Below are positions 1-64,000 of a DNA stretch of 64,000 nt, piece by piece. Below the pieces are notes generated by a model, which was given only the letters and a program-made list of their open reading frames with translations, was not told the origin of the DNA and did no database searches. Location: NCBI GenBank assembly GCA_963749155.1, contig CAVVLO010000002.1, positions 1,216,001 through 1,280,000 on the forward strand, in the 5' to 3' direction. Within the stretch, counting starts at the first letter, position 1, and each line of letters begins with the position of its first letter. A program made the position numbers and the translations under genes. Origin of the DNA: an uncultured Armatimonadia bacterium (GTDB taxonomy: Bacteria; Armatimonadota; Zipacnadia; CAVVLO01).

Positions 1-696
1 GTTGACCGCTATGACCACCACCGAGCCCTTCTCCAGCTCCAAATCGCTGTCGACAAAAGTTAGTTCTTTCGGTTCAGGGATAAGAAGGACGCCTTTCGTT
101 GCCTGCTGCTTGCGCGCAGCCAGCAACCTGGGCCAGCTCGAATCCGGCGTCGTCGCGCTGGCATACATATCGCGACCAGCGTTGTCGTCGAGGTAATAAG
201 TGCCTCTGTCGCCCTCAACTTCCATCGAGACGAACAAATCAAGATACCCGCGCTCCAGGTCCTCTTCTCTCACGAACTCCGTCACATCGAGGGCCGAATA
301 GTCCAGCGCGTTGAAGGCCTCTCCCCCTGCTGTGCAGTTGGCCTCCTCGACTAGTGGCCCGTCCACCGAATGGGCTCTGATAAGGATTGCGTATCGTGTG
401 CCCTTGCCTGACAGCGCCACGAAGTTGTCCAGGTTTACGGTCAGCAGCAGTGGCCGCTCTTTGGGAAGCTCGAATCGCAGCTGCACCGGGACGCCGTTTT
501 CCATACCCGGTAGCAGATAACTCTCTCCCTGCGGAGTAGGAGGCAGCGTCTCGAGCTTGGTCGAGGCGGTCGAAAGGTCTATCCCATATTGCTGCAATTC
601 TGCCAGTTGCGGGGCTAGCCCCTGCCCTGTGCAGGTTGTCGCAAGCAGGGAAACCACCAGCCAGAGCAAAGAAGACCAGGTACGAGTGGGGCTCAT
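1..696 (-). CDS. Secreted protein, 3' end outside window; probable GH20 (beta-N-acetylhexosaminidase-like) glycoside hydrolase
   Basis: Open minus-strand frame from ATG at 696 (RBS AGGAGGT) to the window edge, absent from the ORF track because it has no stop. Signal peptide MSPTRTWSSLLWLVVSLLATTCTGQ; ends ...GVLLIPEPKELTFVDSDLEL, resembling the LIPxP start of the GH20 domain-2 module. Confidence 0.55.
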   Translation of the reverse strand, partial: MSPTRTWSSLLWLVVSLLATTCTGQGLAPQLAELQQYGIDLSTASTKLETLPPTPQGESYLLPGMENGVPVQLRFELPKERPLLLTVNLDNFVALSGKGTRYAILIRAHSVDGPLVEEANCTAGGEAFNALDYSALDVTEFVREEDLERGYLDLFVSMEVEGDRGTYYLDDNAGRDMYASATTPDSSWPRLLAARKQQATKGVLLIPEPKELTFVDSDLELEKGSVVVIAVN

Positions 697-769
697 GTGG
701 GCCCACCTCCTGCATCAGAATACTGCAAGCCGGCACTTCTCCCTGCCGGCTTTCTAAGGGAGCCTTATA

Positions 770-3700
770 ATGGCACGCCTTGTCGCTCTAGTGATTCTGC
801 TCTTCCTGCTTGCGCCCTTCGCCTGGACTGCCCCTGCTGCACCGGGCTTTATCACCGACTGGCAGCTCCTTGGCGCCTTCGATAATCCTGAGGGTAGCCA
901 GCCCAATGCTTCTGGCTTCCGGCAGGATTTCCTTGGGGGCGAAGCAACCGCCAGCCCAGCTCAAAGGTCTCTGGCAGGTAAACAGTGGAAGCCAGCGACT
1001 ACCGACCCTGACGGCTGGCTCAACCTGGTTGGCCAGTTTGACCGCAACGAGAACGCCGTCGCTTATGCTGCCACGACACTGGATAGCCCCTCTCTGCTCA
1101 TCGCCGCTGCTGTATTCAACAGCGATGATGGGGCGAAGCTCTGGCTCAATGGAGAACTGGTTTATGAGCGCGACGGACCCCATGGCAAACCCGAACCCGG
1201 CTCCCTTGTCAACCTGAGGCTGAAGCCTGGCTCCAATCAGTTGTTGGTGAAGATCGTCCAGGGCGTTGGCGACTGGGGTTGTTCACTGCGCCTGCTCAAC
1301 CTGGTAGATATGTCCACCGCTACCAGCCCCTTGCCCTTCGCCCTTACCCGGATAGGCGAATCCTCCGATGGCCACAACCTGCTCGAGGTGCTGCTCGCTA
1401 ATCCGCTTGCCCAGGAATTGGCAGGCGAAGTCGTCCTCAGTGCGCCAGGCAGCAGTGCTGCTCCGCGCATCCAGGTCAGCCTTGCCCCGCAGGCTATCAC
1501 CGCTGTCCGGATGCCTCTTGCCACCCGTTTGGCCCTGGCCGAAACTGTCTCGGTAGAAGTACGTCTGGTCACCCAGGCCGGCATCAGTAAAGCTACCTTT
1601 GACCTGCTGCTCTCGCCCCAATCGAAGCCTGGCGCCGCCTATATTGTTAACCACTGGCATTATGACCCAGTCTGGTGGGCTACTCAGGAATACTACACCC
1701 CAATAGGCCTGACCAACTGCCGCCTCTTCTTCGAATATGCCCAGGCTGATCCCGATTTCGGTGGTATTTTTGCCGAACTTGACTATCTCAAGCCCTGGCT
1801 CATCGTGGGACGCGGGGGAAGGGACGACCTTTTCACCTACCAGAAGACAGGCCAGCTCGAAATCGCCGGAGGGGGCTACTGCGAACCTGCAGAACCCAAC
1901 TGCGGCGCCGAAGCCCTCGCTCGCAACTTTATATATGGGGTTCTGTACAAGCGCGCTTTATTCGATGCGACCTCGCCCGCGGGGATGCAGAACGACGTCT
2001 TTGGCCACACTCCCCAGTTACCCCAGTTGCTCCAGGGCACAGGCCACAAGTATTCTTTTTGGAGCCGAGGCAATCCCGAATCCTGCCCCCCCAACTATTC
2101 CTGGCTCGCTCCAGACGGCAGCACTGTGCTCCACAAGCGCGAGGGCTATGGCAACGGTTATTTCCTGTCAGGTTTCACGCCTGATGTGACCGATCTCCCA
2201 ACTCTGGAATCCCCTTATCGCGCTCTGCAAAGCAACTATCAAGGCCAGCGCGCCGCCTCGGGCTGCCCTCTGACCTTGTTTATGGCTGGCACTGATTTCA
2301 CCGCGCCTATTCCTTATCTGGGCGCCCTCGAGCGCTATGGCAACGCCCAGGGAGAGATTCCCCAGGTGAAGGTAGGCCCTGTGACCGACTTCTTCACCGC
2401 GCTCGAAGACTGGTACGCTGCCCGTCCGCTCGAGCTGCGCGAGATAAGCCGTGACCAGAATCCCTATATGCCCGGTTGTTATACCTCTTATGTGGATACC
2501 AAACTCGCCAACCGCCTGGCAGAACGCCAACTGACCGAAGCCGAGAGCTTCGCCACCATCGCCTCCCTCCTCGGCGCCACTTATCCCGAAGCTGCCCTCG
2601 ACAAGGCCTGGCGGCAGATTCTCTTCTGCCAGCACCACGATGCCATCACTGGCAGCGAAGGCTCTATGACTTATCTCGATTTGCTCAAAGCCTGGCGAGA
2701 AGCCAACCAGCTCGCTGGTGAGGTCCTCGACAACTCGCTGGGTTATCTGGCCGGCGCTGTAGAGACCACCGCTGCCGGCGAAGCAACCGTGCCGCTTGTC
2801 GTTTTCAACCCCTCCTTTACTGATCGCAGTGACTTTGTGGAGCTGGTGCTTGAGCGCGCTCCCTTCGCTGATGGTGGAGTCAGGCTTGCAACCGGCGACG
2901 GGAGGGCGGTGCCCTGCGACCTGCTGGCCCGTGATGAAGCAAGTCTCAAACTGCGTTTCTGGGCGCGCGACCTCCCAGCCTTCGGTTACCGCGTCTATTA
3001 CGCCTCATCCACTTCGCAGACGCCCCTTGCGCCTGTGCCTACCCTGGCGCCCATTACTCTAGAAAACGACTTTTGGCGTTTTGTGGTAGATCCCGCCAAA
3101 GGGGGCTGCATCACCAGTCTGCGTGACCGCAAGACGCTGACCGAGTGCCTTGATGTAAAGGGCGGCCACTACGGCAATGAAGTGATTTCTCTGGTCGAAG
3201 ACGGCACCCAGGCCGAAGCTCCCTGGTCTATCTATACCACCGGTCAGCACTGGTCCTCGGCCAACTGGCCTGCCCAGGTCTCGGTGGAATATGGCCGCAC
3301 CTGCACCCGGGTGCTCATCACCTCGCCCGAGCGGCGCGGTTCTTACTGGGAATGGGCTGGCAACAAGCCTGCGCGCCAGATTGAGGATGGCCAGGTACTT
3401 TGCGCTCTCAGGCAGGAATTGCTCCTCTACCCCCACTCGCCGATTATCCACTGCAAGACGACACTGCTCAACTACAGTGAGACCAACTTTATGTACAAGG
3501 TTGCCGTCCCAGCGTTATTGGCCGGCCGAGTTCCTCTCTTCGAAGAGCGCTTCTACACGATGGGCCGCGACTTCAATACCGAGCCTTTCAACTACACCTT
3601 GCATGCAAATCCTGCTGAACCAGGCCGCGAATACCCCACCACCGATTTCGCCGGGATTGGAACACCTGCAAGCCTGACGGTTGCTGGCAAGCCAGTCTTT

Positions 3701-5913
3701 GCACTTTCAACAGCCGAAGTCATCACCGAGGACACCGAATTGCTCGCCCAGTGCGCCGAGCCTCTCCAGCGCGCTCTGGTCCAGGCTGGAATCACCTGCA
3801 CACCGACTCTCGAGGCCGAAGACCACTCTCCTCGTTATTATCGAGTTCGCTTTGTGCTCTCTACGGGCGCCAGTCCCTTGGCAACCAGTCTCCTGAAAGC
3901 TGCAGGAACCAGGGCTACAGCTGCTGCTGATCGCCAGTTGCATACAACTGGTCAGGCCCGGCTGGTCGTGCCCGGCCTGGCAAACAGTCCGACCGTCCCC
4001 TGCATACTGCTGCTTGCCTCTGATCAGACCAGCTTGCGCGCATTGGTAGCTCAGATTGCTGCCGAACTCGCCTCGGGAAGCCTTGTTATCCCTCCCAGTG
4101 CGGTTTACGCAGAGCTTGGAGAAGCCCCCAAGCCCGGCGGCCTGGTGCTGCTCAACCGTTGGAATGCAGGTGCCGCTATCGAACAAGATGGCCTGGTTAC
4201 CCTCACCCTGCTGCGCTCCTCAACCGGTTGGCCTTCGACGACTGGCTACAACCACAATTTCGAAGCCTCCAACTGGACCGAGCGATTCGAGTATGGCTTG
4301 CTTCCCTTCACCACTGATTGGCGCGAGGCCGACGTGGTCCAACTGGCGGACGACTACAACCGGCCGCTGCTTGCTCAGCCCACAGAAGTCCACACGGGGC
4401 CGCTACCGACCGAGCAGAGCTTTGCCCGGCTTGACGCGCCTGGCGCGCTCGTGGCCTCTCTCAAGCCGAGCCGGCTACCAGACCTGCGTCTTCAGTGACT
4501 CACCGGCTGATCCAACACGACTGGCTCTGCGCGCCTGGGACACCACCGGTCGAGGCGTTTCCGGCCAGTTCCAGCTCTTCTTGCCCCTAAAGCAAGCCTC
4601 CAGCGCGAACCTGCTTGAGGAACCACAGACTAGAGCTTCGCTCGATAAAGGAAAACTTCTGATTGACCTGGCCCCTTGCCAGATCGGCACCTGGCTTGCC
4701 GAGTGTGATAGACCAAAACAGCTTGCTACCGGCACTCGGCACCTTGGTGCTACTCAGGATCCCATCCAGCCTGTTTGGGCTCGCTATTGGCAATACTCGA
4801 GTGGCACTTGGGCACTTGGTGGCCAACCAGTCTCGGTTGCGCTGTTTGAGGAGGACGACAACGTTATCGCCTGCCTTACCAATGATCTGCCTGACAAGGC
4901 AGCCGAGGTCGAGCTTGTGTTGCTTACTGGTGATCCAGTCCTGTCAAAGGCGCCTTCTGCTACCTCGCATACGATTCCCGCGCGAGGCCGCCAGGAGATT
5001 CCAGTCGAAGCGCCTGCTGATGTGAAAGTCGTACGCGCCACAATCGAATATGAAGGGCAACAGTATTCCGATACCCTTGTGCGGGGCTCTTTTGACACGC
5101 CGGCTGTCCGTTTTGCACTGTCGGATACCGAAGCCCAGTATGAGGAACTGCTTCTGACCGGCGAGTGGGCCTTCAACCTCACCGACTCACTCGCTGCGGT
5201 GAAGCCTGACTCGCCCCTCAAAGCCGATGCCCAACTGGTACTTGAGTCGTTATTGGGAGGCTCAGGGCTTTGCCGGCAAAGATGGCCGGGCCGTCTATCG
5301 TAGAGAAGTACTTATCCCGCAGACTTTCGCCACGGGCCAGCTTGCTCTGCTGTGTGAGGGGGGAGTTGACGACAAACTTGAGGTCTATCTCAACGGCCAG
5401 CTCGCCGGTCGGTACGATGGCCAGGCCAACCAGCGCTGCTTCATCACGCTCGATACAGCAACTGTGAAGTTCGGTCAGCCCAACCTTATCGCTCTGCGCG
5501 TACTCGACACTGGTGGTGATGGGGGTTTCGCTGGGCCAGTCTTCCTGATGGCAGGTGAACTCGACAGTCTGCTGACCGAAGCCGCTGGCGAGTTGGTGCT
5601 TCACCCCGGCCAGACAGCCCAGTTGCCAATCCAACTGAGCAACACCAATGCCTTCCTGGTAACCGGCGAGCTTCAACTGCTTAGCCCTGTCCAGACCTGG
5701 CCCGGCGCTGCATCCCGAGAGCTTGGCGACCTGGCAATCACCCCTGATGTGCAGCCGATTGTCCTTGCGGCAGGAGAGAGCAAGACCTTCACCTGCCAGG
5801 TGCAAGTGCCCAGTTGGGCCGAACCGGGTACTTACTGGTGCCTTGCCCGTCTGGGCACGATGGGCAGGCTCAGCTATTCAAAGCTACTCCAACTGGTAGT
5901 CGAAGCGAACTAG
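770..5913 (+). CDS. Large multidomain secreted GH38 alpha-mannosidase, split by two frameshifts (near 4490 and near 5225)
   Basis: Signal peptide; N-terminal beta-sandwich (SDDGAKLWLNG); GH38 motifs HWHYDPVW, DVFGH, QHHDAITG. The C-terminal part continues in ORF 4056..5303 (LALRAWDTTG...ANLLEEP) and ORF 5227..5913 (GH2-like sugar-binding domain GGVDDKLEVYLNG). Confidence 0.85.
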
Positions 5914-5936
5914 ACGGTTGCCGACCTGCAAAGCAA

Positions 5937-5971
5937 GAAGGGCCCCGGCGCTTGCCGGAGCCCTTCCTCTT
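5937..5971. terminator. Hairpin terminator between convergent genes
   Basis: GAAGGGCCCCGGC-GCTT-GCCGGAGCCCTTC imperfect inverted repeat followed by a pyrimidine-rich tract. Confidence 0.6.
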
Positions 5972-5994
5972 CTACTTTATCGAGTGGGGACAAC

Positions 5995-6645
5995 CTAGAA
6001 ATTCATGTTGTAGCTGACGCCCCAGCCATTTTCATCCGCTTCGAACCAGCCAATTGTAAGGGTCAGTGCGGGCAGGTCGGGATGGGTATAGCGCACGCCC
6101 CAGTTCCAGTCTTCCGAGTCCCACTCGGCGATTGCCTGCAGGCCGAAGTCCCAGATGACCTCGCCGCCAGCGAACAAGGCGTCATACATGCCACCGCCGA
6201 TGCCAGCGCTGAGATTGATTGCTGGTGCCAGTCCACCTTCACTAGGTTGATAGCTGTAGGTGCCGGCCACATACATACTGCGGTCTTCTTCATCCGAGAT
6301 GTCCATTACTCCGACAGCCAGCTTGAGTGGGAGCAAATCTTCGCCAGCAGCATCCTGGATTGGCAACAGGGCTTTGGCAGATAGCACATTGCGTCCATCG
6401 CCACCATTGTAATCGAAGCGAGTATAGGTGACTTCAAATTTGCCATCCAGCCCGAAGGTAGCCCCATACAGGTCAACATCTTCATAAGGTGCCCTGTAAT
6501 AGTTGACCAATAGAGCCCCGTCAGGTGCAACCAGAGCCGTCGGCACAAACAACAAGCCGGTCTGGCCCAGGAAATTCTGTCCGGCAAAGCTAACAGCTGT
6601 CAATCCGAGTACCAGGGCTACTGCAAGTAATAACGAACGCTTCAT
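5995..6645 (-). CDS. YjbH-like outer-membrane beta-barrel protein (paralog 1)
   Basis: Signal peptide, GQTGLLFVPTA motif, LAVGVMD strand, amphipathic strands, C-terminal aromatic residue (YNMNF). Confidence 0.7.
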   Translation of the reverse strand: MKRSLLLAVALVLGLTAVSFAGQNFLGQTGLLFVPTALVAPDGALLVNYYRAPYEDVDLYGATFGLDGKFEVTYTRFDYNGGDGRNVLSAKALLPIQDAAGEDLLPLKLAVGVMDISDEEDRSMYVAGTYSYQPSEGGLAPAINLSAGIGGGMYDALFAGGEVIWDFGLQAIAEWDSEDWNWGVRYTHPDLPALTLTIGWFEADENGWGVSYNMNF

Positions 6646-6683
6646 CTCGGTTCACTCTCCATCTGGTCGAAATGGTATTGCTC

Positions 6684-6712
6684 AACTATACCACACACTA
6701 GTCACCTTACCA
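6684..6712 (-). promoter_or_regulatory. Sigma70-type promoter of barrel paralog 1
   Basis: Minus strand TTGGTA-17 nt-TATAGT with extended -10 (TGTGGTATAGT). Confidence 0.6.
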
Positions 6713-6749
6713 AAACAAAAACGCGGACCCCCGTAAGGGTCCGCGTTTT
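6713..6749 (-). terminator. Rho-independent terminator of barrel paralog 2
   Basis: Minus strand ACGCGGACCC-TTACGG-GGGTCCGCGT followed by TTTTGTTTT. Confidence 0.8.
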
Positions 6750-6770
6750 GACTACAGGTTGCTGAACTGG

Positions 6771-7448
6771 CTAGAAAGCCTGGTTGTAAGTGATAGAGAA
6801 AACGTCAGTTTCCCAGACATCGCTATAACCGATGGTCAGCTCGGGCATTGTATTCGGATTATACTCCAGGCCCCAGTTCCAATCTCGGTCGCTTTCGCCA
6901 GTGTCCAGCTTCTCGTACCAGGCGGCGAAGTCGCCCAGATCAGCCTTTATCGCATAAAAGACATCGTCGAACATCTCGTTACCAGTTCCCAGTGAGAACT
7001 CCAGGGTCGAGATAGCATCGCCAATAACTGGCTCACTCAGTTCGTAAGTGTAGGTGCCTACTACGAACCAACTACGAGCCCAGAAGTCATCAAACAGGTC
7101 GCCTACGCCCACCGCCAACTTAAAGGGCAAGTCGAACTCGGGGTCGTATTTAGTTAGGTCGAGTTGGTATTTGGCCGTGAAAACATCGTCATCGCCCCAT
7201 ACACCATCGAACTTGCTGTACCCTAGCTCTAAGTTGTTCCAGCCAATCCCCAGGTTCCAGATATTGAAGCTGTCTCCTGTATCAACATAACTGTATTGCC
7301 CGGTCACGCTCATACTTGGGATGACATTGGCACTTGGCACAGTGCTATAGCCAGTCGTTCCGTACCAGGTTATGGGCACTGCGCCGGCAGTTAGCATAAC
7401 TCCGACGAGTGCAACCACTACTACAAGGAAAACCAGCTTGCCTTTCAT
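6771..7448 (-). CDS. YjbH-like outer-membrane beta-barrel protein (paralog 2)
   Basis: ATG at 7448 with GGGAGG RBS; signal peptide; GTTGYSTVPSA motif; C-terminal YNQAF. Confidence 0.7.
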   Translation of the reverse strand: MKGKLVFLVVVVALVGVMLTAGAVPITWYGTTGYSTVPSANVIPSMSVTGQYSYVDTGDSFNIWNLGIGWNNLELGYSKFDGVWGDDDVFTAKYQLDLTKYDPEFDLPFKLAVGVGDLFDDFWARSWFVVGTYTYELSEPVIGDAISTLEFSLGTGNEMFDDVFYAIKADLGDFAAWYEKLDTGESDRDWNWGLEYNPNTMPELTIGYSDVWETDVFSITYNQAF

Positions 7449-7526
7449 ACTGCCTCCCGCGTTTTGAGGACGCCTCCTGTTGTATTGAGCCAGCCGTCGA
7501 GCCCACAAGCTCCGGCTTCAACTCCT
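7449..7526 (-). repeat. Conserved structured 5' leader, copy 1
   Basis: Near-identical to 8321..8398; bulged hairpin plus AGGA-GGCG-TCCT mini-hairpin upstream of the RBS. Confidence 0.75.
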
Positions 7527-7547
7527 ACGGTACAGGTATCTGAAATC

Positions 7548-7558
7548 ACTATACCACA
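7548..7558 (-). promoter_or_regulatory. Extended -10 promoter element of barrel paralog 2
   Basis: Minus strand TGTGGTATAGT, identical to the element upstream of paralog 1. Confidence 0.5.
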
Positions 7559-7578
7559 CGAAGCCTGAGTCCCCTGCC

Positions 7579-7613
7579 AAGAAAAAGCGCGGACCCCCGT
7601 AAGGGCCCGCGCT
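7579..7613 (-). terminator. Rho-independent terminator of barrel paralog 3 (homologous to the one at 6713..6749)
   Basis: Minus strand AGCGCGGGCCC-TTACGG-GGGTCCGCGCT followed by TTTTCTT. Confidence 0.8.
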
Positions 7614-7636
7614 CGGTACTACGCTCGAAATCCTGC

Positions 7637-8320
7637 TCAGAAGGCCAGGTTGTAGGCGGCGCTGAAGATGTCGGTGTCCCAGGTATCACTGTAGCCAACA
7701 GTCAGACCAGGCAGTGAATTGGGATTGTATTCGACACCCCAGTTCCAATCGCGGTCGCTTTCGCCACCTTCAATTTTCTCATACCAGGCGGCAAAATCGC
7801 CCAGGTCGGCCTTGATGCCGTAGAAGACATCGTCATACATCTCGTTGCCGGTACCCAGCGAGAACTCCAGGGTCGGGATTACGTCACCGATGATCGGTGA
7901 GCCAAGCTCGTAGCAATAGGTTCCTACGACATACCAGCTGCACCGAAGCCGCTGTTGTCGAAGATGTCGCCTACGCCAACGGCTACCTTTATGGGCAGAT
8001 CGAACTCGGGGTCGTATTTCGAGATGTCGAGTTGATACTTGGCCGAGAAGTAGTCCTCGTCACCGAAGGCGCCACTCCACTTGCTGTAGGTCGACTTCGA
8101 AGCCGTTCCAGCCGGCGCCGATGCTGTAGCAAGATCGATGCCGCCCTCCGCGTCGATGTAGTTGTACTGTCCGGTCGCGGTCATGCTTGGGATGACGTTG
8201 GCATCCGGCATGGTGCCGCAGGCCAGTCGCGCCACCGAAGGTCAGGGGGCCTGCGCCAGCGATAAATGCAACGCCGACAAGTGCAGCCATTACTGCGAGT
8301 AGAACAAGTTTGCCTTTCAT
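7637..8320 (-). pseudogene. YjbH-like barrel paralog 3, broken by several indels (pseudogene or sequencing error)
   Basis: Fragments in three frames (8060..8380, 7924..8235, 7637..7840) match paralog 2 closely: MKGKLV..., NVIPSM, KYQLD..KYDPEFDLP, ESDRDWNWG..YNPN, YNLAF. Confidence 0.7.
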
Positions 8321-8398
8321 AGTGCCTCCCGCGTTTATAGGACGCCTCCTGTTATTGAGGGTTAGCCGTCGAGCCCGCAAGCTCCGGCTTCAACCCCT
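8321..8398 (-). repeat. Conserved structured 5' leader, copy 2
   Basis: Near-identical to 7449..7526; begins immediately after the stop codon of paralog 4. Confidence 0.75.
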
Positions 8399-8399
8399 G

Positions 8400-9065
8400 C
8401 TAGAAACCTTTAAGTAGTGAGTACGTAACCCCGATCAGCGTGTTATCGCGCGCGTCGGCAAGCGTGAACCTCAGGCCTTCGACACTCGGTAGGCTGTATT
8501 CGATTCCCCAGTTCCAGTCGTCGCTGTCATATTCGCCGATCAGCCCCAGGCCATTGTTCCAGCCGAGTTCCACGCCGTAGAAGATGCCATCGAAAAAGCC
8601 CCCACCTATGCCCAGGTTGGCATTAAAGGTCGGGATTGAATCACTCAGCTTTGCGCCCAATTTGATCGGCATCGACCCAACTACATAGAAGCTCTGATCG
8701 ATTTCATCGGTCAGGTCGATAACGCCAACGGCTACATCGAAAGGCAGTACGCGCGCGCCCAAACCACTAAGAGGAAGATACTGGTATTTCAGGTCGAGTA
8801 GGGTTTCGGTGCCATCTCCCTCGAGTTTAGCGATGCTCCCCTCAAACGTCATGAATCCGCCAGTCAGCGAATAGGCTTTTGTGTCGCCAGGGTCATCTGT
8901 GAAATAGGCGCTTCCCATAAAGCCCAGCGTGCCAGGGATTTCAGCCGTAGGGGTAAGCAGCAGGCCAGTCGGTCCGAAATAGCTCTGCCGACCCGCCTGA
9001 GCGCCAACTGCAAGCACTACCAGCAGACCGAGCACAGCTAATCCAACCAGCGGGGTTCTTCTCAT
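8400..9065 (-). CDS. YjbH-like outer-membrane beta-barrel protein (paralog 4)
   Basis: Signal peptide; GPTGLLLTPTA motif; VAVGVIDLTDE; EYDSDDWNWG; C-terminal F. Confidence 0.7.
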   Translation of the reverse strand: MRRTPLVGLAVLGLLVVLAVGAQAGRQSYFGPTGLLLTPTAEIPGTLGFMGSAYFTDDPGDTKAYSLTGGFMTFEGSIAKLEGDGTETLLDLKYQYLPLSGLGARVLPFDVAVGVIDLTDEIDQSFYVVGSMPIKLGAKLSDSIPTFNANLGIGGGFFDGIFYGVELGWNNGLGLIGEYDSDDWNWGIEYSLPSVEGLRFTLADARDNTLIGVTYSLLKGF

Positions 9066-9074
9066 TTGCTTTGT

Positions 9075-9851
9075 CTAGTCCTCCGTCAGCTCAAGCAGCA
9101 TCTGAGCATTCTTTACTGCCTGGCCCGCATAATGGTTATTGAAGTATACCAGTGTTAGTTGGGTTGTGGCCTCTACCTGCCGTATCTTGGGCAACCATTC
9201 ACGAAGTTCTTCCATATTGTAAAGGTAATCGTAACGTTCCCAGGCTTCGGTGTGATGCCACCATTTCGCGCTGTTGCGCCCGTGAAAGCGTATATACCCA
9301 ACATTGGAAGTGGCTCTGGCTTCAGGTGGCATCAATCCCTTCAATTGGGGTTCATCCACCGAACAAAAACCGACCTTGTGCCTTGTCATCCACTCAAAGA
9401 CGCTTTCGCGCATCCATTCCTGGTTGCGGAACTCAAATACGAGAGGCAGGTCCCCCAGTTCGCCGACAAGCCTCTCGAGAAGCTCTTTCGCAGCTTTCTC
9501 TGGTTTCAGCTTCCAGGGAAACTGACAAAGTACCGCTTGCAGTCCGCCAGCTTCCACCAGTGGCGAAAGCTCCTGTCTATATTTGACCATTAGGTCGCCG
9601 AAAGTTTCAGTTTCGACCTCATGGGTCAGCCCTTTATAAGCCTTGACGCTAAAACCAAATCCATCTGGCGCCTTCGCAAGCAGTCGCTCGAACAGTCTTG
9701 GCCCAGTCAAGGCATAGAAAGTCGAGTTTATCTCCACCGATTTGAACTGCTGGGCATATAGGGAAAACATTTCGCCCTTTTTCGTGCCCTCAGGATAGAC
9801 TTTGCCCACCCAGTCGTCATAACTGAAGCCCGAAGTGCCGACGACCAGCAT
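9075..9851 (-). CDS. DUF72 (YecE-like) protein
   Basis: GTSGFSYDDW, VEINSTFY, KAY..LTH, QFP, EFR, YIRFHGRN, YDYLY, YFNNH motifs. Confidence 0.92.
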   Translation of the reverse strand: MLVVGTSGFSYDDWVGKVYPEGTKKGEMFSLYAQQFKSVEINSTFYALTGPRLFERLLAKAPDGFGFSVKAYKGLTHEVETETFGDLMVKYRQELSPLVEAGGLQAVLCQFPWKLKPEKAAKELLERLVGELGDLPLVFEFRNQEWMRESVFEWMTRHKVGFCSVDEPQLKGLMPPEARATSNVGYIRFHGRNSAKWWHHTEAWERYDYLYNMEELREWLPKIRQVEATTQLTLVYFNNHYAGQAVKNAQMLLELTED

Positions 9852-9889
9852 CTTGCGTCCACTCCCTTGCCAGCAACTGCCAGCCAAAT

Positions 9890-9922
9890 AAAAAACCCGG
9901 GCGTTTGCCCGGGTTTTTCTTT
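9890..9922. terminator. Rho-independent terminator after ugd
   Basis: AAAAAA-CCCGGGC-GTTT-GCCCGGG-TTTTT. Confidence 0.85.
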
Positions 9923-9942
9923 CGACATAAAGCAGGCGAGGC

Positions 9943-11247
9943 CTATCTGCCTATCGCGTAATACTCCAGTTTGGCGGTTTCCATCGATTCTTCATCATAG
10001 AAATTTCGCCCATCGAAGACGATTGGCTGCCGCATAAGCCCTCTGAGGCGCTCTAAATCCAGGTGCCGGAATACTTCCCACTCAGTAACCAGAGCCACTG
10101 CATCTACGCCCTCGGCAACTTCATAGGGCCCTGTGCAATATTCAATCTGCGGGAAGACTGCCTTCGCGGTTTCCATCGCCTCGGGATCATACGCCTTGAC
10201 TATTGCCCCCTCTGACAGCAGCAGATGGGCTACCTCCAGCGCGCGAGAGAACCGCACATCATCGGTCTTGGGCTTGAAAGCCAGCCCCAGCAAGCCTATC
10301 TTCTTGCCTGCCAGATCGCCCAGCCGGCGCCGGATCTTGTCTACAAAGAGCTGTACCATCCCTTCATTTACTGCGAAGCCCGAGGTTACCATATCCTTGC
10401 TAACCCCGTATTCTTCAAGCGTGTTGATGAAGGCCAGCACATCTTTTGGAAAACACGATCCGCCATATCCAAGCCCTGCCCCGAGGAAGGCCGACCCGAT
10501 GCGCGGATCATAGCCCATCGCCCTGATGACTTCCTGGATGTCGGCCCCTGCCCGCTCGCAAAGCTGAGCCAGCACATTGGCGAAGGAGATCTTGGTTGCG
10601 AGAAAGACGTTGCAGGCGTATTTGCAAAGCTCGGCCGACTCGTTGCTCGTGACGATCATTGGCCGCTCGAAAGGCGCATAAATCTGCACCAACTCCATCG
10701 CAGCTTCCTGGGTCGGCGCGCCGATGACTATCCGGATGGGATTGACCGCGTCTTCTACCGCGGCGCCTTCGCGCAGGAATTCCGGGTTGCTCGCGACCTC
10801 AAACTCGGCATCCGGGCCAACTACCTCGCGGATGGTCCGCCTTACACGCGCGGCTGTACCCACAGGTACTGTGCTCTTGCAGACCACGATGCGATACTCG
10901 TCCATCACCTCGGCGATTTCTCTGGCGACGCCAAATACCGCGCTCAGGTCTGCCCGGTGGGTTTCAGGATCGGTAGGGGTGCCTACCGCGATGAAGATAA
11001 TACGCGCCTGTTTGACCGCGGCTTTCAGGTCGGTGGAAAACTCCAGCCTGCCTCGAGCATACGTGCGCGCGACTATCTCTTCGAGGCCTGGCTCATAGAT
11101 AGGCAATTTGCCCTTTTTCAAGCCCTCGATTTTGCCCGCATCGTTGTCGACGCAGATAACATGATGCTTTCGGTCGGCCAGTACGGCGCCCGTTACGAGG
11201 CCTACATAGCCGGTGCCTACGACTGCAATCTCAGCCAAGCCAGACAC
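9943..11247 (-). CDS. ugd: UDP-glucose 6-dehydrogenase
   Basis: GTGYVG Rossmann motif, KSTVPVGT, NPEFLREG, GYGGSCFPKD catalytic motif, GLAFKPKTDDVR. Confidence 0.95.
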   Translation of the reverse strand: MSGLAEIAVVGTGYVGLVTGAVLADRKHHVICVDNDAGKIEGLKKGKLPIYEPGLEEIVARTYARGRLEFSTDLKAAVKQARIIFIAVGTPTDPETHRADLSAVFGVAREIAEVMDEYRIVVCKSTVPVGTAARVRRTIREVVGPDAEFEVASNPEFLREGAAVEDAVNPIRIVIGAPTQEAAMELVQIYAPFERPMIVTSNESAELCKYACNVFLATKISFANVLAQLCERAGADIQEVIRAMGYDPRIGSAFLGAGLGYGGSCFPKDVLAFINTLEEYGVSKDMVTSGFAVNEGMVQLFVDKIRRRLGDLAGKKIGLLGLAFKPKTDDVRFSRALEVAHLLLSEGAIVKAYDPEAMETAKAVFPQIEYCTGPYEVAEGVDAVALVTEWEVFRHLDLERLRGLMRQPIVFDGRNFYDEESMETAKLEYYAIGR

Positions 11248-11268
11248 CTCTTAGGGGAAGGGGGAGAG

Positions 11269-11344
11269 TGGAGCCGGCGAGGCGAATCGAACGCCTAACC
11301 TGGTGATTACGATTCACCTGCTCTGCCAATTGAGCTACGCCGGC
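11269..11344 (-). tRNA. tRNA-Thr(CGT)
   Basis: 76-nt cloverleaf GCCGGCG...GGTGA-AT CGT AA-TCACC...GTTCGATT...CCA. Confidence 0.95.
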
Positions 11345-11354
11345 TCGTCGAAAA

Positions 11355-11430
11355 TGGTGCCGGGGGCCAGAGTTGAACTGGCGACACTCGGATTTTCAGT
11401 CCGATGCTCTACCTCCTGAGCTACCCCGGC
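11355..11430 (-). tRNA. tRNA-Phe(GAA)
   Basis: 76-nt cloverleaf GCCGGGG...TCGGA-CT GAA AA-TCCGA...GTTCAACT...CCA. Confidence 0.95.
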
Positions 11431-11440
11431 ACGCCGCATC

Positions 11441-11469
11441 AGCATAACTAGTAGAGGTATGTCAGTCAA
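11441..11469 (-). promoter_or_regulatory. Sigma70 promoter for tRNA-Phe/tRNA-Thr (possibly reading into ugd)
   Basis: TTGACT-17 nt-TATGCT followed by a GC-rich discriminator. Confidence 0.7.
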
Positions 11470-11559
11470 GGCCGAAGGGCTTGACCAAACTCCCTCACGA
11501 CGAGCCGCGTTATTCTAACACCCAGCCTGCGAGGGCGCAAGGTGAAGGAAGACGACCTT

Positions 11560-12744
11560 TCACCTCGCCTGAGGTGCGGGCTGCCAGTAAGCCCACATCG
11601 CTGCGTGGCCAGGCTGGAGCCTGGTGATGGGAAACGCCTCTGTGCCATCTGGCTTTGCCACATAGAGCTGCCTTACGCCGTCTCGCGTAGCCCCGAAAAG
11701 CAGCCACTGGCCGTCTGGCGAAGGCTTTGGGTGGTAGTGCGCTACTCCCGGCGCCGATGAGCTGAGCTGCTCCACTCGCCCATCCAGGAAGACGCGCATC
11801 AGCTCGATGGCTCCGCCCACCTTTGCGGTGTAATAGATCGACGTGCCCTCTTGTGACCAGACGGGGGTGTCGCTGCTACCTCCGTGATAATCCGGCACAT
11901 CCAGGAAGGCCGTAACCCCCTCGTACCCACCCCTGTCAGCGAGCTTGCGCAGTTCAGTGCCATCTCGCCTGATGAGGAAGGGGTGGCAGTTGTAGTGTTC
12001 TCCGGACAGGAAAAGCACCCACTGGCCGTCCGGAGACCAGGTTGGCACGAAGTTGAAGGGATTGCCGGTCTCGATCTTCACTGGGTGCCCGCCATCGGCG
12101 TCTGCCAGATAAACCTGGTAGTCTTTGTGATAGGCGATCCTCTCACCATCGGGCGAGGCGCTGAAGCCGTAAGCGAAGCCGGAGCCCTGAGCCAGGTCAC
12201 GCTTGTCCGTGCCGTCAAGTCTCATGCTGAAGGGATGAGACTCTCCTCCTGACAGGGCTGTGAAACCATAGCTTTCTGGGTCGCCAGGCCAGGAAAACAG
12301 TCCACTGTTGTAGTTGCTGACTCTGTCGACTTCGGTCAAGTTGACGAGTCTGCCGGTGGCCAGGTCTAACACGCAGCAGTCGAGTAGCCACTTGCCGGGA
12401 TCCATCCGGAAGCTCTGGTGTGCCTCCTCCCAGGCTGCATTCTCCGGATCTTCCCAGCCAACGTTGATAAAAGCCTGCTTCCCATCAGCCGACCAACCAC
12501 CGAATTGAGTCCAGCTGTTCGGTGCACTAGCCAGGCTACGCGCCAACTCGCGCCGACCTGTCCCGTCCGCCCTAACGACCATCGCTCGTGTCGTGGAGGT
12601 GTTTGCGAATCGCCCTCCTGGCAGGTTGGTAAGGAGCTCGGAGTATCCTATCAGCGTTTGCGGTCGAGGTGCTGCTTGCCCGCAGCAATTAGCCAGCCCT
12701 GCCAACACAAGGCATAACCCGACAAGCCCACAATAACTCGGCAT
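11560..12744 (-). CDS. TolB-like (PD40 repeat) beta-propeller protein, exported
   Basis: Repeated xSPDGxxIxF/WSPDG motifs; signal peptide; RBS GAGGGAGG. Confidence 0.85.
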   Translation of the reverse strand: MPSYCGLVGLCLVLAGLANCCGQAAPRPQTLIGYSELLTNLPGGRFANTSTTRAMVVRADGTGRRELARSLASAPNSWTQFGGWSADGKQAFINVGWEDPENAAWEEAHQSFRMDPGKWLLDCCVLDLATGRLVNLTEVDRVSNYNSGLFSWPGDPESYGFTALSGGESHPFSMRLDGTDKRDLAQGSGFAYGFSASPDGERIAYHKDYQVYLADADGGHPVKIETGNPFNFVPTWSPDGQWVLFLSGEHYNCHPFLIRRDGTELRKLADRGGYEGVTAFLDVPDYHGGSSDTPVWSQEGTSIYYTAKVGGAIELMRVFLDGRVEQLSSSAPGVAHYHPKPSPDGQWLLFGATRDGVRQLYVAKPDGTEAFPITRLQPGHAAMWAYWQPAPQAR

Positions 12745-12754
12745 AGCCCTCCCT

Positions 12755-14564
12755 CTACTCCACCAGCTTGCGCATCCCAGCAATCCAGTCTTCGAAATCC
12801 GGTCCGCCCTCTCGGGTATGCGTCATTTTTATGCGCCTGGCTAGCTGTTCGAATCGGTCGAGAGTAGCTCTGAAGGCTAGGTTATTAGCGGGCTTGCCCT
12901 GTGCCGAATCGCGCATCAGCTCTGCGTAGAGCAGTTGCAGCTCGCACTCCCCGACGCGCTGCCTCGTCTCCTCATCCTCGGCCAGTGCGTTGGCGCGCCG
13001 GAAGCAGTCCCTTGCCTCCGTCATAAATCTCTCATCAAACAAGGTCATCGGATACCGTATGCCAACGCCCTTGAGACTGGTATGGCGCTCCCTCTCCCAC
13101 AAGTCCCAAAGCAGTCTCTCATAATCCCAAATCGGGTCTGCGGCCTCGCCGTAATAACCGTAGACGAAAGTCTTTCATCAGTGCCAACGTGTCCAGACTC
13201 GGATCCCAAAGTTGCTTGGCCCATACCCAGGTGCGCATAAAGCCCTCTGCGGTGCCTGGAGTCTGGTAATTGCCCTGCAGCATCACTCCCTTCGCGTTGT
13301 GCTCCACGAAGAACCTGATACTGTCCGTCACCACCTGCCAGTTCGGCATCGGCCCGGCATAGTGACTGAAGTTGCACGTATAGTCCCAGATGCTGAGGTC
13401 TGCGCCCATGGCAGCCCAGGCTTTCATCCTGGTTTGAAAAGTCTCGGTCTCCTCAATTAGCAGGAAGGGCTCCGCCCAGGCATGGCTGTCGGTGCACAGC
13501 CGCACAATCACGTTCTGATGCGGCTTGATAGTCTTCGGCGGCATTGAAGTATCCAGATAGGCGAGGGTCGAGATACGCACCTTGGGAAACTCCTTGCCTA
13601 CTTCGTCGGCGACCGCGTTCACAAACTTCAGAAGCGGGCCGGACATGCTGCCCTCAGCCTCGGCCAGCGCCTTGCAGTCGGCGCATGCGCAGCAAGGTAC
13701 CGAATCGTTCTGCGAGATACTGATGAGCTGGGCATCAGGCCTTCCTCGCAGAAGGCGCTTGGCGCTCTCTGCGGCGATTTTCACTACTTCCGGATTGGAC
13801 ATGCAAAGCTGCCCAGGATCACGCTGGCCGTTATGCTCCGAGAAATACTCCGGATGCTCTGCAAAATACTTGTCAGGGGGCACCAGAGTAGAAAAAGTAT
13901 GCACGAACAGAGCGTAGGCCGCGTGCCCGCCCCATTCCTCAGGCACCTTGGCATCGGGCGCATTGGTGCGGTTGCGCAGTGACCAGGTGCCATCGAAAGC
14001 TTCCCAGTAGAAGGGATCTCGTATTGCCAGCGGGGGTACATAGGTGCGTTTCACTGGGCGCACTTTAAGCGTCGGCCGGTAGGGGATGGTCTCTGAGAAC
14101 CGCGAATACCACCTGCACCCGAGGTCCTCTTCCAGCAGCGCGTAGACCGCGTTGATTGGGCCCCTGGTCGCCCCCCCAATCAGAAAGAGGTTGCCGTCCT
14201 GCTCATCGATGCCATAGCCTTCATCTCCCAGCTTGGCCCATAATAGGCGCGAGCCGGACTGCGCCAGCAGCTTCGTCGGCCCGATACTGATAAATTGTGC
14301 CCCAGTCACCAACTTGGACTCCGTCATCACTGAGAAGCTTGCGCCACTCAGCTCCCCTAGCCACTGGGCGAGGTCAGCCGCCGCCTTCTGCTCCTCCGTG
14401 GTTGGTCTGTCTCGAGTTACAATCTGATATCGCGCCTGCCCGCCCTTGGCCAGAGTAAGCTCAGTGCCCTGCGGCCCTTTGGGACTCAGCGCGTTTTTCC
14501 ACGTCGCCCCCAGCGCAATCCCGCTCAGCAGCATTGCCATCAGCACAAAGAGAATCGGTTTCAT
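12755..14564 (-). CDS. DUF4838-domain protein (putative glycoside hydrolase), frameshifted near 13100-13170
   Basis: GH20/GH67-like N-terminal domain (EGYGI...GPINAVYALLEEDLGCRW), HTF..LVPP..YF.EHPEYF, QLCMSNPEV, SISQND, TLAY, WDY; C-terminus in ORF 12755..13102. Confidence 0.85.
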
Positions 14565-14648
14565 CGGCGTTCCTCCTGGCATACAGGCCCTTCTTTTCAA
14601 TGCCACCAGCCAGCTTTCCTGCCAGTTACCATATCCCGTATCCCAACG

Positions 14649-14681
14649 AAAAAAGCTCCAGGCCTATTGGGCCGGAGCTTT
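14649..14681 (-). terminator. Terminator downstream of tRNA-Val
   Basis: AAAAAAGCTCCAGGCC-TATTG-GGCCGGAGCTTT imperfect hairpin, T-tract on the minus strand. Confidence 0.7.
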
Positions 14682-14713
14682 GCTTCCTTCCAGTATTCAA
14701 TTTACAGGACAGA

Positions 14714-14789
14714 TGGTGGGCGGAACAGGGCTCGAACCTGTGACCTCCTGCTTGTAAGGCAGGCGTTCTCCCAACTGAACTACCCGCCC
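14714..14789 (-). tRNA. tRNA-Val(TAC)
   Basis: 76-nt cloverleaf GGGCGGG...CCTGC-CT TAC AA-GCAGG...GTTCGAG...CCA. Confidence 0.95.
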
Positions 14790-14812
14790 ACGCCACCGCG
14801 ACTAGCCGGCCA

Positions 14813-14842
14813 AGTATAGCCGGGGCCTTGAGGGCCTGTCAA
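14813..14842 (-). promoter_or_regulatory. Sigma70 promoter of tRNA-Val
   Basis: TTGACA-18 nt-TATACT. Confidence 0.75.
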
Positions 14843-14927
14843 CGCCCTCGCCGCCCTCCAGCAGGACTTGCTTGCTCTCTGGCCAAACTTCGACTAGAAC
14901 GCGTCCACCCAAAGGGGAGGGAGCTTT

Positions 14928-16568
14928 ATGCTCCGCAGCCTGCTGCCCCACCTGGCAGCTCTTATACTGGTGATATTTATGACGGCCTCCGCCCGGCCTG
15001 CTGAGACTCCACCCTTCCGCGTTGGCATCGAGTTTCCCACCCAGGTGCCCGTCAGCAACGCCGTCAAGTTAGGTCTGAAGGAAATGGGCCTGAATTTCAT
15101 CAACTACTATGTGACAACCTTTCCCGGTGGGATCGACCTGCCCGAACAGCAGACCAACGAGGCAATGATTGCCCTCTGTGAGGAGCTTGGACTGGACTTT
15201 GCCCTGGCCTGTCATATGTATGACCCGCCCGAAGAAATCGTCAAGGCTTGCGTCGCTCACAACTCGCTGGAAGGCGCCAAATCCGAGTATCTGGGCCTGC
15301 TTTTCGACGAACTCGAACACGCTCGTGTGCTCCATCACTTTGGTCCCAACCAGCTTGCCGACCTCAGCCAGGTCACCGATCTGCCGGGCGCTTACCTGGC
15401 GAATCTGGCCGGTTACCGGAACCTCGCCCAAAAATATGCCGAGCTCGGTAGCCCTGTAATCGCAACTCATGTTTTTCCCGTATTGCTGCATCTGGCAGCC
15501 GAATCAGGCTTCATCCCTTGCCCCAAAGTCTGCAAGGAGTTCTATTCGCCGGTCAGCCTTGCAGTCGGTCTTGGAGCCGCAAAGCAATATGGGACGCCTC
15601 TCTGGGTGGACTGCGACCTCTGGTATATGGATTTGATTCCTGGCCATCCCGCCGAAGAACTGAAAAGCAATCTCCTGCTTGCCTACCTCGCTGGCGCCGA
15701 CCTCGTCTACCTTGAAGGTTCTGGCTTCAACCTGCACCCCGCGGGCAATCAGGGCACCCCTTTTAGTCTCATCAATCAGATCAGCCCCGAGCGCTTCCAG
15801 CTCACGCTCCACGGCGAGGCTCTGCGCTGGTTCTGCCGTGACTGGCTCCCAGCCAACCCGCGCACCTGGACCTTCCGCGACCTCACTCCCGACGTCGCCA
15901 TCGTGCGCTTTGACGATTCGGACTATGGCAAGCGCTACCAAAGCGACACCGATTACTGGGGCAGGCTTTTCGGGGTAAAGTCTCTGTTGCCCGATGCTGA
16001 CACCGAGGCCTGGCTTCATATCTGGGATCTCCTGACTCACGGCAAGACGGGCACTACGGGAATAACCTACTTCAAAACTCTTTTTGGCCCTTCCGGAGTT
16101 GGCTGGTCAGAAAGGACTATGGATGATCACCAGGTGCCAGGTTATGCCAGCAGGCCTGTCCAGTCTGGCTTCCATACCTTCTTCACACCCTTCAATAACA
16201 CCGTGGTCTATGACCATAAGGTCGGTTATGACCTGTTGAAGGAAGTCCCGTTGATTTTCGCCACCGGCAAGCTTCTCTCGGAGGACACCTGGCAGGCGCT
16301 CGAGCGCCGCGTAGAAGAAGGGGGTACTTGCATTATTTGGGCGCCGCTTGCCGCCAAACTGGGACTCAAGACCGACGGCCAGCCAGTCCAGGAAATAAAA
16401 CACGGCACGGGGCGCTTCGTGGTTACAGACGACTTCGAGGCAGGCAGCGTCCATCAATATGTCTGGCCCTGGCTGCCCAGGCCCGACCGTATCCGCTTCC
16501 GCTTCGGCGACCGCGAAGTATTGCTTTGGAAAGTCACCGAGAACGAAATCAGGCCCGAGGTGAAATAA
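14928..16568 (+). CDS. Secreted hypothetical protein, possibly a TIM-barrel glycoside hydrolase-like enzyme
   Basis: Strong RBS, signal peptide, 546 aa; LLFDELEH and VYLEG candidate acidic motifs; C-terminal domain resembling class-I GATase/trimerisation domains. Confidence 0.55.
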   Translation: MLRSLLPHLAALILVIFMTASARPAETPPFRVGIEFPTQVPVSNAVKLGLKEMGLNFINYYVTTFPGGIDLPEQQTNEAMIALCEELGLDFALACHMYDPPEEIVKACVAHNSLEGAKSEYLGLLFDELEHARVLHHFGPNQLADLSQVTDLPGAYLANLAGYRNLAQKYAELGSPVIATHVFPVLLHLAAESGFIPCPKVCKEFYSPVSLAVGLGAAKQYGTPLWVDCDLWYMDLIPGHPAEELKSNLLLAYLAGADLVYLEGSGFNLHPAGNQGTPFSLINQISPERFQLTLHGEALRWFCRDWLPANPRTWTFRDLTPDVAIVRFDDSDYGKRYQSDTDYWGRLFGVKSLLPDADTEAWLHIWDLLTHGKTGTTGITYFKTLFGPSGVGWSERTMDDHQVPGYASRPVQSGFHTFFTPFNNTVVYDHKVGYDLLKEVPLIFATGKLLSEDTWQALERRVEEGGTCIIWAPLAAKLGLKTDGQPVQEIKHGTGRFVVTDDFEAGSVHQYVWPWLPRPDRIRFRFGDREVLLWKVTENEIRPEVK

Positions 16569-16574
16569 GCGAGT

Positions 16575-17264
16575 TTACTGGCCAGCCGTTGGCGGTGGGA
16601 AGAAGCTGTCCTGCAGCCCGATATTGAACTTGTATTCTTTGAAGCTCAGGTCAATGACGGTCGGCTCTGGCTCTCCCGCTTTTATGGTCACGAGCACCTT
16701 CTGGGGCAGCCACCATTGGCTCGAATACTTGGCATTGGTAAACCGCGCGACAAGCGACATATACTCCTCTTCAATTTTGAGTTGTTCCAGCGTGAACCGC
16801 TCCTTGTCCAGCCACGCGTAAACAGGCTTTGGCTTGGGTGGCTGAGACGGTCCTCTGCCAGGCCCTGCGGTTGGCGGCGCGCTTGGCACTACTGGTACGA
16901 TTTTCACCACATAACAAGTCCGGCCGCCCAGCACGCGCTCCCCCGTGTAATAGAGCTTGGCGTGCTTGCGCAGTTCTCCCAGTGGATTCCCAAACAACAC
17001 CTGTTTTTCCGGCAGCACCGCGAAGCCACTCACTGGGTCCAGTCTCATCTTGTCCGGCTTCTTGTAGCTCAGCTTCACGACTATGCGCGGCGCCTCAATA
17101 CTGGGGCCTGTAATCGAGAGGTTCAGCAAAACCTGGTAATCCTTGAGCGTCGGATTTAGACTGGCAGCCTTGTTTACCATCTCCTCAACCGACAGGCACC
17201 AGCTGCAGGCTGCCCAGAGGAGCATCAGGCCTGTTACCAAAACTATTTGAGTACGATGTCTCAT
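16575..17264 (-). CDS. LolA-like / outer-membrane lipoprotein-sorting family protein
   Basis: Signal peptide; YKKPDKMRLD, GRTCYVVKIVP, AWLDKE, KFNIGLQDSFF. Confidence 0.7.
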   Translation of the reverse strand: MRHRTQIVLVTGLMLLWAACSWCLSVEEMVNKAASLNPTLKDYQVLLNLSITGPSIEAPRIVVKLSYKKPDKMRLDPVSGFAVLPEKQVLFGNPLGELRKHAKLYYTGERVLGGRTCYVVKIVPVVPSAPPTAGPGRGPSQPPKPKPVYAWLDKERFTLEQLKIEEEYMSLVARFTNAKYSSQWWLPQKVLVTIKAGEPEPTVIDLSFKEYKFNIGLQDSFFPPPTAGQ

Positions 17265-17277
17265 CAGCTTTTTCTCC

Positions 17278-18129
17278 TTACGCCGATATATCTCGAGCCG
17301 TAAAAATCGAGAAAGCAAGTGTTATGCTCAGGGCCGCATAGACAACTGTGTACCAGTAGTCCTGTACCAGCGCGACCCAATCCGGGCTGACGCGAAATCC
17401 CTGTTGCCAGCCAAGATAATAGGAGGTGATGAAATAGGGCTTGAGGGTCTCGAAAAATTCGAAGGGCATCACGCTTAACACCGCCATCGAAACAAGCGTC
17501 CCCAGCACCGTGATAATCGCAACAGGGCCAGATTTCATTACCACCGAGGCAAGCAATGCAAGCCCCATCAAGGCTTCAAGCCACAGAAACTGCATACCAA
17601 GCGCCAGTGTAAACCGGACCAGTGCCATATCCCAGGGCAAGATGATGATCTTTTGACTGCTCTGGCCAGGCCCCATTGGCGGGATAACCAGGTCTCCAAA
17701 TCCAAGCACAGCCCAGCCTGCAAGCAGACTGGCGACCACCAGGAAGACCGTCAGGCTCAGGCTGTAGCAAGAGGCCACAACCCACTTGGCAATTATCAGC
17801 TTCGCTCTGCTTACCGGTCGGCATAGGGTGGTGCGCAAGGTGCCCGAAGCCCATTCACCAGCCACCGTGTTGCCTGCCACATAGACCGAAAAAAGTATCA
17901 CCAGCCAGGAAGCCGCAAACATCGCCCAATACGCGAAGAAAGTCGCCGTTGCCGGAGAGCCCACGGCATCAATACCCTGAGACTGCACCATTCCGCCTGT
18001 CATCTCGCGCTTGAATCTCGCCATTGCCCACAGTATGAGACTCAGGTTGGCCAGCAGGGCCGCATACCCAAAATAGGTGCTCTTGCGCTTGAACAGTTTG
18101 GCAAACTCAACTGCGAGCAAGCTCATCAT
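17278..18129 (-). CDS. ABC-2 type transporter permease
   Basis: EFAKL start; AGEWASGTLRTTLCRPVSRAKLIIAK motif; about 6 TM segments; RDI C-terminus. Confidence 0.9.
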   Translation of the reverse strand: MMSLLAVEFAKLFKRKSTYFGYAALLANLSLILWAMARFKREMTGGMVQSQGIDAVGSPATATFFAYWAMFAASWLVILFSVYVAGNTVAGEWASGTLRTTLCRPVSRAKLIIAKWVVASCYSLSLTVFLVVASLLAGWAVLGFGDLVIPPMGPGQSSQKIIILPWDMALVRFTLALGMQFLWLEALMGLALLASVVMKSGPVAIITVLGTLVSMAVLSVMPFEFFETLKPYFITSYYLGWQQGFRVSPDWVALVQDYWYTVVYAALSITLAFSIFTARDISA

Positions 18130-19042
18130 AATTCTCGGCTCCCACCGCGCGTATAAATACATCCTCCATTGTCTCGGCGACGGGCACTATCCAGTGCACG
18201 GTGACTCCTGCGCCAACGAGCGCTTTGACAGCTTCGGGAATCAACTCCTCTCCGGCCTCGAGTACAAGCTGGCCATCGCCTCCCTCTTGTATGACCAGAC
18301 TGGGGAGGAGTTTGCCTAAGGCTTCTCTTGCCACCTCGGGCTGACCAACTTTCAGCTTCACCTGAGGCTGTCGCATCGCCAGCAAGTCTGGGACTCTTCC
18401 CTCCAGCACTTTCTTGCCCTTGTTGATAACCACGATATGGGTGCAGAGTTGCTGTACCTCATGCAACATATGAGAAGAAATCAGCAAGGTTATGCCCTCT
18501 TCTTCCACCAGGCGCTTCAGAATATGCCGCATCTGCGCCATTCCCTGGGGATCAAGGCCATTGGTAGGCTCATCGAGGATTATCAATTTTGGCTTCGGAA
18601 GCATCGTCGAGGCCAGCGCAAGTCGCTGTTTCATCCCGTGAGAGAAATTCCCGACCCGATCTCCGGCCCTGTCGGCAAGCCCGACCAGCTCCAGAGCCTG
18701 CTCGATTTCCTCTTTCGATGCGCCCCCTGAGAGTCTTGCCAGCAAACGCAGGTTCTCCCAGGCGGAGAGATACTCAAAAAAGGCTGGAGTCTCCACAAGT
18801 GCCCCCACCTGGGCAAGCGCCTCGCAGCGATTTTCCCAGACATCGACTCCCCACAGCTTAACCGTGCCCTCTGTAGGTCTGAGCAAGCCCACTGCTGCGC
18901 GCAAAGTGGTGCTCTTGCCCGCTCCATTTGGCCCGAGGAAGCCGACTATCTGCCCCTCTTCAACCTGCATATCCAGCGCTTCGACAGCCTGTTGCTTGCC
19001 GTAGCTCTTAGAAAGCGCGCTTACCTCAAAAGGGATGCTCAA
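18107..19042 (-). CDS. ABC transporter ATP-binding protein (BcrA/YxlF-like)
   Basis: Walker A GPNGAGKST, signature FSHGMKQR, Walker B ILDEPTNGLD, H-loop SSH. Confidence 0.95.
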   Translation of the reverse strand: MSIPFEVSALSKSYGKQQAVEALDMQVEEGQIVGFLGPNGAGKSTTLRAAVGLLRPTEGTVKLWGVDVWENRCEALAQVGALVETPAFFEYLSAWENLRLLARLSGGASKEEIEQALELVGLADRAGDRVGNFSHGMKQRLALASTMLPKPKLIILDEPTNGLDPQGMAQMRHILKRLVEEEGITLLISSHMLHEVQQLCTHIVVINKGKKVLEGRVPDLLAMRQPQVKLKVGQPEVAREALGKLLPSLVIQEGGDGQLVLEAGEELIPEAVKALVGAGVTVHWIVPVAETMEDVFIRAVGAENYDELARS

Positions 19043-19056
19043 GGTTCTCCCCCAAG

Positions 19057-19087
19057 AAAAAAGCCGTCACCCAAGTGACGGCCTTTC
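19057..19087 (-). terminator. Terminator after the response regulator
   Basis: AAAAAA-GCCGTCAC-CCAA-GTGACGGC-CTTT. Confidence 0.75.
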
Positions 19088-19110
19088 CTGTACAAAGGTT
19101 TCATTTCTGG

Positions 19111-19803
19111 TTATCCAACTGCCAATTTGTACCCGACCCCGGGGATAGTGATGATATAGGTTGGGTGGTTTGGGTCCGGCTCGATTTTCGTGCGCAGACG
19201 CTGGATATGTACGCTCAGAGTCCGGCTCGCTGAATTATCCGAGCCCCACACCTTCCGAAGCAGGCTCTCCCGCGCTACGACGCCCCCTGCATCCTCGGCC
19301 AAAGCGCGCAGCAGCTCGAATTCCTTCGGCGTCAGGTCGACAACTTCGCCCTTGAGCTGCACCTCGTGGCGCGCCGGATCTACAATTACTTCGCCCGCCT
19401 CGATTTTTTGCGTGCTGACAGGTTGCTTGCTGTATTCGTGGACCCGCCTAAGCAGCGACTTGATGCGCGCAATCAACTCGCGCAGGTGGAAGGGCTTGCA
19501 CAGATAATCGTCCGCGCCCAGCTCGAGTCCCAGTATCCTGTCGAACTCGTCTTTTGCCTCGCCCGTCATAATGAGGATGGGGATTGTGCTGTTTGTGCGT
19601 ACCCGTTTACACACTTCCATCCCGTCGATATCGGGCAGTGCAACATCCAGTACCACCAGGTCGGGACGGTACTCCTCGATTTTCTTAAGCGCTTCCAGTC
19701 CATTTTCGGCCGTTATAACGGTGTAATGCTGCTGGTGCAGAATAGTCTCAATGGTCTGCAAGGTGCGCTTCTGATCATCTACAACAAGCACGGTATAAGG
19801 CAT
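19111..19803 (-). CDS. OmpR/PhoB-family response regulator (no cognate kinase in window)
   Basis: Receiver VVDD...VLD...T...KP; winged helix LTPKEFELL...HIQRLRTKIE...GVGY. Confidence 0.95.
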   Translation of the reverse strand: MPYTVLVVDDQKRTLQTIETILHQQHYTVITAENGLEALKKIEEYRPDLVVLDVALPDIDGMEVCKRVRTNSTIPILIMTGEAKDEFDRILGLELGADDYLCKPFHLRELIARIKSLLRRVHEYSKQPVSTQKIEAGEVIVDPARHEVQLKGEVVDLTPKEFELLRALAEDAGGVVARESLLRKVWGSDNSASRTLSVHIQRLRTKIEPDPNHPTYIITIPGVGYKLAVG

Positions 19804-19920
19804 CCTGGCTTCCTCCTGTAAGGCCGTAGTTGCAACGCAGGCCACGGCCTCATTAAATGATTCTAAGGCCAAGTTTCAGGTATGGTATCACACATGTCGC
19901 TTGGTGTAAACAGCCCAGCC

Positions 19921-19939
19921 AAACTTAAGAAAAACTTAA
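19921..19939. promoter_or_regulatory. Candidate OmpR-family binding site (tandem direct repeat)
   Basis: AAACTTAA repeated at 19921 and 19932 (11-bp period) in an AT-rich divergent intergenic region. Confidence 0.45.
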
Positions 19940-20140
19940 TATATAAGCCTTTACATCCCTCTCTTGCGTCACCACAAAACACCCAGGTGAATCCGGACGC
20001 AGAAAATGTTAGAATCTCCCCGCTCCTGTGCCGGCCTTTGGCGCAGCGACTTGTTCTTCAGGAGGCTCCACCCTAGTATGAAAAAAGTTACGAAAATTCG
20101 CGCGCGGCGCGCCCAGGCTGGCGTCCTTGATCTTTCCAAA

Positions 20141-20929
20141 ATGCGCAAGCTTGTGAAGCTTACCTTGTTCTTTACTCTTTTGGCGATGGCTTCCACTGCC
20201 GTACTTGCCATCTGGGCAATCTACCAGGGTACTGCCGGTGTGCGCACCGAGAGCACTGCGCTCCTGCCCCTCAAGCATGCGCTAGGTTTATTGCCCTTTC
20301 TCTGTGCCATCCCGGGTGTCATCCTGTCTATCCTTGCGATGCGTCAGGAAGGCGGCGGCGAAAAAGGCAACAAGCTCTGGACTGTCTCTTTCGTCTTGCT
20401 AGCCGTCTGCCTGTCCTATCTTATGTTCTTCCCCGTCGGCTATCTGCACTTCAGGCTCTGGTCAAGTGTTGGCCCTGTCACGGTTTTCGAGCAGATCGCC
20501 TCTCCCAGGGGTGACTCGCGCCTCGTGGTCTATGATGTGCCCAGGTTCAAAGGGCCAGTCCGCGAGCTTTGGTTCGAAAACGACGCGCAATCGGAAAAGC
20601 GTTATCTGGTGGATGTCGCCAACCGCACCCCAATGCCCCAGGAGATAACCTGGGGAGAGGGCGAGAAGACCGTTGTAATCCAGTATCACGGGCGTAAGAA
20701 GTTTGAAGTAGACCTCGTCACAGGTAAAGAGCTTAACGGCAAGACACTCCCCTACGATCCTGATGCCGAAGCCCTGGAACAGTTCCGCAAGAAGGTCCAT
20801 GACGAGCAGCCGGAGGAGGGCAAGGCTCCCGCAGGCAACCAGCCTGCCACTCCACCAGCGCCTGAGCAACCAGCGCAGCCGGTGACGCCGGCTGAGCCTG
20901 CTTCAGAGGCTCCACCCAGTCCAGGCTAG
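20141..20929 (+). CDS. Hypothetical membrane protein (3 TM, soluble domain, Pro-rich tail); start uncertain (20078 possible)
   Basis: Three hydrophobic segments, then a beta-rich domain and PAP-rich C-terminus. Confidence 0.6.
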   Translation: MRKLVKLTLFFTLLAMASTAVLAIWAIYQGTAGVRTESTALLPLKHALGLLPFLCAIPGVILSILAMRQEGGGEKGNKLWTVSFVLLAVCLSYLMFFPVGYLHFRLWSSVGPVTVFEQIASPRGDSRLVVYDVPRFKGPVRELWFENDAQSEKRYLVDVANRTPMPQEITWGEGEKTVVIQYHGRKKFEVDLVTGKELNGKTLPYDPDAEALEQFRKKVHDEQPEEGKAPAGNQPATPPAPEQPAQPVTPAEPASEAPPSPG

Positions 20930-21819
20930 GCCGGCTGAGGAAAGGCCTTGGCAATATACGCGGCCAGTCGCTCTGGGTCGTCTTCCTGTTGCTGGGCCAG
21001 CCAGGCCAGCAGGTCTTCGACCTGAGGTTCGGCTAGCTCGTCCAGCTTGCTGACGCCGAAACGTAGCTCCAGCAGTCTTGCCAGTTCTGGTCCCTTGTAA
21101 CCCTGGCTCGCAAGCAACTCGGCCAGGTCAGCCACCTGTTCCGGTTCAGCCGGGGCCTCGGGTGCTTCTTCAGCCGGAGAGATAAGCTGTTTCAGTGCCA
21201 ACTCGAAATCGCCCGCATAGCGCAGCCGCAATATGTGAAAGGTATACCGGTTGGCCCCTATGCTGGTTTTACGAGGTTCGCGATACAGCTCCAGGGGTAT
21301 CCCTTTCAGCTTGCCGGCGATTTCCTTGATATGGGCCAGGTCTGCCAGCAGTGCTTTGATTGACTGCACCGAGCTGACATCCACTGCATAACATTCGGTG
21401 CTTCGAGTTGCCGGCAGCACCACATGCAGCCGCCCATAGGGCTTGCAAAGCCCCTTCTGATAGTGAGGACATTCTTTGTAGCCGCATTGGGTTTTCTGCC
21501 AGGTTTTATGCTCTGCGTCCCATATTTTGGCTGTCTGCCCATCGCCCCGGCACACAACCCCCGCTGCAGGCTCATACTTGCGCAGATAGTGGGGAAATAT
21601 CGTGTCGAGGTCATCAGCTGGAAGCAGGACCTCAAGTTCCTTTGGCTGCGCGCCGTAGGGCTTGCCATCCTTCAGTCCGAGCGCCCTCTGTACTTCCTCA
21701 GGCACCAGGAAGTAATCCACGCGAAGTGGCCTGCCTGTCTTCTCGTCCTTGCTGCCCAGCTTGATGCGCCCCGCCAGTGGCAGTTGTTGTTTCGCTCCTG
21801 TCAGCCCGATTATCGGCAT
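20926..21819 (-). CDS. Phage Gp3-like / recombination directionality factor-like protein
   Basis: IIGL...LPLAGRIKLG.K...P..VDYF...PKEL.V.LP.DD....FP..L..Y......CRGDG..A, Cys cluster C...ECP......CKP.G.L..LP; resembles the phiC31 gp3-like family. Confidence 0.7.
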   Translation of the reverse strand: MPIIGLTGAKQQLPLAGRIKLGSKDEKTGRPLRVDYFLVPEEVQRALGLKDGKPYGAQPKELEVLLPADDLDTIFPHYLRKYEPAAGVVCRGDGQTAKIWDAEHKTWQKTQCGYKECPHYQKGLCKPYGRLHVVLPATRSTECYAVDVSSVQSIKALLADLAHIKEIAGKLKGIPLELYREPRKTSIGANRYTFHILRLRYAGDFELALKQLISPAEEAPEAPAEPEQVADLAELLASQGYKGPELARLLELRFGVSKLDELAEPQVEDLLAWLAQQQEDDPERLAAYIAKAFPQPA

Positions 21820-21855
21820 CCTTGCCCTCCCCTAAAGCTTCTTTGGAAGGGACTA

Positions 21856-21872
21856 TGCAAGAACCGTGCCAA
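21856..21872 (-). promoter_or_regulatory. Sigma-54 (-24/-12) promoter upstream of the Gp3-like gene
   Basis: Minus strand TTGGCACGGTTCTTGCA matches consensus YTGGCACGRNNNTTGCW; 36 nt upstream of the ATG. Confidence 0.85.
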
Positions 21873-21942
21873 CTCCGCCGGAAGGAAGCCTTGCAACGAT
21901 GCCGAAGCTTCCACCAAGACCAAGACGTGGAGGAGAAGCGCA

Positions 21943-22335
21943 ATGAGGACCTATCCTGCTCTGCGCACCATCGCCGTTGTCTTCAAAGTCATCGCCTGGA
22001 TCGCCCTGGTGGGTGGCGCTCTGGCCCTGATTGGCGGTATCGTGATGGCCTTCGCTGGCGAGATGCAGGCCTTATCTATGGCCTTCGCCGGGCCACTTAT
22101 CGGCTTGTTGTATTTCGTGATGTTCTATGCCAGCGCAGAGATGATTTATGTGCTGATAGACATTGCGGACAACACCCGCAAGACCGCTGAAGCTGTCGCT
22201 GCGTTGCAGTTCAGGGGAGGAGCCGCCGCCCCACAGGCCCCACCCCAGCCGCCTGTACCACCTCAGCCGCCAGTGCCACCGAGGCCAGATGCCACGCCGC
22301 CAGCCCCGCCAGCTCCGCCAGGCGCTGAGGCCTAG
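21943..22335 (+). CDS. Small membrane protein (2 TM, Pro-rich tail)
   Basis: RBS GGAGGAG; YPALR.IA...KVIAW...AE.I.V.IDI..NTR pattern of a widespread small membrane family. Confidence 0.7.
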   Translation: MRTYPALRTIAVVFKVIAWIALVGGALALIGGIVMAFAGEMQALSMAFAGPLIGLLYFVMFYASAEMIYVLIDIADNTRKTAEAVAALQFRGGAAAPQAPPQPPVPPQPPVPPRPDATPPAPPAPPGAEA

Positions 22336-22362
22336 ACAGTTTTTTTATAGGAAGGGATTTTC

Positions 22363-24174
22363 TTGCTGCGTTTGCTGCTAACCGCTGCTGTGATTCTAGT
22401 TGTCTGCATCGTTGCCTTTGCCCAGCCCTCACCTGAGGCCCTCATCACAGCCCTTGAAACCAGGCTGCCAGGCCTTACAGTAATCGAACTCCCTGCCTCT
22501 GGTCAGGTGACCCTTGCTGCTGACCAGAGTCTGACTGTCGATGCTCTGCGCGGCGTGAAGCTCGATGACACCCCGCCCGTCCTCGGCCCGCTGCCCGAGC
22601 CTTACGAAGCCCATCTGACCGATGATTTCTCGCCTGGCCAGGCGCCTTACTGGGCCCAGGGCATCGAGCCCTTCCGCTTCGACCGCTTCACTGTGGAGTT
22701 CTGCTATGGCGGCTGGCACAATCTGCAGATGATAGACTACGCCTCTACCCATGGCTTCAGCGTGGTCTTCCACTACGTGATGCCTGACCAGTCTCACCTG
22801 CCCGAAGGCACGAAGCTCCTCTCCTGGGGCGACTTCGTCCACTGGAACGACTATTTCTCCGAGCATAACCTGCCCTGGGAGCATTGGAACGAGCTTGCCG
22901 ACCGCGATGTGGTTGACGACCTCGTGCCAAAGGCCTGGGGATACGACCCTCGCGCCATCGCGATGATTGACCTGGAGCACGGAGGCGCTCTCTCGCCGGA
23001 CGACTTGCGCGCCCAGTCCTGGTATCCGGCCTCCGGAACGACCGAAGAGCAGGCCGATTTCGAGCAAAAATACTACGAGGGCTACCTCAAGACCTTCACC
23101 GGGCCCCTCGAGGCCCTCAAACAGACAGGCTGGACCAGTGTGGGCATCTACCCGCAGCCTTATGGCTCAGGTTTCTTCAACCTGCTGGGGCGGCACGAGC
23201 GCGGCGAGAGCGGCCTGCCCGATCCTGAAACCTACTGGCCCTGGCAACGCTACGGTAAAGCTTTGGCAGAAGCCGAGGATGTAGCTTATCCCGATGTCTA
23301 TATGTATTACTGGACGCCCCAGAACGTCGCCTACGCCCTCGCGCGCCTCGACTTCGACCAGACACTGCTGAAGAGCCTGCCCGAGCCTACTCCCATCAGG
23401 CCCTATTACTGGCCACTGCTCCACGGAGGCGACGCCGAGCCTCATTGGTGGGCCCAGCAACCTCTCGCCAACGAGGATATGCGCGCGCTGGCTTTCCTGA
23501 CTTTCTTCGCCGGTACGGACGGGCTCGTAATCTGGAACTGGTCCGGCCTGGGCAACCACCAGGCGCCCCCGCCGCTCTGGTCAGAGGGCGCTTCGACCTG
23601 CGGGGGAGACGTTGCCGTAGAAGGCGGTATCGGCGCCAACGCTATGGTGGGCGAGGACTTCGAGCTGCGTCCCGAAGGCGCCGGCGAGGACACTCCGCCC
23701 ACCCGAATCCGCCGCTATGACGTACTGACTATTGCCAGCATGGACGAGGCTACTGGCCAGGCGCGCTTCCAGCATATCAAGACGAACGAGCCCCAGCCTG
23801 ATGTCCGGCTCGATCCCGCCAGGCCCTATTATGTGATGAACAAAGACGAGTTGATATCACATCTCCGCGCGCCTGCCGAAGCTGTTTCGGGCGCTGTCGA
23901 GGGTCTCGCGCTGGCCAAGGCCTTCGAAGAGTTGCTGAGGTTTGGGGAGCCGAAGGTGGATGTCCCTGCCCTTGAACAATTCGCCCGGACGCTGCCAGTA
24001 GTCCGTCGCGTCCAGCTTGGCGACTACAATCTGATCGCCACCTATGATCCCAAGGCTCTCCAGCATGAGGAGCGGCGGACAATCGAACTAACCGATTTCG
24101 CGGGACAGTCCGGCCTTACTCTGGTATTGCCTGCCGATGACCAGGTAAGAGCCTTCCTGGTGAAGACCAACTAG
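22363..24174 (+). CDS. Secreted hypothetical protein (possible glycoside hydrolase-like barrel)
   Basis: Signal peptide; aromatic-rich; MIDLEH and GTDGLVIW motifs reminiscent of hyaluronidase-like TIM barrels. Confidence 0.5.
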   Translation: MLRLLLTAAVILVVCIVAFAQPSPEALITALETRLPGLTVIELPASGQVTLAADQSLTVDALRGVKLDDTPPVLGPLPEPYEAHLTDDFSPGQAPYWAQGIEPFRFDRFTVEFCYGGWHNLQMIDYASTHGFSVVFHYVMPDQSHLPEGTKLLSWGDFVHWNDYFSEHNLPWEHWNELADRDVVDDLVPKAWGYDPRAIAMIDLEHGGALSPDDLRAQSWYPASGTTEEQADFEQKYYEGYLKTFTGPLEALKQTGWTSVGIYPQPYGSGFFNLLGRHERGESGLPDPETYWPWQRYGKALAEAEDVAYPDVYMYYWTPQNVAYALARLDFDQTLLKSLPEPTPIRPYYWPLLHGGDAEPHWWAQQPLANEDMRALAFLTFFAGTDGLVIWNWSGLGNHQAPPPLWSEGASTCGGDVAVEGGIGANAMVGEDFELRPEGAGEDTPPTRIRRYDVLTIASMDEATGQARFQHIKTNEPQPDVRLDPARPYYVMNKDELISHLRAPAEAVSGAVEGLALAKAFEELLRFGEPKVDVPALEQFARTLPVVRRVQLGDYNLIATYDPKALQHEERRTIELTDFAGQSGLTLVLPADDQVRAFLVKTN

Positions 24175-24194
24175 AAGAGTCTTTCTGCCAGCAT

Positions 24195-24226
24195 AAAAAA
24201 ACCCGGCCATCGCGGCCGGGTTTTTT
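24195..24226. terminator. Bidirectional terminator ending the nuo-hdr-flx run
   Basis: AAAAAAA-CCCGGCC-ATCGC-GGCCGGG-TTTTTT between convergent genes. Confidence 0.9.
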
Positions 24227-24246
24227 ACTGGGTAAAATTAGCTTTT

Positions 24247-25104
24247 CTAATATTCTGCGGGTAATTTTACGAGCTGCTCCATCGTGAACACAGGCCCATC
24301 GAAACAAACATAGAGATGACCGATATTGCATCGCCCGCATTTGCCCATCCCGCACTTCATGCGCATCTCAAGCGTCGTGACGATCTGGTCGTCTTTGAAT
24401 CCCAGCTCTCTCAGCGCCTGCAGCACGAACTTTATCATTATCGGAGGGCCGCAAGTGAAAGCTACACAATCGCGCGGCGAGGGCGCAAGCTCGGTAACAT
24501 AGGACGGGACGAAGCCGACATGGCCATCCCAGCCTTCCTGCTCCCGATCGATGGTCAGACGCACATCGCACTTCTCAGCCCACTCTTCGAACTCGTACTT
24601 GTAGACCAGGTCGTCCTTGCTGCGCGCCCCGTTGATGACGGTGATCTTGCCGTAATCCTCTTTATGGTCCATCACATACAGCAGCAGCGAACGTAGCGGC
24701 GCCATACCGATACCGCCACCGATAATCAGCAAGTCCTTGCCCTTGATGCCTTCATCCACTGGGAAGTTGTTGCCATAAGGCCCGCGCACGCCAATCTTCT
24801 CGCCCGCCTCGAGCTGATGCAGCGCCGAGGTGTTCTTCCCGGTGCGCTTCACGCTGAACTCGAGATGATCAGTCCGGGTTGGCGAATACGAAACTCCAAA
24901 AGTCGACTCGCCCACGCCCAGCACCGAGACCTCAAGGAACTGGCCCGGCATATAGGTGAATTTCTCCTGCACCTCGGGGTCGTCGAAGACCACGCAGTAA
25001 GTCTTCACGTCAGGAGTCTCGTCCCGAATCTCCTGGATAGTCGCGATAAACGGCACCAGGGGGTGACGCGGCAGCGCGCCCTCTTTCATCGCCTGCTCAG
25101 TCAA
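24247..25104 (-). CDS. flxA: FlxA-like FAD/NAD(P)-binding [2Fe-2S] oxidoreductase (AsrB/HydG family)
   Basis: PGQF, RGPYGN, GGGIGMAPLRS, CGPPIM, EMRMKCGMGKCGRC...C.DGPVF. Confidence 0.85.
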   Translation of the reverse strand: MTEQAMKEGALPRHPLVPFIATIQEIRDETPDVKTYCVVFDDPEVQEKFTYMPGQFLEVSVLGVGESTFGVSYSPTRTDHLEFSVKRTGKNTSALHQLEAGEKIGVRGPYGNNFPVDEGIKGKDLLIIGGGIGMAPLRSLLLYVMDHKEDYGKITVINGARSKDDLVYKYEFEEWAEKCDVRLTIDREQEGWDGHVGFVPSYVTELAPSPRDCVAFTCGPPIMIKFVLQALRELGFKDDQIVTTLEMRMKCGMGKCGRCNIGHLYVCFDGPVFTMEQLVKLPAEY

Positions 25105-26152
25105 CTTGGGCCTCCTCCAGGCTCCGCGCCTTCACTTTGTTTATGATCTCGCGGATGTCGATATTCACCGGGCAATACCGCACGCAGCGCCCGCACCCGA
25201 CACAAGCGGTCACATCGAGCCTGTCAACGAAATATTTGAACTTGTGCATCACCCGCTGCCGCACGCGCTCGGTGCGCGAAGGCCTCGGGTTGTGTCCGCT
25301 GGTCTCCAGCGTGAAATGCGGGAACTGGCAGGTATCCCAGGTGCGATAACGCACTCCCTGCTGCTCGGTCCCATCATCTTCAATATCGAAACAATGACAG
25401 GTGGGACAGAGATAGGTGCAGATGCCGCATCCCAGGCAGCTCTCGGCGATTTCGTCCCAGCAGTCATCATCGAACAGCTTGTCCAGCTTGTCGTGGACTG
25501 CATGCCCTTCGACATCTACGGCCACCTGCTGTTTCTCGATTACGCCTGCCACGTAGGCATCGCGCGCCGCCTTGTCTTCGGCTGAAGCCGCTTCGAACAG
25601 TGCCTTATGCCTGCCGAGGAACTCCTCACCTGGTTCGGTCTTGGCTTCCACGTAGTAGGCATCGCCCAGGTCGGTGAACAGCACGTCCATCCCGCGCGGG
25701 TTGCTCATCACCTGCTGCACCGACTCGCAGAAGCACCCAAGCTGCGGGCAGTTCTCCCACACGGCGATAATCAACGTGTTGTCGCGTCGCGCGGCATAAA
25801 GCGAGTCCTCAAAAGTCTCGCGATATACCGGGTCTATCATCCGATTGGCCGCGACATCGCATGGCCTCGCGCCAAACAGCACCTTGGGCTCTACGGGCAG
25901 CGGAGGCTGCTCGATAGTGTATTCCTTGCCCTCTTTCTTGAACTTGAACAGCAAGTCAGTCTGCGGCAGGAAGACTTCCTTCGGCGGTTTGTTGGTATTG
26001 CCCAGCTCTGTTGCAACCTGAGAGGCCTGCTCAATCTCGCGGAAGCGATACACTCCCTCGTCCAGTTTCACCGGCGCGATGAGCTTCGCCTCGCTCATCA
26101 CCGCTTCGAGCAGTTCTCCCAGCTTCACCTTACTCAGCTTTAGCGCGTCCAT
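25097..26152 (-). CDS. flxB: FlxB-like 4Fe-4S dicluster protein (AsrA family)
   Basis: GARPCD, CFC, CLGCGICTYLCPTCHCF, WDTC, HKF.YF, CVGCGRCVRYCP. Confidence 0.85.
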   Translation of the reverse strand: MDALKLSKVKLGELLEAVMSEAKLIAPVKLDEGVYRFREIEQASQVATELGNTNKPPKEVFLPQTDLLFKFKKEGKEYTIEQPPLPVEPKVLFGARPCDVAANRMIDPVYRETFEDSLYAARRDNTLIIAVWENCPQLGCFCESVQQVMSNPRGMDVLFTDLGDAYYVEAKTEPGEEFLGRHKALFEAASAEDKAARDAYVAGVIEKQQVAVDVEGHAVHDKLDKLFDDDCWDEIAESCLGCGICTYLCPTCHCFDIEDDGTEQQGVRYRTWDTCQFPHFTLETSGHNPRPSRTERVRQRVMHKFKYFVDRLDVTACVGCGRCVRYCPVNIDIREIINKVKARSLEEAQVD

Positions 26153-26169
26153 TCATCCAACCTCTTGCC

Positions 26170-27144
26170 CTAATGGCCCTCATGCTCGGCCGGGTCATAA
26201 TCTTCAACACGGAAGGTCGACAGTGGCACTGGCTCTTCAATTGACTTGCCAGCATACCAGTCGTATAGATCGAAAACTTCTTTTTCGAGTTTCTTGTTGA
26301 GCTCGCGCAGCTTTATATTCTGCGGGCAGGCCCGTTCGCATTCGCCGCAGTCAACGCAACGGCCGGCCAGATGGAAGGCCCTGATGAGCAACATCATCTG
26401 GTTTTCAGGCAGCTCATTGCGCAGCGGCACCCAACTCGGGTCGCGCTGGTCGAAGATGCAACTGCGACAGAAACAGGCGGGACAGGCATTGCGGCAGGCA
26501 TAACACCTGATGCACCGGTCGAAATAGCTGTTGAACCGAGAGAGGCGCTCCGCAAGTGTCTGCCCTTCCAGCGCCTCGGTCTCGACAAATTCCGGCTTGC
26601 CATCCGGTACCGGCTCGCCAAATACCTCATCACAGAACTGCGGATTATGCTGATAGCACGCAAGGCACCGATCCGCCAGCACATCGGCCACTTTCACAGT
26701 CTTGGCCTCTCCGCCCACAAGCGTTGCCTTCACATTCTCGCCGGCGAACAGAATCTCGGCAACATCTTCTTCCGCGACGCCCAGCTTCTTCGTCAACTTC
26801 GCGATATCCACGACACCGCCGCAGTTCACGCCGATGATGAAGAGCCTGTCCTTGGGAAGCTGCTCCTGTTGCAGCAGCACAGCCACCGAGCGCGCATCGC
26901 ACCCTTTCACGATGATGCCAATGCGTTCTTTGGTGTCACGATAATAATTCAGGAAGTCGGCCAGATTATGCACCGACAGCGGAGAGACAACGAGTTGCTC
27001 AGCTTCCTCCGGTGTCCGCGCGAAGAAGGGCCGCGAACGCGTCGGCACCGAGCCGGGCGCCCAGCCGATGACAAGGTCTACCTTCTCCTCGGCGAGCAGT
27101 TGCTTCGCCAGTTCTTGTACCTGTTTTTCAATCTCTGCGTTCAT
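26170..27144 (-). CDS. flxC: FlxC-like 4Fe-4S protein
   Basis: KGCDARS, IGVNC, CLAC, CIRCYACRNACPACFC..C, HLAGRCVDCGECERACP. Confidence 0.8.
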   Translation of the reverse strand: MNAEIEKQVQELAKQLLAEEKVDLVIGWAPGSVPTRSRPFFARTPEEAEQLVVSPLSVHNLADFLNYYRDTKERIGIIVKGCDARSVAVLLQQEQLPKDRLFIIGVNCGGVVDIAKLTKKLGVAEEDVAEILFAGENVKATLVGGEAKTVKVADVLADRCLACYQHNPQFCDEVFGEPVPDGKPEFVETEALEGQTLAERLSRFNSYFDRCIRCYACRNACPACFCRSCIFDQRDPSWVPLRNELPENQMMLLIRAFHLAGRCVDCGECERACPQNIKLRELNKKLEKEVFDLYDWYAGKSIEEPVPLSTFRVEDYDPAEHEGH

Positions 27145-27146
27145 TA

Positions 27147-27608
27147 TTAGTCCTGGGATTGCGCGGGATTACGGGGCCCGAGCTCCGTCAAATCGGTCAC
27201 AAATTCTTGGGCTACCTGGGCGAACTTGTCACCCTCGGCCGCCGAGATCCACTCGAAGCGGAATCGCTCTGGCGCGACGCCTACAAACTCCAGCAGCTTG
27301 CCAAGCAAGGTCATCCGACGCCGAGTATGGTAGTTACCGCTGCTGTAATGACAGTCGCCAGGATGACAACCTGCCACCATCACGCCATCAGCGCCGCGCT
27401 CAAAGGCTTTGAGTACCATCTCCACGTCCACGCGGGCTGAACAAGGCACTCTCAACAGGCGGATCTCGGGTGGATATTTACGCCTGTTCGAGCCGGCCAA
27501 ATCGGCGCCGGCATAAGTGCACCAGTTGCACGCAAAGCACACCAGCTTCGGCGTCCACTCTTTGCCCTCTTCGGGTTTTTTGGCCAGCGTCTCACTTATC
27601 AGAGGCAC
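27147..27608 (-). CDS. flxD: MvhD/FlxD [2Fe-2S] subunit
   Basis: CNWCTYAGADLAG, RVPCS.RV, GCHPGDCHY, WISAAEG. Confidence 0.92.
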   Translation of the reverse strand: MPLISETLAKKPEEGKEWTPKLVCFACNWCTYAGADLAGSNRRKYPPEIRLLRVPCSARVDVEMVLKAFERGADGVMVAGCHPGDCHYSSGNYHTRRRMTLLGKLLEFVGVAPERFRFEWISAAEGDKFAQVAQEFVTDLTELGPRNPAQSQD

Positions 27609-29572
27609 AGCGCATCAACCTCCGCCAGCAGTTGTTCAGGTTTGAAGCCGCGTAGCTGGATGCTCTTGGACGGGCAGCCTGCCGTGCAGGCGCCACAGCC
27701 CTGGCACAGGCCTTCGTTGACCCGAGCGACCTCGCGATTGCGCCTCAAGGCCCTGTCTTCTATCTCGGTCAGCTCGATAGCCTTGTAAGGGCAGGTATTC
27801 ACGCAGATACTGCAACCAACACAGGTCTGCTCGTTTACCTCGGCCACTGTCGCCTCGGCGAGTATCTGCTTGGCGGCAAGCAGGCCGATGGCTTTGGCGG
27901 CCGCGCCTCCCCCCATCGCTACCGAGTCAGGGATATCGCGTACGAACTGCGCACCACCCGCCATAAACACGCCGCGCGTCATCGCTTCCACAGGCTTCAG
28001 CTTCGGATGAGCCTCGGTAAAGAAGCCCTCCGCATCGCATGACACCTGGAACATCCGCGAGATGGCCTGCGCGTCGGCCTGCGGTTCTGCCGCCGTTGCC
28101 AGCACTACCAGGTCGGCGGAGATATCCATCTTGGAGCCAGTCAGCGAATCGCCGCCGCGCACCATTATCTTGCCGTTCAGCTCATAAAGCTTCGACACGC
28201 GCCCGCGCAGATATACAACTCCGAAATCGTCCTGCGCCCTGCGGACAAATTCTTCATAACCCTTACCCGTCGCCCGAACATCTATATAGAAAACATATAC
28301 CTGCGCATCGGGTATCTTCTCTTTCACCAGCAGCGCGTGTTTGGCTGTATACATACAGCAGATCTTGCTGCAGTAGCCATGCCCCTCGTGCAGGTCGCGC
28401 GAGCCCACGCACTGGACGAAGACGACGGTCTTCGGCTCTTCGTGGTCGCTCGGGCGCACCAGATGGCCTTCGGTCGGGCCTGAAGCGTTCAGGAGCCGCT
28501 CGAACTGCAGGCCCGAGACGACATCCGGATAACGTCCCGAACCGTATTCAGGAAACTGCTCCGGCCCCATAAACGAGAGCCCGGTCGCCAGCACGATGGC
28601 CCCGAACCGCTCTGTCACGACCTCGTCCTGGTCATCATAGCGGATAGCTTTGGCCGGACAGATCTTCTCGCAGATCCCGCATTTGCCCGTCTTGAGTTTG
28701 ATGCAGTGCTCCTTGTCGATTGTGGCGATGTTGGGCACCGCCTGCGGGAAGGGTATGTAGATGGCCGGCCGCTTGGACAGTCCCTCATTCCATTCGCTCT
28801 CGGCCTTTGCCGGGCACTTCTCCAGGCACGCCCCGCACCCGGTGCAGGCGTCCGCATCTACATATCGCGCCTTTTTGCGGATCTTCACATCGAAATTTCC
28901 GACATATCCGGAAACCTCTTCAACTTCCGACCAGGTCCAGATCTCGATATTCGGGTGCCTGGCGACGTCTACCATCTTCGGCGTCAGGATACACGCCGCG
29001 CAGTCCATCGTGGGGAAGGTCTTGTCATACTGCGCCATATGCCCGCCGATAGAGGGGCTGCGCTCCAGCAGCACCACAGGATAGCCCGCATCCGCGATAT
29101 CGAGAGCCGACTGGATGCCTGCGATTCCCCCGCCCACGACCAGCGCGCGCGGGTAGATAGGCACTTCAAGCTGGGTAAGCGGCTCGTTGCGCGCCACCTT
29201 GGCGACTGCGGCTTTTACGAGATCCAGCGCCTTCTCGGTCGCTGCGTCCTTGTCTTTTGTCACCCAGGAGACATGTTCCCGGATGTTGGCTATCTCGACC
29301 ATATAAGGATTCTTGCCAAGCTCGACCATCACGCCGCGGAAGGTCGGCTCGTGGAGCCTCGGCGTGCAAGCTGCCACCACGATCGCATCGAGGTTGTGCT
29401 CGAGTACTGCCTGCTTGATAAGTTCCTGCCCAGGGTTCGAACACATATAGGTATAGTCGGTCGCAAAGGCGACATGCGGCAGCTTCGCGGCTTCTTCGGC
29501 CACGCGCTCCACATCAACTACACTTGCTATGTTCGTACCGCACCGGCAGACGAATACTCCAACTCTTGCCAT
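27599..29572 (-). CDS. hdrA: Heterodisulfide reductase subunit A (FAD, Fe-S; bifurcating flavoprotein)
   Basis: RVGVFVCRCG, AACTPRLHE, NIREH, GGGIAG, KTFPTMDCAACI, CVGSRD, CSKICC, HPKLKP, C-terminal ferredoxin motifs. Confidence 0.97.
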   Translation of the reverse strand: MARVGVFVCRCGTNIASVVDVERVAEEAAKLPHVAFATDYTYMCSNPGQELIKQAVLEHNLDAIVVAACTPRLHEPTFRGVMVELGKNPYMVEIANIREHVSWVTKDKDAATEKALDLVKAAVAKVARNEPLTQLEVPIYPRALVVGGGIAGIQSALDIADAGYPVVLLERSPSIGGHMAQYDKTFPTMDCAACILTPKMVDVARHPNIEIWTWSEVEEVSGYVGNFDVKIRKKARYVDADACTGCGACLEKCPAKAESEWNEGLSKRPAIYIPFPQAVPNIATIDKEHCIKLKTGKCGICEKICPAKAIRYDDQDEVVTERFGAIVLATGLSFMGPEQFPEYGSGRYPDVVSGLQFERLLNASGPTEGHLVRPSDHEEPKTVVFVQCVGSRDLHEGHGYCSKICCMYTAKHALLVKEKIPDAQVYVFYIDVRATGKGYEEFVRRAQDDFGVVYLRGRVSKLYELNGKIMVRGGDSLTGSKMDISADLVVLATAAEPQADAQAISRMFQVSCDAEGFFTEAHPKLKPVEAMTRGVFMAGGAQFVRDIPDSVAMGGGAAAKAIGLLAAKQILAEATVAEVNEQTCVGCSICVNTCPYKAIELTEIEDRALRRNREVARVNEGLCQGCGACTAGCPSKSIQLRGFKPEQLLAEVDALCL

Positions 29573-29584
29573 AGTTCACACCAC

Positions 29585-30466
29585 TTAGAGCAGGTTCAGA
29601 ACACGCAGCGGCGTCAGCATGTCCTTCACGTGCATAGTCAGACCAAGCTCTTCAGGACTCATCCCGATGGCCACTCCCACCAGCTCCAGGAAGTTGTACA
29701 CCGGTATAGCCAGCTCTCTCCCCTTGGCGCGCGAGGCCTCGGCCTGACGCACCTCCAGGTTCATCTGGCAGAACGGGCACGCCGTCACGATGGCGTTTGC
29801 ACCCGAGTCAATCGCATTTTGCAGGATGCTTCCGCTCAGGTTCGCGATAACCTGGGGGAAGGTCAGCGTGAAGCTTGCCCCGCAACATTCAGTTTTGTAG
29901 GCCCACTCGACAACCTCGGCTCCTGTCGCCCGCAGGATGTCATCCATCGACTGTGGATACTCGGCGCTGTCCCAGCCGCCGGTCACCTCGGGCGTCCGGG
30001 TCAGCAGGCAGCCATAATAACAGGCAACCTTGAGGCCCTCCAGCGGGCGCTGAAGCAGTTCCTTGATCCGGCTCATAGCGTCCGTCTCATGCATCAACTG
30101 CAGGTTGTGCTTCACTTCCAGGGTGCCCTTGTAGCGCACTTCCCACTTCTCGCGCAGCTCGTGCATCGCCGGGATGTCACTCTTGAAAGCCCAGTCCGCC
30201 CGCTTCAGGCGGTTGTAACAGGCAGCGCAAGGAGCCGTTATGACGGGATCGATGCCCTCCATTGTCTCAGCCTGGGCCAGCACCCTGAGGGGCAGCGCCA
30301 GTGACAGCAACTGGTTCACCGAGTGGGCTGAAGTAGCCCCGCAGCAGTTCCAGTCGGGCACTTCCTTCAGAAAAATATCGAATTTGGGCAGCACAGCCTG
30401 GGTCGCCTTCTCCATATCTTTGCCGGAGGCGCTTGCAGTGCAGCCTGGAAAGTAAGCTACCTTCAT
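29585..30466 (-). CDS. hdrB: Heterodisulfide reductase subunit B
   Basis: Two CCG domains: YFPGC...WNCCGA...CAAC and YYGC...CCG...CPFC. Confidence 0.95.
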   Translation of the reverse strand: MKVAYFPGCTASASGKDMEKATQAVLPKFDIFLKEVPDWNCCGATSAHSVNQLLSLALPLRVLAQAETMEGIDPVITAPCAACYNRLKRADWAFKSDIPAMHELREKWEVRYKGTLEVKHNLQLMHETDAMSRIKELLQRPLEGLKVACYYGCLLTRTPEVTGGWDSAEYPQSMDDILRATGAEVVEWAYKTECCGASFTLTFPQVIANLSGSILQNAIDSGANAIVTACPFCQMNLEVRQAEASRAKGRELAIPVYNFLELVGVAIGMSPEELGLTMHVKDMLTPLRVLNLL

Positions 30467-30469
30467 AAT

Positions 30470-31105
30470 CTAGTCTTCCTCTTCCTTGGCCTCGGCCTCG
30501 GAGTGGCCTTCGACCTTTGCCTCGATATGCTCGAGGTCTGGCGCGAGCTTCTCGAACATCTCGCGGATCTCCTCGCGCGCCTTTACCGAGTGGGGCAGCA
30601 AGCCCATCCGGCCTTTTGCCATCAGCATTGCGCCCAGGTCCATATCGCCAAAAAACTGCATCCGCTTGGTGCGGTAACGCATCAACATTCCCATCTCGTA
30701 TACGCGCCCATACTTCTTGACCGTGTCGAGGAAGTACCTGTGGAAGGTAGTGATGGCTTCTTCGCCAACTACTCCTTCCTCAACAGAAAGCTCGCGCATT
30801 ACATCTATGCACTCGTCTATCTTGATCTCCATCGGGCACCGCGTCGTGCAGGTCATACAACTTACACAGAACCAGATGGCCTTGCTCGAGAGGGCCCGGT
30901 CCTTCATGCCCAGGTTGATAAGCCTGATAAGCTGGTGCGGCCCATAGTCGAAATACTCGTTCATAGGGCAACCCGCAGTGCATTTGGCGCACTGGTAGCA
31001 CTTCTTAACGTCGGTCTCGGCCAGCGCCTCGACCTTGCCGCGAAACTCCGGGTCGACCTGGTCGCCTTCGAAGCGGGCCATTCTTTCGATGATCTCAAGT
31101 CCCAT
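30470..31105 (-). CDS. hdrC: Heterodisulfide reductase subunit C
   Basis: CYQCAKCTAGCP and W.CVSCMTCTTRCP. Confidence 0.95.
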   Translation of the reverse strand: MGLEIIERMARFEGDQVDPEFRGKVEALAETDVKKCYQCAKCTAGCPMNEYFDYGPHQLIRLINLGMKDRALSSKAIWFCVSCMTCTTRCPMEIKIDECIDVMRELSVEEGVVGEEAITTFHRYFLDTVKKYGRVYEMGMLMRYRTKRMQFFGDMDLGAMLMAKGRMGLLPHSVKAREEIREMFEKLAPDLEHIEAKVEGHSEAEAKEEED

Positions 31106-31172
31106 TGCCTGTTACTCCTTGAGCCTGTGGCTTTCCACAAGCCTTCTAAAAGCCAACGCTTGCCTCGGGGGC

Positions 31173-32630
31173 CTAGTTCCAGCCCGCAAGCTGCGCTGCA
31201 AAGGTCACGGCTCTCAGCAACCCAGCAGGCATAAGCCCTAGCGCCAGGGTCAGCAGCAGCGTGAAAGCAAGCGCCACGTTCAGCGACCAGCCGGCCCGGA
31301 TAGGCGCCTTCTCGAGTTGCTCACTCGGCTTCACGAAGTACATCAGCCTGGTCACGTTGAAATAATAGTACAGCGAGATGACACTATTTAGCACGCCGAT
31401 GATCGCAAGCCACAGATACCCCTGCTGGATGGCCGCCGCGAAGACATACAGCTTGCCCCAGAAGCCAAGCAGCGGCGGGATTCCCGCCAGCGACAGCAAG
31501 AAGAGCACGAGCATAAGCGCAAGGCCAGGCGAGACCTGTGCCAGCCCCGCATAATCGGCTATCTCTTCGGTGCCCAGTGCGTTCTTCACATAGATAACAA
31601 TGGCAAAAGCGCCCAGGTTCATCGCTACATAGGCGGCCGAATACAGCAGCACGCCTTCCAGCGCCAGGTTATCCTGGGCCGCCACGACGATCCCCATAAA
31701 AATGTAGCCCGCCTGCGCGATAGAGCTATAGGCCAGCATACGCTTCATATTGCGCTGGGGTATGGCCACCACGTTGCCGATGGTCATCGTCAGCGCGCAC
31801 AGCAGCCCGAAAACTGGCAGCCAGAGAGGCGCATAATGCTCCATCCCGACGACAAAGACGCGCAGCAGCGCCGCGAATCCCGCCAGCTTTGGCGTCACCG
31901 AGAGGAAGGCCGTAATCGGCGTAGGCGCGCCCTCGTAGACGTCCGGCGACCACATATGGAAAGGCACCAGGGCTATCTTGAAGCCCAGCCCTACCATCAT
32001 AAAGATGGCGGCCGCGAACATCGCCGGCGAGAGATTCGAACTCGCTTGCAGCTCGGAAAGATAGGTAGTCCCAGTCAGGCCATAGATTAGCGAGATGCCA
32101 TACAGCATAAAGGCAGAACAAGCCGCCCCGTACAGCAGATACTTCAGGCCGCCTTCAGAAGAAGGCTTGTCGCCCCTGACATAGCCGACCAGGATATAGC
32201 TCGTGATACTGACCAGCTCGATGCTGATATAAAGTGTCAGCAGCTCCTTGGCCGCCACCGCCAGCATGATGCCGCCCACGGTCACTGCGAGCAGCGCGAA
32301 GAACTCGCCCTGGAAGTGGGGCATCCGCTGCTGGACATACTCAACCGCGAGCAGGCAGACCAGCGCGCCGGAAAGCAGGGCAAGCAACTGGAAGAAGGCC
32401 GCCATCCCGTCGAAGGCCAGCAAATCAGAAATCCAAAGGGGCATCCCTGCGGCTTCGGCATCGACGCCCATCCCGTTCAAGGTCTGTATCCCTATCAGGA
32501 TGAACCCAACCGCCGCCACCCAGGCAAGCCACGACTTCCTGGTGGACAGTGACAGCATATCCAGTATCAGGAGGGCTACAGCCAACCCGAACACCAGCAA
32601 TATGGGCATTAGTGGAGCAACTGCCTGCAA
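31173..32630 (-). CDS. nuoN: Complex I-like subunit N
   Basis: EGGLKY, FKIALVPFHMWSPDVYEGAPTP, KRMLAYSSIA, SLAGIPP..GF.GK. Confidence 0.95.
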   Translation of the reverse strand: MQAVAPLMPILLVFGLAVALLILDMLSLSTRKSWLAWVAAVGFILIGIQTLNGMGVDAEAAGMPLWISDLLAFDGMAAFFQLLALLSGALVCLLAVEYVQQRMPHFQGEFFALLAVTVGGIMLAVAAKELLTLYISIELVSITSYILVGYVRGDKPSSEGGLKYLLYGAACSAFMLYGISLIYGLTGTTYLSELQASSNLSPAMFAAAIFMMVGLGFKIALVPFHMWSPDVYEGAPTPITAFLSVTPKLAGFAALLRVFVVGMEHYAPLWLPVFGLLCALTMTIGNVVAIPQRNMKRMLAYSSIAQAGYIFMGIVVAAQDNLALEGVLLYSAAYVAMNLGAFAIVIYVKNALGTEEIADYAGLAQVSPGLALMLVLFLLSLAGIPPLLGFWGKLYVFAAAIQQGYLWLAIIGVLNSVISLYYYFNVTRLMYFVKPSEQLEKAPIRAGWSLNVALAFTLLLTLALGLMPAGLLRAVTFAAQLAGWN

Positions 32631-32643
32631 CTTGGCGCCTCCG

Positions 32644-34143
32644 TCAGAGCCCCAGGGTCTGTCCGAGCGTACCGAGCGCGCTCGCCAGGTTCATTACCGC
32701 TTCATTCGCCGGGCCGGTAACGAGGAAGGGTGCAAGCCCTATCGCCACCGTCAGCACCATCAGCGGTACCAGTACGCCGACCTCGTGCAAGTTGAGATCG
32801 GCCATCTCAGCGTATTTCTCATTCACCTCGCCCAGCAACACGCGCTGGACAGTCCAAAGCAGATAAGCTGCGCCCAATACTATACCGATCACCGAAAGGG
32901 CGGTGATAATCTGGAAGACGGGGAAGGCCCCCATCAGCACGAAAAGCTCGGACACGAAGCCGCTCATCGTCGGCAGGCCCAGCGAGCCCAGGCAAATGAA
33001 GATGAAGATGCCCGAGTAGACCGGCGCCACCGCGCCCAGTCCCCCGAAGTTGCCGATAACTCTGTGATGAGCGCGCTCGTAAAGCATCCCTACGAGAAGG
33101 AAGAGGGCGCCCGTAAGCAACCCGTGGCTGAACATCTGCAAGATGGCCCCGTGCATCGCCTGGGGCGTCCCGGCGGCAAGGCCCAGCATTATAAAGCCCA
33201 TATGGCCTACCGAGCTATACGCTACCAGCTTCTTCAGGTCGGACTGGGCCATAGCCACGAGCGACCCGTAGATGATGCTGATAAGCGCAAGCACCGCCAC
33301 CAGCCCCGAATAGGCGATGCTCATATCTGGCATTATCGGCATCGAGATGCGCATAAAGGCGTAAGTGCCCATCTTCAGCAGCACACCGGCCAGTATGACA
33401 GAGCCAGCGGTCGGTGCTTCGACGTGAGCATCGGGCAACCAGGTGTGGAAGGGCCAGACCGGCACCTTGATTGCGAAACCCACAAAGAGGAACCAGTACA
33501 CCACGCCCGCAAGCGGCATCAGGCCCGCCATCGGCGTCAGGCGCGCCCACTCCAGCAGGTCAAAGGTGCGCGGGTCGGTGTGGAAGTAGATAATCAGTAT
33601 GCCAAGCAGCATCAGCACGCTGCCTGCCAGCGTGTAGAGGAAGAACTTGATGGCCGCGTATTCGCGCCGCTCGTGACCCCAGATGCCAATCAGGAAGTAC
33701 ATCGGCACCAGGCTGACTTCCCAGAAGACGTAGAACAGAATCATATCCAGCGAGCAGAAGACGCCCAGTGTGCCCATCTCGAGCAGCAGGAACAGGGCGA
33801 AATACTCTTTCACCCGTACCTTCACGATGAAGGAGTAGACGATAGACAGGAAGGTAAGCAGCGTCGTCAGGACGACCATCGGCAACGACAGGCCATCGAG
33901 CCCGATATGGTAGCTCGCGCCTATCTGGGGGATCCAGCTATACTGCTCTTCAAACTGCATCCCGACGGCATTCTGGTCAAAGGCCCAATACAGGTAGAAG
34001 GACAGCAGCATCGCGGCGAAAGACACAATCGCCGCAAACCACTTGATAAACTTCTCCTGTTCTTTCGGCACCAGCATCAGAACAAGTACGCCTGCCAGAG
34101 GCAGGAACACCTGTACCGAAAGCAGTCCGCTAGCTCCATCCAT
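32644..34143 (-). CDS. nuoM: Complex I-like subunit M
   Basis: FWE, AAIKFFLYT, KVPVWPFHTWLPDAHVEAPT, LLKMG, AYSS..HMG. Confidence 0.95.
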   Translation of the reverse strand: MDGASGLLSVQVFLPLAGVLVLMLVPKEQEKFIKWFAAIVSFAAMLLSFYLYWAFDQNAVGMQFEEQYSWIPQIGASYHIGLDGLSLPMVVLTTLLTFLSIVYSFIVKVRVKEYFALFLLLEMGTLGVFCSLDMILFYVFWEVSLVPMYFLIGIWGHERREYAAIKFFLYTLAGSVLMLLGILIIYFHTDPRTFDLLEWARLTPMAGLMPLAGVVYWFLFVGFAIKVPVWPFHTWLPDAHVEAPTAGSVILAGVLLKMGTYAFMRISMPIMPDMSIAYSGLVAVLALISIIYGSLVAMAQSDLKKLVAYSSVGHMGFIMLGLAAGTPQAMHGAILQMFSHGLLTGALFLLVGMLYERAHHRVIGNFGGLGAVAPVYSGIFIFICLGSLGLPTMSGFVSELFVLMGAFPVFQIITALSVIGIVLGAAYLLWTVQRVLLGEVNEKYAEMADLNLHEVGVLVPLMVLTVAIGLAPFLVTGPANEAVMNLASALGTLGQTLGL

Positions 34144-34160
34144 TGCTATCTACTCCCAGC

Positions 34161-36156
<1,996 letters not shown>

Positions 36157-36163
36157 CGTAAGG

Positions 36164-36484
36164 TTACCACTTCAACAGATTGAGCTTGTCGACGAGCGAG
36201 GTGCGGTGAGAGCGCCAGACGGTGATGACCAGCGCAAGCCCGACCGCTATCTCGGCTACGGCGACACAGATTACAAACAGGGCGAAGATCTGCCCGGCGA
36301 AATTATCCGGCGTCACGAACCTGGCGAAAGCCACCAGGTTGAGGTTTACCGCGTTCAGCATCAGCTCGATACACATCAGCACGCCGATAGCGTGCCTGCG
36401 GATGAGCACTCCATAAAGCCCAATGCAGAAAAGCAGGGCTGCCAGTATCAGATATTGTTCAAGCGAAGGGGCGCCGATTGTCAT
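36164..36484 (-). CDS. nuoK: Complex I-like subunit K
   Basis: [23 protein letters not shown]. Confidence 0.95.
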
Positions 36485-37014
36485 TTTTCCGGACGCACCT
36501 CCTTCGCAATCACCACAGCGCCTATCAGGGCCACCAGCAGCAGGATGGAAGCTATCTCAAAGGGCAGCACAAACTTCGTGAACAGCGTCTCAGTTAGTCC
36601 CAAAAGGCTTGCATCGGTCAGCGCCTGACCCGTCGCGGCATCTGAAGTAACCGCTGGATAGTCCGAATTCAAGAGCACCGCGATAAGCAGCGGCAGGAAA
36701 GCTCCGAATACGATTACAGCGCCCAGTCCTACCTGCTCATTGGTCTGGGCGATGGGCCGCTTGAGTGCCCGGCGCGTCACCATAACGGTCATCAGCACCA
36801 GGATGGACACGCCGGCCGCGTAAATCATTATCTGTACGACGCCCAGATAGGGCGCCGACAGCATAAAGAAGAAACCCGCCACGACCAGCATCGTGAAGGC
36901 CAGCGCCACCGCTGCGTGCAGGATGTTGCGCACCATCACGACGCAGATGGCCCCGCCCACCAGCAGTACAGCAAGTATCCAGAAGAGCAGTTGCGAACCC
37001 AAAGCGGTAATCAT
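36481..37014 (-). CDS. nuoJ: Complex I-like subunit J
   Basis: [32 protein letters not shown]. Confidence 0.92.
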
Positions 37015-37485
37015 AGCTTCTCCACCGCCTGGTCTGGCCGCTTGCCCTGGGCTATCAGACGCGGCAGATCGTAAACCAGGTCCTCTGGCTCATAGCTTGT
37101 AAGGTCATATGCCTCGGTCAGGAAGATGGCATCCACCGGACAGATCTCCTCGCACATCCCGCAGAAGATGCAGGTCAGGTGGTCTACCTCGAAATCCTAC
37201 CAGCAGCTTCTTCTTGCTGCCCTCGGGCTGTTCGGTCTTCAGTGTGATGGATTTGGTGGGGCAGATGCGCTCGCACAGCCCGCAAGAGATGCACTTGGGC
37301 GCGCCCTTCTCGTCCACCGCCATCGCCAGTATGCCGCGCCAGGCATCATAGACCTTGCGCTTCTGCTGCGGATAGTGGATGGTCACGGCCTTCCGGTTGA
37401 AATACTTTTGAGTGACACTCATCCCGGCCAGGACGGTGTAAGGCCAGCCCACGATGGACTTCAGGCTTTCCAGCAGCTTGCTCAC
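37011..37485 (-). CDS. nuoI: Complex I-like subunit I (frameshift near 37196)
   Basis: VT..YP, CISCGLCERICP; after the shift the frame reads DFEVDHLTCIFCGMCEEICPVDAI...EKL-stop, overlapping the nuoJ ATG. Confidence 0.9.
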
Positions 37486-38597
37486 TGGCCAGCCCCCTTC
37501 ACGAGCAGCCACCAGGCGGCGAAGAAGATGTTCAGGACGCCAATCGGCACCAGCACCTTCCAGGCGATGCCCATAAGCTGGTCAACGCGGATACGGGGCA
37601 GAGTCCAGCTCCACCAAAGCGAGATATATATAAGGATATAGACTTTTAAGAAGAACCAGAACAAGCCGCTCACGATGCCTGTCGTCGGTCCCAGCGGCGA
37701 ATGCCAACCGCCCAGGAACATTGTCACCGCGACCGCGCACATTGTGAACAGGTTGATGTACTCCGAGAACATAATCATCGAGAACTTCATACCGGTGTAT
37801 TCGGTCGTGAAGCCTGTGACAAGCTCGGATTCCGCTTCCAGCAGGTTGAAGGGCGCGCGGTTTACCTCTGCCGTGCCCGCCAGGAAGAAAAGCACCAGCG
37901 CGATAAAACCTGGCACGGTGAGGAAGTTCCAGTGAAGCAGGCTTGACGACTGGTAGTTGGCCACACTGACCATGCTCATCGAGCCTGACAGCATTACGCC
38001 GACCACCAGCGCCAGCATCAGGGGCATCTCATAACTGACAAGCTGCCCTGCCGCTCTCATCCCACCCAGCAGCGAATACTTGCTGTTCTGGCCCCAGCTT
38101 CCCAGCAGGATGGCCAGCGCCGTAAAACTGGTCACTGCCGAGATAAAAAACACGCCGATGTTGAGGTCTGCGGCCACCAGCTTGGGCCCGAAGGGGATGC
38201 ACAGATAAGCCGTGAAGGCGAAGCCGACCGCCAGGATTGGACCGAGTATAAAAAGGAAAGCGTCCGCCTGCTTGTGGCGGATGTCCTCCTTCCGCATCAG
38301 TTTGATGGTGTCGGCGATCGTCTGCAGGATGCCGTGCACCTTGCCCACATACATCGGGCCAACACGCGATTGCCAGCGGGCGCTGAGCTTGCGCTCCAGC
38401 CACACCAGGAACATAACCGTCAGCGACAGGAATATATAGAAGATAATAATGGCGACGACGGAGACGACGATATTCCAGATGCTGTCAAGCTCCACGGCCT
38501 TCAGGCCGCGCGAAAGCATCCAGGCATCCAGCATCGTGGGGATGCCAACAATCCAGCCCCAAGCTGCTCCCAGCCAGTCTCCAAGTGTCTGCCACAT
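37482..38597 (-). CDS. nuoH: Complex I-like subunit H
   Basis: ERK..A..Q.R.GP, AD.IKL..KE, KYSLLGGMR, E.NRAPFNL.EAESEL..G..TEY, LPR.R.DQL. Confidence 0.95.
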   Translation of the reverse strand: MWQTLGDWLGAAWGWIVGIPTMLDAWMLSRGLKAVELDSIWNIVVSVVAIIIFYIFLSLTVMFLVWLERKLSARWQSRVGPMYVGKVHGILQTIADTIKLMRKEDIRHKQADAFLFILGPILAVGFAFTAYLCIPFGPKLVAADLNIGVFFISAVTSFTALAILLGSWGQNSKYSLLGGMRAAGQLVSYEMPLMLALVVGVMLSGSMSMVSVANYQSSSLLHWNFLTVPGFIALVLFFLAGTAEVNRAPFNLLEAESELVTGFTTEYTGMKFSMIMFSEYINLFTMCAVAVTMFLGGWHSPLGPTTGIVSGLFWFFLKVYILIYISLWWSWTLPRIRVDQLMGIAWKVLVPIGVLNIFFAAWWLLVKGAGQ

Positions 38598-38599
38598 AG

Positions 38600-39787
38600 T
38601 TACCGGTCCACTTCTCCCATCACGACATCCAGGCTTCCGAAGATGGCCACCAGGTCGGCCAGCTTGAGCCCGAGCGCGGTATAGGGGACTGCCATAATAT
38701 GGATAAACGAAGGCGCCTTGATGTTAGCCCTGTAAGGCTTCTCGCTCCCGTCGCTTATCAGATAGAATCCCAGGTCGCCACGAGGCGCCTCGATATGCGC
38801 ATTGGCTTCGCCCGCTTCCGGCTTGAGCACCCGCGGCACTTTCGCCATCGTCGGCCCTTCCGGCAGTTGCTGAAGCGCCTGGCGGATTATCCGGATGGCC
38901 TGGTGCATCTCGTGATAACGCACATAAGCTCGATCCAGACTGTCTCCCTGCTGGCCAAGCGGCACCTCGAACTTGAACCTGTCGTAAACCGAGTACGGCT
39001 TGTCCCGGCGCAGATCCCAGTCTACCCCTGAACCTCGAAGATTCGGTCCGCTTATCCCGAGCGCCAGGGCATCTTCGCGCCTTAGAAAACCGATGTCTTT
39101 GGTCCGGTACTGGAAGATGGCGTTCTTCAGCAGCAGCTTCTCATATTCTGGCAGCTTCTCTTCGATAGCTCTGAGCGCTGTCCAGCACCTGTCTACCCAG
39201 CCCTCGGGCAGATCGCACTTGACTCCACCGATCCGGTAATAGTTGAAAGTCATCCGCTGGCCGGTCAGCTCTTCGAGCAACTCCATTATCAGCTCGCGCT
39301 CGCGGAAACAGTAAAGCACCATCGTGGTGGCGCCGAGGTCGACCCCATAAGTCCCAAGCCATACCAGGTGGCTCGCGATGCGCATAAGCTCATCGCAGAT
39401 TACCCGGATGAACTCGGCCCGCTCCGGTACTTCGACCTTCGCGAGCTTCTCGACCGCCAGCACATAAGCGTGCTCATTGGTCAGTCCCGCCAGATAATCA
39501 AGCCGGTCCACCAGGGCGATGTTTTGAGCCCAGGTGAAGCCTTCCATCAGCTTCTCGATGCCCCGATGCAGGTACCCTACATGACACTCGATCTCGTTGA
39601 GCTGCTCGCCTTCCATCCTGAGGAACATCCTGAACACGCCGTGCGTACTCGGATGGGAAGGCCCCATATTCAGCCAGAACTGTTCGAGCCCGCTCGCATC
39701 CGCCTCGGGATGCGTAAGCCGGTCCAGGTCAGAAGAATTGATTTCCGGTGCGCCAAATCTTGTCATCTTTCGATTACCGGTTTCCAC
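38600..39787 (-). CDS. nuoD: Complex I-like subunit D
   Basis: NMGPSHPSTHGV, GYLHRGIEK, RLDY, C-terminal GEVDR; no NiFe-binding CxxC motifs. Confidence 0.95.
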   Translation of the reverse strand: METGNRKMTRFGAPEINSSDLDRLTHPEADASGLEQFWLNMGPSHPSTHGVFRMFLRMEGEQLNEIECHVGYLHRGIEKLMEGFTWAQNIALVDRLDYLAGLTNEHAYVLAVEKLAKVEVPERAEFIRVICDELMRIASHLVWLGTYGVDLGATTMVLYCFRERELIMELLEELTGQRMTFNYYRIGGVKCDLPEGWVDRCWTALRAIEEKLPEYEKLLLKNAIFQYRTKDIGFLRREDALALGISGPNLRGSGVDWDLRRDKPYSVYDRFKFEVPLGQQGDSLDRAYVRYHEMHQAIRIIRQALQQLPEGPTMAKVPRVLKPEAGEANAHIEAPRGDLGFYLISDGSEKPYRANIKAPSFIHIMAVPYTALGLKLADLVAIFGSLDVVMGEVDR

Positions 39788-40221
39788 TCTTTCAGCAGCG
39801 GATTCCCAACGAAGCCCTCCGGCAGCAGGATGACCCTGAGATCCGGATGGCCTTCAAATTCGATTCCGAACATATCGAAGGTCTCTCGTTCATGCCAGTT
39901 GGCTCCCGCATAGACCTCGACTGCGGAGGGACATACTGGCTTTTCTTTCGAGACCTTTACCCGCACGAAACACTCGAGCTTCGTCTTCAGCGAGTGCAGG
40001 TGATGCACGACTTCCAGGCTGTCGCCTCTGTCTATCCCAAACGCCTGGGAATACCAGTCGAAACCGAGCATCTCGTCATCGCGCAGCAAGCCAAGCGTTG
40101 CAATCAAGGCCTCGGCCGGCGCCGTCAGGCTGAATTCGGTCTCATCGCCGAACTCGGCCAGCGTCACTCCAGCCGGCAGCTTGCCCTCGAGATATTCGAT
40201 TGCCTCAGTGGCAGTAGTCAT
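39763..40221 (-). CDS. nuoC: Complex I-like subunit C
   Basis: ANWHERETFDMFGIEFEGHPDLRVILL...G.PL.K. Confidence 0.92.
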   Translation of the reverse strand: MTTATEAIEYLEGKLPAGVTLAEFGDETEFSLTAPAEALIATLGLLRDDEMLGFDWYSQAFGIDRGDSLEVVHHLHSLKTKLECFVRVKVSKEKPVCPSAVEVYAGANWHERETFDMFGIEFEGHPDLRVILLPEGFVGNPLLKEWKPVIER

Positions 40222-40775
40222 TATTTGCTGGTCTTCCATTTGGGCTTGGCAATACGGGGCTGGTTGTGCTCGTAAGCCTCATTGCGCCGGATACTTCCCT
40301 TGGCTATCTGCCTCTGCAGGGCCATCACCGATTCAATCAAAGCTTCGGGGCGCGGCGGACAACCAGGCAGATAGACATCCACCGGCACAATCTTGTCGAC
40401 GCCATTCACGACGCCATAAGCGTTCTGGAATATGCCTCCGGAGCAGGCGCAGGCGCCCATCGCGATGACATACTTCGGCTCTGGCATCTGTTCGTAAAGC
40501 AGGCGAACCCGTTTGGCCATCTTGTAAGTGACGGTGCCCGAAACCAGCAGCAGGTCGCTTTGCCTGGGGGTCGCGCGCGGAATAACGCCGAACCGGTCGA
40601 AGTCGTAGTGGGCGACGTAAGTGCTCATCATCTCGATGGCGCAGCATGCCAGGCCAAAAGTCATCGGCCAGACAGAACACTTCTGGGCCCAGTTGAAGAC
40701 CAGGTCCAGGGTCGTCGTCACAATTTGTCCGCCAACCTTGTCAGCGAACTCGGGCACGCGATCGATTATAGCCAT
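40221..40775 (-). CDS. nuoB: Complex I-like subunit B
   Basis: [26 protein letters not shown]. Confidence 0.96.
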
Positions 40776-41131
40776 TCAAGTGCACCCTTGCGCCAGGCAT
40801 AACCCAGCCCAAATAAAAGGACCAACAGGAAAAGAGCCATCTCGAAAAAGGCAAATCCGGCCAGGTCGGGCAACTGCTTGAAAATCAGCGCCCACGGAAA
40901 AAGGAAGGCCGTCTCCAGTTCGAACAGCAAGAAGAGCAAGGCGATTACATAATATTGTGGTTTGAAACGCAGCCAGCTATCTCCAAAAGGCAACTCGCCG
41001 CACTCATAAGCAGTGCGTTTGCCATCAGTGGGAGCATGAGGCCGGAGTATCCAGGCGAAGATAAATGCGCCAACTGCCATTAGCATCCCGCCAAGCAGGA
41101 AAAGCAAGATGCCAACGTAATTGTGTTGCAC
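40766..41131 (-). CDS. nuoA: Complex I-like subunit A
   Basis: [29 protein letters not shown]. Confidence 0.95.
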
Positions 41132-41417
41132 TACCCTCACCTGCCCACACATGAAAAGGCTGGTCGCGGTCATCTGTCTGTTTGGCCCGCTACCAGCTGA
41201 CCTTTAGATATACACCTTCAGCGGTCCGGGGTCAATAATCGACCCTTTCAGAAGGGGGCATCCGGTGGGTAAATAACGGCAAAAACGTCTTCTACTTGCC
41301 GCCTCCCCAAAAAAGGTGAAAAAAACTTGCCGTAAAGCCGAACTTGCAGACTACTCGCCTCGTAGGTAGTATAACGCCTAATCCGACCTGTTCTTGCAAA
41401 GAGGATAGGCGCAGGGA

Positions 41418-42815
41418 GTGTTAGTCCTTATGAGTATCGCCAAAAAGGCGACTTTGGTCGCCAGTTTTTTGCTTGCTTGTTGCTTTTTATCTGGCCCTGT
41501 TCTTGCCCAGCCAGCCAGCCCACCTGAGCCTCCTGCTACGCCTGCGGCAACTGAGGCGCCGGCCGCGGAAGCCCCTGCTACCGAGCCTGTTGAGGTAAAA
41601 GTCGAGGTTACCCTTTCCGAGCAAGGTGTTACCCTCATCGCCCGCGAGGCCGATGCCCACGAGGTTTTCTACAGGTTGGGGGCTGCTACTGGCACCTGGA
41701 TTATCGTTAACCAGTCGGTTAATCAGAAATTGACCCTGGTGCTTCGTAACCGGACCCTGGAGGAAATATTCGAGGCAATCGCCACTGGTTATGGGCTCTC
41801 CTGGTCGAAGATAAGCGGCTACTATATGATATCGAAAGGCATTCCCGACGATCCCGCCGCCTATCTGCTAAGCGACATTGCAACTATTCCTCTAAATTAT
41901 GTCCAGGCTTCGGCTGCCAAGTCTCTGCTGCCGGTCTTTCTACAGGACCACGTCCATATCAACGAGCAACAAAACGCGGTCGTGCTCTCAGGTCCACGCG
42001 AGGTGCTGGCCAAGTTCGAACAGGATATCAAGCAGTTTGATATTCCCGCAGAGCAGATCCTGATCGATGTGCTTATGGTCGAGCTTACCCGCGATGGCAG
42101 CGAACGTCTTTCCTCCGCCATCCAGTGGGTAAACAACGGCGACAGCTACTCAACCGACAGTGAAGATGGTTCTGTCGAATGGGAATCTGATGCTTACAAC
42201 TGGAGCACATATGCCCAGCTTGACGACCAGTTTTGGATGGCCCTTCAAGGGCTTGAAACCTCTGGTGACGCTTCGGTGCGCGCCCAGCCCAGCATCGCCA
42301 CTGTCTCGGGTCAGGCTGCCGAGGTCTTCATCGGGGTTGAAAAGTATCTGAAGACTAACGTCCAGATGGTTGGTCAGTCCTCTAGCGGCACGCGCACCTC
42401 CATCCAGGCGGGTATCCGACTCGCAATTACCCCCTGGACCGGTGGCGCAGGCACCATCCTGGCGCGTATCGAGCCAGAAATCAGTACTCTGTCGGCCGAT
42501 GATCCAATCACAGGTCTGCCCGAAATGAGCAGTCGCAATGCCGAAACCTGGGTGCGTCTCAAGGACAGTCAGACCATTGTCATCGGTGGTCTCACCCAGC
42601 GCGAAAAACGCACTACCATTGGCGGCATCCCTCTCTTGAAGGACCTGCCTCTGATTGGCAAATTGTTCCAGCGTCGCAGTTCTGAAGAAATCGAGACCGA
42701 ACTTGTTATCTTCGTAACCCCTCGCCGCCTGTCCGCTTCGGGGCAGCTTTCGCCTGAAGAAGAAACTAGGCTCAAGGAAAAGTTTGGTCTGGAGGATTTT
42801 AACGGGGCGCTGTAG
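41418..42815 (+). CDS. Secretin-family outer-membrane protein 1
   Basis: Signal peptide, STN/N0-like and N3-like domains, secretin core VRLKDSQTIVIGGL...IPLLKDLPLIGKLF...ELVIFVTP. Confidence 0.88.
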   Translation: MLVLMSIAKKATLVASFLLACCFLSGPVLAQPASPPEPPATPAATEAPAAEAPATEPVEVKVEVTLSEQGVTLIAREADAHEVFYRLGAATGTWIIVNQSVNQKLTLVLRNRTLEEIFEAIATGYGLSWSKISGYYMISKGIPDDPAAYLLSDIATIPLNYVQASAAKSLLPVFLQDHVHINEQQNAVVLSGPREVLAKFEQDIKQFDIPAEQILIDVLMVELTRDGSERLSSAIQWVNNGDSYSTDSEDGSVEWESDAYNWSTYAQLDDQFWMALQGLETSGDASVRAQPSIATVSGQAAEVFIGVEKYLKTNVQMVGQSSSGTRTSIQAGIRLAITPWTGGAGTILARIEPEISTLSADDPITGLPEMSSRNAETWVRLKDSQTIVIGGLTQREKRTTIGGIPLLKDLPLIGKLFQRRSSEEIETELVIFVTPRRLSASGQLSPEEETRLKEKFGLEDFNGAL

Positions 42816-42825
42816 CCCCTCCTGT

Positions 42826-44661
42826 ATGAGAAAGTCACCGAGTTTCCTGGTTTTGTCAGGCCTGCTTCTCCTGGTGTTGCTTCTGGGCAACTCCCAGTTG
42901 GCTGTTGCCCAAATGCGCGCGTATGCCACTATCAACAAAGTCACCTGGACCCAGCTTGCCAATGCCGTTACCGTGCGTATCGAATCAGACGGCATCCTGG
43001 AGGCTGACCTTGACTGGGAAAATATTGGCAACCTGATTGAGTGGAACGAAGACGTGGGTGACTGGCAGCCTAAGGCCTCTCAATCACTTTCCTTGCAGGT
43101 GGCTAATGGCAAGATTGGGGTTCAGAACTTTGTGGACATAAGCACCTATCCTGTCAGCCATCTCGAATTCTCTCCAATGACTTACGCGGAGCAGGGAATC
43201 GGCTGCAGGGTGCGCCTTCTGTTCTACAAAGAAGCGGGCTTGCTTGAAGCCTTTGGCGATTTTGACATCCGACAGTGGTGGGTAGCCAACTATGTTCCCT
43301 TGCGAGTCGAGGCGCAACTAAGCCGCGACCAGCGCGCTCTGCTTATCACGGTCTATTCCGACAGGCAGATCAATCCTAAAGCCAAAGACGATGAAGCTGC
43401 CGCAATAAAGCAGCGAATTGAAACGGCAAAAAGCTTACTGGTAGTCAGCGAACACGACGGCCTTATCGATGCCGACCTGCTTAATGTGCCCCTGGCAGAT
43501 GTCGTCAGAGAACTCGGCAAGCTGGAAGCCTGCCCCAGGCTGGTACTCCCCGAGGATATCAATCCTTACGTCACACTTTATGCCAAAGATCAGCCCCCAC
43601 TTAGACTGCTTGAGGCTATCGGAAGTATGACCGGCCTGACCTTGTGGCGCACTGATGGTCAATACTCTTATGCCCGCTCCAACATCGAGACAGCCAGCGG
43701 CTATTATGGTTCAAGCGCCTGTACTATCCAGCTGGAAAATATAAAACTGGAACAAGCGCTCAATCTGATGCCTGATTTCCTGTTGCGCGACCTGCGCCCC
43801 TCAGCCGAGCATAACGCAATCAATATCGCCTGCAGCGCACCGATTACTTCTAAAGTCCGGCAAGATATCGAGCTACTCGATCAACCACCACGCCAGGTCG
43901 GCCTGGCTCTGATGCTAGTTCAGTTCGAGAGAGAGAAAAACGAGAAAGTTTCTTTCTCTGCCCGTTATCAGAACGGCAACGACCTGTTTTCCTTCGATTC
44001 TGATCTGGGTACCCTTCTCGGTTGGCTTGACTCACCCAATCCCTTCTTCAGTCCACTTGGCTCAGTAGGCGGTTATTGGGATTTGCTGGTGCGTGGTCTG
44101 AAGACCAACCGCAAGGCCGAACTGCGCTCCTCACCCTACCTGGTTACGTTGTGCGGGCAGGAGGCCAGCCTTTTTGTCGGTAAGACTCAATATGTAAAGC
44201 GCAGTAATCCTTACGATGGCTCGGAAGAAGTTGGTCCTGTCAAGCTCGGAGTCAATCTCAAATTTACTCCCATCGTAGGGCCGGAAGGTGTGGTAACTCT
44301 TAAAATCTGGGCTTCCGATTCGAGCATCATTGACCTTGATGCCCAGACCGGTCAGCCTACTCTGCGCTCGGCCGAATTCACGGGCACGGTCCGCGCCAAT
44401 TCTGGCGAAACGATCTATATCGGTGGCCTGGAATTACAGCGTCGCGAAAAAATCGAACAGAAGCTGCCTGTGCTTGGCGATCTGCCTCTGATTGGTAAAC
44501 TCTTTACCTCCACCAGCAAGTTGGAGGTCGACTCAGATTTTGGACTCTTCATTACGCCTTTCCTCTTGCCCGATTCGCAGGGCTTTCCAGCCCAGCAGCT
44601 CGGTCTGATGAATCGCGTTCAACTTATGATGGACTCTGAGACTAAGGAAGGTAAGCAATGA
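42826..44661 (+). CDS. Secretin-family outer-membrane protein 2 (extra AMIN-like N-terminal domain)
   Basis: Signal peptide; GETIYIGGL...LPVLGDLPLIGKLF...LFITP. Confidence 0.85.
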   Translation: MRKSPSFLVLSGLLLLVLLLGNSQLAVAQMRAYATINKVTWTQLANAVTVRIESDGILEADLDWENIGNLIEWNEDVGDWQPKASQSLSLQVANGKIGVQNFVDISTYPVSHLEFSPMTYAEQGIGCRVRLLFYKEAGLLEAFGDFDIRQWWVANYVPLRVEAQLSRDQRALLITVYSDRQINPKAKDDEAAAIKQRIETAKSLLVVSEHDGLIDADLLNVPLADVVRELGKLEACPRLVLPEDINPYVTLYAKDQPPLRLLEAIGSMTGLTLWRTDGQYSYARSNIETASGYYGSSACTIQLENIKLEQALNLMPDFLLRDLRPSAEHNAINIACSAPITSKVRQDIELLDQPPRQVGLALMLVQFEREKNEKVSFSARYQNGNDLFSFDSDLGTLLGWLDSPNPFFSPLGSVGGYWDLLVRGLKTNRKAELRSSPYLVTLCGQEASLFVGKTQYVKRSNPYDGSEEVGPVKLGVNLKFTPIVGPEGVVTLKIWASDSSIIDLDAQTGQPTLRSAEFTGTVRANSGETIYIGGLELQRREKIEQKLPVLGDLPLIGKLFTSTSKLEVDSDFGLFITPFLLPDSQGFPAQQLGLMNRVQLMMDSETKEGKQ

Positions 44662-46382
44662 TACGACTTATTCTGGCTCTGACCCTGATAACTGTAATGC
44701 TTGCGCTGGTGTTGGTCCCTGCCTCTGCTGCGCCAGTCTATAGCAGCATCACCGAGATCACCTCAAGAGAGCTTTCTAATGGGGTGCAGATCACCATCAA
44801 GGCCGACGGGGTAATCGAGTGGCATGTCCCTCGCCGGTTTAACAGCACCACGCCTACCAGCAGGCTGGAGGTACACTTTCCCGCTTCGCTCAACAGCAGT
44901 GGGGAAAGCACCTTCTATATAAACAAATATCCTGTCAGCCTGGCCCAACTGCAGATTGCACCCGATGCCAAGGAAGGGGTGGGGGTCGAGTTATACATAA
45001 CAATGATAGAGCCCTCTACCTTCTCAGTTTCGCAAAGCGATGATATGACCAGTGTCGTCATCACCATCAATAGCGACCGCACCCTGGCAGCAGGCGCTGG
45101 CGGCAAAGGGGCAGGAGGCGAAGCCGAGAGCCAGCTTTTTGTTGAAGCCGATGATATGGGCCTCCTGACTGTGAACGCACAGAAGGCCAGCTTCCCCAAG
45201 CTTATTCGTATGGTCGGCGAAAAAACTGGCCTGGATATCGTGGTAAACGATGCCGCCTCCCTTGCCAACCTGACGCTCTCTATCAACCTTACTGGCGCCA
45301 AACCTGAAGAGGCCTTCCAGGCTATTGCTTCTGCCACTGGACTTGCGCTTTCCAAGCAGGGCGATGAGATACCCATCTATATGTTTAGCCAGGGCATCCC
45401 GGTTGATCTGGCTTCCTACCGGCTCTCTGCCACCGAGTCCTTCTCCATGGACCAGATCCTTGCCTCCGATGCTCCCAAGATGCTGCCCAACTTCCTGTTG
45501 CAGTATCTTCACGTGAACAATGCGCAGAATGCCGTCGTTGTTACTGCGCCTGATCAGATGCTTGAAAAGATTGGCGCTGACCTGGACAAAGTGGATATTG
45601 GCCCGCCGGTCATTATGGTTGAGGCTCTGGTCGTGGAGTTCAAGGACACCGAAGACAAAGATAGTTTTATGTCGATGGTCTACCGCAGTGGTGAGCGTCA
45701 ATTTATCACCAGACCTGACCAGGGGCTCTCCTATTACACCGACATTGGCTCTTTGCCAAGCAACTTCCAGGCCTCTCTTAAGGCACTGGAAAACAGCAGT
45801 ACTGCTCGAGTCGTGGCCAACCCGAGGATGTCCTGCCTCAACGGCCGGTATGCCACTGTCTTCATAGGGAAGATCCGCTTCATCAACGTAGAGTTCCTTT
45901 CTTATGGCACGCTGGTCAAGTTGATTCAAGGTGTCAACGTCGGCGTCAGCTTGACTATCGCTCCCTGGACGGGCGGTAATGGCGAGATCACAACCCTTAT
46001 CGTGCCTCAGGTCAGCAACATCGCCGAGTTGGACCGAGAATCCGGCCTGCCTACCCTTAGCACCCGGCAAGTATCGACTACAGTGCGCGTGAAGGATGGC
46101 CAGACGATAATTATCGGTGGCCTGAAGCAGACTCAGGTTTTCGAGCGCGAATCCAAACTCCCGATTCTGGGCGACCTGCCGCTCATTGGCGATCTGTTCA
46201 CGCGCAAAAGCAAGAACAGCGTAGACTCCGAGCTTGTAATCTTCATCACGCCCCATATCCTCAATCCGGAAACTTGCCAGCTCGAAGGCGATGAGCGCGA
46301 GCAGCGCTGGCGCGAAGAATTCCTGGGCGCCGAGGGAGTCAGTTGTGAGGTTCCACTGCCTTCTCTGACTTCTCCCAACTAG
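44658..46382 (+). CDS. Secretin-family outer-membrane protein 3 (extra AMIN-like N-terminal domain)
   Basis: ATGA overlap with secretin 2; VRVKDGQTIIIGGL...LPILGDLPLIGDLF...ELVIFITP. Confidence 0.88.
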   Translation: MIRLILALTLITVMLALVLVPASAAPVYSSITEITSRELSNGVQITIKADGVIEWHVPRRFNSTTPTSRLEVHFPASLNSSGESTFYINKYPVSLAQLQIAPDAKEGVGVELYITMIEPSTFSVSQSDDMTSVVITINSDRTLAAGAGGKGAGGEAESQLFVEADDMGLLTVNAQKASFPKLIRMVGEKTGLDIVVNDAASLANLTLSINLTGAKPEEAFQAIASATGLALSKQGDEIPIYMFSQGIPVDLASYRLSATESFSMDQILASDAPKMLPNFLLQYLHVNNAQNAVVVTAPDQMLEKIGADLDKVDIGPPVIMVEALVVEFKDTEDKDSFMSMVYRSGERQFITRPDQGLSYYTDIGSLPSNFQASLKALENSSTARVVANPRMSCLNGRYATVFIGKIRFINVEFLSYGTLVKLIQGVNVGVSLTIAPWTGGNGEITTLIVPQVSNIAELDRESGLPTLSTRQVSTTVRVKDGQTIIIGGLKQTQVFERESKLPILGDLPLIGDLFTRKSKNSVDSELVIFITPHILNPETCQLEGDEREQRWREEFLGAEGVSCEVPLPSLTSPN

Positions 46383-46406
46383 CTTCAACGGCTAGTTTAA
46401 AAACCA

Positions 46407-46433
46407 GAAAGGAGCCCTTCGGGGCTCCTTTTC
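46407..46433 (+). terminator. Terminator after the secretin triplet
   Basis: GAAAGGAGCCC-TTCG-GGGCTCCTTTTC. Confidence 0.85.
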
Positions 46434-46511
46434 GTTTGCAGGCTAGTAGGTGCTTCCAGCTTCCTCCCGAACTACAAACCCACTCGCCAGCCAGGCGCAG
46501 GAGGTAACTGG

Positions 46512-47795
46512 ATGGAATCACTGTTGCTAGTTTTGCTAATGGTATTGTTGCTTGCTCTTTGTGTCAGCTCTGTTGGGGCTGAGGCCGTCTTCCCGATTGC
46601 CGATTTCGGCGCCGCCGCGGATGCAACTACCGACGACACCGCTGCCATACAAGCAGCCCTCGATGCCGCCTCGCAAGCGGGAGGAGGCATCGTCCAACTC
46701 GACAACAAGCAGTACCTCGTGGCAGGCAGCCTCACCCTCCCTCGCGGCGTTACGCTGCAGGGCCTGTGGGAGATGCCCCACCATGCCGCCCTCGAGTTCG
46801 GCACCACCATCTACGCCACCGGTGGCAAGGGCCAGGCTGACGGCACCCCGCTCATCAATCTGATGCCGGATTCGGCCGTGAAGGGGATGACCTTCTTTTA
46901 CCCCGAGCAGCAGCTTTCGGACATCCAGCCCTACCCCTGGACCATCCAGGGCCGCGGGATGCACTCCAGCGTAATTGACGTAACGCTTGTCAACTCATAT
47001 CAGGGTATCGACTTCGGTACCCACGGGCATGAGCTGCACTATATCCGCAACGTCTTCGGCTGCCCCCTCAAAATCGGTGTCTATATAGACAAGTGTACCG
47101 ATATCGGCCGGGTGGAGAACGTCCACTTCAATCCCCACTATTGGCTCAGGTCCAGCGACCCCCAGCTTGCTGCCTTCGCGGACCAGGGCTGGGCAACCTT
47201 GAGAGAGTATCTCTTCGATAACCTGACCGCCTTCCTCATCGGGCGCTCTGACTGGGAATATATCTTCAATACCTTCAGCTTCGGCGCGCATATCGGCTAT
47301 CACTTCATCGAGACACCCTCTGGCGCGACCAACGGCAACTTCCTGGGAATCGCTTCCGACTGGGCCTGGACCAGCGTCAAGGTCGACGCCACCCAGGAGC
47401 CTGGCCTGCTCATCACCAACGGTCAGTTCGTCGGTGGCACAGGCTCTGGCAAGGTCATCGACATCACCGACGGAGTGGTGCAGCTCTCGAACTGCGCCTT
47501 CTGGGGTCCTCAGGATGTTATCGTTTCGATAACTGGTCGTTCTTTCGCCAGCTTCAGCCAGTGCAATTTCTGCCACTGGGATCAGTCCAAACAGGGCGTG
47601 CCTGCTATAGACGCCAAGGGCGGCACGCTGCTTATGCAGAGCTGCCGGTTCGGTCAGGACAAGCTTTCGATCCGGCTCGGGCCGGATGTCGCGGCGGCCA
47701 GCCTCATCGCCAACGGTTTCCGCAAGAAAGTGACCATCGAGAACAACAGCACAGGCCAGGTTGAGCTGGTCGGCAACCTGCCAGTGCCGTATTAA
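46512..47795 (+). CDS. Secreted parallel beta-helix protein (pectate lyase 3 / GH28-related superfamily)
   Basis: DFGAAADATTDDTAAIQAALDAA...GGG.V motif; GRVENVHFNP; RBS AGGAGGT. Confidence 0.85.
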   Translation: MESLLLVLLMVLLLALCVSSVGAEAVFPIADFGAAADATTDDTAAIQAALDAASQAGGGIVQLDNKQYLVAGSLTLPRGVTLQGLWEMPHHAALEFGTTIYATGGKGQADGTPLINLMPDSAVKGMTFFYPEQQLSDIQPYPWTIQGRGMHSSVIDVTLVNSYQGIDFGTHGHELHYIRNVFGCPLKIGVYIDKCTDIGRVENVHFNPHYWLRSSDPQLAAFADQGWATLREYLFDNLTAFLIGRSDWEYIFNTFSFGAHIGYHFIETPSGATNGNFLGIASDWAWTSVKVDATQEPGLLITNGQFVGGTGSGKVIDITDGVVQLSNCAFWGPQDVIVSITGRSFASFSQCNFCHWDQSKQGVPAIDAKGGTLLMQSCRFGQDKLSIRLGPDVAAASLIANGFRKKVTIENNSTGQVELVGNLPVPY

Positions 47796-47812
47796 CCTGC
47801 CAGGCCAAACCA

Positions 47813-47850
47813 GAAAAAAGAGCCGGCGCGCGTAGCGCCGGCTCTTTTCT
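47813..47850. terminator. Bidirectional terminator
   Basis: AAAAAGAGCCGGCGC-GCGTA-GCGCCGGCTCTTTT between convergent genes. Confidence 0.85.
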
Positions 47851-47875
47851 TGCCCAACCAGTTTGTTTTGGCTTG

Positions 47876-49141
47876 CTACTTAAGATCGGTCAAATCTAGC
47901 GGCCTGTGTTCTTCTTGCAGTTTTGCTTCAGCGACTAGTCGCAGCCTGCCCGCATAACTTTGCCATTCGCCGTCGGTATCCAGGCGGATCAGCCAGGCCA
48001 GCAATCTAAGCGTGCGTTCAGGCTCCTCTTGCTTGCAGGCAAGTTCTGCCGCCCGGAGCAGTGCCTGTAAAGCCATCGAATCACTCGGCCAGAGCGCAAC
48101 AAACAGCTCAAATACGCGGCTTGCGACCTTGTCATGCTCGATTGCGTCCAGCTTCCGCGCCTGCTTCAGCACCGTCATCGAATCCAGGCGACTTGCGCTG
48201 GCCTGGGCGATAAGCCCTTCCACAAGCCCTGAGGCTTCTTCATCGCGTCCAGCAAGCGCAAGCCCTTCGACTGCGGCCAGCTTGTAGGGGGCTGCATCCT
48301 CCGCCTGGTGGGTCTGCTCCATTGCATCGGCGACCATCAGGTTGGCGTCAGGATTGGTCGGCGCCCAGCGTAGCAACGATTTGCCTGCCGCTTTGACCCC
48401 ATGCCAGTTGCCATTTTCGGCGTATTCACGAGCCTGGTCGAAATAATTCTCTTCCAGCGCCGAGGTATTCATCTTCAAGCCGAAAGAAGCTGCCATACCG
48501 AAAGCGAATCCGCCGATATGCGCCCAATAGGCGACGTCCGCAATAGAGGTATGTAGTTCGGTTTCCGCCATCCCCCACATATAGGCCAGCAGCAATTGGA
48601 GAGCAAACCAAAGCCCCAGCACTAGCCAGCCAGTTACAGGATAGACCTGACAGATTATGCGGTATCGGTACATCCAGCCCCAGACGACGAAGACGAACAC
48701 ATTGACCGGTACGAAGTAATACCGCACCGCGAAAAGGCCAAGTATGCCCGCGATGGCCCCGGAGGAACCAACACCCCCTCTTGCCGCCTCGCCCTGGGTA
48801 ATCCAGTGCTCATAGCCGAACTGCGCTCCGATTGCTACCAGCCCAGCGCACAGGTACAACACCAAAAAATTGAAGGGCCCCAGATCGTCCTCGACATGCG
48901 GTCCGAACACCCACAGGAAAAGCATATTCCCAACCAGATGGAAGAGCCCCGCATGGGTAAACATATGGGTCAGTACCTGGCCCCAGGCGAAGTTGTCAGG
49001 CTGGAAGGCCAGCTTGTCCAGTGCCTCTTCATATCCCAGCACCAGGCACAGGATATAGACGATGCCATTGGCTCCGATCAGGCAGTAGGTCGCCCAGGGG
49101 AAATACTGCCCCTTGCGCCAGGTGCCAATCGGTATAATCAT
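47876..49141 (-). CDS. Rhomboid intramembrane serine protease with C-terminal TPR-like helical domain
   Basis: HAGLFHLVGNM, GSSGAI (catalytic Ser), AYWAHIGG (catalytic His); helical-repeat tail. Confidence 0.9.
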   Translation of the reverse strand: MIIPIGTWRKGQYFPWATYCLIGANGIVYILCLVLGYEEALDKLAFQPDNFAWGQVLTHMFTHAGLFHLVGNMLFLWVFGPHVEDDLGPFNFLVLYLCAGLVAIGAQFGYEHWITQGEAARGGVGSSGAIAGILGLFAVRYYFVPVNVFVFVVWGWMYRYRIICQVYPVTGWLVLGLWFALQLLLAYMWGMAETELHTSIADVAYWAHIGGFAFGMAASFGLKMNTSALEENYFDQAREYAENGNWHGVKAAGKSLLRWAPTNPDANLMVADAMEQTHQAEDAAPYKLAAVEGLALAGRDEEASGLVEGLIAQASASRLDSMTVLKQARKLDAIEHDKVASRVFELFVALWPSDSMALQALLRAAELACKQEEPERTLRLLAWLIRLDTDGEWQSYAGRLRLVAEAKLQEEHRPLDLTDLK

Positions 49142-49156
49142 TGGGTTGTCACCCTC

Positions 49157-49861
49157 CTACTGGACGCGAGTATATCTGAAGGGCCGGCCCCGTTTTGACC
49201 CTTTGACCGAGCGCGCTATCAGCCAGCCGCAACCAAAGCCCGCCACGTGAGCCAGCCAGGCCACTCCTGCTCCCTCAATTGTGCCCATCCCCCAAAGCGA
49301 TTGGAGGAGCTGCAAAACGAACCAGTATCCAAGGTACACCGTCGCCGGTAGTTCCAGGATGAAAGGCCAGAAGAACAGGAAGAAGACGGTTAGTATGCGC
49401 GCGTAGGGGAAGAACACCAGATAAGCGCCAAGCACCCCTGCTATCGCTCCGCTTGCGCCTACAATCGGTGTCGTTGTATCTCCAGCGAGCGCTCCAAAGG
49501 CGCTTTGCGCAAGCGCGCCTGCCACCCCGCAGCCAAGGTAGAAGACCAAAAATCTGGGCTTGCCGAGAGAGTCCTCGACATTATCGCCGAACACCCAGAG
49601 AAACCACATATTGCCGATAAGGTGCAGCCAGCCCCCATGCACGAACATATGTGTGATGAGCGGCGCCAGCCCCCACAAATCCACCAGGGAGTGACTTGTG
49701 AACACATCGGCAGGCACAAGTCCCCATCGGCGAGCGAAGGCCTCGAGGATTGGCAGGGGCATCGCTGCCTCGGATAAAAATACGACTGCCGAGGTCAGTA
49801 TCAATGCGAAGACGACAAGAGGTTTCTTGCGAGAGGGCACATCGTCGCTTATTGGGAACAC
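49157..49861 (-). CDS. Rhomboid intramembrane serine protease
   Basis: MFPISD, HGGWLHLIGNM, GDNVED, GASGAI, WLAHVAG. Confidence 0.93.
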   Translation of the reverse strand: MFPISDDVPSRKKPLVVFALILTSAVVFLSEAAMPLPILEAFARRWGLVPADVFTSHSLVDLWGLAPLITHMFVHGGWLHLIGNMWFLWVFGDNVEDSLGKPRFLVFYLGCGVAGALAQSAFGALAGDTTTPIVGASGAIAGVLGAYLVFFPYARILTVFFLFFWPFILELPATVYLGYWFVLQLLQSLWGMGTIEGAGVAWLAHVAGFGCGWLIARSVKGSKRGRPFRYTRVQ

Positions 49862-49876
49862 GGCTGGCCGCCTCCC

Positions 49877-50650
49877 TCAGACTCGAGGCACATCAGGGGC
49901 GAAATGGTCCTGGAAGGACCAGAGCCATTTCTGCATCAGACCTGGAGACTGCGGATGCATCGCTCGCCGCGAGGCGGCCTGGGCTTCCTGCACTCTGCCC
50001 AGATGGGCCAGCGCCTGGGCCAGATGCTGTTGCACATCGGGAGAGTCAGGGCTGCGCCTGGCTGCCCATTCGAGATAAGGCACAGCCTCGGCTAGTCGCT
50101 TGCTCTTGAATAACGCCCAGCCGTAGCTGTCTACAATATAAGGCGAGGCAGGTTCGAGCTCCATTGCATGTTGAAGAGAAGCAAGCGCCAAATCCAGGTC
50201 CTCTTCCAGCTCGACCAGCATATAGCCTGCATCGTTCAGCACCTGGGGATCATCGGGAAAGCGCACAAGCAGTTCTTTGTAATACTGAAGGCTTTCTTCA
50301 CTAGCACCCTGACTGCTGAGCGCCCAGGCATAAGCCAGGGGAGCGCGAGCCCCTGTATCAAGTTCGGCGGCTTTGCGCAGATATTCGAGGCCTTGTTCAG
50401 CCTCTCCGACGCCTAGCATCAACTGACCGGCCCGGCTCCAGACGCTTACTTCATCAGGACGCATTTTTATGGATTGTTCTGCAAGAGCTACAACCTGCAA
50501 GCTGTTGCCTTCCACGCCAGCCTTGTAGGCGCGCGCAAGCAATCGTTCGGAGGCAATAAGGCCAACGAAGTCGGTCCTGAGGGCCGGTGATATCATTATC
50601 ACCGCGTACAGCCCAACCAGAAGCAGTATTGGAATCCAGTATCCTCTCAT
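49877..50650 (-). CDS. Membrane-anchored TPR protein
   Basis: N-terminal TM segment (MRGYWIPILL...); TPRs including LNDAGY and DSYGWALF motifs. Confidence 0.85.
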   Translation of the reverse strand: MRGYWIPILLLVGLYAVIMISPALRTDFVGLIASERLLARAYKAGVEGNSLQVVALAEQSIKMRPDEVSVWSRAGQLMLGVGEAEQGLEYLRKAAELDTGARAPLAYAWALSSQGASEESLQYYKELLVRFPDDPQVLNDAGYMLVELEEDLDLALASLQHAMELEPASPYIVDSYGWALFKSKRLAEAVPYLEWAARRSPDSPDVQQHLAQALAHLGRVQEAQAASRRAMHPQSPGLMQKWLWSFQDHFAPDVPRV

Positions 50651-50652
50651 AA

Positions 50653-51588
50653 TCACACAGGCCAGATGCGCAGATAATTCCAGGCGATAAGGGCACAAGC
50701 CGCCCAGGCCCAGTGAGCCGCCACCAGTTCCAGGTAGGCGCCTCGCCTCAGCCAGGCATAGGATAGCACAAACCCCGCAAGTGAGGCGGCCACAATATGG
50801 ATGCCCGAGGTGCTCATAAGGCCGAAGAACAGCCCCGCTACCAGGGCCACAAGCCAGGTGGGCCTGAAGCCTTTGGCTCCTTTTAACACCAACACCCGGT
50901 AGTAAAGCTCCTGCGAAGGAGCGATAATCACAGCCAGCAAGAGGAGCGCAGGCCAAAGCTGGCCGGAGGTTCTCACAATACCAGCCAGTGCCCACGGTCC
51001 GCGATTGTCGGAGACCATACTGAGCATCAGGTGGTAATCCACAGCCAGCAACCTGGCCAAAATCCAGGTTGCGCCAATATGCGCTCCCCAGCAGACAATC
51101 CAGAGCGCTAGTCCTAATACAAGGCCCACTCCAAGCTGTGCCAGCCAGTGACCAGAAGAGGTGACTGCTTGCACCTGGGCTTCTGCAGACTCTTCGTGCA
51201 GCTTTTTTCTTGAGCGCGGTTGCCAGCTCTCGACCAGCAAGCCCAGCCCATACGCAGCCACGGTTACAAGCTTGACCAGAGAAGTAGCCTCGCCGATTGT
51301 GCCCGAAGAATAAGCTCTGAACAGTCCCCCTGCTGCCAGCGCCGCAATATTTGCCAGGAGGAGAGGTCGGAACAACCGCCAGAAGGCGCTGAAGAAGCGT
51401 GAAGCCCGGCCCGAGCTTTCATGCGGGGCCGGATGGGGAAGGAACCACCACTGATACAGCCATATAACTAGCCCAATCAACACCACAAGCCGGCCGAAAA
51501 CCAGCAGGCTATAAAAACTCGCAACAAAAAGCGAGTCGGCGAAGGCCATCACATAAAGCTTGATCGCTTCCAGGGCACTGCCCAGCAC
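50653..51588 (-). CDS. CPBP/CAAX (Abi) family membrane protein with degenerate catalytic motifs
   Basis: IIAPSQELYYR (canonical EExxxR), FFGLMS (canonical FxxxH), AAHWAW (canonical HxxxN); 8-9 TM segments. Confidence 0.7.
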   Translation of the reverse strand: MLGSALEAIKLYVMAFADSLFVASFYSLLVFGRLVVLIGLVIWLYQWWFLPHPAPHESSGRASRFFSAFWRLFRPLLLANIAALAAGGLFRAYSSGTIGEATSLVKLVTVAAYGLGLLVESWQPRSRKKLHEESAEAQVQAVTSSGHWLAQLGVGLVLGLALWIVCWGAHIGATWILARLLAVDYHLMLSMVSDNRGPWALAGIVRTSGQLWPALLLLAVIIAPSQELYYRVLVLKGAKGFRPTWLVALVAGLFFGLMSTSGIHIVAASLAGFVLSYAWLRRGAYLELVAAHWAWAACALIAWNYLRIWPV

Positions 51589-51593
51589 AGGCG

Positions 51594-54500
51594 CTAATCC
51601 TCTTCCTGGCCGGCAAAGGCCGTGAGATCGTAATACCTCGACGGCACGTAGATATGATCTTCGCCAATGGCCGCGGACTGCTGGATGCCATAGGCGGTAT
51701 CAAAAAGGGTGACCTGTTCTCCATCCTCCAGTTTGAAGGCGTAGAAAGAGCCATTCATCGCGCCCACATAGGCCCAGCCTTCGGAGAGGGCTGGCGAGGC
51801 CAGTATCTCATCGCCTACTTCCTGGCTCCAGAGGGTCTCACCAGTCCCGGCGTCAAGCGCCATAACTTCGCCCTTGCCTGTTGCCACCAGCAACTGGCCT
51901 GCTGTGTAACAGGGAGAAGCCCTGAGCGCTGAGCCCAGTTGCCTTTCCCATATAACTTCGCCACTTCCCGAAGCCAGACAGTACAGCCCTCCATCATCCG
52001 AGCCTGTATAAATCAGGTCGTCTACCACAGCTGCTGCACTGTATATTTCCGAGCCTGCCCGGAAACGCCAGCGCAACTCGCCTGTCTCGAGAGCGATCGC
52101 ATAAAGATGCTGATCCCAGGAGCCGATATAACAGGTATCACCCTGCAGGACAGGCTGAGCCAGCAGGCGACTGCCTGCCGAGAACTGCCAGGTTGGCTCT
52201 CCTGTAGCGAGGTTGATACAGTGCAGCGTGCCCTGCCAGTCGGGAAGCAACAAGCGACCGGAATGCGCAAGCAAGGGAGCGCGCAGCTCGCGCTTGAGAT
52301 CCAGCACGCGCTTCGAATCTCCGTCGTTTACCTCGAAACGGAAGACTTCGCCTTCCTGGCTTGCGAAATAATAATACCCTTCAGAGTACGTGCCGGTGGC
52401 AGCCAGGGTTTGGCCAGCTTTGGCTTCCCAAACCTTGGCGCCAGTCTGGGCATCGCATGCCAGTACCTGTCCACTGGCGCAACCGATAACTACAAGGCCC
52501 TCTGCCACTAGTGGATCGGTGATGACCATTGCTGGCGCGTTGAAGATCCAGCTCTGCTCAAGAGGCGCTGTTAGCTTTGATGGCAGCGCGCCATGCCCAC
52601 GCGGTCCACCCCGGGAAGCAACCCAGAAGGTCTCCTGCAGCAGTTCTTCAGTTTCCGGTGGGGTAAGCGCAAGCTGATACGAAAGCCGGAACTCCTCAAG
52701 CTGTTCGAGTGTGGGCAACACTCTGAGCGCCGCCTGCAGATGTTCGCGCGCTGCCGTATATTGTTTTTGGTCTACCCGCAGCAGGCCCAGCACAAGCTGG
52801 ATTGCGCCCTCTGACTTGGTGTCTTTTGCTTTTTGAAGCGCCTCAATCAACTTGTGACGCGCGCTGGCTCTGGCCATTCTTATCGCCAGAGCGAGTTGCT
52901 CAGAGGCGCTTGCCTTTTGCAATTCCTGTACCAGTTGGTCGGCAGCTTTTTCGCCGAGGATCCGTTCGTAGGCTCGCAGCAACTTGCGATGAGTAGGCTC
53001 GAGCTCGGTGCGCTTGAGAGCTTTGATAATATCAGTTGCCGCAGTTTTATCTTGCAGCCTGGCCAGCGCGTCTGCCGCCCGAGCTACCGTCTCTTCGTCG
53101 GTCTCCTCGAGCAACTTGTGTAACTGGGGCAACTGCTCCTTAAGTGAAGCTAACACTTCCTCTTCACTTGGCCCGCCGCGCTCCGTCAGCTCTGAGAGCA
53201 AGAGTCTTAGTGTCCGTGGAGATTTCGACTCCTTGAGGGCTCCGGCCAGACGCACCCGAGTTGCTTCCGATGCCTTGGGAAGCATCTCTTCCAAAATTGC
53301 CCCGCCTCTGTCTCCTAGTTCCAGCGCCTTTTGCGCCCAATAACGCACCGCGACGCCTGTTGTCATTGAGCTGCGCACCAGCAGTTCAAGCTGATCTGGC
53401 TCAAACTCCAGCTCGCGCCGATGCCTGTGGATAACCGCGACAGAGTCTGCAGACATCAGGCTGTTGTAACGCTGCCAGTCTCGCTCTGACCGCACCAACA
53501 AGTCACGCAACTGCTTGGCGAGGATCTCTTCAGGTGACAGAGACTTGTAGATATCATCTACAATCCGTTCATGGGTCAACTCGTAGCGGCGTTCCTGCGG
53601 ATTGCCTACCCGGCGCACCAGCCCGGCATCGTGCAGATGAAGCAGCACGCGTTCCATCTGGTCTGCTTTGGCTCTCGCTTCCAGTTGCAGGCGCTCGAAG
53701 GTAATGCCAATGGTGGTGTTGAAGCTGCCAGCAAGCGCCTTCAACACTGCGATCCCGAGTCGCCGTTCATTGCCTTTCAGCTTCTTTAACGACTCGTCCA
53801 GATATTGCCCAACAATACGTTCGGCGCCTCCGAGCTTCTGGTACATCGCCCGGGTCGCCAGTTCTTGTTTGTTTTCAAGTTCTTGAAAAAGTTTTCCGCA
53901 GACAATTTGCAGTTTGGGCGGATCGACACCCTCGCCAGACACATCTACGATTATCTGTTCTACCAGGTCTGCTTCAAAACCGATGCCAAAACGTCCCGCC
54001 GGCTTCGTAATCGCTGACCTGGCCCCATCAAAACTGAGGAAAGGCAGCCTGTAGATATGCTCGAACACTTGGGGCAGATGGTTGCGCGCCTCGTCCAGCC
54101 GGGCCATAAAACGCTCTCGGAACATAAGCACTAGCGTGATATTGGCTTCTTCAGCCTTAACTAGCTGCTCGAACTCCGCATTCAGCCAGTCACGCGAGGC
54201 CGGCCCCAGCCTTAACATCACATGTTCATACTGGTCGAAAAACACTATGCAGCGTTTATCCACCTGTTTGGCAGCCGCCAGCACCATCTCGGCGATGGAT
54301 TCGGACGGCTCGGGTTCGAAGCCCAAATCTTCCCGGATTGCGCGCGCAAAAGCCTCCAGCAGATTTTCCTCATATCTGACATAGAGATAGGGCTGTTCGT
54401 CCTCGATGAACTTCGGCAACAGGCCGGCTTTCACGAAACTGGTCTTGCCCGCTCCGCCACGGCCGATAAGCAGCCAAAGGCGCTTCTCCTCATCGGCGAG

Positions 54501-55571
54501 GAAATCGCGGAATTCTCTAAGCTCATTGTCTCGCCCGTAATAAAGCTCCCGGTCAGCCAGCTCGAAGCTGTGCAGAAACTTGTAAGGCCCCTCAGGCAGG
54601 ATTTTTAAGTCCTTTTTCCTGGGGCTGGCGAAGGTCGCCCTGGTCGAATAGCGCACCAGCCGGTTATACAGCGCATTGGCAAAAGCCTGGAAGGTGCCAC
54701 TCTCTCGGCAAAGCAACCGCCCAGAGCTGTTGCGAGTTTTAAGCAGGCTGACTACCTGGGGAAGATAAGCGTGAAATTCAAGTGCCGCTGGCTGTTCGAT
54801 CTTCAACCGTTCGAAGTGCTTCGCGTCGATAATCGGCACTTTGCGGTTGACCCACCACAGGCGCTCCCCATGCGCGCTTATGGCTGACACAACCGGCATA
54901 TCTCGTGCAGTAATAGACACCAACAAGGTGTTGTGGCGAGACAGGCGATGAAGGGTAGAACGCACCTGGGCCACATTGTGCTCGATAGTGCGAGTGGTCA
55001 CTGGCAATAACTGGTTGGCGAGATCGCCGCCCATCTTGATAAGAGTAACTTTTTCCGACTCGGAAAGAGCCTTGACGATTTCGCTGCGGGGGTGATGTCC
55101 GACCACAAAGAGGTTGTAAGCCTCACCAGGTAACAACCGTTCGGCTTTCAGTGCCTCTTCCAGCTTGTCAGTAGGATCAAAAGTGAAAACCAGAGCACAG
55201 TAGCCACGCGTGATTATCCTGGCAAGTTTGGCATATCCTTCGGCCATACCTTCGTCTTTTATGGCTTCCTGGGCCAGTTCGAAACCGCGCTTCTGTGGTT
55301 CTGGTGAGGAGTCGATGGCGGCCTCCAGTTGGGGCCAGAACTCCTCTTCGGCAAGCTCTGCCGCTTCTGGATGCTCGCTACGCCACCACTCGGCCAGGTG
55401 AGAGCGCAAGTTCATTGCCAGACTCGGTCGTTCTTCCGTCGCCGAGATTCCGCTTCCCAGTATGAGTACGAAGGCATCGCGCACGCCTTGATACTCGGCC
55501 ATCAGTTCCCCGATTTCCTGGATTACCATCGTCCTCGGGCTTCGCCCCTGCCCCCATCTAACCTCTGGCAA
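51594..55571 (-). CDS. NLR-like STAND protein: SIR2-like domain, nSTAND1 NTPase, HEAT/TPR repeats, PQQ-type beta-propeller (start probably ATG at 55502 or 55529)
   Basis: ILGSGIS, GY.KLA, IKMGGD (SIR2-like fold); GPYKFL.SF..D...YYGR, GRGGAGKTS, VFFDQYE, LQIVC, GG.....QY, YELTHE (nSTAND1); C-terminal repeated A.D..TG...W PQQ blades. Confidence 0.85.
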   Translation of the reverse strand: MPEVRWGQGRSPRTMVIQEIGELMAEYQGVRDAFVLILGSGISATEERPSLAMNLRSHLAEWWRSEHPEAAELAEEEFWPQLEAAIDSSPEPQKRGFELAQEAIKDEGMAEGYAKLARIITRGYCALVFTFDPTDKLEEALKAERLLPGEAYNLFVVGHHPRSEIVKALSESEKVTLIKMGGDLANQLLPVTTRTIEHNVAQVRSTLHRLSRHNTLLVSITARDMPVVSAISAHGERLWWVNRKVPIIDAKHFERLKIEQPAALEFHAYLPQVVSLLKTRNSSGRLLCRESGTFQAFANALYNRLVRYSTRATFASPRKKDLKILPEGPYKFLHSFELADRELYYGRDNELREFRDFLADEEKRLWLLIGRGGAGKTSFVKAGLLPKFIEDEQPYLYVRYEENLLEAFARAIREDLGFEPEPSESIAEMVLAAAKQVDKRCIVFFDQYEHVMLRLGPASRDWLNAEFEQLVKAEEANITLVLMFRERFMARLDEARNHLPQVFEHIYRLPFLSFDGARSAITKPAGRFGIGFEADLVEQIIVDVSGEGVDPPKLQIVCGKLFQELENKQELATRAMYQKLGGAERIVGQYLDESLKKLKGNERRLGIAVLKALAGSFNTTIGITFERLQLEARAKADQMERVLLHLHDAGLVRRVGNPQERRYELTHERIVDDIYKSLSPEEILAKQLRDLLVRSERDWQRYNSLMSADSVAVIHRHRRELEFEPDQLELLVRSSMTTGVAVRYWAQKALELGDRGGAILEEMLPKASEATRVRLAGALKESKSPRTLRLLLSELTERGGPSEEEVLASLKEQLPQLHKLLEETDEETVARAADALARLQDKTAATDIIKALKRTELEPTHRKLLRAYERILGEKAADQLVQELQKASASEQLALAIRMARASARHKLIEALQKAKDTKSEGAIQLVLGLLRVDQKQYTAAREHLQAALRVLPTLEQLEEFRLSYQLALTPPETEELLQETFWVASRGGPRGHGALPSKLTAPLEQSWIFNAPAMVITDPLVAEGLVVIGCASGQVLACDAQTGAKVWEAKAGQTLAATGTYSEGYYYFASQEGEVFRFEVNDGDSKRVLDLKRELRAPLLAHSGRLLLPDWQGTLHCINLATGEPTWQFSAGSRLLAQPVLQGDTCYIGSWDQHLYAIALETGELRWRFRAGSEIYSAAAVVDDLIYTGSDDGGLYCLASGSGEVIWERQLGSALRASPCYTAGQLLVATGKGEVMALDAGTGETLWSQEVGDEILASPALSEGWAYVGAMNGSFYAFKLEDGEQVTLFDTAYGIQQSAAIGEDHIYVPSRYYDLTAFAGQEED

Positions 55572-55624
55572 TATCGCTCGTGAAAGCTTTTCCCAGCGAG
55601 CTTGGTACTGCGACTATATACTAG

Positions 55625-55664
55625 ACGACTGGCGGCCGGTAAGCAAACCCGCGCCGCCAGTCGT
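55625..55664. other. Strong intergenic hairpin (possible terminator of the oxidative-stress operon)
   Basis: 12-bp perfect inverted repeat ACGACTGGCGGC / GCCGCCAGTCGT; no clear U-tract. Confidence 0.5.
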
Positions 55665-55814
55665 TGTAGACTGCTAGTGTTCTCCAGCGAACAAGCTGCG
55701 TGATAGCCTCTTTCGCCGGCTGTTGCGCAACTCCTTGCTAAAACTGGCTATCAAGCTTTTCTAGCTAGCAAGCTAACTTGCCTTCAAGCTCTGCTTGTGG
55801 TCTCCAGCTTCAGA

Positions 55815-55973
55815 TTATTCAGCCGAGAAGTCGCTTTTGCCTGCCCCGCATACTGGGCAAACCCAATCCTCGGGCACATCTTCCCAGGCAGTGCCCGGGG
55901 CGACGCCGTTATCTGGATCGCCCTCAGCGGGATCGTAAACATATCCACAGATATCGCATACGTATTTCTGCAT
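55815..55973 (-). CDS. rub: Rubredoxin
   Basis: 52 aa [15 protein letters not shown]...[13 protein letters not shown] (below the ORF track size cut-off); RBS AGGAGG. Confidence 0.97.
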
Positions 55974-56009
55974 CGGTCCAGCCCTCCTGCTTCTTTACCA
56001 GAAGCGTGA

Positions 56010-56511
56010 CTAGTTGGCGCGGCGCACCGCGGCCAGATGGCTACTCAACATATTGACGTGATGCATCTCTTCCTTCGCCAGCTGCTCGACCTTGTCCTTC
56101 CCGGAGCGGTCAGGCGTCATTTCAGCCAGGCCATTATAGAACAGCACCGAGTCCTTCTCGAACTGGATGGCCTTGACCAAAATATCTTCCAGGCTTTCCT
56201 GCCCGGTCAGCAGGTCGGCGGGACTCTGCCTGGTGTTGAATATATGGCTGTCCGCCAGCGCCTTCAGGTACATATCAAGCTCGCCGTCCGGATCATAAAG
56301 CTGCGGCTGCCGGGCTTTTTCTGGCAACGATTTTAGAAGGTCCAGGAAGAGCTGCTCATGCTGCACTTCCATCTCGGCCAGGCCAAGCAGCAGCTTGCTG
56401 CCGGCTTCATCCTGCTGGAACTCTGCGGCCTTGCGATAGAACTCGCTGGCCATTGCGCTCGATTAGCGCTGCTGTCTCATAGATTTCTTCTGCGTTAAAG
56501 GTGAGGCTCAT
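56010..56511 (-). CDS. Rubrerythrin-like ferritin-family diiron protein (frameshift near 56455)
   Basis: MSLTFNAEEIYETAALIERNG continues into FY...E..HE...AIQFEKDS..FY...EE.HH. Confidence 0.85.
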
Positions 56512-56516
56512 CGGGG

Positions 56517-57050
56517 TTATCCTCCTGCTACAGGCGCTTCGGCAACTGGCAACACAAACGGCACCGGGCGAGCGCCAAATTCTTTGTCTATCATATAGGT
56601 GCCAGCCATATTGCCCTGGACCATCTCGGTCTTGGCTACATTCTGCTCCGCGTTGGCCTCTTCCTCTACCTGCTCGTCCACATACCACTGCAGCATGGAA
56701 GCGGTCGCGAAGTCTTTCTCTTCCTGCGCCAGCACCATCAGATTATTGATGCGGCCAGTGATATAACGCTCGTGATCCAGAGCGGCTTTGAAGGCCTCAA
56801 CGGGCGTTGCCCACTCTACCTGAGGCGCCTCCAGCGCCGCAAGCTTTGCGCGGCCACCGCGCTCCAGGATGTAGTAGTAGAACTTCATCGAGTGGATAAG
56901 CTCTTCCTTGGCCTGCACATTCATCCAGTGAGCCATACCCATCAGGTTCTTCGCTGCGAAATCGGCCGACATTGCCAGGTACAGATAGCCCGAGAACAGT
57001 TCGGCCGCCACCTGGTCGTTCAAGGCAGTTTCCATTTTTTCGGTAAGCAT
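56517..57050 (-). CDS. ftnA: Non-heme ferritin
   Basis: ALNDQ...E..S.YLY, EE..H..K, HE..IT, LQWYV.EQVEEE. Confidence 0.93.
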   Translation of the reverse strand: MLTEKMETALNDQVAAELFSGYLYLAMSADFAAKNLMGMAHWMNVQAKEELIHSMKFYYYILERGGRAKLAALEAPQVEWATPVEAFKAALDHERYITGRINNLMVLAQEEKDFATASMLQWYVDEQVEEEANAEQNVAKTEMVQGNMAGTYMIDKEFGARPVPFVLPVAEAPVAGG

Positions 57051-57095
57051 CTTTCTAGCCTCCTTTTAGCTCTTCATGCAAGGGACTTCAGTTAG

Positions 57096-57135
57096 AAAGG
57101 AACTCCCCCCTTGCGGGCGGAGTTCCCTCTTTTTC
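57096..57135. terminator. Hairpin between peroxiredoxin and ferritin
   Basis: AAAGGAACTCC...GGAGTTCC followed by CTCTTTTT. Confidence 0.55.
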
Positions 57136-57155
57136 AAACTAATCGCTGGCTGGGA

Positions 57156-57839
57156 CTACTTGGCGCCTGGATCTTTCTTGAAGCAGAGGAACCAGTCGAG
57201 ACAGTAGTAGTCGTCGCCAGCGCCTTCGACGCGCTCTTTGGCGGCGCCGCAGCTGCCGGGCGGGGGAACGATAACATCCTCACCGGGCTGCCAGTTGGCC
57301 GGAGTTGCGATCTTGTATTGGTCGCTCCGCTGCATGGCAATCAGCAGGCGCTTGATCTCTTCCATATTGCGCCCGTTGGACAGGGGGTAGTACAGCATGG
57401 CCCTGACCTTGGCCTCCGGGTCGATGACGAACACTGCACGGACAGCCTGAGTGTTGCTTGCGGTAGGCTGCAGCATCCCGTATTTCTTGGCGACTTCCAT
57501 CGTCAGGTCGCTGATAACCGGGAACATTACCTGGATGTTGCTCATACCCTTGAACTCGATTTTCTCGGCGATGGTGCGCAGCCAGGCGATGTGGCTGAAA
57601 GTGCTGTCGATTGACAGCCCGATTAGCTCACAGTTTAGCGCCTTGAACTGGTCGGTCATTGAGGCGAAGGTCATGAACTCGGTGGTGCAGACGGGTGTAA
57701 AGTCAGCCGGATGGCTAAAAAGAATGACCCATTTCCCTTTGTAGTCATTCGGGAAATTCATTGGGCCTTGCGTCGTCTCGGCCTGGAACGAGGGAGCTTT
57801 GTCTCCAATAAGTGGCAGATGACCAAACTGTTCTTCCAT
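57156..57839 (-). CDS. Peroxiredoxin (Prx6/AhpC-TSA family)
   Basis: FSHPADFTPVCTTE, GRN..E..R, TPANW, C.DWFLC tail. Confidence 0.95.
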   Translation of the reverse strand: MEEQFGHLPLIGDKAPSFQAETTQGPMNFPNDYKGKWVILFSHPADFTPVCTTEFMTFASMTDQFKALNCELIGLSIDSTFSHIAWLRTIAEKIEFKGMSNIQVMFPVISDLTMEVAKKYGMLQPTASNTQAVRAVFVIDPEAKVRAMLYYPLSNGRNMEEIKRLLIAMQRSDQYKIATPANWQPGEDVIVPPPGSCGAAKERVEGAGDDYYCLDWFLCFKKDPGAK

Positions 57840-57903
57840 TGTTATTCCTCCTGTTCAAGTGTGATTCAAGCCCGTATGGGCGTCTTCCCGTCGGGGTACT
57901 GCT

Positions 57904-58478
57904 TTAGAAACAACCGCAAAGCGCCTCAAAATAGGCCTTTGGATGCGCGCAAGCCGGACACTGGTCAGGAGCTGCTGGTCCAGTGTGAATATAGCCGCAG
58001 TTGCGGCAACGCCACTGGTTTACCCCTACGCGCTCGTACATCGTGTCCTCTTCGATATATTTGGCCAGCGTGCGATACCGGCGCTCGTGATATGACTCGG
58101 CTACGGTGACGAACTCGAAGATCTTGGCGATTGCCTCGAAGCCTTCGGCGCGCGCGGTGTTTGCGAAACCTACATATAGCTCGGAAGCCTCGAACAACTC
58201 GCCTGCGGCGGCTTCTTCAAGGTTCTCTACGTTGTGCCGATAACGCCAGCAGGATACGAGGCGGTGATTTCTACCTCGCCTCCCTCAAGAAATTTGAAAA
58301 AGCGCTTGGCGTGCTCTTTCTCCTGGTCGGCGGTTTCGGCGAAGATGGCTGCGACAAGCTCATAGCCTTCCTTTTTGGCTTGCCCTGCAAAATAGGTGTA
58401 CCGGTTGCGAGCCTGAGATTCCCCTGCGAAAGCTTTGAGCAGATTCTGCTCGGTCTTGGTGCCCTTAATAGATGCCAT
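57904..58478 (-). CDS. rbr: Rubrerythrin (frameshift near 58228)
   Basis: NLLKAFAGESQARNRY, EKEHAKR; C-terminal E..HE..Y and WRCRNCGY...CPACAHP in a second frame. Confidence 0.93.
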
Positions 58479-58517
58479 GAAGTCTCCTCCTTCAGTACCT
58501 GGGTTCAATGTTTCTGG

Positions 58518-58940
58518 TCAGGCTGACTCGTTCTTTTTGGTACATTCAGGACAGCGCCCTCTGAACTCCAGGCGGTGTTCAAGTACCTCGAATTCTTCGA
58601 TCTGATCGGCAAGCTCATCAAGCGCGCCTTCGGCATCGAGAGCCAAATCGAAGACCTTGCCACATTCGATACAGCGAAAGTGGTAATGGCGTTCTGTGTC
58701 AGCATCATAACGCCGTTTCTTACCGGTAAGCTCGAGCTTCTGGATCATACCGGCCTCTGCCAGGCACTCGAGGTTGCGGTAGATGGTCGCCAGGCTTACC
58801 TTGGGAACCTTCTTTCGGACCAGCACGAAAACTTCATCGGCTGTCGGGTGAGACCTCAGTTTGGCGAGTTCTTCAAGTATCGCTCTGCGCTGAGGAGTCA
58901 TCTTCATTGAGGATTTCTGCTTCCACTCGTCTTTTTCCAT
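58518..58940 (-). CDS. perR: Fur-family peroxide-responsive regulator (PerR-like)
   Basis: TPQR..IL, HPTADE, SLATIYRNL, RYD....HYHF.CIEC, CPEC; first gene of a peroxide-defence operon. Confidence 0.85.
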   Translation of the reverse strand: MEKDEWKQKSSMKMTPQRRAILEELAKLRSHPTADEVFVLVRKKVPKVSLATIYRNLECLAEAGMIQKLELTGKKRRYDADTERHYHFRCIECGKVFDLALDAEGALDELADQIEEFEVLEHRLEFRGRCPECTKKNESA

Positions 58941-58950
58941 GGTCACCACT

Positions 58951-58969
58951 AATAGGAACTATTCTTATT
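58951..58969. promoter_or_regulatory. Candidate PerR/Fur operator
   Basis: Inverted repeat AATAGGAA-CTA-TTCTTATT between the -10 element and the perR start. Confidence 0.7.
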
Positions 58970-58973
58970 TAGA

Positions 58974-59002
58974 ATAATACTGGACATCTCCCGGTGCGTC
59001 AA
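58974..59002 (-). promoter_or_regulatory. Sigma70 promoter of the perR operon
   Basis: TTGACG-17 nt-TATTAT. Confidence 0.75.
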
Positions 59003-59348
59003 GGTTTCTCTTCGAAAAAGGCAGGATTTTTTTCCAGAATCGCAGCAAGCCCTCGCGGATTCATCGCCTCAAATAAAAGCTAAACTCAGGGCAGCCTTAT
59101 ATATATGTAGTAAGTCGAGAAGGACCCCTTACATCTGTTACAATCCGTTGATTTCACGTCACAAGACGCTGTAGTAAATGTGCATATAAATTGATTTAGT
59201 AAAACCCTATTGCAATTTTGACAGATAGTGATACCATATAAGGTAGTCGGGAAATCACATCCTGTCGCCGCCGATTCCCTCATCGCCGAAACTGCTGTCT
59301 CCCCGACCAAACTAGCTCTGTGGCCCACGGAGGCTTGGAGGGATCTCA

Positions 59349-60353
59349 ATGCTCAAGTTACATCATCTGGTATTTGTCTCGCTGTGCCTGCTTCTCGTTT
59401 GTGCCAGCGTCTCACTGGCTGAGGATATTACTCAGCCACTTCTTGCGGACGGCGTACAGGTTGGATCGGTAACTGTCACTAATGACGCCGATCAGGTCTA
59501 CGTTACCCTGTCCGCCGATTATCCGTGGTCTCTTGTATCAGCTGCCGCCTTCATACAGGAGATTGAACCTGATTCCGGAGACCCTACGACTTTCAACTGT
59601 CAGGCGCCCGATACTCAAGGCGCCCCCTCCTGGACGTTCAGCGTCCGACGCATATGGGGTGCAATGCATTTCTACGTTGAGGCCTATGCGCTGCTGTCGA
59701 TGCCTGGACTGGAAACCTTGACCATCGCCACCACTTCCGGCGAGCCAGTCCAGCTCATAAGCACGCCCCTGGTAAATGGCTTCGGCAGCACCACTGGCCT
59801 TGCCCAGGTCGATGGGGTTGTTGATGATGAGGTGCCAGGGCTCCAGGTTACACTTTCTGCAGGGGAGAGCTGGGAGCTCCTTCAGACTTTTGTCTATGCC
59901 GGCGCTACCCCGCCCAGCAAGCCCAACCCCGCTGCCTTCCCCTACAGGCATATGGCGCTTTCTGGAGTAGACAGTGATCAGTTCTTCATCTCGCTGGATT
60001 CACTTGGCCTGGCCGAGGGAGATGAAGTCAATCTGGCCGCTTACGTCGTGAGCCGCAAGCTGCTTGGTTATTGGCGGAGTTGGCCTATCTACCAGTACAG
60101 CTTCGCCTGGGCCAAGGGCACAAGACTGCGCGAGTTGCCGGGTGGGCCACGCTGGAGTTGGGTTGACCGTATCGTTGGCTGCCAGGCGATGTACTTCACG
60201 ACAACCATCGCGCTGCCAGTAAGCGAGCCTGTTATTCCAGAGCCCATCTATGCCGAGGCCTGGTCGGCTGGTGACGCAGCGCCTCCCGATGGCCTGGGAG
60301 AGTATTTTGAATTCTTCGCTGACGACACAGAAGGTTCTCTCTTCTTCTGGTAA
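59349..60353 (+). CDS. Secreted hypothetical protein with an internally duplicated beta-domain
   Basis: RBS GGAGG, signal peptide; two related segments VTLSADYPWSL and VTLSAGESWEL. Confidence 0.7.
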   Translation: MLKLHHLVFVSLCLLLVCASVSLAEDITQPLLADGVQVGSVTVTNDADQVYVTLSADYPWSLVSAAAFIQEIEPDSGDPTTFNCQAPDTQGAPSWTFSVRRIWGAMHFYVEAYALLSMPGLETLTIATTSGEPVQLISTPLVNGFGSTTGLAQVDGVVDDEVPGLQVTLSAGESWELLQTFVYAGATPPSKPNPAAFPYRHMALSGVDSDQFFISLDSLGLAEGDEVNLAAYVVSRKLLGYWRSWPIYQYSFAWAKGTRLRELPGGPRWSWVDRIVGCQAMYFTTTIALPVSEPVIPEPIYAEAWSAGDAAPPDGLGEYFEFFADDTEGSLFFW

Positions 60354-60378
60354 CCGACCGGTATTAGGTTCCGAACGA

Positions 60379-60408
60379 AAAGGGAGGCCCAGCTGCCGGG
60401 CCTCCCTT
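60379..60408. terminator. Terminator between convergent genes
   Basis: AAGGGAGGCCC-AGCTGCC-GGGCCTCCCTT. Confidence 0.75.
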
Positions 60409-60434
60409 GCTATTTGGCCATCCTGGAGACGACT

Positions 60435-61259
60435 CTAGCCAACGGGTATTTGGAACCACACCAGCTCATCCGGCTGACCTGGACGCATCACTCGCAGGGC
60501 AAGCTCCCAGATGCCAGCTTTGGACAGTTCACTCACAACTGCAAAAGGGCCTGGCTTTGCGGCTGTCACCGGCCACAAGCGCTTGCCAAGCTCAGGTTGG
60601 CCAGCAGGATAGAGGAAAAAGTTCAGCTTGACGCTCTGCACATCCACTCCTGACTCATCTGTCAGATGCACTTTAAGAGTTGTTTTACCAGCCACAAGGG
60701 CCTGGGGAGCAACTTGCAGTAGTACCTGGGCACCAGAGATCCTTCTGGTCTGAGCAATGCCAGTGCCAGCCATCATGCCGCCGGCCATCATCTTGCAGCC
60801 CATGCCACCGCTGGTAGAGGTCTTCGCCATCGAGTTGCAGCTGCAATCTTTACCCGCAGCCACTGCGCCGCAGTTCGCGCACTCGGACTGAGCACAGCCT
60901 GCCCCACAGGTCGGAGCTGCCATCGGCTGGCCCATCATCATGCCACCGCCCATGCCGCCGCCCATCATCTTGCAGCCCATGCCACCGCCAGCGGAGGCCT
61001 TCGCCATCGAGTTACAGCTGCAATCTTTACCCGCAGCCACTGCGCCGCAGTTCGCGCACTCGGACTGAGCACAGCCTGCCCCACAGGTCGGAGCTGCTGC
61101 ATCAGGAAGAGACATGGGCAGCTCTACACTCGGATAAGTCGCAACGGGGGTTGTGGGAGCGGTCGAAGGGGAATAGGGACACTGGGCCAGAGCCAGCCCT
61201 GTCATCAGCATCAACCAGATGCCGGTTGAAAGTACAAGTCTCAAGTGATACCACCTCAT
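60435..61259 (-). CDS. Exported Cys/Met-rich protein with C-terminal YtkA/FixH-like Ig domain
   Basis: Signal peptide; two copies of CGAGCAQSECANC...DCSC...GGMGCKMM; C-terminal VHLTD.SG.DV...PG.F......AG.WEL...V.RPG. Confidence 0.65.
   Translation of the reverse strand: MRWYHLRLVLSTGIWLMLMTGLALAQCPYSPSTAPTTPVATYPSVELPMSLPDAAAPTCGAGCAQSECANCGAVAAGKDCSCNSMAKASAGGGMGCKMMGGGMGGGMMMGQPMAAPTCGAGCAQSECANCGAVAAGKDCSCNSMAKTSTSGGMGCKMMAGGMMAGTGIAQTRRISGAQVLLQVAPQALVAGKTTLKVHLTDESGVDVQSVKLNFFLYPAGQPELGKRLWPVTAAKPGPFAVVSELSKAGIWELALRVMRPGQPDELVWFQIPVG
60785..61097. repeat. Intragenic direct repeat (about 135-bp units, 177-bp period)
   Basis: About 60785..60920 is nearly identical to about 60962..61097. 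Confidence 0.9.
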
Positions 61260-61333
61260 ACCAGGCGAACCTGGAGAATGACTACCATTATAGTAGACGA
61301 ACAGGCTTACTCTCAATCCGGTTCCCGATATCA

Positions 61334-61370
61334 AAAAAGAGAGAGAACCTTTTACGAGTTCTCTCTCCTT
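61334..61370 (-). terminator. Terminator after the rhamnosidase
   Basis: AAAAAAGAGAGAGAAC-CTTTTACGA-GTTCTCTCTC. Confidence 0.7.
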
Positions 61371-61389
61371 GGTGTGTCACGTCCAGTTA

Positions 61390-64000
61390 TTACAATCCAG
61401 GAGCTTCTTCTCCATTCACTACTACTCTGACAACATCCTGCCAGTCAGCATTGGGCACTACCTTCCACTCGACGCCTTCAGGCATATCAATATCGAGGGA
61501 AAGTGTCTCGCCCTCGAGCTTCCAGGCCACTTTCAGTTCGCCCTTGGGTGACCAGGTCGAGCCTTGGGCCCAGCTTACACCAGCCACAGGATGCGGGCTG
61601 ACTTCGACCTGGCTTGCGGCGACGCCTGTTATCTGGATGCCCAGCAGCACCTGGTTGAAGACGAAAAGCGGCGCGCTGGACCAGGCATGGCAATAACTCC
61701 GCGTCGGCCAGGAACCAAGCGCCCCGCGGAAGGTCTCCCAGCAGGTGCTGGCATCGCAGTCCAGCATATCCTGCCACTTGCTTTCGATGAGTTTGATAGC
61801 TTCCGCGGACTTGCCTTCCTTCATCAAGGCTTCGAGGAAGAACTGCAACGCAAAGGGGCTGCCTACCTGGGTCATCCCTTCAGGCGCTTCCAGCACGTTG
61901 GCAAGGGCCACTTCGCGCTTGCCCTTCGGCAGTACGTCATACAGCAATCCCAGTACGCTCGTATGCTGAGAGGTCTTCGGGCTGACTGTTCCGTCCTCGT
62001 GGATGGAATCTGGGTAGCTCTCTTTCCCCTCATCCCATAGCGTGAGGAGTGCCTGCGACAACTCCTGGCGGAACCCAAGCAGCCACTCGGTGTCGTGCTT
62101 GCCCAGCGCCTTGCAGCACTTTAGCGCCGCATCGATGCCCCCAATAGCGAACAGCGAGTTGTGCAACACGGTCCTGTGCTGGTCGTCTATTGGCGTCCAG
62201 TCGAACATATTCCAGGCCGACATACTGAACAAACCGCGGTCCGTGCAGAACTGCCGCGTGCCTTCAAGGTTCTGGATTACCCAGGGGTACAGCTCTTCGA
62301 GGCCTGCCCTATCGCCTGTTGCGAAATAGTATTCCCAAACGCCCAGGCCCCACAGCCAGCTCCACGCGGGCAGCAGGCAGTCCCAGCCACTCGGCACCTG
62401 GCAACCGGTGATGGGATAGCGCTCAAGCGACTGCCCTGTCAGGCGCAGGCAGCGTAGCGAGATGTCTTCGGCGCCGTAGCAGACGAAGTTGAACAGCGAC
62501 TCATTGCGCGCATCGCCCACCCAGAGAGTCTGTTCATACAACGGGCAATCGGTGAAGGTGTCTTCCATGCACAGCCGCAGCGTGTAGGCACTGATATCCC
62601 AGATGCGATTGAAGGACGCATTGCTGCTGACAGGAAGCTACCGCGCAGTTCGACTGGATAGGTCGCCTGGATTATCAAGGCGCGCCTGATTCGTACTGGC
62701 CCAGTCATACTGCGTAGCGTTAAGAAGAGATACCTGCCCGCCCGACGCTTCTGCGCGACATACCGATTGAGCCCCGCCTTCGTGATATAGCGGAAGCCGT
62801 TGCGGTTGGTGTAGGTGTGCTGCAGGTTGTCGCCCTCGCGATATTCGATCAGATTCGCGTCCACGACAGTGCCTTCTGGCGCGTCCAGTTCGAACTCCAC
62901 CCAGCCGACCACCTCGCGCCCGAAGTCCAGGGCCAGTTCCACATCGCCCGCCTCCGAGGGGAAGACAGTCGTCCACTCGGAGTTATCCGAGAGCAACCCT
63001 CTGCGTTGTTCCACCAGCCCCGTGGCATCGCCAACTACCTGGCGGGAGAAGAAGGGCAGATAGCTGTCCTTGAGCACGCAGTCGGCCGGGACGAGCTTTG
63101 CGGCTTCTCCAGCCAGGGCTAGCAGTTCCACGGCAGTCCTGGCCTCGGCATAAGGCAGCATCGCCGGCATCGGGTCAGTGGCAAAGGGAAAACCAGTAGG
63201 CCAGACCCCTTGAGGCAGCTCATCGAGCGCCCCGAAAGGCCCGATAAAGAGCCAGGCACTCTCGGCGTCCTCACCAGCGGGATTCCTTAACGTAAGCCCT
63301 TCCCAGGAGTCCGGCGCGATGCCGAAGTCATAATCATGCGAGTTGGCCCGCTGCAGCAGCACCAGCAGGTTGTCCCCAGCCTCGAGTTGCAGCTTGCCCT
63401 CGGTTAACTCAATCCCCTGGCAGAAAGCCCGTCCGCCAAACATATGGGTCGAGAAGCCAACCACGCGCGGCGCATCGCTGGTGATGAGGGTCGCGAAAAC
63501 GCCTGCCATCGGCAGCCCGTTGCTGCTGCGGTCGTCTGGATAACACAAGCGCTTGAGGTCCAGCACAACAGCTTCTGCCGAGTTGTGGACAAGGGTAGCT
63601 GAAAGCCGCTCAGGATAAATCGGCTCCTTCGTCAGGAAAGCCACATCGCGCTCGTGCAAGTCCTTCCACGGTCCTGCTTCCGCCTCATAAATCACCTCGG
63701 CAGCCGGCCACTTGCTCTCATCGGGACAGTAGCAGGCGGCGCCAGGCAGCTCTTTGCGGGCGTCGTACCACTCGCCGCGTTCCATCTGGATGCTGACTCT
63801 GGCTATCCACTGCTCATGCGCAGGGCTCACCTGGGCCTTCCAGCTTGCATCAGTGCCAAAGACCAACTGCTTGCCCTGAGGCTGTCTCTACCTCGAGTTG
63901 CGCGAGCAGTCCGGCCTCCTGGGGCACCTGGTGGAAGTTGCTCTGCCCATAATAGCGCGCCATCACTGCGATGACGTTCTCGCCTGGTTTCAGCAACTCG
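61390..64000 (-). CDS. Alpha-L-rhamnosidase (GH78), 5' end outside window; frameshifts near 62630 and 63870-63900
   Basis: LDFGREVVG, RYL.L, DCP.YEQ.LW.GD, DW, TCWE, S.CHAWS, G...SP.G...V.W. Confidence 0.88.

Follow-up and report, generated by a model that had tools for sequence, protein, structure and literature searches.

We have analyzed a cluster of five genes on the minus strand of a 64,000-nucleotide stretch of DNA (the window) from an uncultured Armatimonadota bacterium. The first gene encodes an NLR-like STAND NTPase, and the four that follow encode membrane proteins: an apparently degenerate relative of the CPBP proteases, a TPR protein and two rhomboids. In bacteria, STAND proteins of this NLR-like kind that carry SIR2 effectors are known as anti-phage weapons with a patchy distribution, and the original prediction for this locus was a module in which the receptor signals to intramembrane proteases, for immunity or envelope surveillance, rather than degrading NAD+. 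The question is whether the five genes make up such a system. A search of the literature found no paper on this STAND family, nor any on a rhomboid and a STAND NTPase together. None of the genomes available for comparison is of the same order as this bacterium.

Organization of the locus

All five predicted ORFs are present, in the order STAND, CPBP-like, TPR, rhomboid 1 (Rho1) and rhomboid 2 (Rho2). Their tight packing is real: the successive gaps are 5 nt (STAND to CPBP-like), 2 nt (CPBP-like to TPR), 15 nt (TPR to Rho1) and 15 nt (Rho1 to Rho2). The features of the locus are as follows.

51594..55529, minus strand: STAND gene, 1311 aa from the ATG at 55529 (Pfam, class-wide ortholog set, alignment)
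54597..55529, minus strand: N-terminal SIR2-like domain, residues 1-311, predicted to be catalytically degenerate (AF2 and Foldseek)
53559..54587, minus strand: nSTAND1 NTPase module (Pfam PF20703), Walker A and B intact
51594..53460, minus strand, borders approximate: putative C-terminal sensor, with helical repeats of HEAT/TPR type and then a PQQ/BamB-like beta-propeller
50653..51588, minus strand: CPBP/Rce1-like polytopic membrane protein (Pfam) with apparently degenerate motifs, between the STAND and TPR genes
49877..50650, minus strand: TPR protein, 257 aa, predicted to be exported, with one N-terminal hydrophobic segment (Pfam TPR families)
49157..49861, minus strand: Rho1, 234 aa (Pfam Rhomboid), GxSG and TM6 His
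47876..49141, minus strand: Rho2, 421 aa, rhomboid core and a helical C-terminal extension of ~190 aa
55625..55664, no strand: perfect 12-bp inverted repeat with a 16-nt spacer (repeat search)

The long ORF of the STAND gene (51594-55571) opens at a TTG at 55571; the ATG at 55529 aligns with the N-termini of the orthologs and is most likely the true start. The TPR gene starts at the ATG at 50650, the longer ORF from 50995 (49877-50995) running into the CPBP-like gene. A Shine-Dalgarno-like GGAGG precedes the starts of both Rho1 and Rho2. The 12-bp inverted repeat lies in the ~240 nt that separate the STAND start from the rubredoxin gene upstream, and may mark a transcript boundary or an operator. 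The GC content of the locus resembles that of its flanks, and neither tRNAs nor mobile-element marks were found between 40000 and 64000.

Architecture and residue states of the STAND protein

The predicted order of domains, SIR2-like, nSTAND1, HEAT and PQQ propeller, is supported overall by Pfam, AF2 and Foldseek. Residues 329-671 of the long ORF match nSTAND1 (PF20703) with an E-value of 5.2e-38 (132.1 bits against a cut-off of 27.1), and the protein also matches PQQ_2 (E 1.3e-34) and Beta-prop_ACSF4 (E 3e-46). The HEAT assignment holds over the cut-off in two STAND orthologs (P0049 and P0050), but in the window protein HEAT_2 falls short of it (21.3 bits against 27.7).

The N-terminal 312 residues gave no Pfam match at E<=5. 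The AF2 model of residues 1-311 has a pLDDT of 92.3 and a pTM of 0.90, and its top Foldseek matches are SIR2 domains of defence proteins (best E 5.8e-8), which include the SPARSA Sir2, ThsA, DSR2, KomC, SIR2/HerA and AVAST5 (filament chain 9nc9_R). The label SIR2-like is therefore sustained by the fold and not by Pfam, with PADLOC giving only E 6e-4.

In Avs5, NAD+ hydrolysis needs the Asn of TTN(F/Y)D, which is N141 in EfAvs5, and, at the HG position, either His or Asn (PMC11897194). In the alignment of the present family the catalytic Asn is found in 0/41 orthologs and the His likewise in 0/41, against 12/12 and 10/12, respectively, in outgroup SIR2_2-STAND proteins. The Walker A (G356, G361, K362 and S364) and Walker B (D432) residues are invariant in all 41. 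Judged by these residues the SIR2 domain is dead as an NADase in every ortholog examined, which supports the proposal that the STAND protein does not degrade NAD+. Further afield, the N-terminal domain is related to SIR2_2 domains that are joined to NACHT, nSTAND3 or nSTAND5 modules and retain the catalytic Asn and His. Co-folding of two copies of the SIR2-like domain scored 0.00 against a mark of 0.42 and is evidence neither way.

Distribution and descent of the STAND gene

A full-length ortholog of ~1300 aa, at ~30% identity, occurs once per genome in 61/61 genomes of the class. Of 79 class genomes, 78 have a single copy of the N-terminal domain; the sole miss (G034) holds the C-terminal part of the STAND gene at a contig edge. 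A profile of this domain detected it in this genome and in 19/19 others of the class, while other classes yielded 1/181, a weak match (E 9e-7). In a tree built with FastTree, all seven taxonomic families with at least two rows are monophyletic and the number of taxonomic label changes, 12, is the minimum possible. A word-based protein search returned two full-length relatives, with 97% and 63% (P0002) identity, and missed the ~30% orthologs; the STAND protein as query against genome contigs and metagenome contigs gave no related locus. The STAND gene is best described as a core gene of a single class of uncultured Armatimonadota, kept in one copy and inherited vertically.

Two genomic contexts recur in the relatives: dnaG-rpoD-STAND-TPR-aminotransferase-Iso_dh and ychF-cyclophilin-STAND-mreC-mreC. 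A DUF1559 gene was also seen as a neighbour in the survey of ortholog neighbourhoods. In this genome dnaG-rpoD lies 160 kb away from the STAND locus. The branch of its STAND copy is very long (1.65; the median is 0.23), and the protein is more diverged than DnaG, the identities to one genome of family f11 being 30% and 41%, respectively. This divergence is compatible with a changed function.

This distribution bears on the idea that the locus is an Avs-type anti-phage or conflict system, in which an NLR-like receptor senses phage proteins and triggers membrane proteases in place of an NADase. The combination of a SIR2 fold, a STAND module and a repeat sensor is the architecture of Avs5 (PMC11897194), in keeping with the match to the AVAST5 filament, and the distant SIR2_2 relatives with intact catalytic residues point the same way. 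The gene itself, however, occurs once per genome across the class, has descended vertically and lies among housekeeping genes, its catalytic residues are gone in 41/41 orthologs, and the region from 40000 to 64000 carries no mobile-element or tRNA marks. None of the five proteins matched a PADLOC model at E<1e-3 with meaningful coverage (best E 6e-4), so no defence model fits, and none reached a cut-off in NCBIfam. Core-gene status alone may still accommodate an immune role, yet we regard an Avs-type system as highly improbable.

The TPR gene is the conserved neighbour

The product of the TPR gene matches several TPR families over the Pfam cut-off. Of the 40 STAND loci compared in relatives, 34 have a TPR ortholog as the next gene downstream, at a spacing of <=30 nt in 30/34 and with a 4-nt overlap in 12/34. 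Among these orthologs a hydrophobic N-terminus is seen in 27/34 and a lipobox-like motif in 14/34; the protein of this genome has the N-terminal hydrophobic anchor without the lipobox seen in many relatives. When the TPR protein of a relative was used as query, the window TPR protein was the best match in this genome. The TPR ortholog was not found in the clade of families f5, f9 and f12, where partial generic TPR matches (best 56 bits) fall inside ORFs of ~1000 aa; the pairing of STAND with TPR is thus not obligatory.

Homologs of the CPBP-like protein, Rho1 and Rho2 occur at 0/40 STAND-ortholog loci; at 34 of the 40 the sequence continues for 4 kb or more downstream. Of the four membrane genes, TPR is therefore the only one conserved next to STAND, and for the other three no co-occurrence was found. 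The predicted link to the envelope survives for this one gene and not for the rest. Given these counts, the core-gene distribution and the lack of a PADLOC fit, the proposed sensor-to-proteolysis or immune module is not borne out: the five-gene cluster joins genes of different histories and is not a conserved system.

Rhomboids and the CPBP-like protein

Both rhomboids match the Pfam Rhomboid family (PF01694, cut-off 22.6 bits), Rho1 with E 2.3e-34 (119.1 bits) and Rho2 with E 8.5e-25 (88.1 bits). As had been noted, direct reading of the translations shows that each keeps the GxSG serine and the catalytic TM6 His. Rho2 aligns to E. coli GlpG around the H..H...N of TM2 and around the TM6 His, and Rho1 had no match among PDB sequences at E<=0.01. 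Scores against rhombosortase (TIGR03902), 24.7 and 20.3 bits, are below the NCBIfam cut-off of 84. The description of Rho2 as a rhomboid-TPR protein is correct for the rhomboid core, but its extension resembles TPRs only weakly (TPR_19, E 0.021).

A genome tblastn identified Rho1 and Rho2 as the only two rhomboids of this genome. In the relatives, rhomboids of ~240 aa are present in 40/40, away from the STAND locus, and Rho2-type orthologs of 390-470 aa (E<=1e-28) are found in at least 19/40, on other contigs. Rhomboid orthologs and STAND lie on different contigs in 39 of the 40 relatives and ~35 kb apart in the fortieth.

The CPBP-like protein, with about 7-8 hydrophobic segments, matches the Rce1-like/CPBP family (PF02517) with E 2.3e-8 (34.6 bits against a cut-off of 22.4; 38.4 bits in the genome scan). 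The catalytic motifs of CPBP proteases are EExxxR, FxxxH and HxxxN/D. When compared by eye with the single paralog in the genome, the protein appears to have QExxxR, FxxxS and HxxxA, three deviations in which the first Glu is replaced by Gln, the His of motif 2 by Ser and the Asn/Asp of motif 3 by Ala. No homolog was found in the 40 relatives with this query, and the protein collection held only two, near-identical ones (98% and 84%). The gene thus appears to be specific to this lineage and to have been inserted between STAND and TPR. It sits precisely between two genes that are translationally coupled elsewhere, a placement more suggestive of selection than of chance.

Transcription of the cluster

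Because of their spacing of 2-15 nt, the five genes are probably co-transcribed here as one operon. Promoter-like sites number 3 against 3.2 expected and terminator-like sites 5 against 8.8 expected, none of the internal ones rising above shuffled sequence. One RNA library contains four contigs of 151-183 nt, with 0-2 differences, inside Rho2, the CPBP-like gene and STAND, and two further pieces that fit partly; no contig crosses a gene junction, and DNA carry-over is possible. A strain of ~96-97% identity from another sample has the same gene order, with contigs bridging 47941-50148 and 50179-52065, although support from so close a relative is near-trivial.

Interpretation

The cluster is likely to consist of a vertically inherited STAND switch without NADase activity and a predicted exported TPR protein, which in this lineage have come to stand next to the genome's only two rhomboids and an apparently degenerate CPBP-like protein. 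On this interpretation the STAND protein would be a cytoplasmic ATP-driven switch or scaffold: its HEAT and beta-propeller region would bind a cellular cue, the NOD module would exchange nucleotide and oligomerise, and the dead SIR2 domain would serve in assembly or ligand binding. The output would be regulatory and not abortive infection. The recurrent partner would be the exported TPR (lipo)protein encoded immediately downstream. The position of TPR directly after STAND, often with overlapping stop and start codons, suggests that the pair acts in envelope housekeeping. Within the set of genomes compared, which holds none of the same order, the pair would have left the dnaG-rpoD neighbourhood in this lineage alone; the fast-evolving, apparently degenerate CPBP-like gene would then have come to lie between STAND and TPR, followed by the two rhomboids of the genome, themselves class-wide orthologs.

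Against this interpretation, the packing is as tight as in a true operon and no internal terminator-like signal rises above chance, so that a functional link in this lineage is possible. Such a link would be a lineage-specific module, a single operon in which STAND, perhaps through the CPBP pseudoprotease as membrane adaptor, gates both rhomboids, with the TPR protein as a candidate substrate. It would account for the short gaps on one strand, the GGAGG before both rhomboid starts, the absence of internal terminator signals above shuffles, the interruption of an otherwise coupled STAND-TPR pair by the CPBP-like gene, the presence of both of the genome's rhomboids at the locus, the long STAND branch and, for what little it adds, the conserved order in the close strain. 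We nevertheless consider it unlikely. The arrangement recurs at none of the 40 independent loci; the rhomboids are class-wide and kept elsewhere, so their presence needs no link to STAND; STAND is cytoplasmic whereas the TPR domain is exported, with no known contact between them; the contigs of the RNA library cross no junction; and adjacent bacterial genes are often functionally unrelated.

All genes that recur downstream of STAND (TPR, MreC, CPBP and the rhomboids) encode membrane or envelope proteins, and a weaker form of the envelope-surveillance idea fits this. A fuller scenario, which we hold to be less probable again, begins with the domestication of an immune-type SIR2-STAND receptor at the base of the class: it would have become a housekeeping ATP switch that works with exported TPR or MreC proteins in building the envelope or controlling its quality. 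In the present lineage this NLR-like switch would since have been rewired to gate the cell's two rhomboids by way of a CPBP pseudoprotease adaptor, the anchored TPR protein being a possible substrate. If true, intramembrane proteolysis would here be under the control of a cytoplasmic NLR.

Under the interpretation that we favour, an anti-phage-type architecture has become fixed as a single-copy core gene throughout a class, its weapon domain inactive, its ATPase motifs intact and its gene coupled to TPR; if so, an immune-type switch has been co-opted for a cellular job. Since the NLR-to-rhomboid arrangement is not a conserved system it stays out of the catalogues of defence systems, and the STAND-TPR pair becomes the target for experiments.

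Comparison with known systems

Avs5 (AVAST type 5; PMC11897194) has the same order of an N-terminal SIR2 fold, a STAND NTPase with Walker A and B motifs and a C-terminal repeat sensor. The family described here differs in that the catalytic Asn and the His/Asn position are replaced in 41/41 orthologs, the NTPase is of the nSTAND1 type and the sensor is made of HEAT repeats and a PQQ propeller. Its gene belongs to the vertically inherited core of the class, with one copy per genome, instead of showing the patchy occurrence of a defence gene, and it has no PADLOC match.

The SIR2 domains of ThsA, DSR2 and SPARSA have the same fold as the N-terminal domain (best structural matches 8y80_E, E 5.8e-8, and 8wc0_B, E 6e-7), and profile matches to the SPARSA Sir2 are weak (E 0.22). 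The domain described here differs in lacking the Asn of TTN(F/Y)D and the His of KLHGD, and in being fused to a STAND module.

The CPBP-like protein may resemble CPBP/Rce1-like pseudoproteases such as the SpdC-type scaffolds of S. aureus: it has a CPBP domain over the cut-off, with apparently deviating catalytic residues. No sequence relationship to characterised CPBP members was found, a search of PDB sequences giving no match at E<=10.

The rhomboids share with GlpG-type enzymes the PF01694 domain, the TM2 H..H...N stretch, GxSG and the TM6 His. Rho1 and Rho2 score below the NCBIfam cut-offs for GlpG and rhombosortase, and Rho2 is further set apart by its C-terminal helical extension.

The five-gene cluster and its surroundings

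Five closely spaced minus-strand genes occupy positions 47876-55571 of the window. The ORFs are listed here in cluster order with their Pfam matches.

51594-55571, minus: STAND ORF, 1325 aa; nSTAND1 (E 5.2e-38), PQQ_2 (E 1.3e-34), Beta-prop_ACSF4 (E 3e-46)
50653-51588, minus: CPBP-like ORF, 311 aa; Rce1-like/CPBP, 34.6 bits (cut-off 22.4)
49877-50995, minus: TPR ORF, 372 aa; many TPR families above cut-off
49157-49861, minus: rhomboid ORF Rho1, 234 aa; Rhomboid (E 2.3e-34)
47876-49141, minus: rhomboid ORF Rho2, 421 aa; Rhomboid (E 8.5e-25)

The STAND start was placed at the ATG at 55529 (1311 aa) by start-codon inspection and ortholog alignment, and that of the TPR gene at the ATG at 50650 (257 aa) by start-codon inspection. 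With these revised starts the gaps, in cluster order, are 5, 2, 15 and 15 nt, and a Shine-Dalgarno-like GGAGG precedes the starts of Rho1 and Rho2. By direct reading both rhomboids possess the GxSG motif and the TM6 histidine, and the TM2 and TM6 stretches of Rho2 align to E. coli GlpG. The original prediction had described five tightly packed genes with nSTAND1, PQQ, CPBP, TPR and rhomboid domains, the rhomboids keeping their catalytic serine and histidine; given the ORFs, Pfam matches, spacing and rhomboid motifs, this description therefore holds, with small corrections, among them those to the STAND and TPR starts.

Since the spacing is tight, the five genes probably constitute one operon in the source genome (G000). 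A scan of the cluster for promoter and terminator consensus sequences gave no signal above shuffles. Between the STAND start and the rubredoxin gene, at 55625-55664, sits an inverted repeat whose perfect 12-bp arms are 16 nt apart; no T-run follows it. One metatranscriptome library contained short contigs within three of the cluster genes and none that crossed a junction, and the gene order is retained on contigs of a ~96-97% identical strain from another sample. Directly upstream of the cluster (minus strand, 55800-58949) are oxidative-stress and iron genes. The flanking features are as follows.

41418-46382, plus: three consecutive secretin genes, convergent to the cluster; Pfam Secretin E 5e-31 to 1e-38
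46512-47795: pectate-lyase-like gene
minus: rubredoxin-like small ORF
56010-56453, minus: rubrerythrin
56517-57050, minus: ferritin
57156-57839, minus: 1-Cys peroxiredoxin
58518-58949, minus: Fur
61390-63866, minus: alpha-L-rhamnosidase domains, split across overlapping ORFs 62439-63866 and 61390-62568

Either a frameshift or a start-codon artefact may explain why the alpha-L-rhamnosidase is split.

Distribution and descent of the STAND gene

A full-length STAND match, on open frames of ~1300-1400 aa and at ~30% identity, was found in all 61 same-class genomes searched, which span 15 families and 32 genera. Two orthologs closer to the G000 protein are P0001 (97% identical) and P0002 (63% identical). 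The N-terminal domain is single-copy in 78 of the 79 genomes that make up the whole class in the collection; no member of the class is known in culture. In the sole exception (G034, a 750-contig assembly) the C-terminal part is present on a 918-aa open frame, which fits a contig break. Across the phylum, a profile built from the N-terminal alignment of 41 orthologs matched G000 and 19/19 same-class genomes; of the 181 genomes from other classes it matched one (E 9e-7, a 586-aa ORF).

In a FastTree tree of the 41 STAND proteins, all seven taxonomic families with at least two rows form single clades, and the 12 label changes are the possible minimum (shuffled mean 28.1). The intact family clades and minimal label changes indicate that the gene has been inherited vertically. 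The same-class genomes of the collection all come from orders other than that of G000; the G000 branch (1.65 vs a median of 0.23) is far longer than any other. The G000 protein also has an amino-acid make-up unlike the remainder of the alignment. Between G000 and one genome of family f11, STAND is 30% identical and DnaG 41%; in eight other genome comparisons the values are 37-50% for STAND and 37-49% for DnaG.

Neighbours of the STAND orthologs

Forty ortholog loci were fetched, 34 of them with downstream flanks of 4 kb or more, and homologs of the window proteins were sought by tblastn (E<=1e-3). A TPR homolog lies directly downstream of STAND in 34/40 loci; under a heuristic choice of starts, the gap is at most 30 nt in 30 of the 34 and the genes overlap by 4 nt in 12. 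Homologs of CPBP, Rho1 and Rho2 were each found at 0/40 loci. Thus, of the membrane genes proposed to accompany STAND, the TPR gene is a conserved neighbour and the other three are not; CPBP and the rhomboids are neighbours peculiar to the G000 lineage. The comparative data lend no support to the proposed module in which a STAND sensor signals to intramembrane proteases. A functional link of STAND to these genes could still exist in the G000 lineage, where the five genes are tightly packed, the CPBP gene is inserted within an otherwise coupled STAND-TPR pair and the STAND branch is long, although comparative support for it is nil. We found no literature combining a rhomboid with a STAND NTPase in a search confined to articles without their supplements, and the available part of the Zipacnadia paper (PMC10290634) mentions neither rhomboid, NTPase nor SIR2.

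The six loci lacking TPR are L033, with only 486 nt of flank, and five from one clade (families f5, f9 and f12), in whose genomes a TPR-family profile gave nothing beyond partial generic matches. Pfam searches of 54 neighbour ORFs at 11 of 20 selected loci revealed two contexts: dnaG - rpoD - STAND - TPR - class I/II aminotransferase - Iso_dh and, in the f5/f9/f12 clade, ychF - cyclophilin - STAND - mreC - mreC. In this clade tandem MreC paralogs replace TPR after STAND (L044:6254-7974, minus; L046:9027-10764; L042:6209-7977, minus); beyond the pair is a ~170-aa ORF without a Pfam match and, in L047, a DUF1844 protein. All recurrent genes downstream of STAND encode membrane or envelope proteins. 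Among the TPR proteins, 14/34 have a lipobox-like motif and 27/34 a hydrophobic N-terminal run, features that predict export of the TPR domain; the window protein has a single N-terminal hydrophobic segment without Cys.

At the five loci listed below, the primary sigma factor gene rpoD encodes two or three Big_5 bacterial Ig-like domains between region 1.2 and region 2. The G000 rpoD seems to lack this insert, since its two matched segments are contiguous in the DNA.

Big_5-bearing rpoD genes (sigma-70 regions 1.1-4)
L014:1185-3263
L018:12358-14439, minus
L025:2396-4537
L035:12232-14343, minus
L048:2072-4138

Rhomboid and CPBP-like genes elsewhere

With Rho2 as query, rhomboids were found in 40/40 relatives: a ~240-aa type in nearly all and a 390-470-aa type (E<=1e-28) in at least 19. 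Among these 40, a rhomboid shares the STAND contig only in G008, ~35 kb apart. The two types are adjacent in G007 and also, convergently, in G022. In G000 the only rhomboid matches are Rho1 and Rho2, and dnaG-rpoD is 160 kb away. No homolog of the CPBP-like protein was found among the 40 relatives (E<=1e-3), and a word-based search of 5.8 billion proteins returned only two, both near-identical (98% and 84%). CPBP proteases carry the catalytic motifs EExxxR, FxxxH and HxxxN/D; set by eye against the genome's single paralog, the window protein reads QExxxR, FxxxS and HxxxA.

A SIR2 fold with replaced catalytic residues

The N-terminal 311 residues of STAND have no Pfam match, even at E<=5. An AlphaFold2 model of this domain, made from the 41-ortholog alignment (pLDDT 92.3, pTM 0.90), matched defence-type SIR2 domains of the PDB in Foldseek, with SPARSA first (8y80_E, E 5.8e-8) and further matches to ThsA, DSR2, KomC, SIR2/HerA and an AVAST5 filament chain. 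The proposed SIR2-like N-terminus is thus confirmed at the level of fold. A search of 1.84 billion representative proteins with the N-terminal profile gave 1622 matches at E<=1e-3 and 33 at E<=1e-30; among the matches listed, ~18 are full-length STAND family members of ~1300 aa. Pfam was run on 20 of the 150 listed: 18 contain SIR2_2 (PF13289), mostly fused to NACHT, nSTAND3, nSTAND5 or nSTAND1, and the two without it (P0049 and P0050) are full-length family members.

Twelve of these SIR2_2 proteins served as the outgroup in an alignment with the 41 orthologs. Catalytic roles were assigned after the EfAvs5 study (PMC11897194), in which NADase activity is lost on mutation of N141 and N180 occupies the usual His position.

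Residue states at the SIR2 catalytic columns
Asn of TTN(F/Y)D: Asn in 0/41 family proteins (E 20, D 9, S 6, G 4, A 1, C 1) and 12/12 outgroup proteins
His of KLHGD: His in 0/41 family proteins (G 19, A 13, L 5, others 4) and 10/12 outgroup proteins

HMMER alignment to the SPARSA Sir2 gave the identical two replacements. Walker A (G356, G361, K362, S364) and Walker B (D432) are unchanged in 41/41 orthologs. The suggestion that STAND does not degrade NAD+ agrees with these residue states. A role in defence, the immunity reading of the original prediction, is disfavoured by the class-wide, single-copy distribution, the genomic context of the orthologs, the loss of the SIR2 catalytic residues and the lack of PADLOC matches, the best being the SIR2 model against the N-terminus at only E 6e-4.

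On sequence grounds we regard the STAND gene as a core gene in which an Avs5-like architecture has become fixed, its SIR2 domain predicted to be dead and its P-loop live. The protein would act as an ATP-driven switch or scaffold whose output is regulatory, and it may be tied to the envelope through the putatively exported TPR partner. It shares the architecture of Avs5, but differs from that system in its apparently dead SIR2 domain and its status as a core gene.
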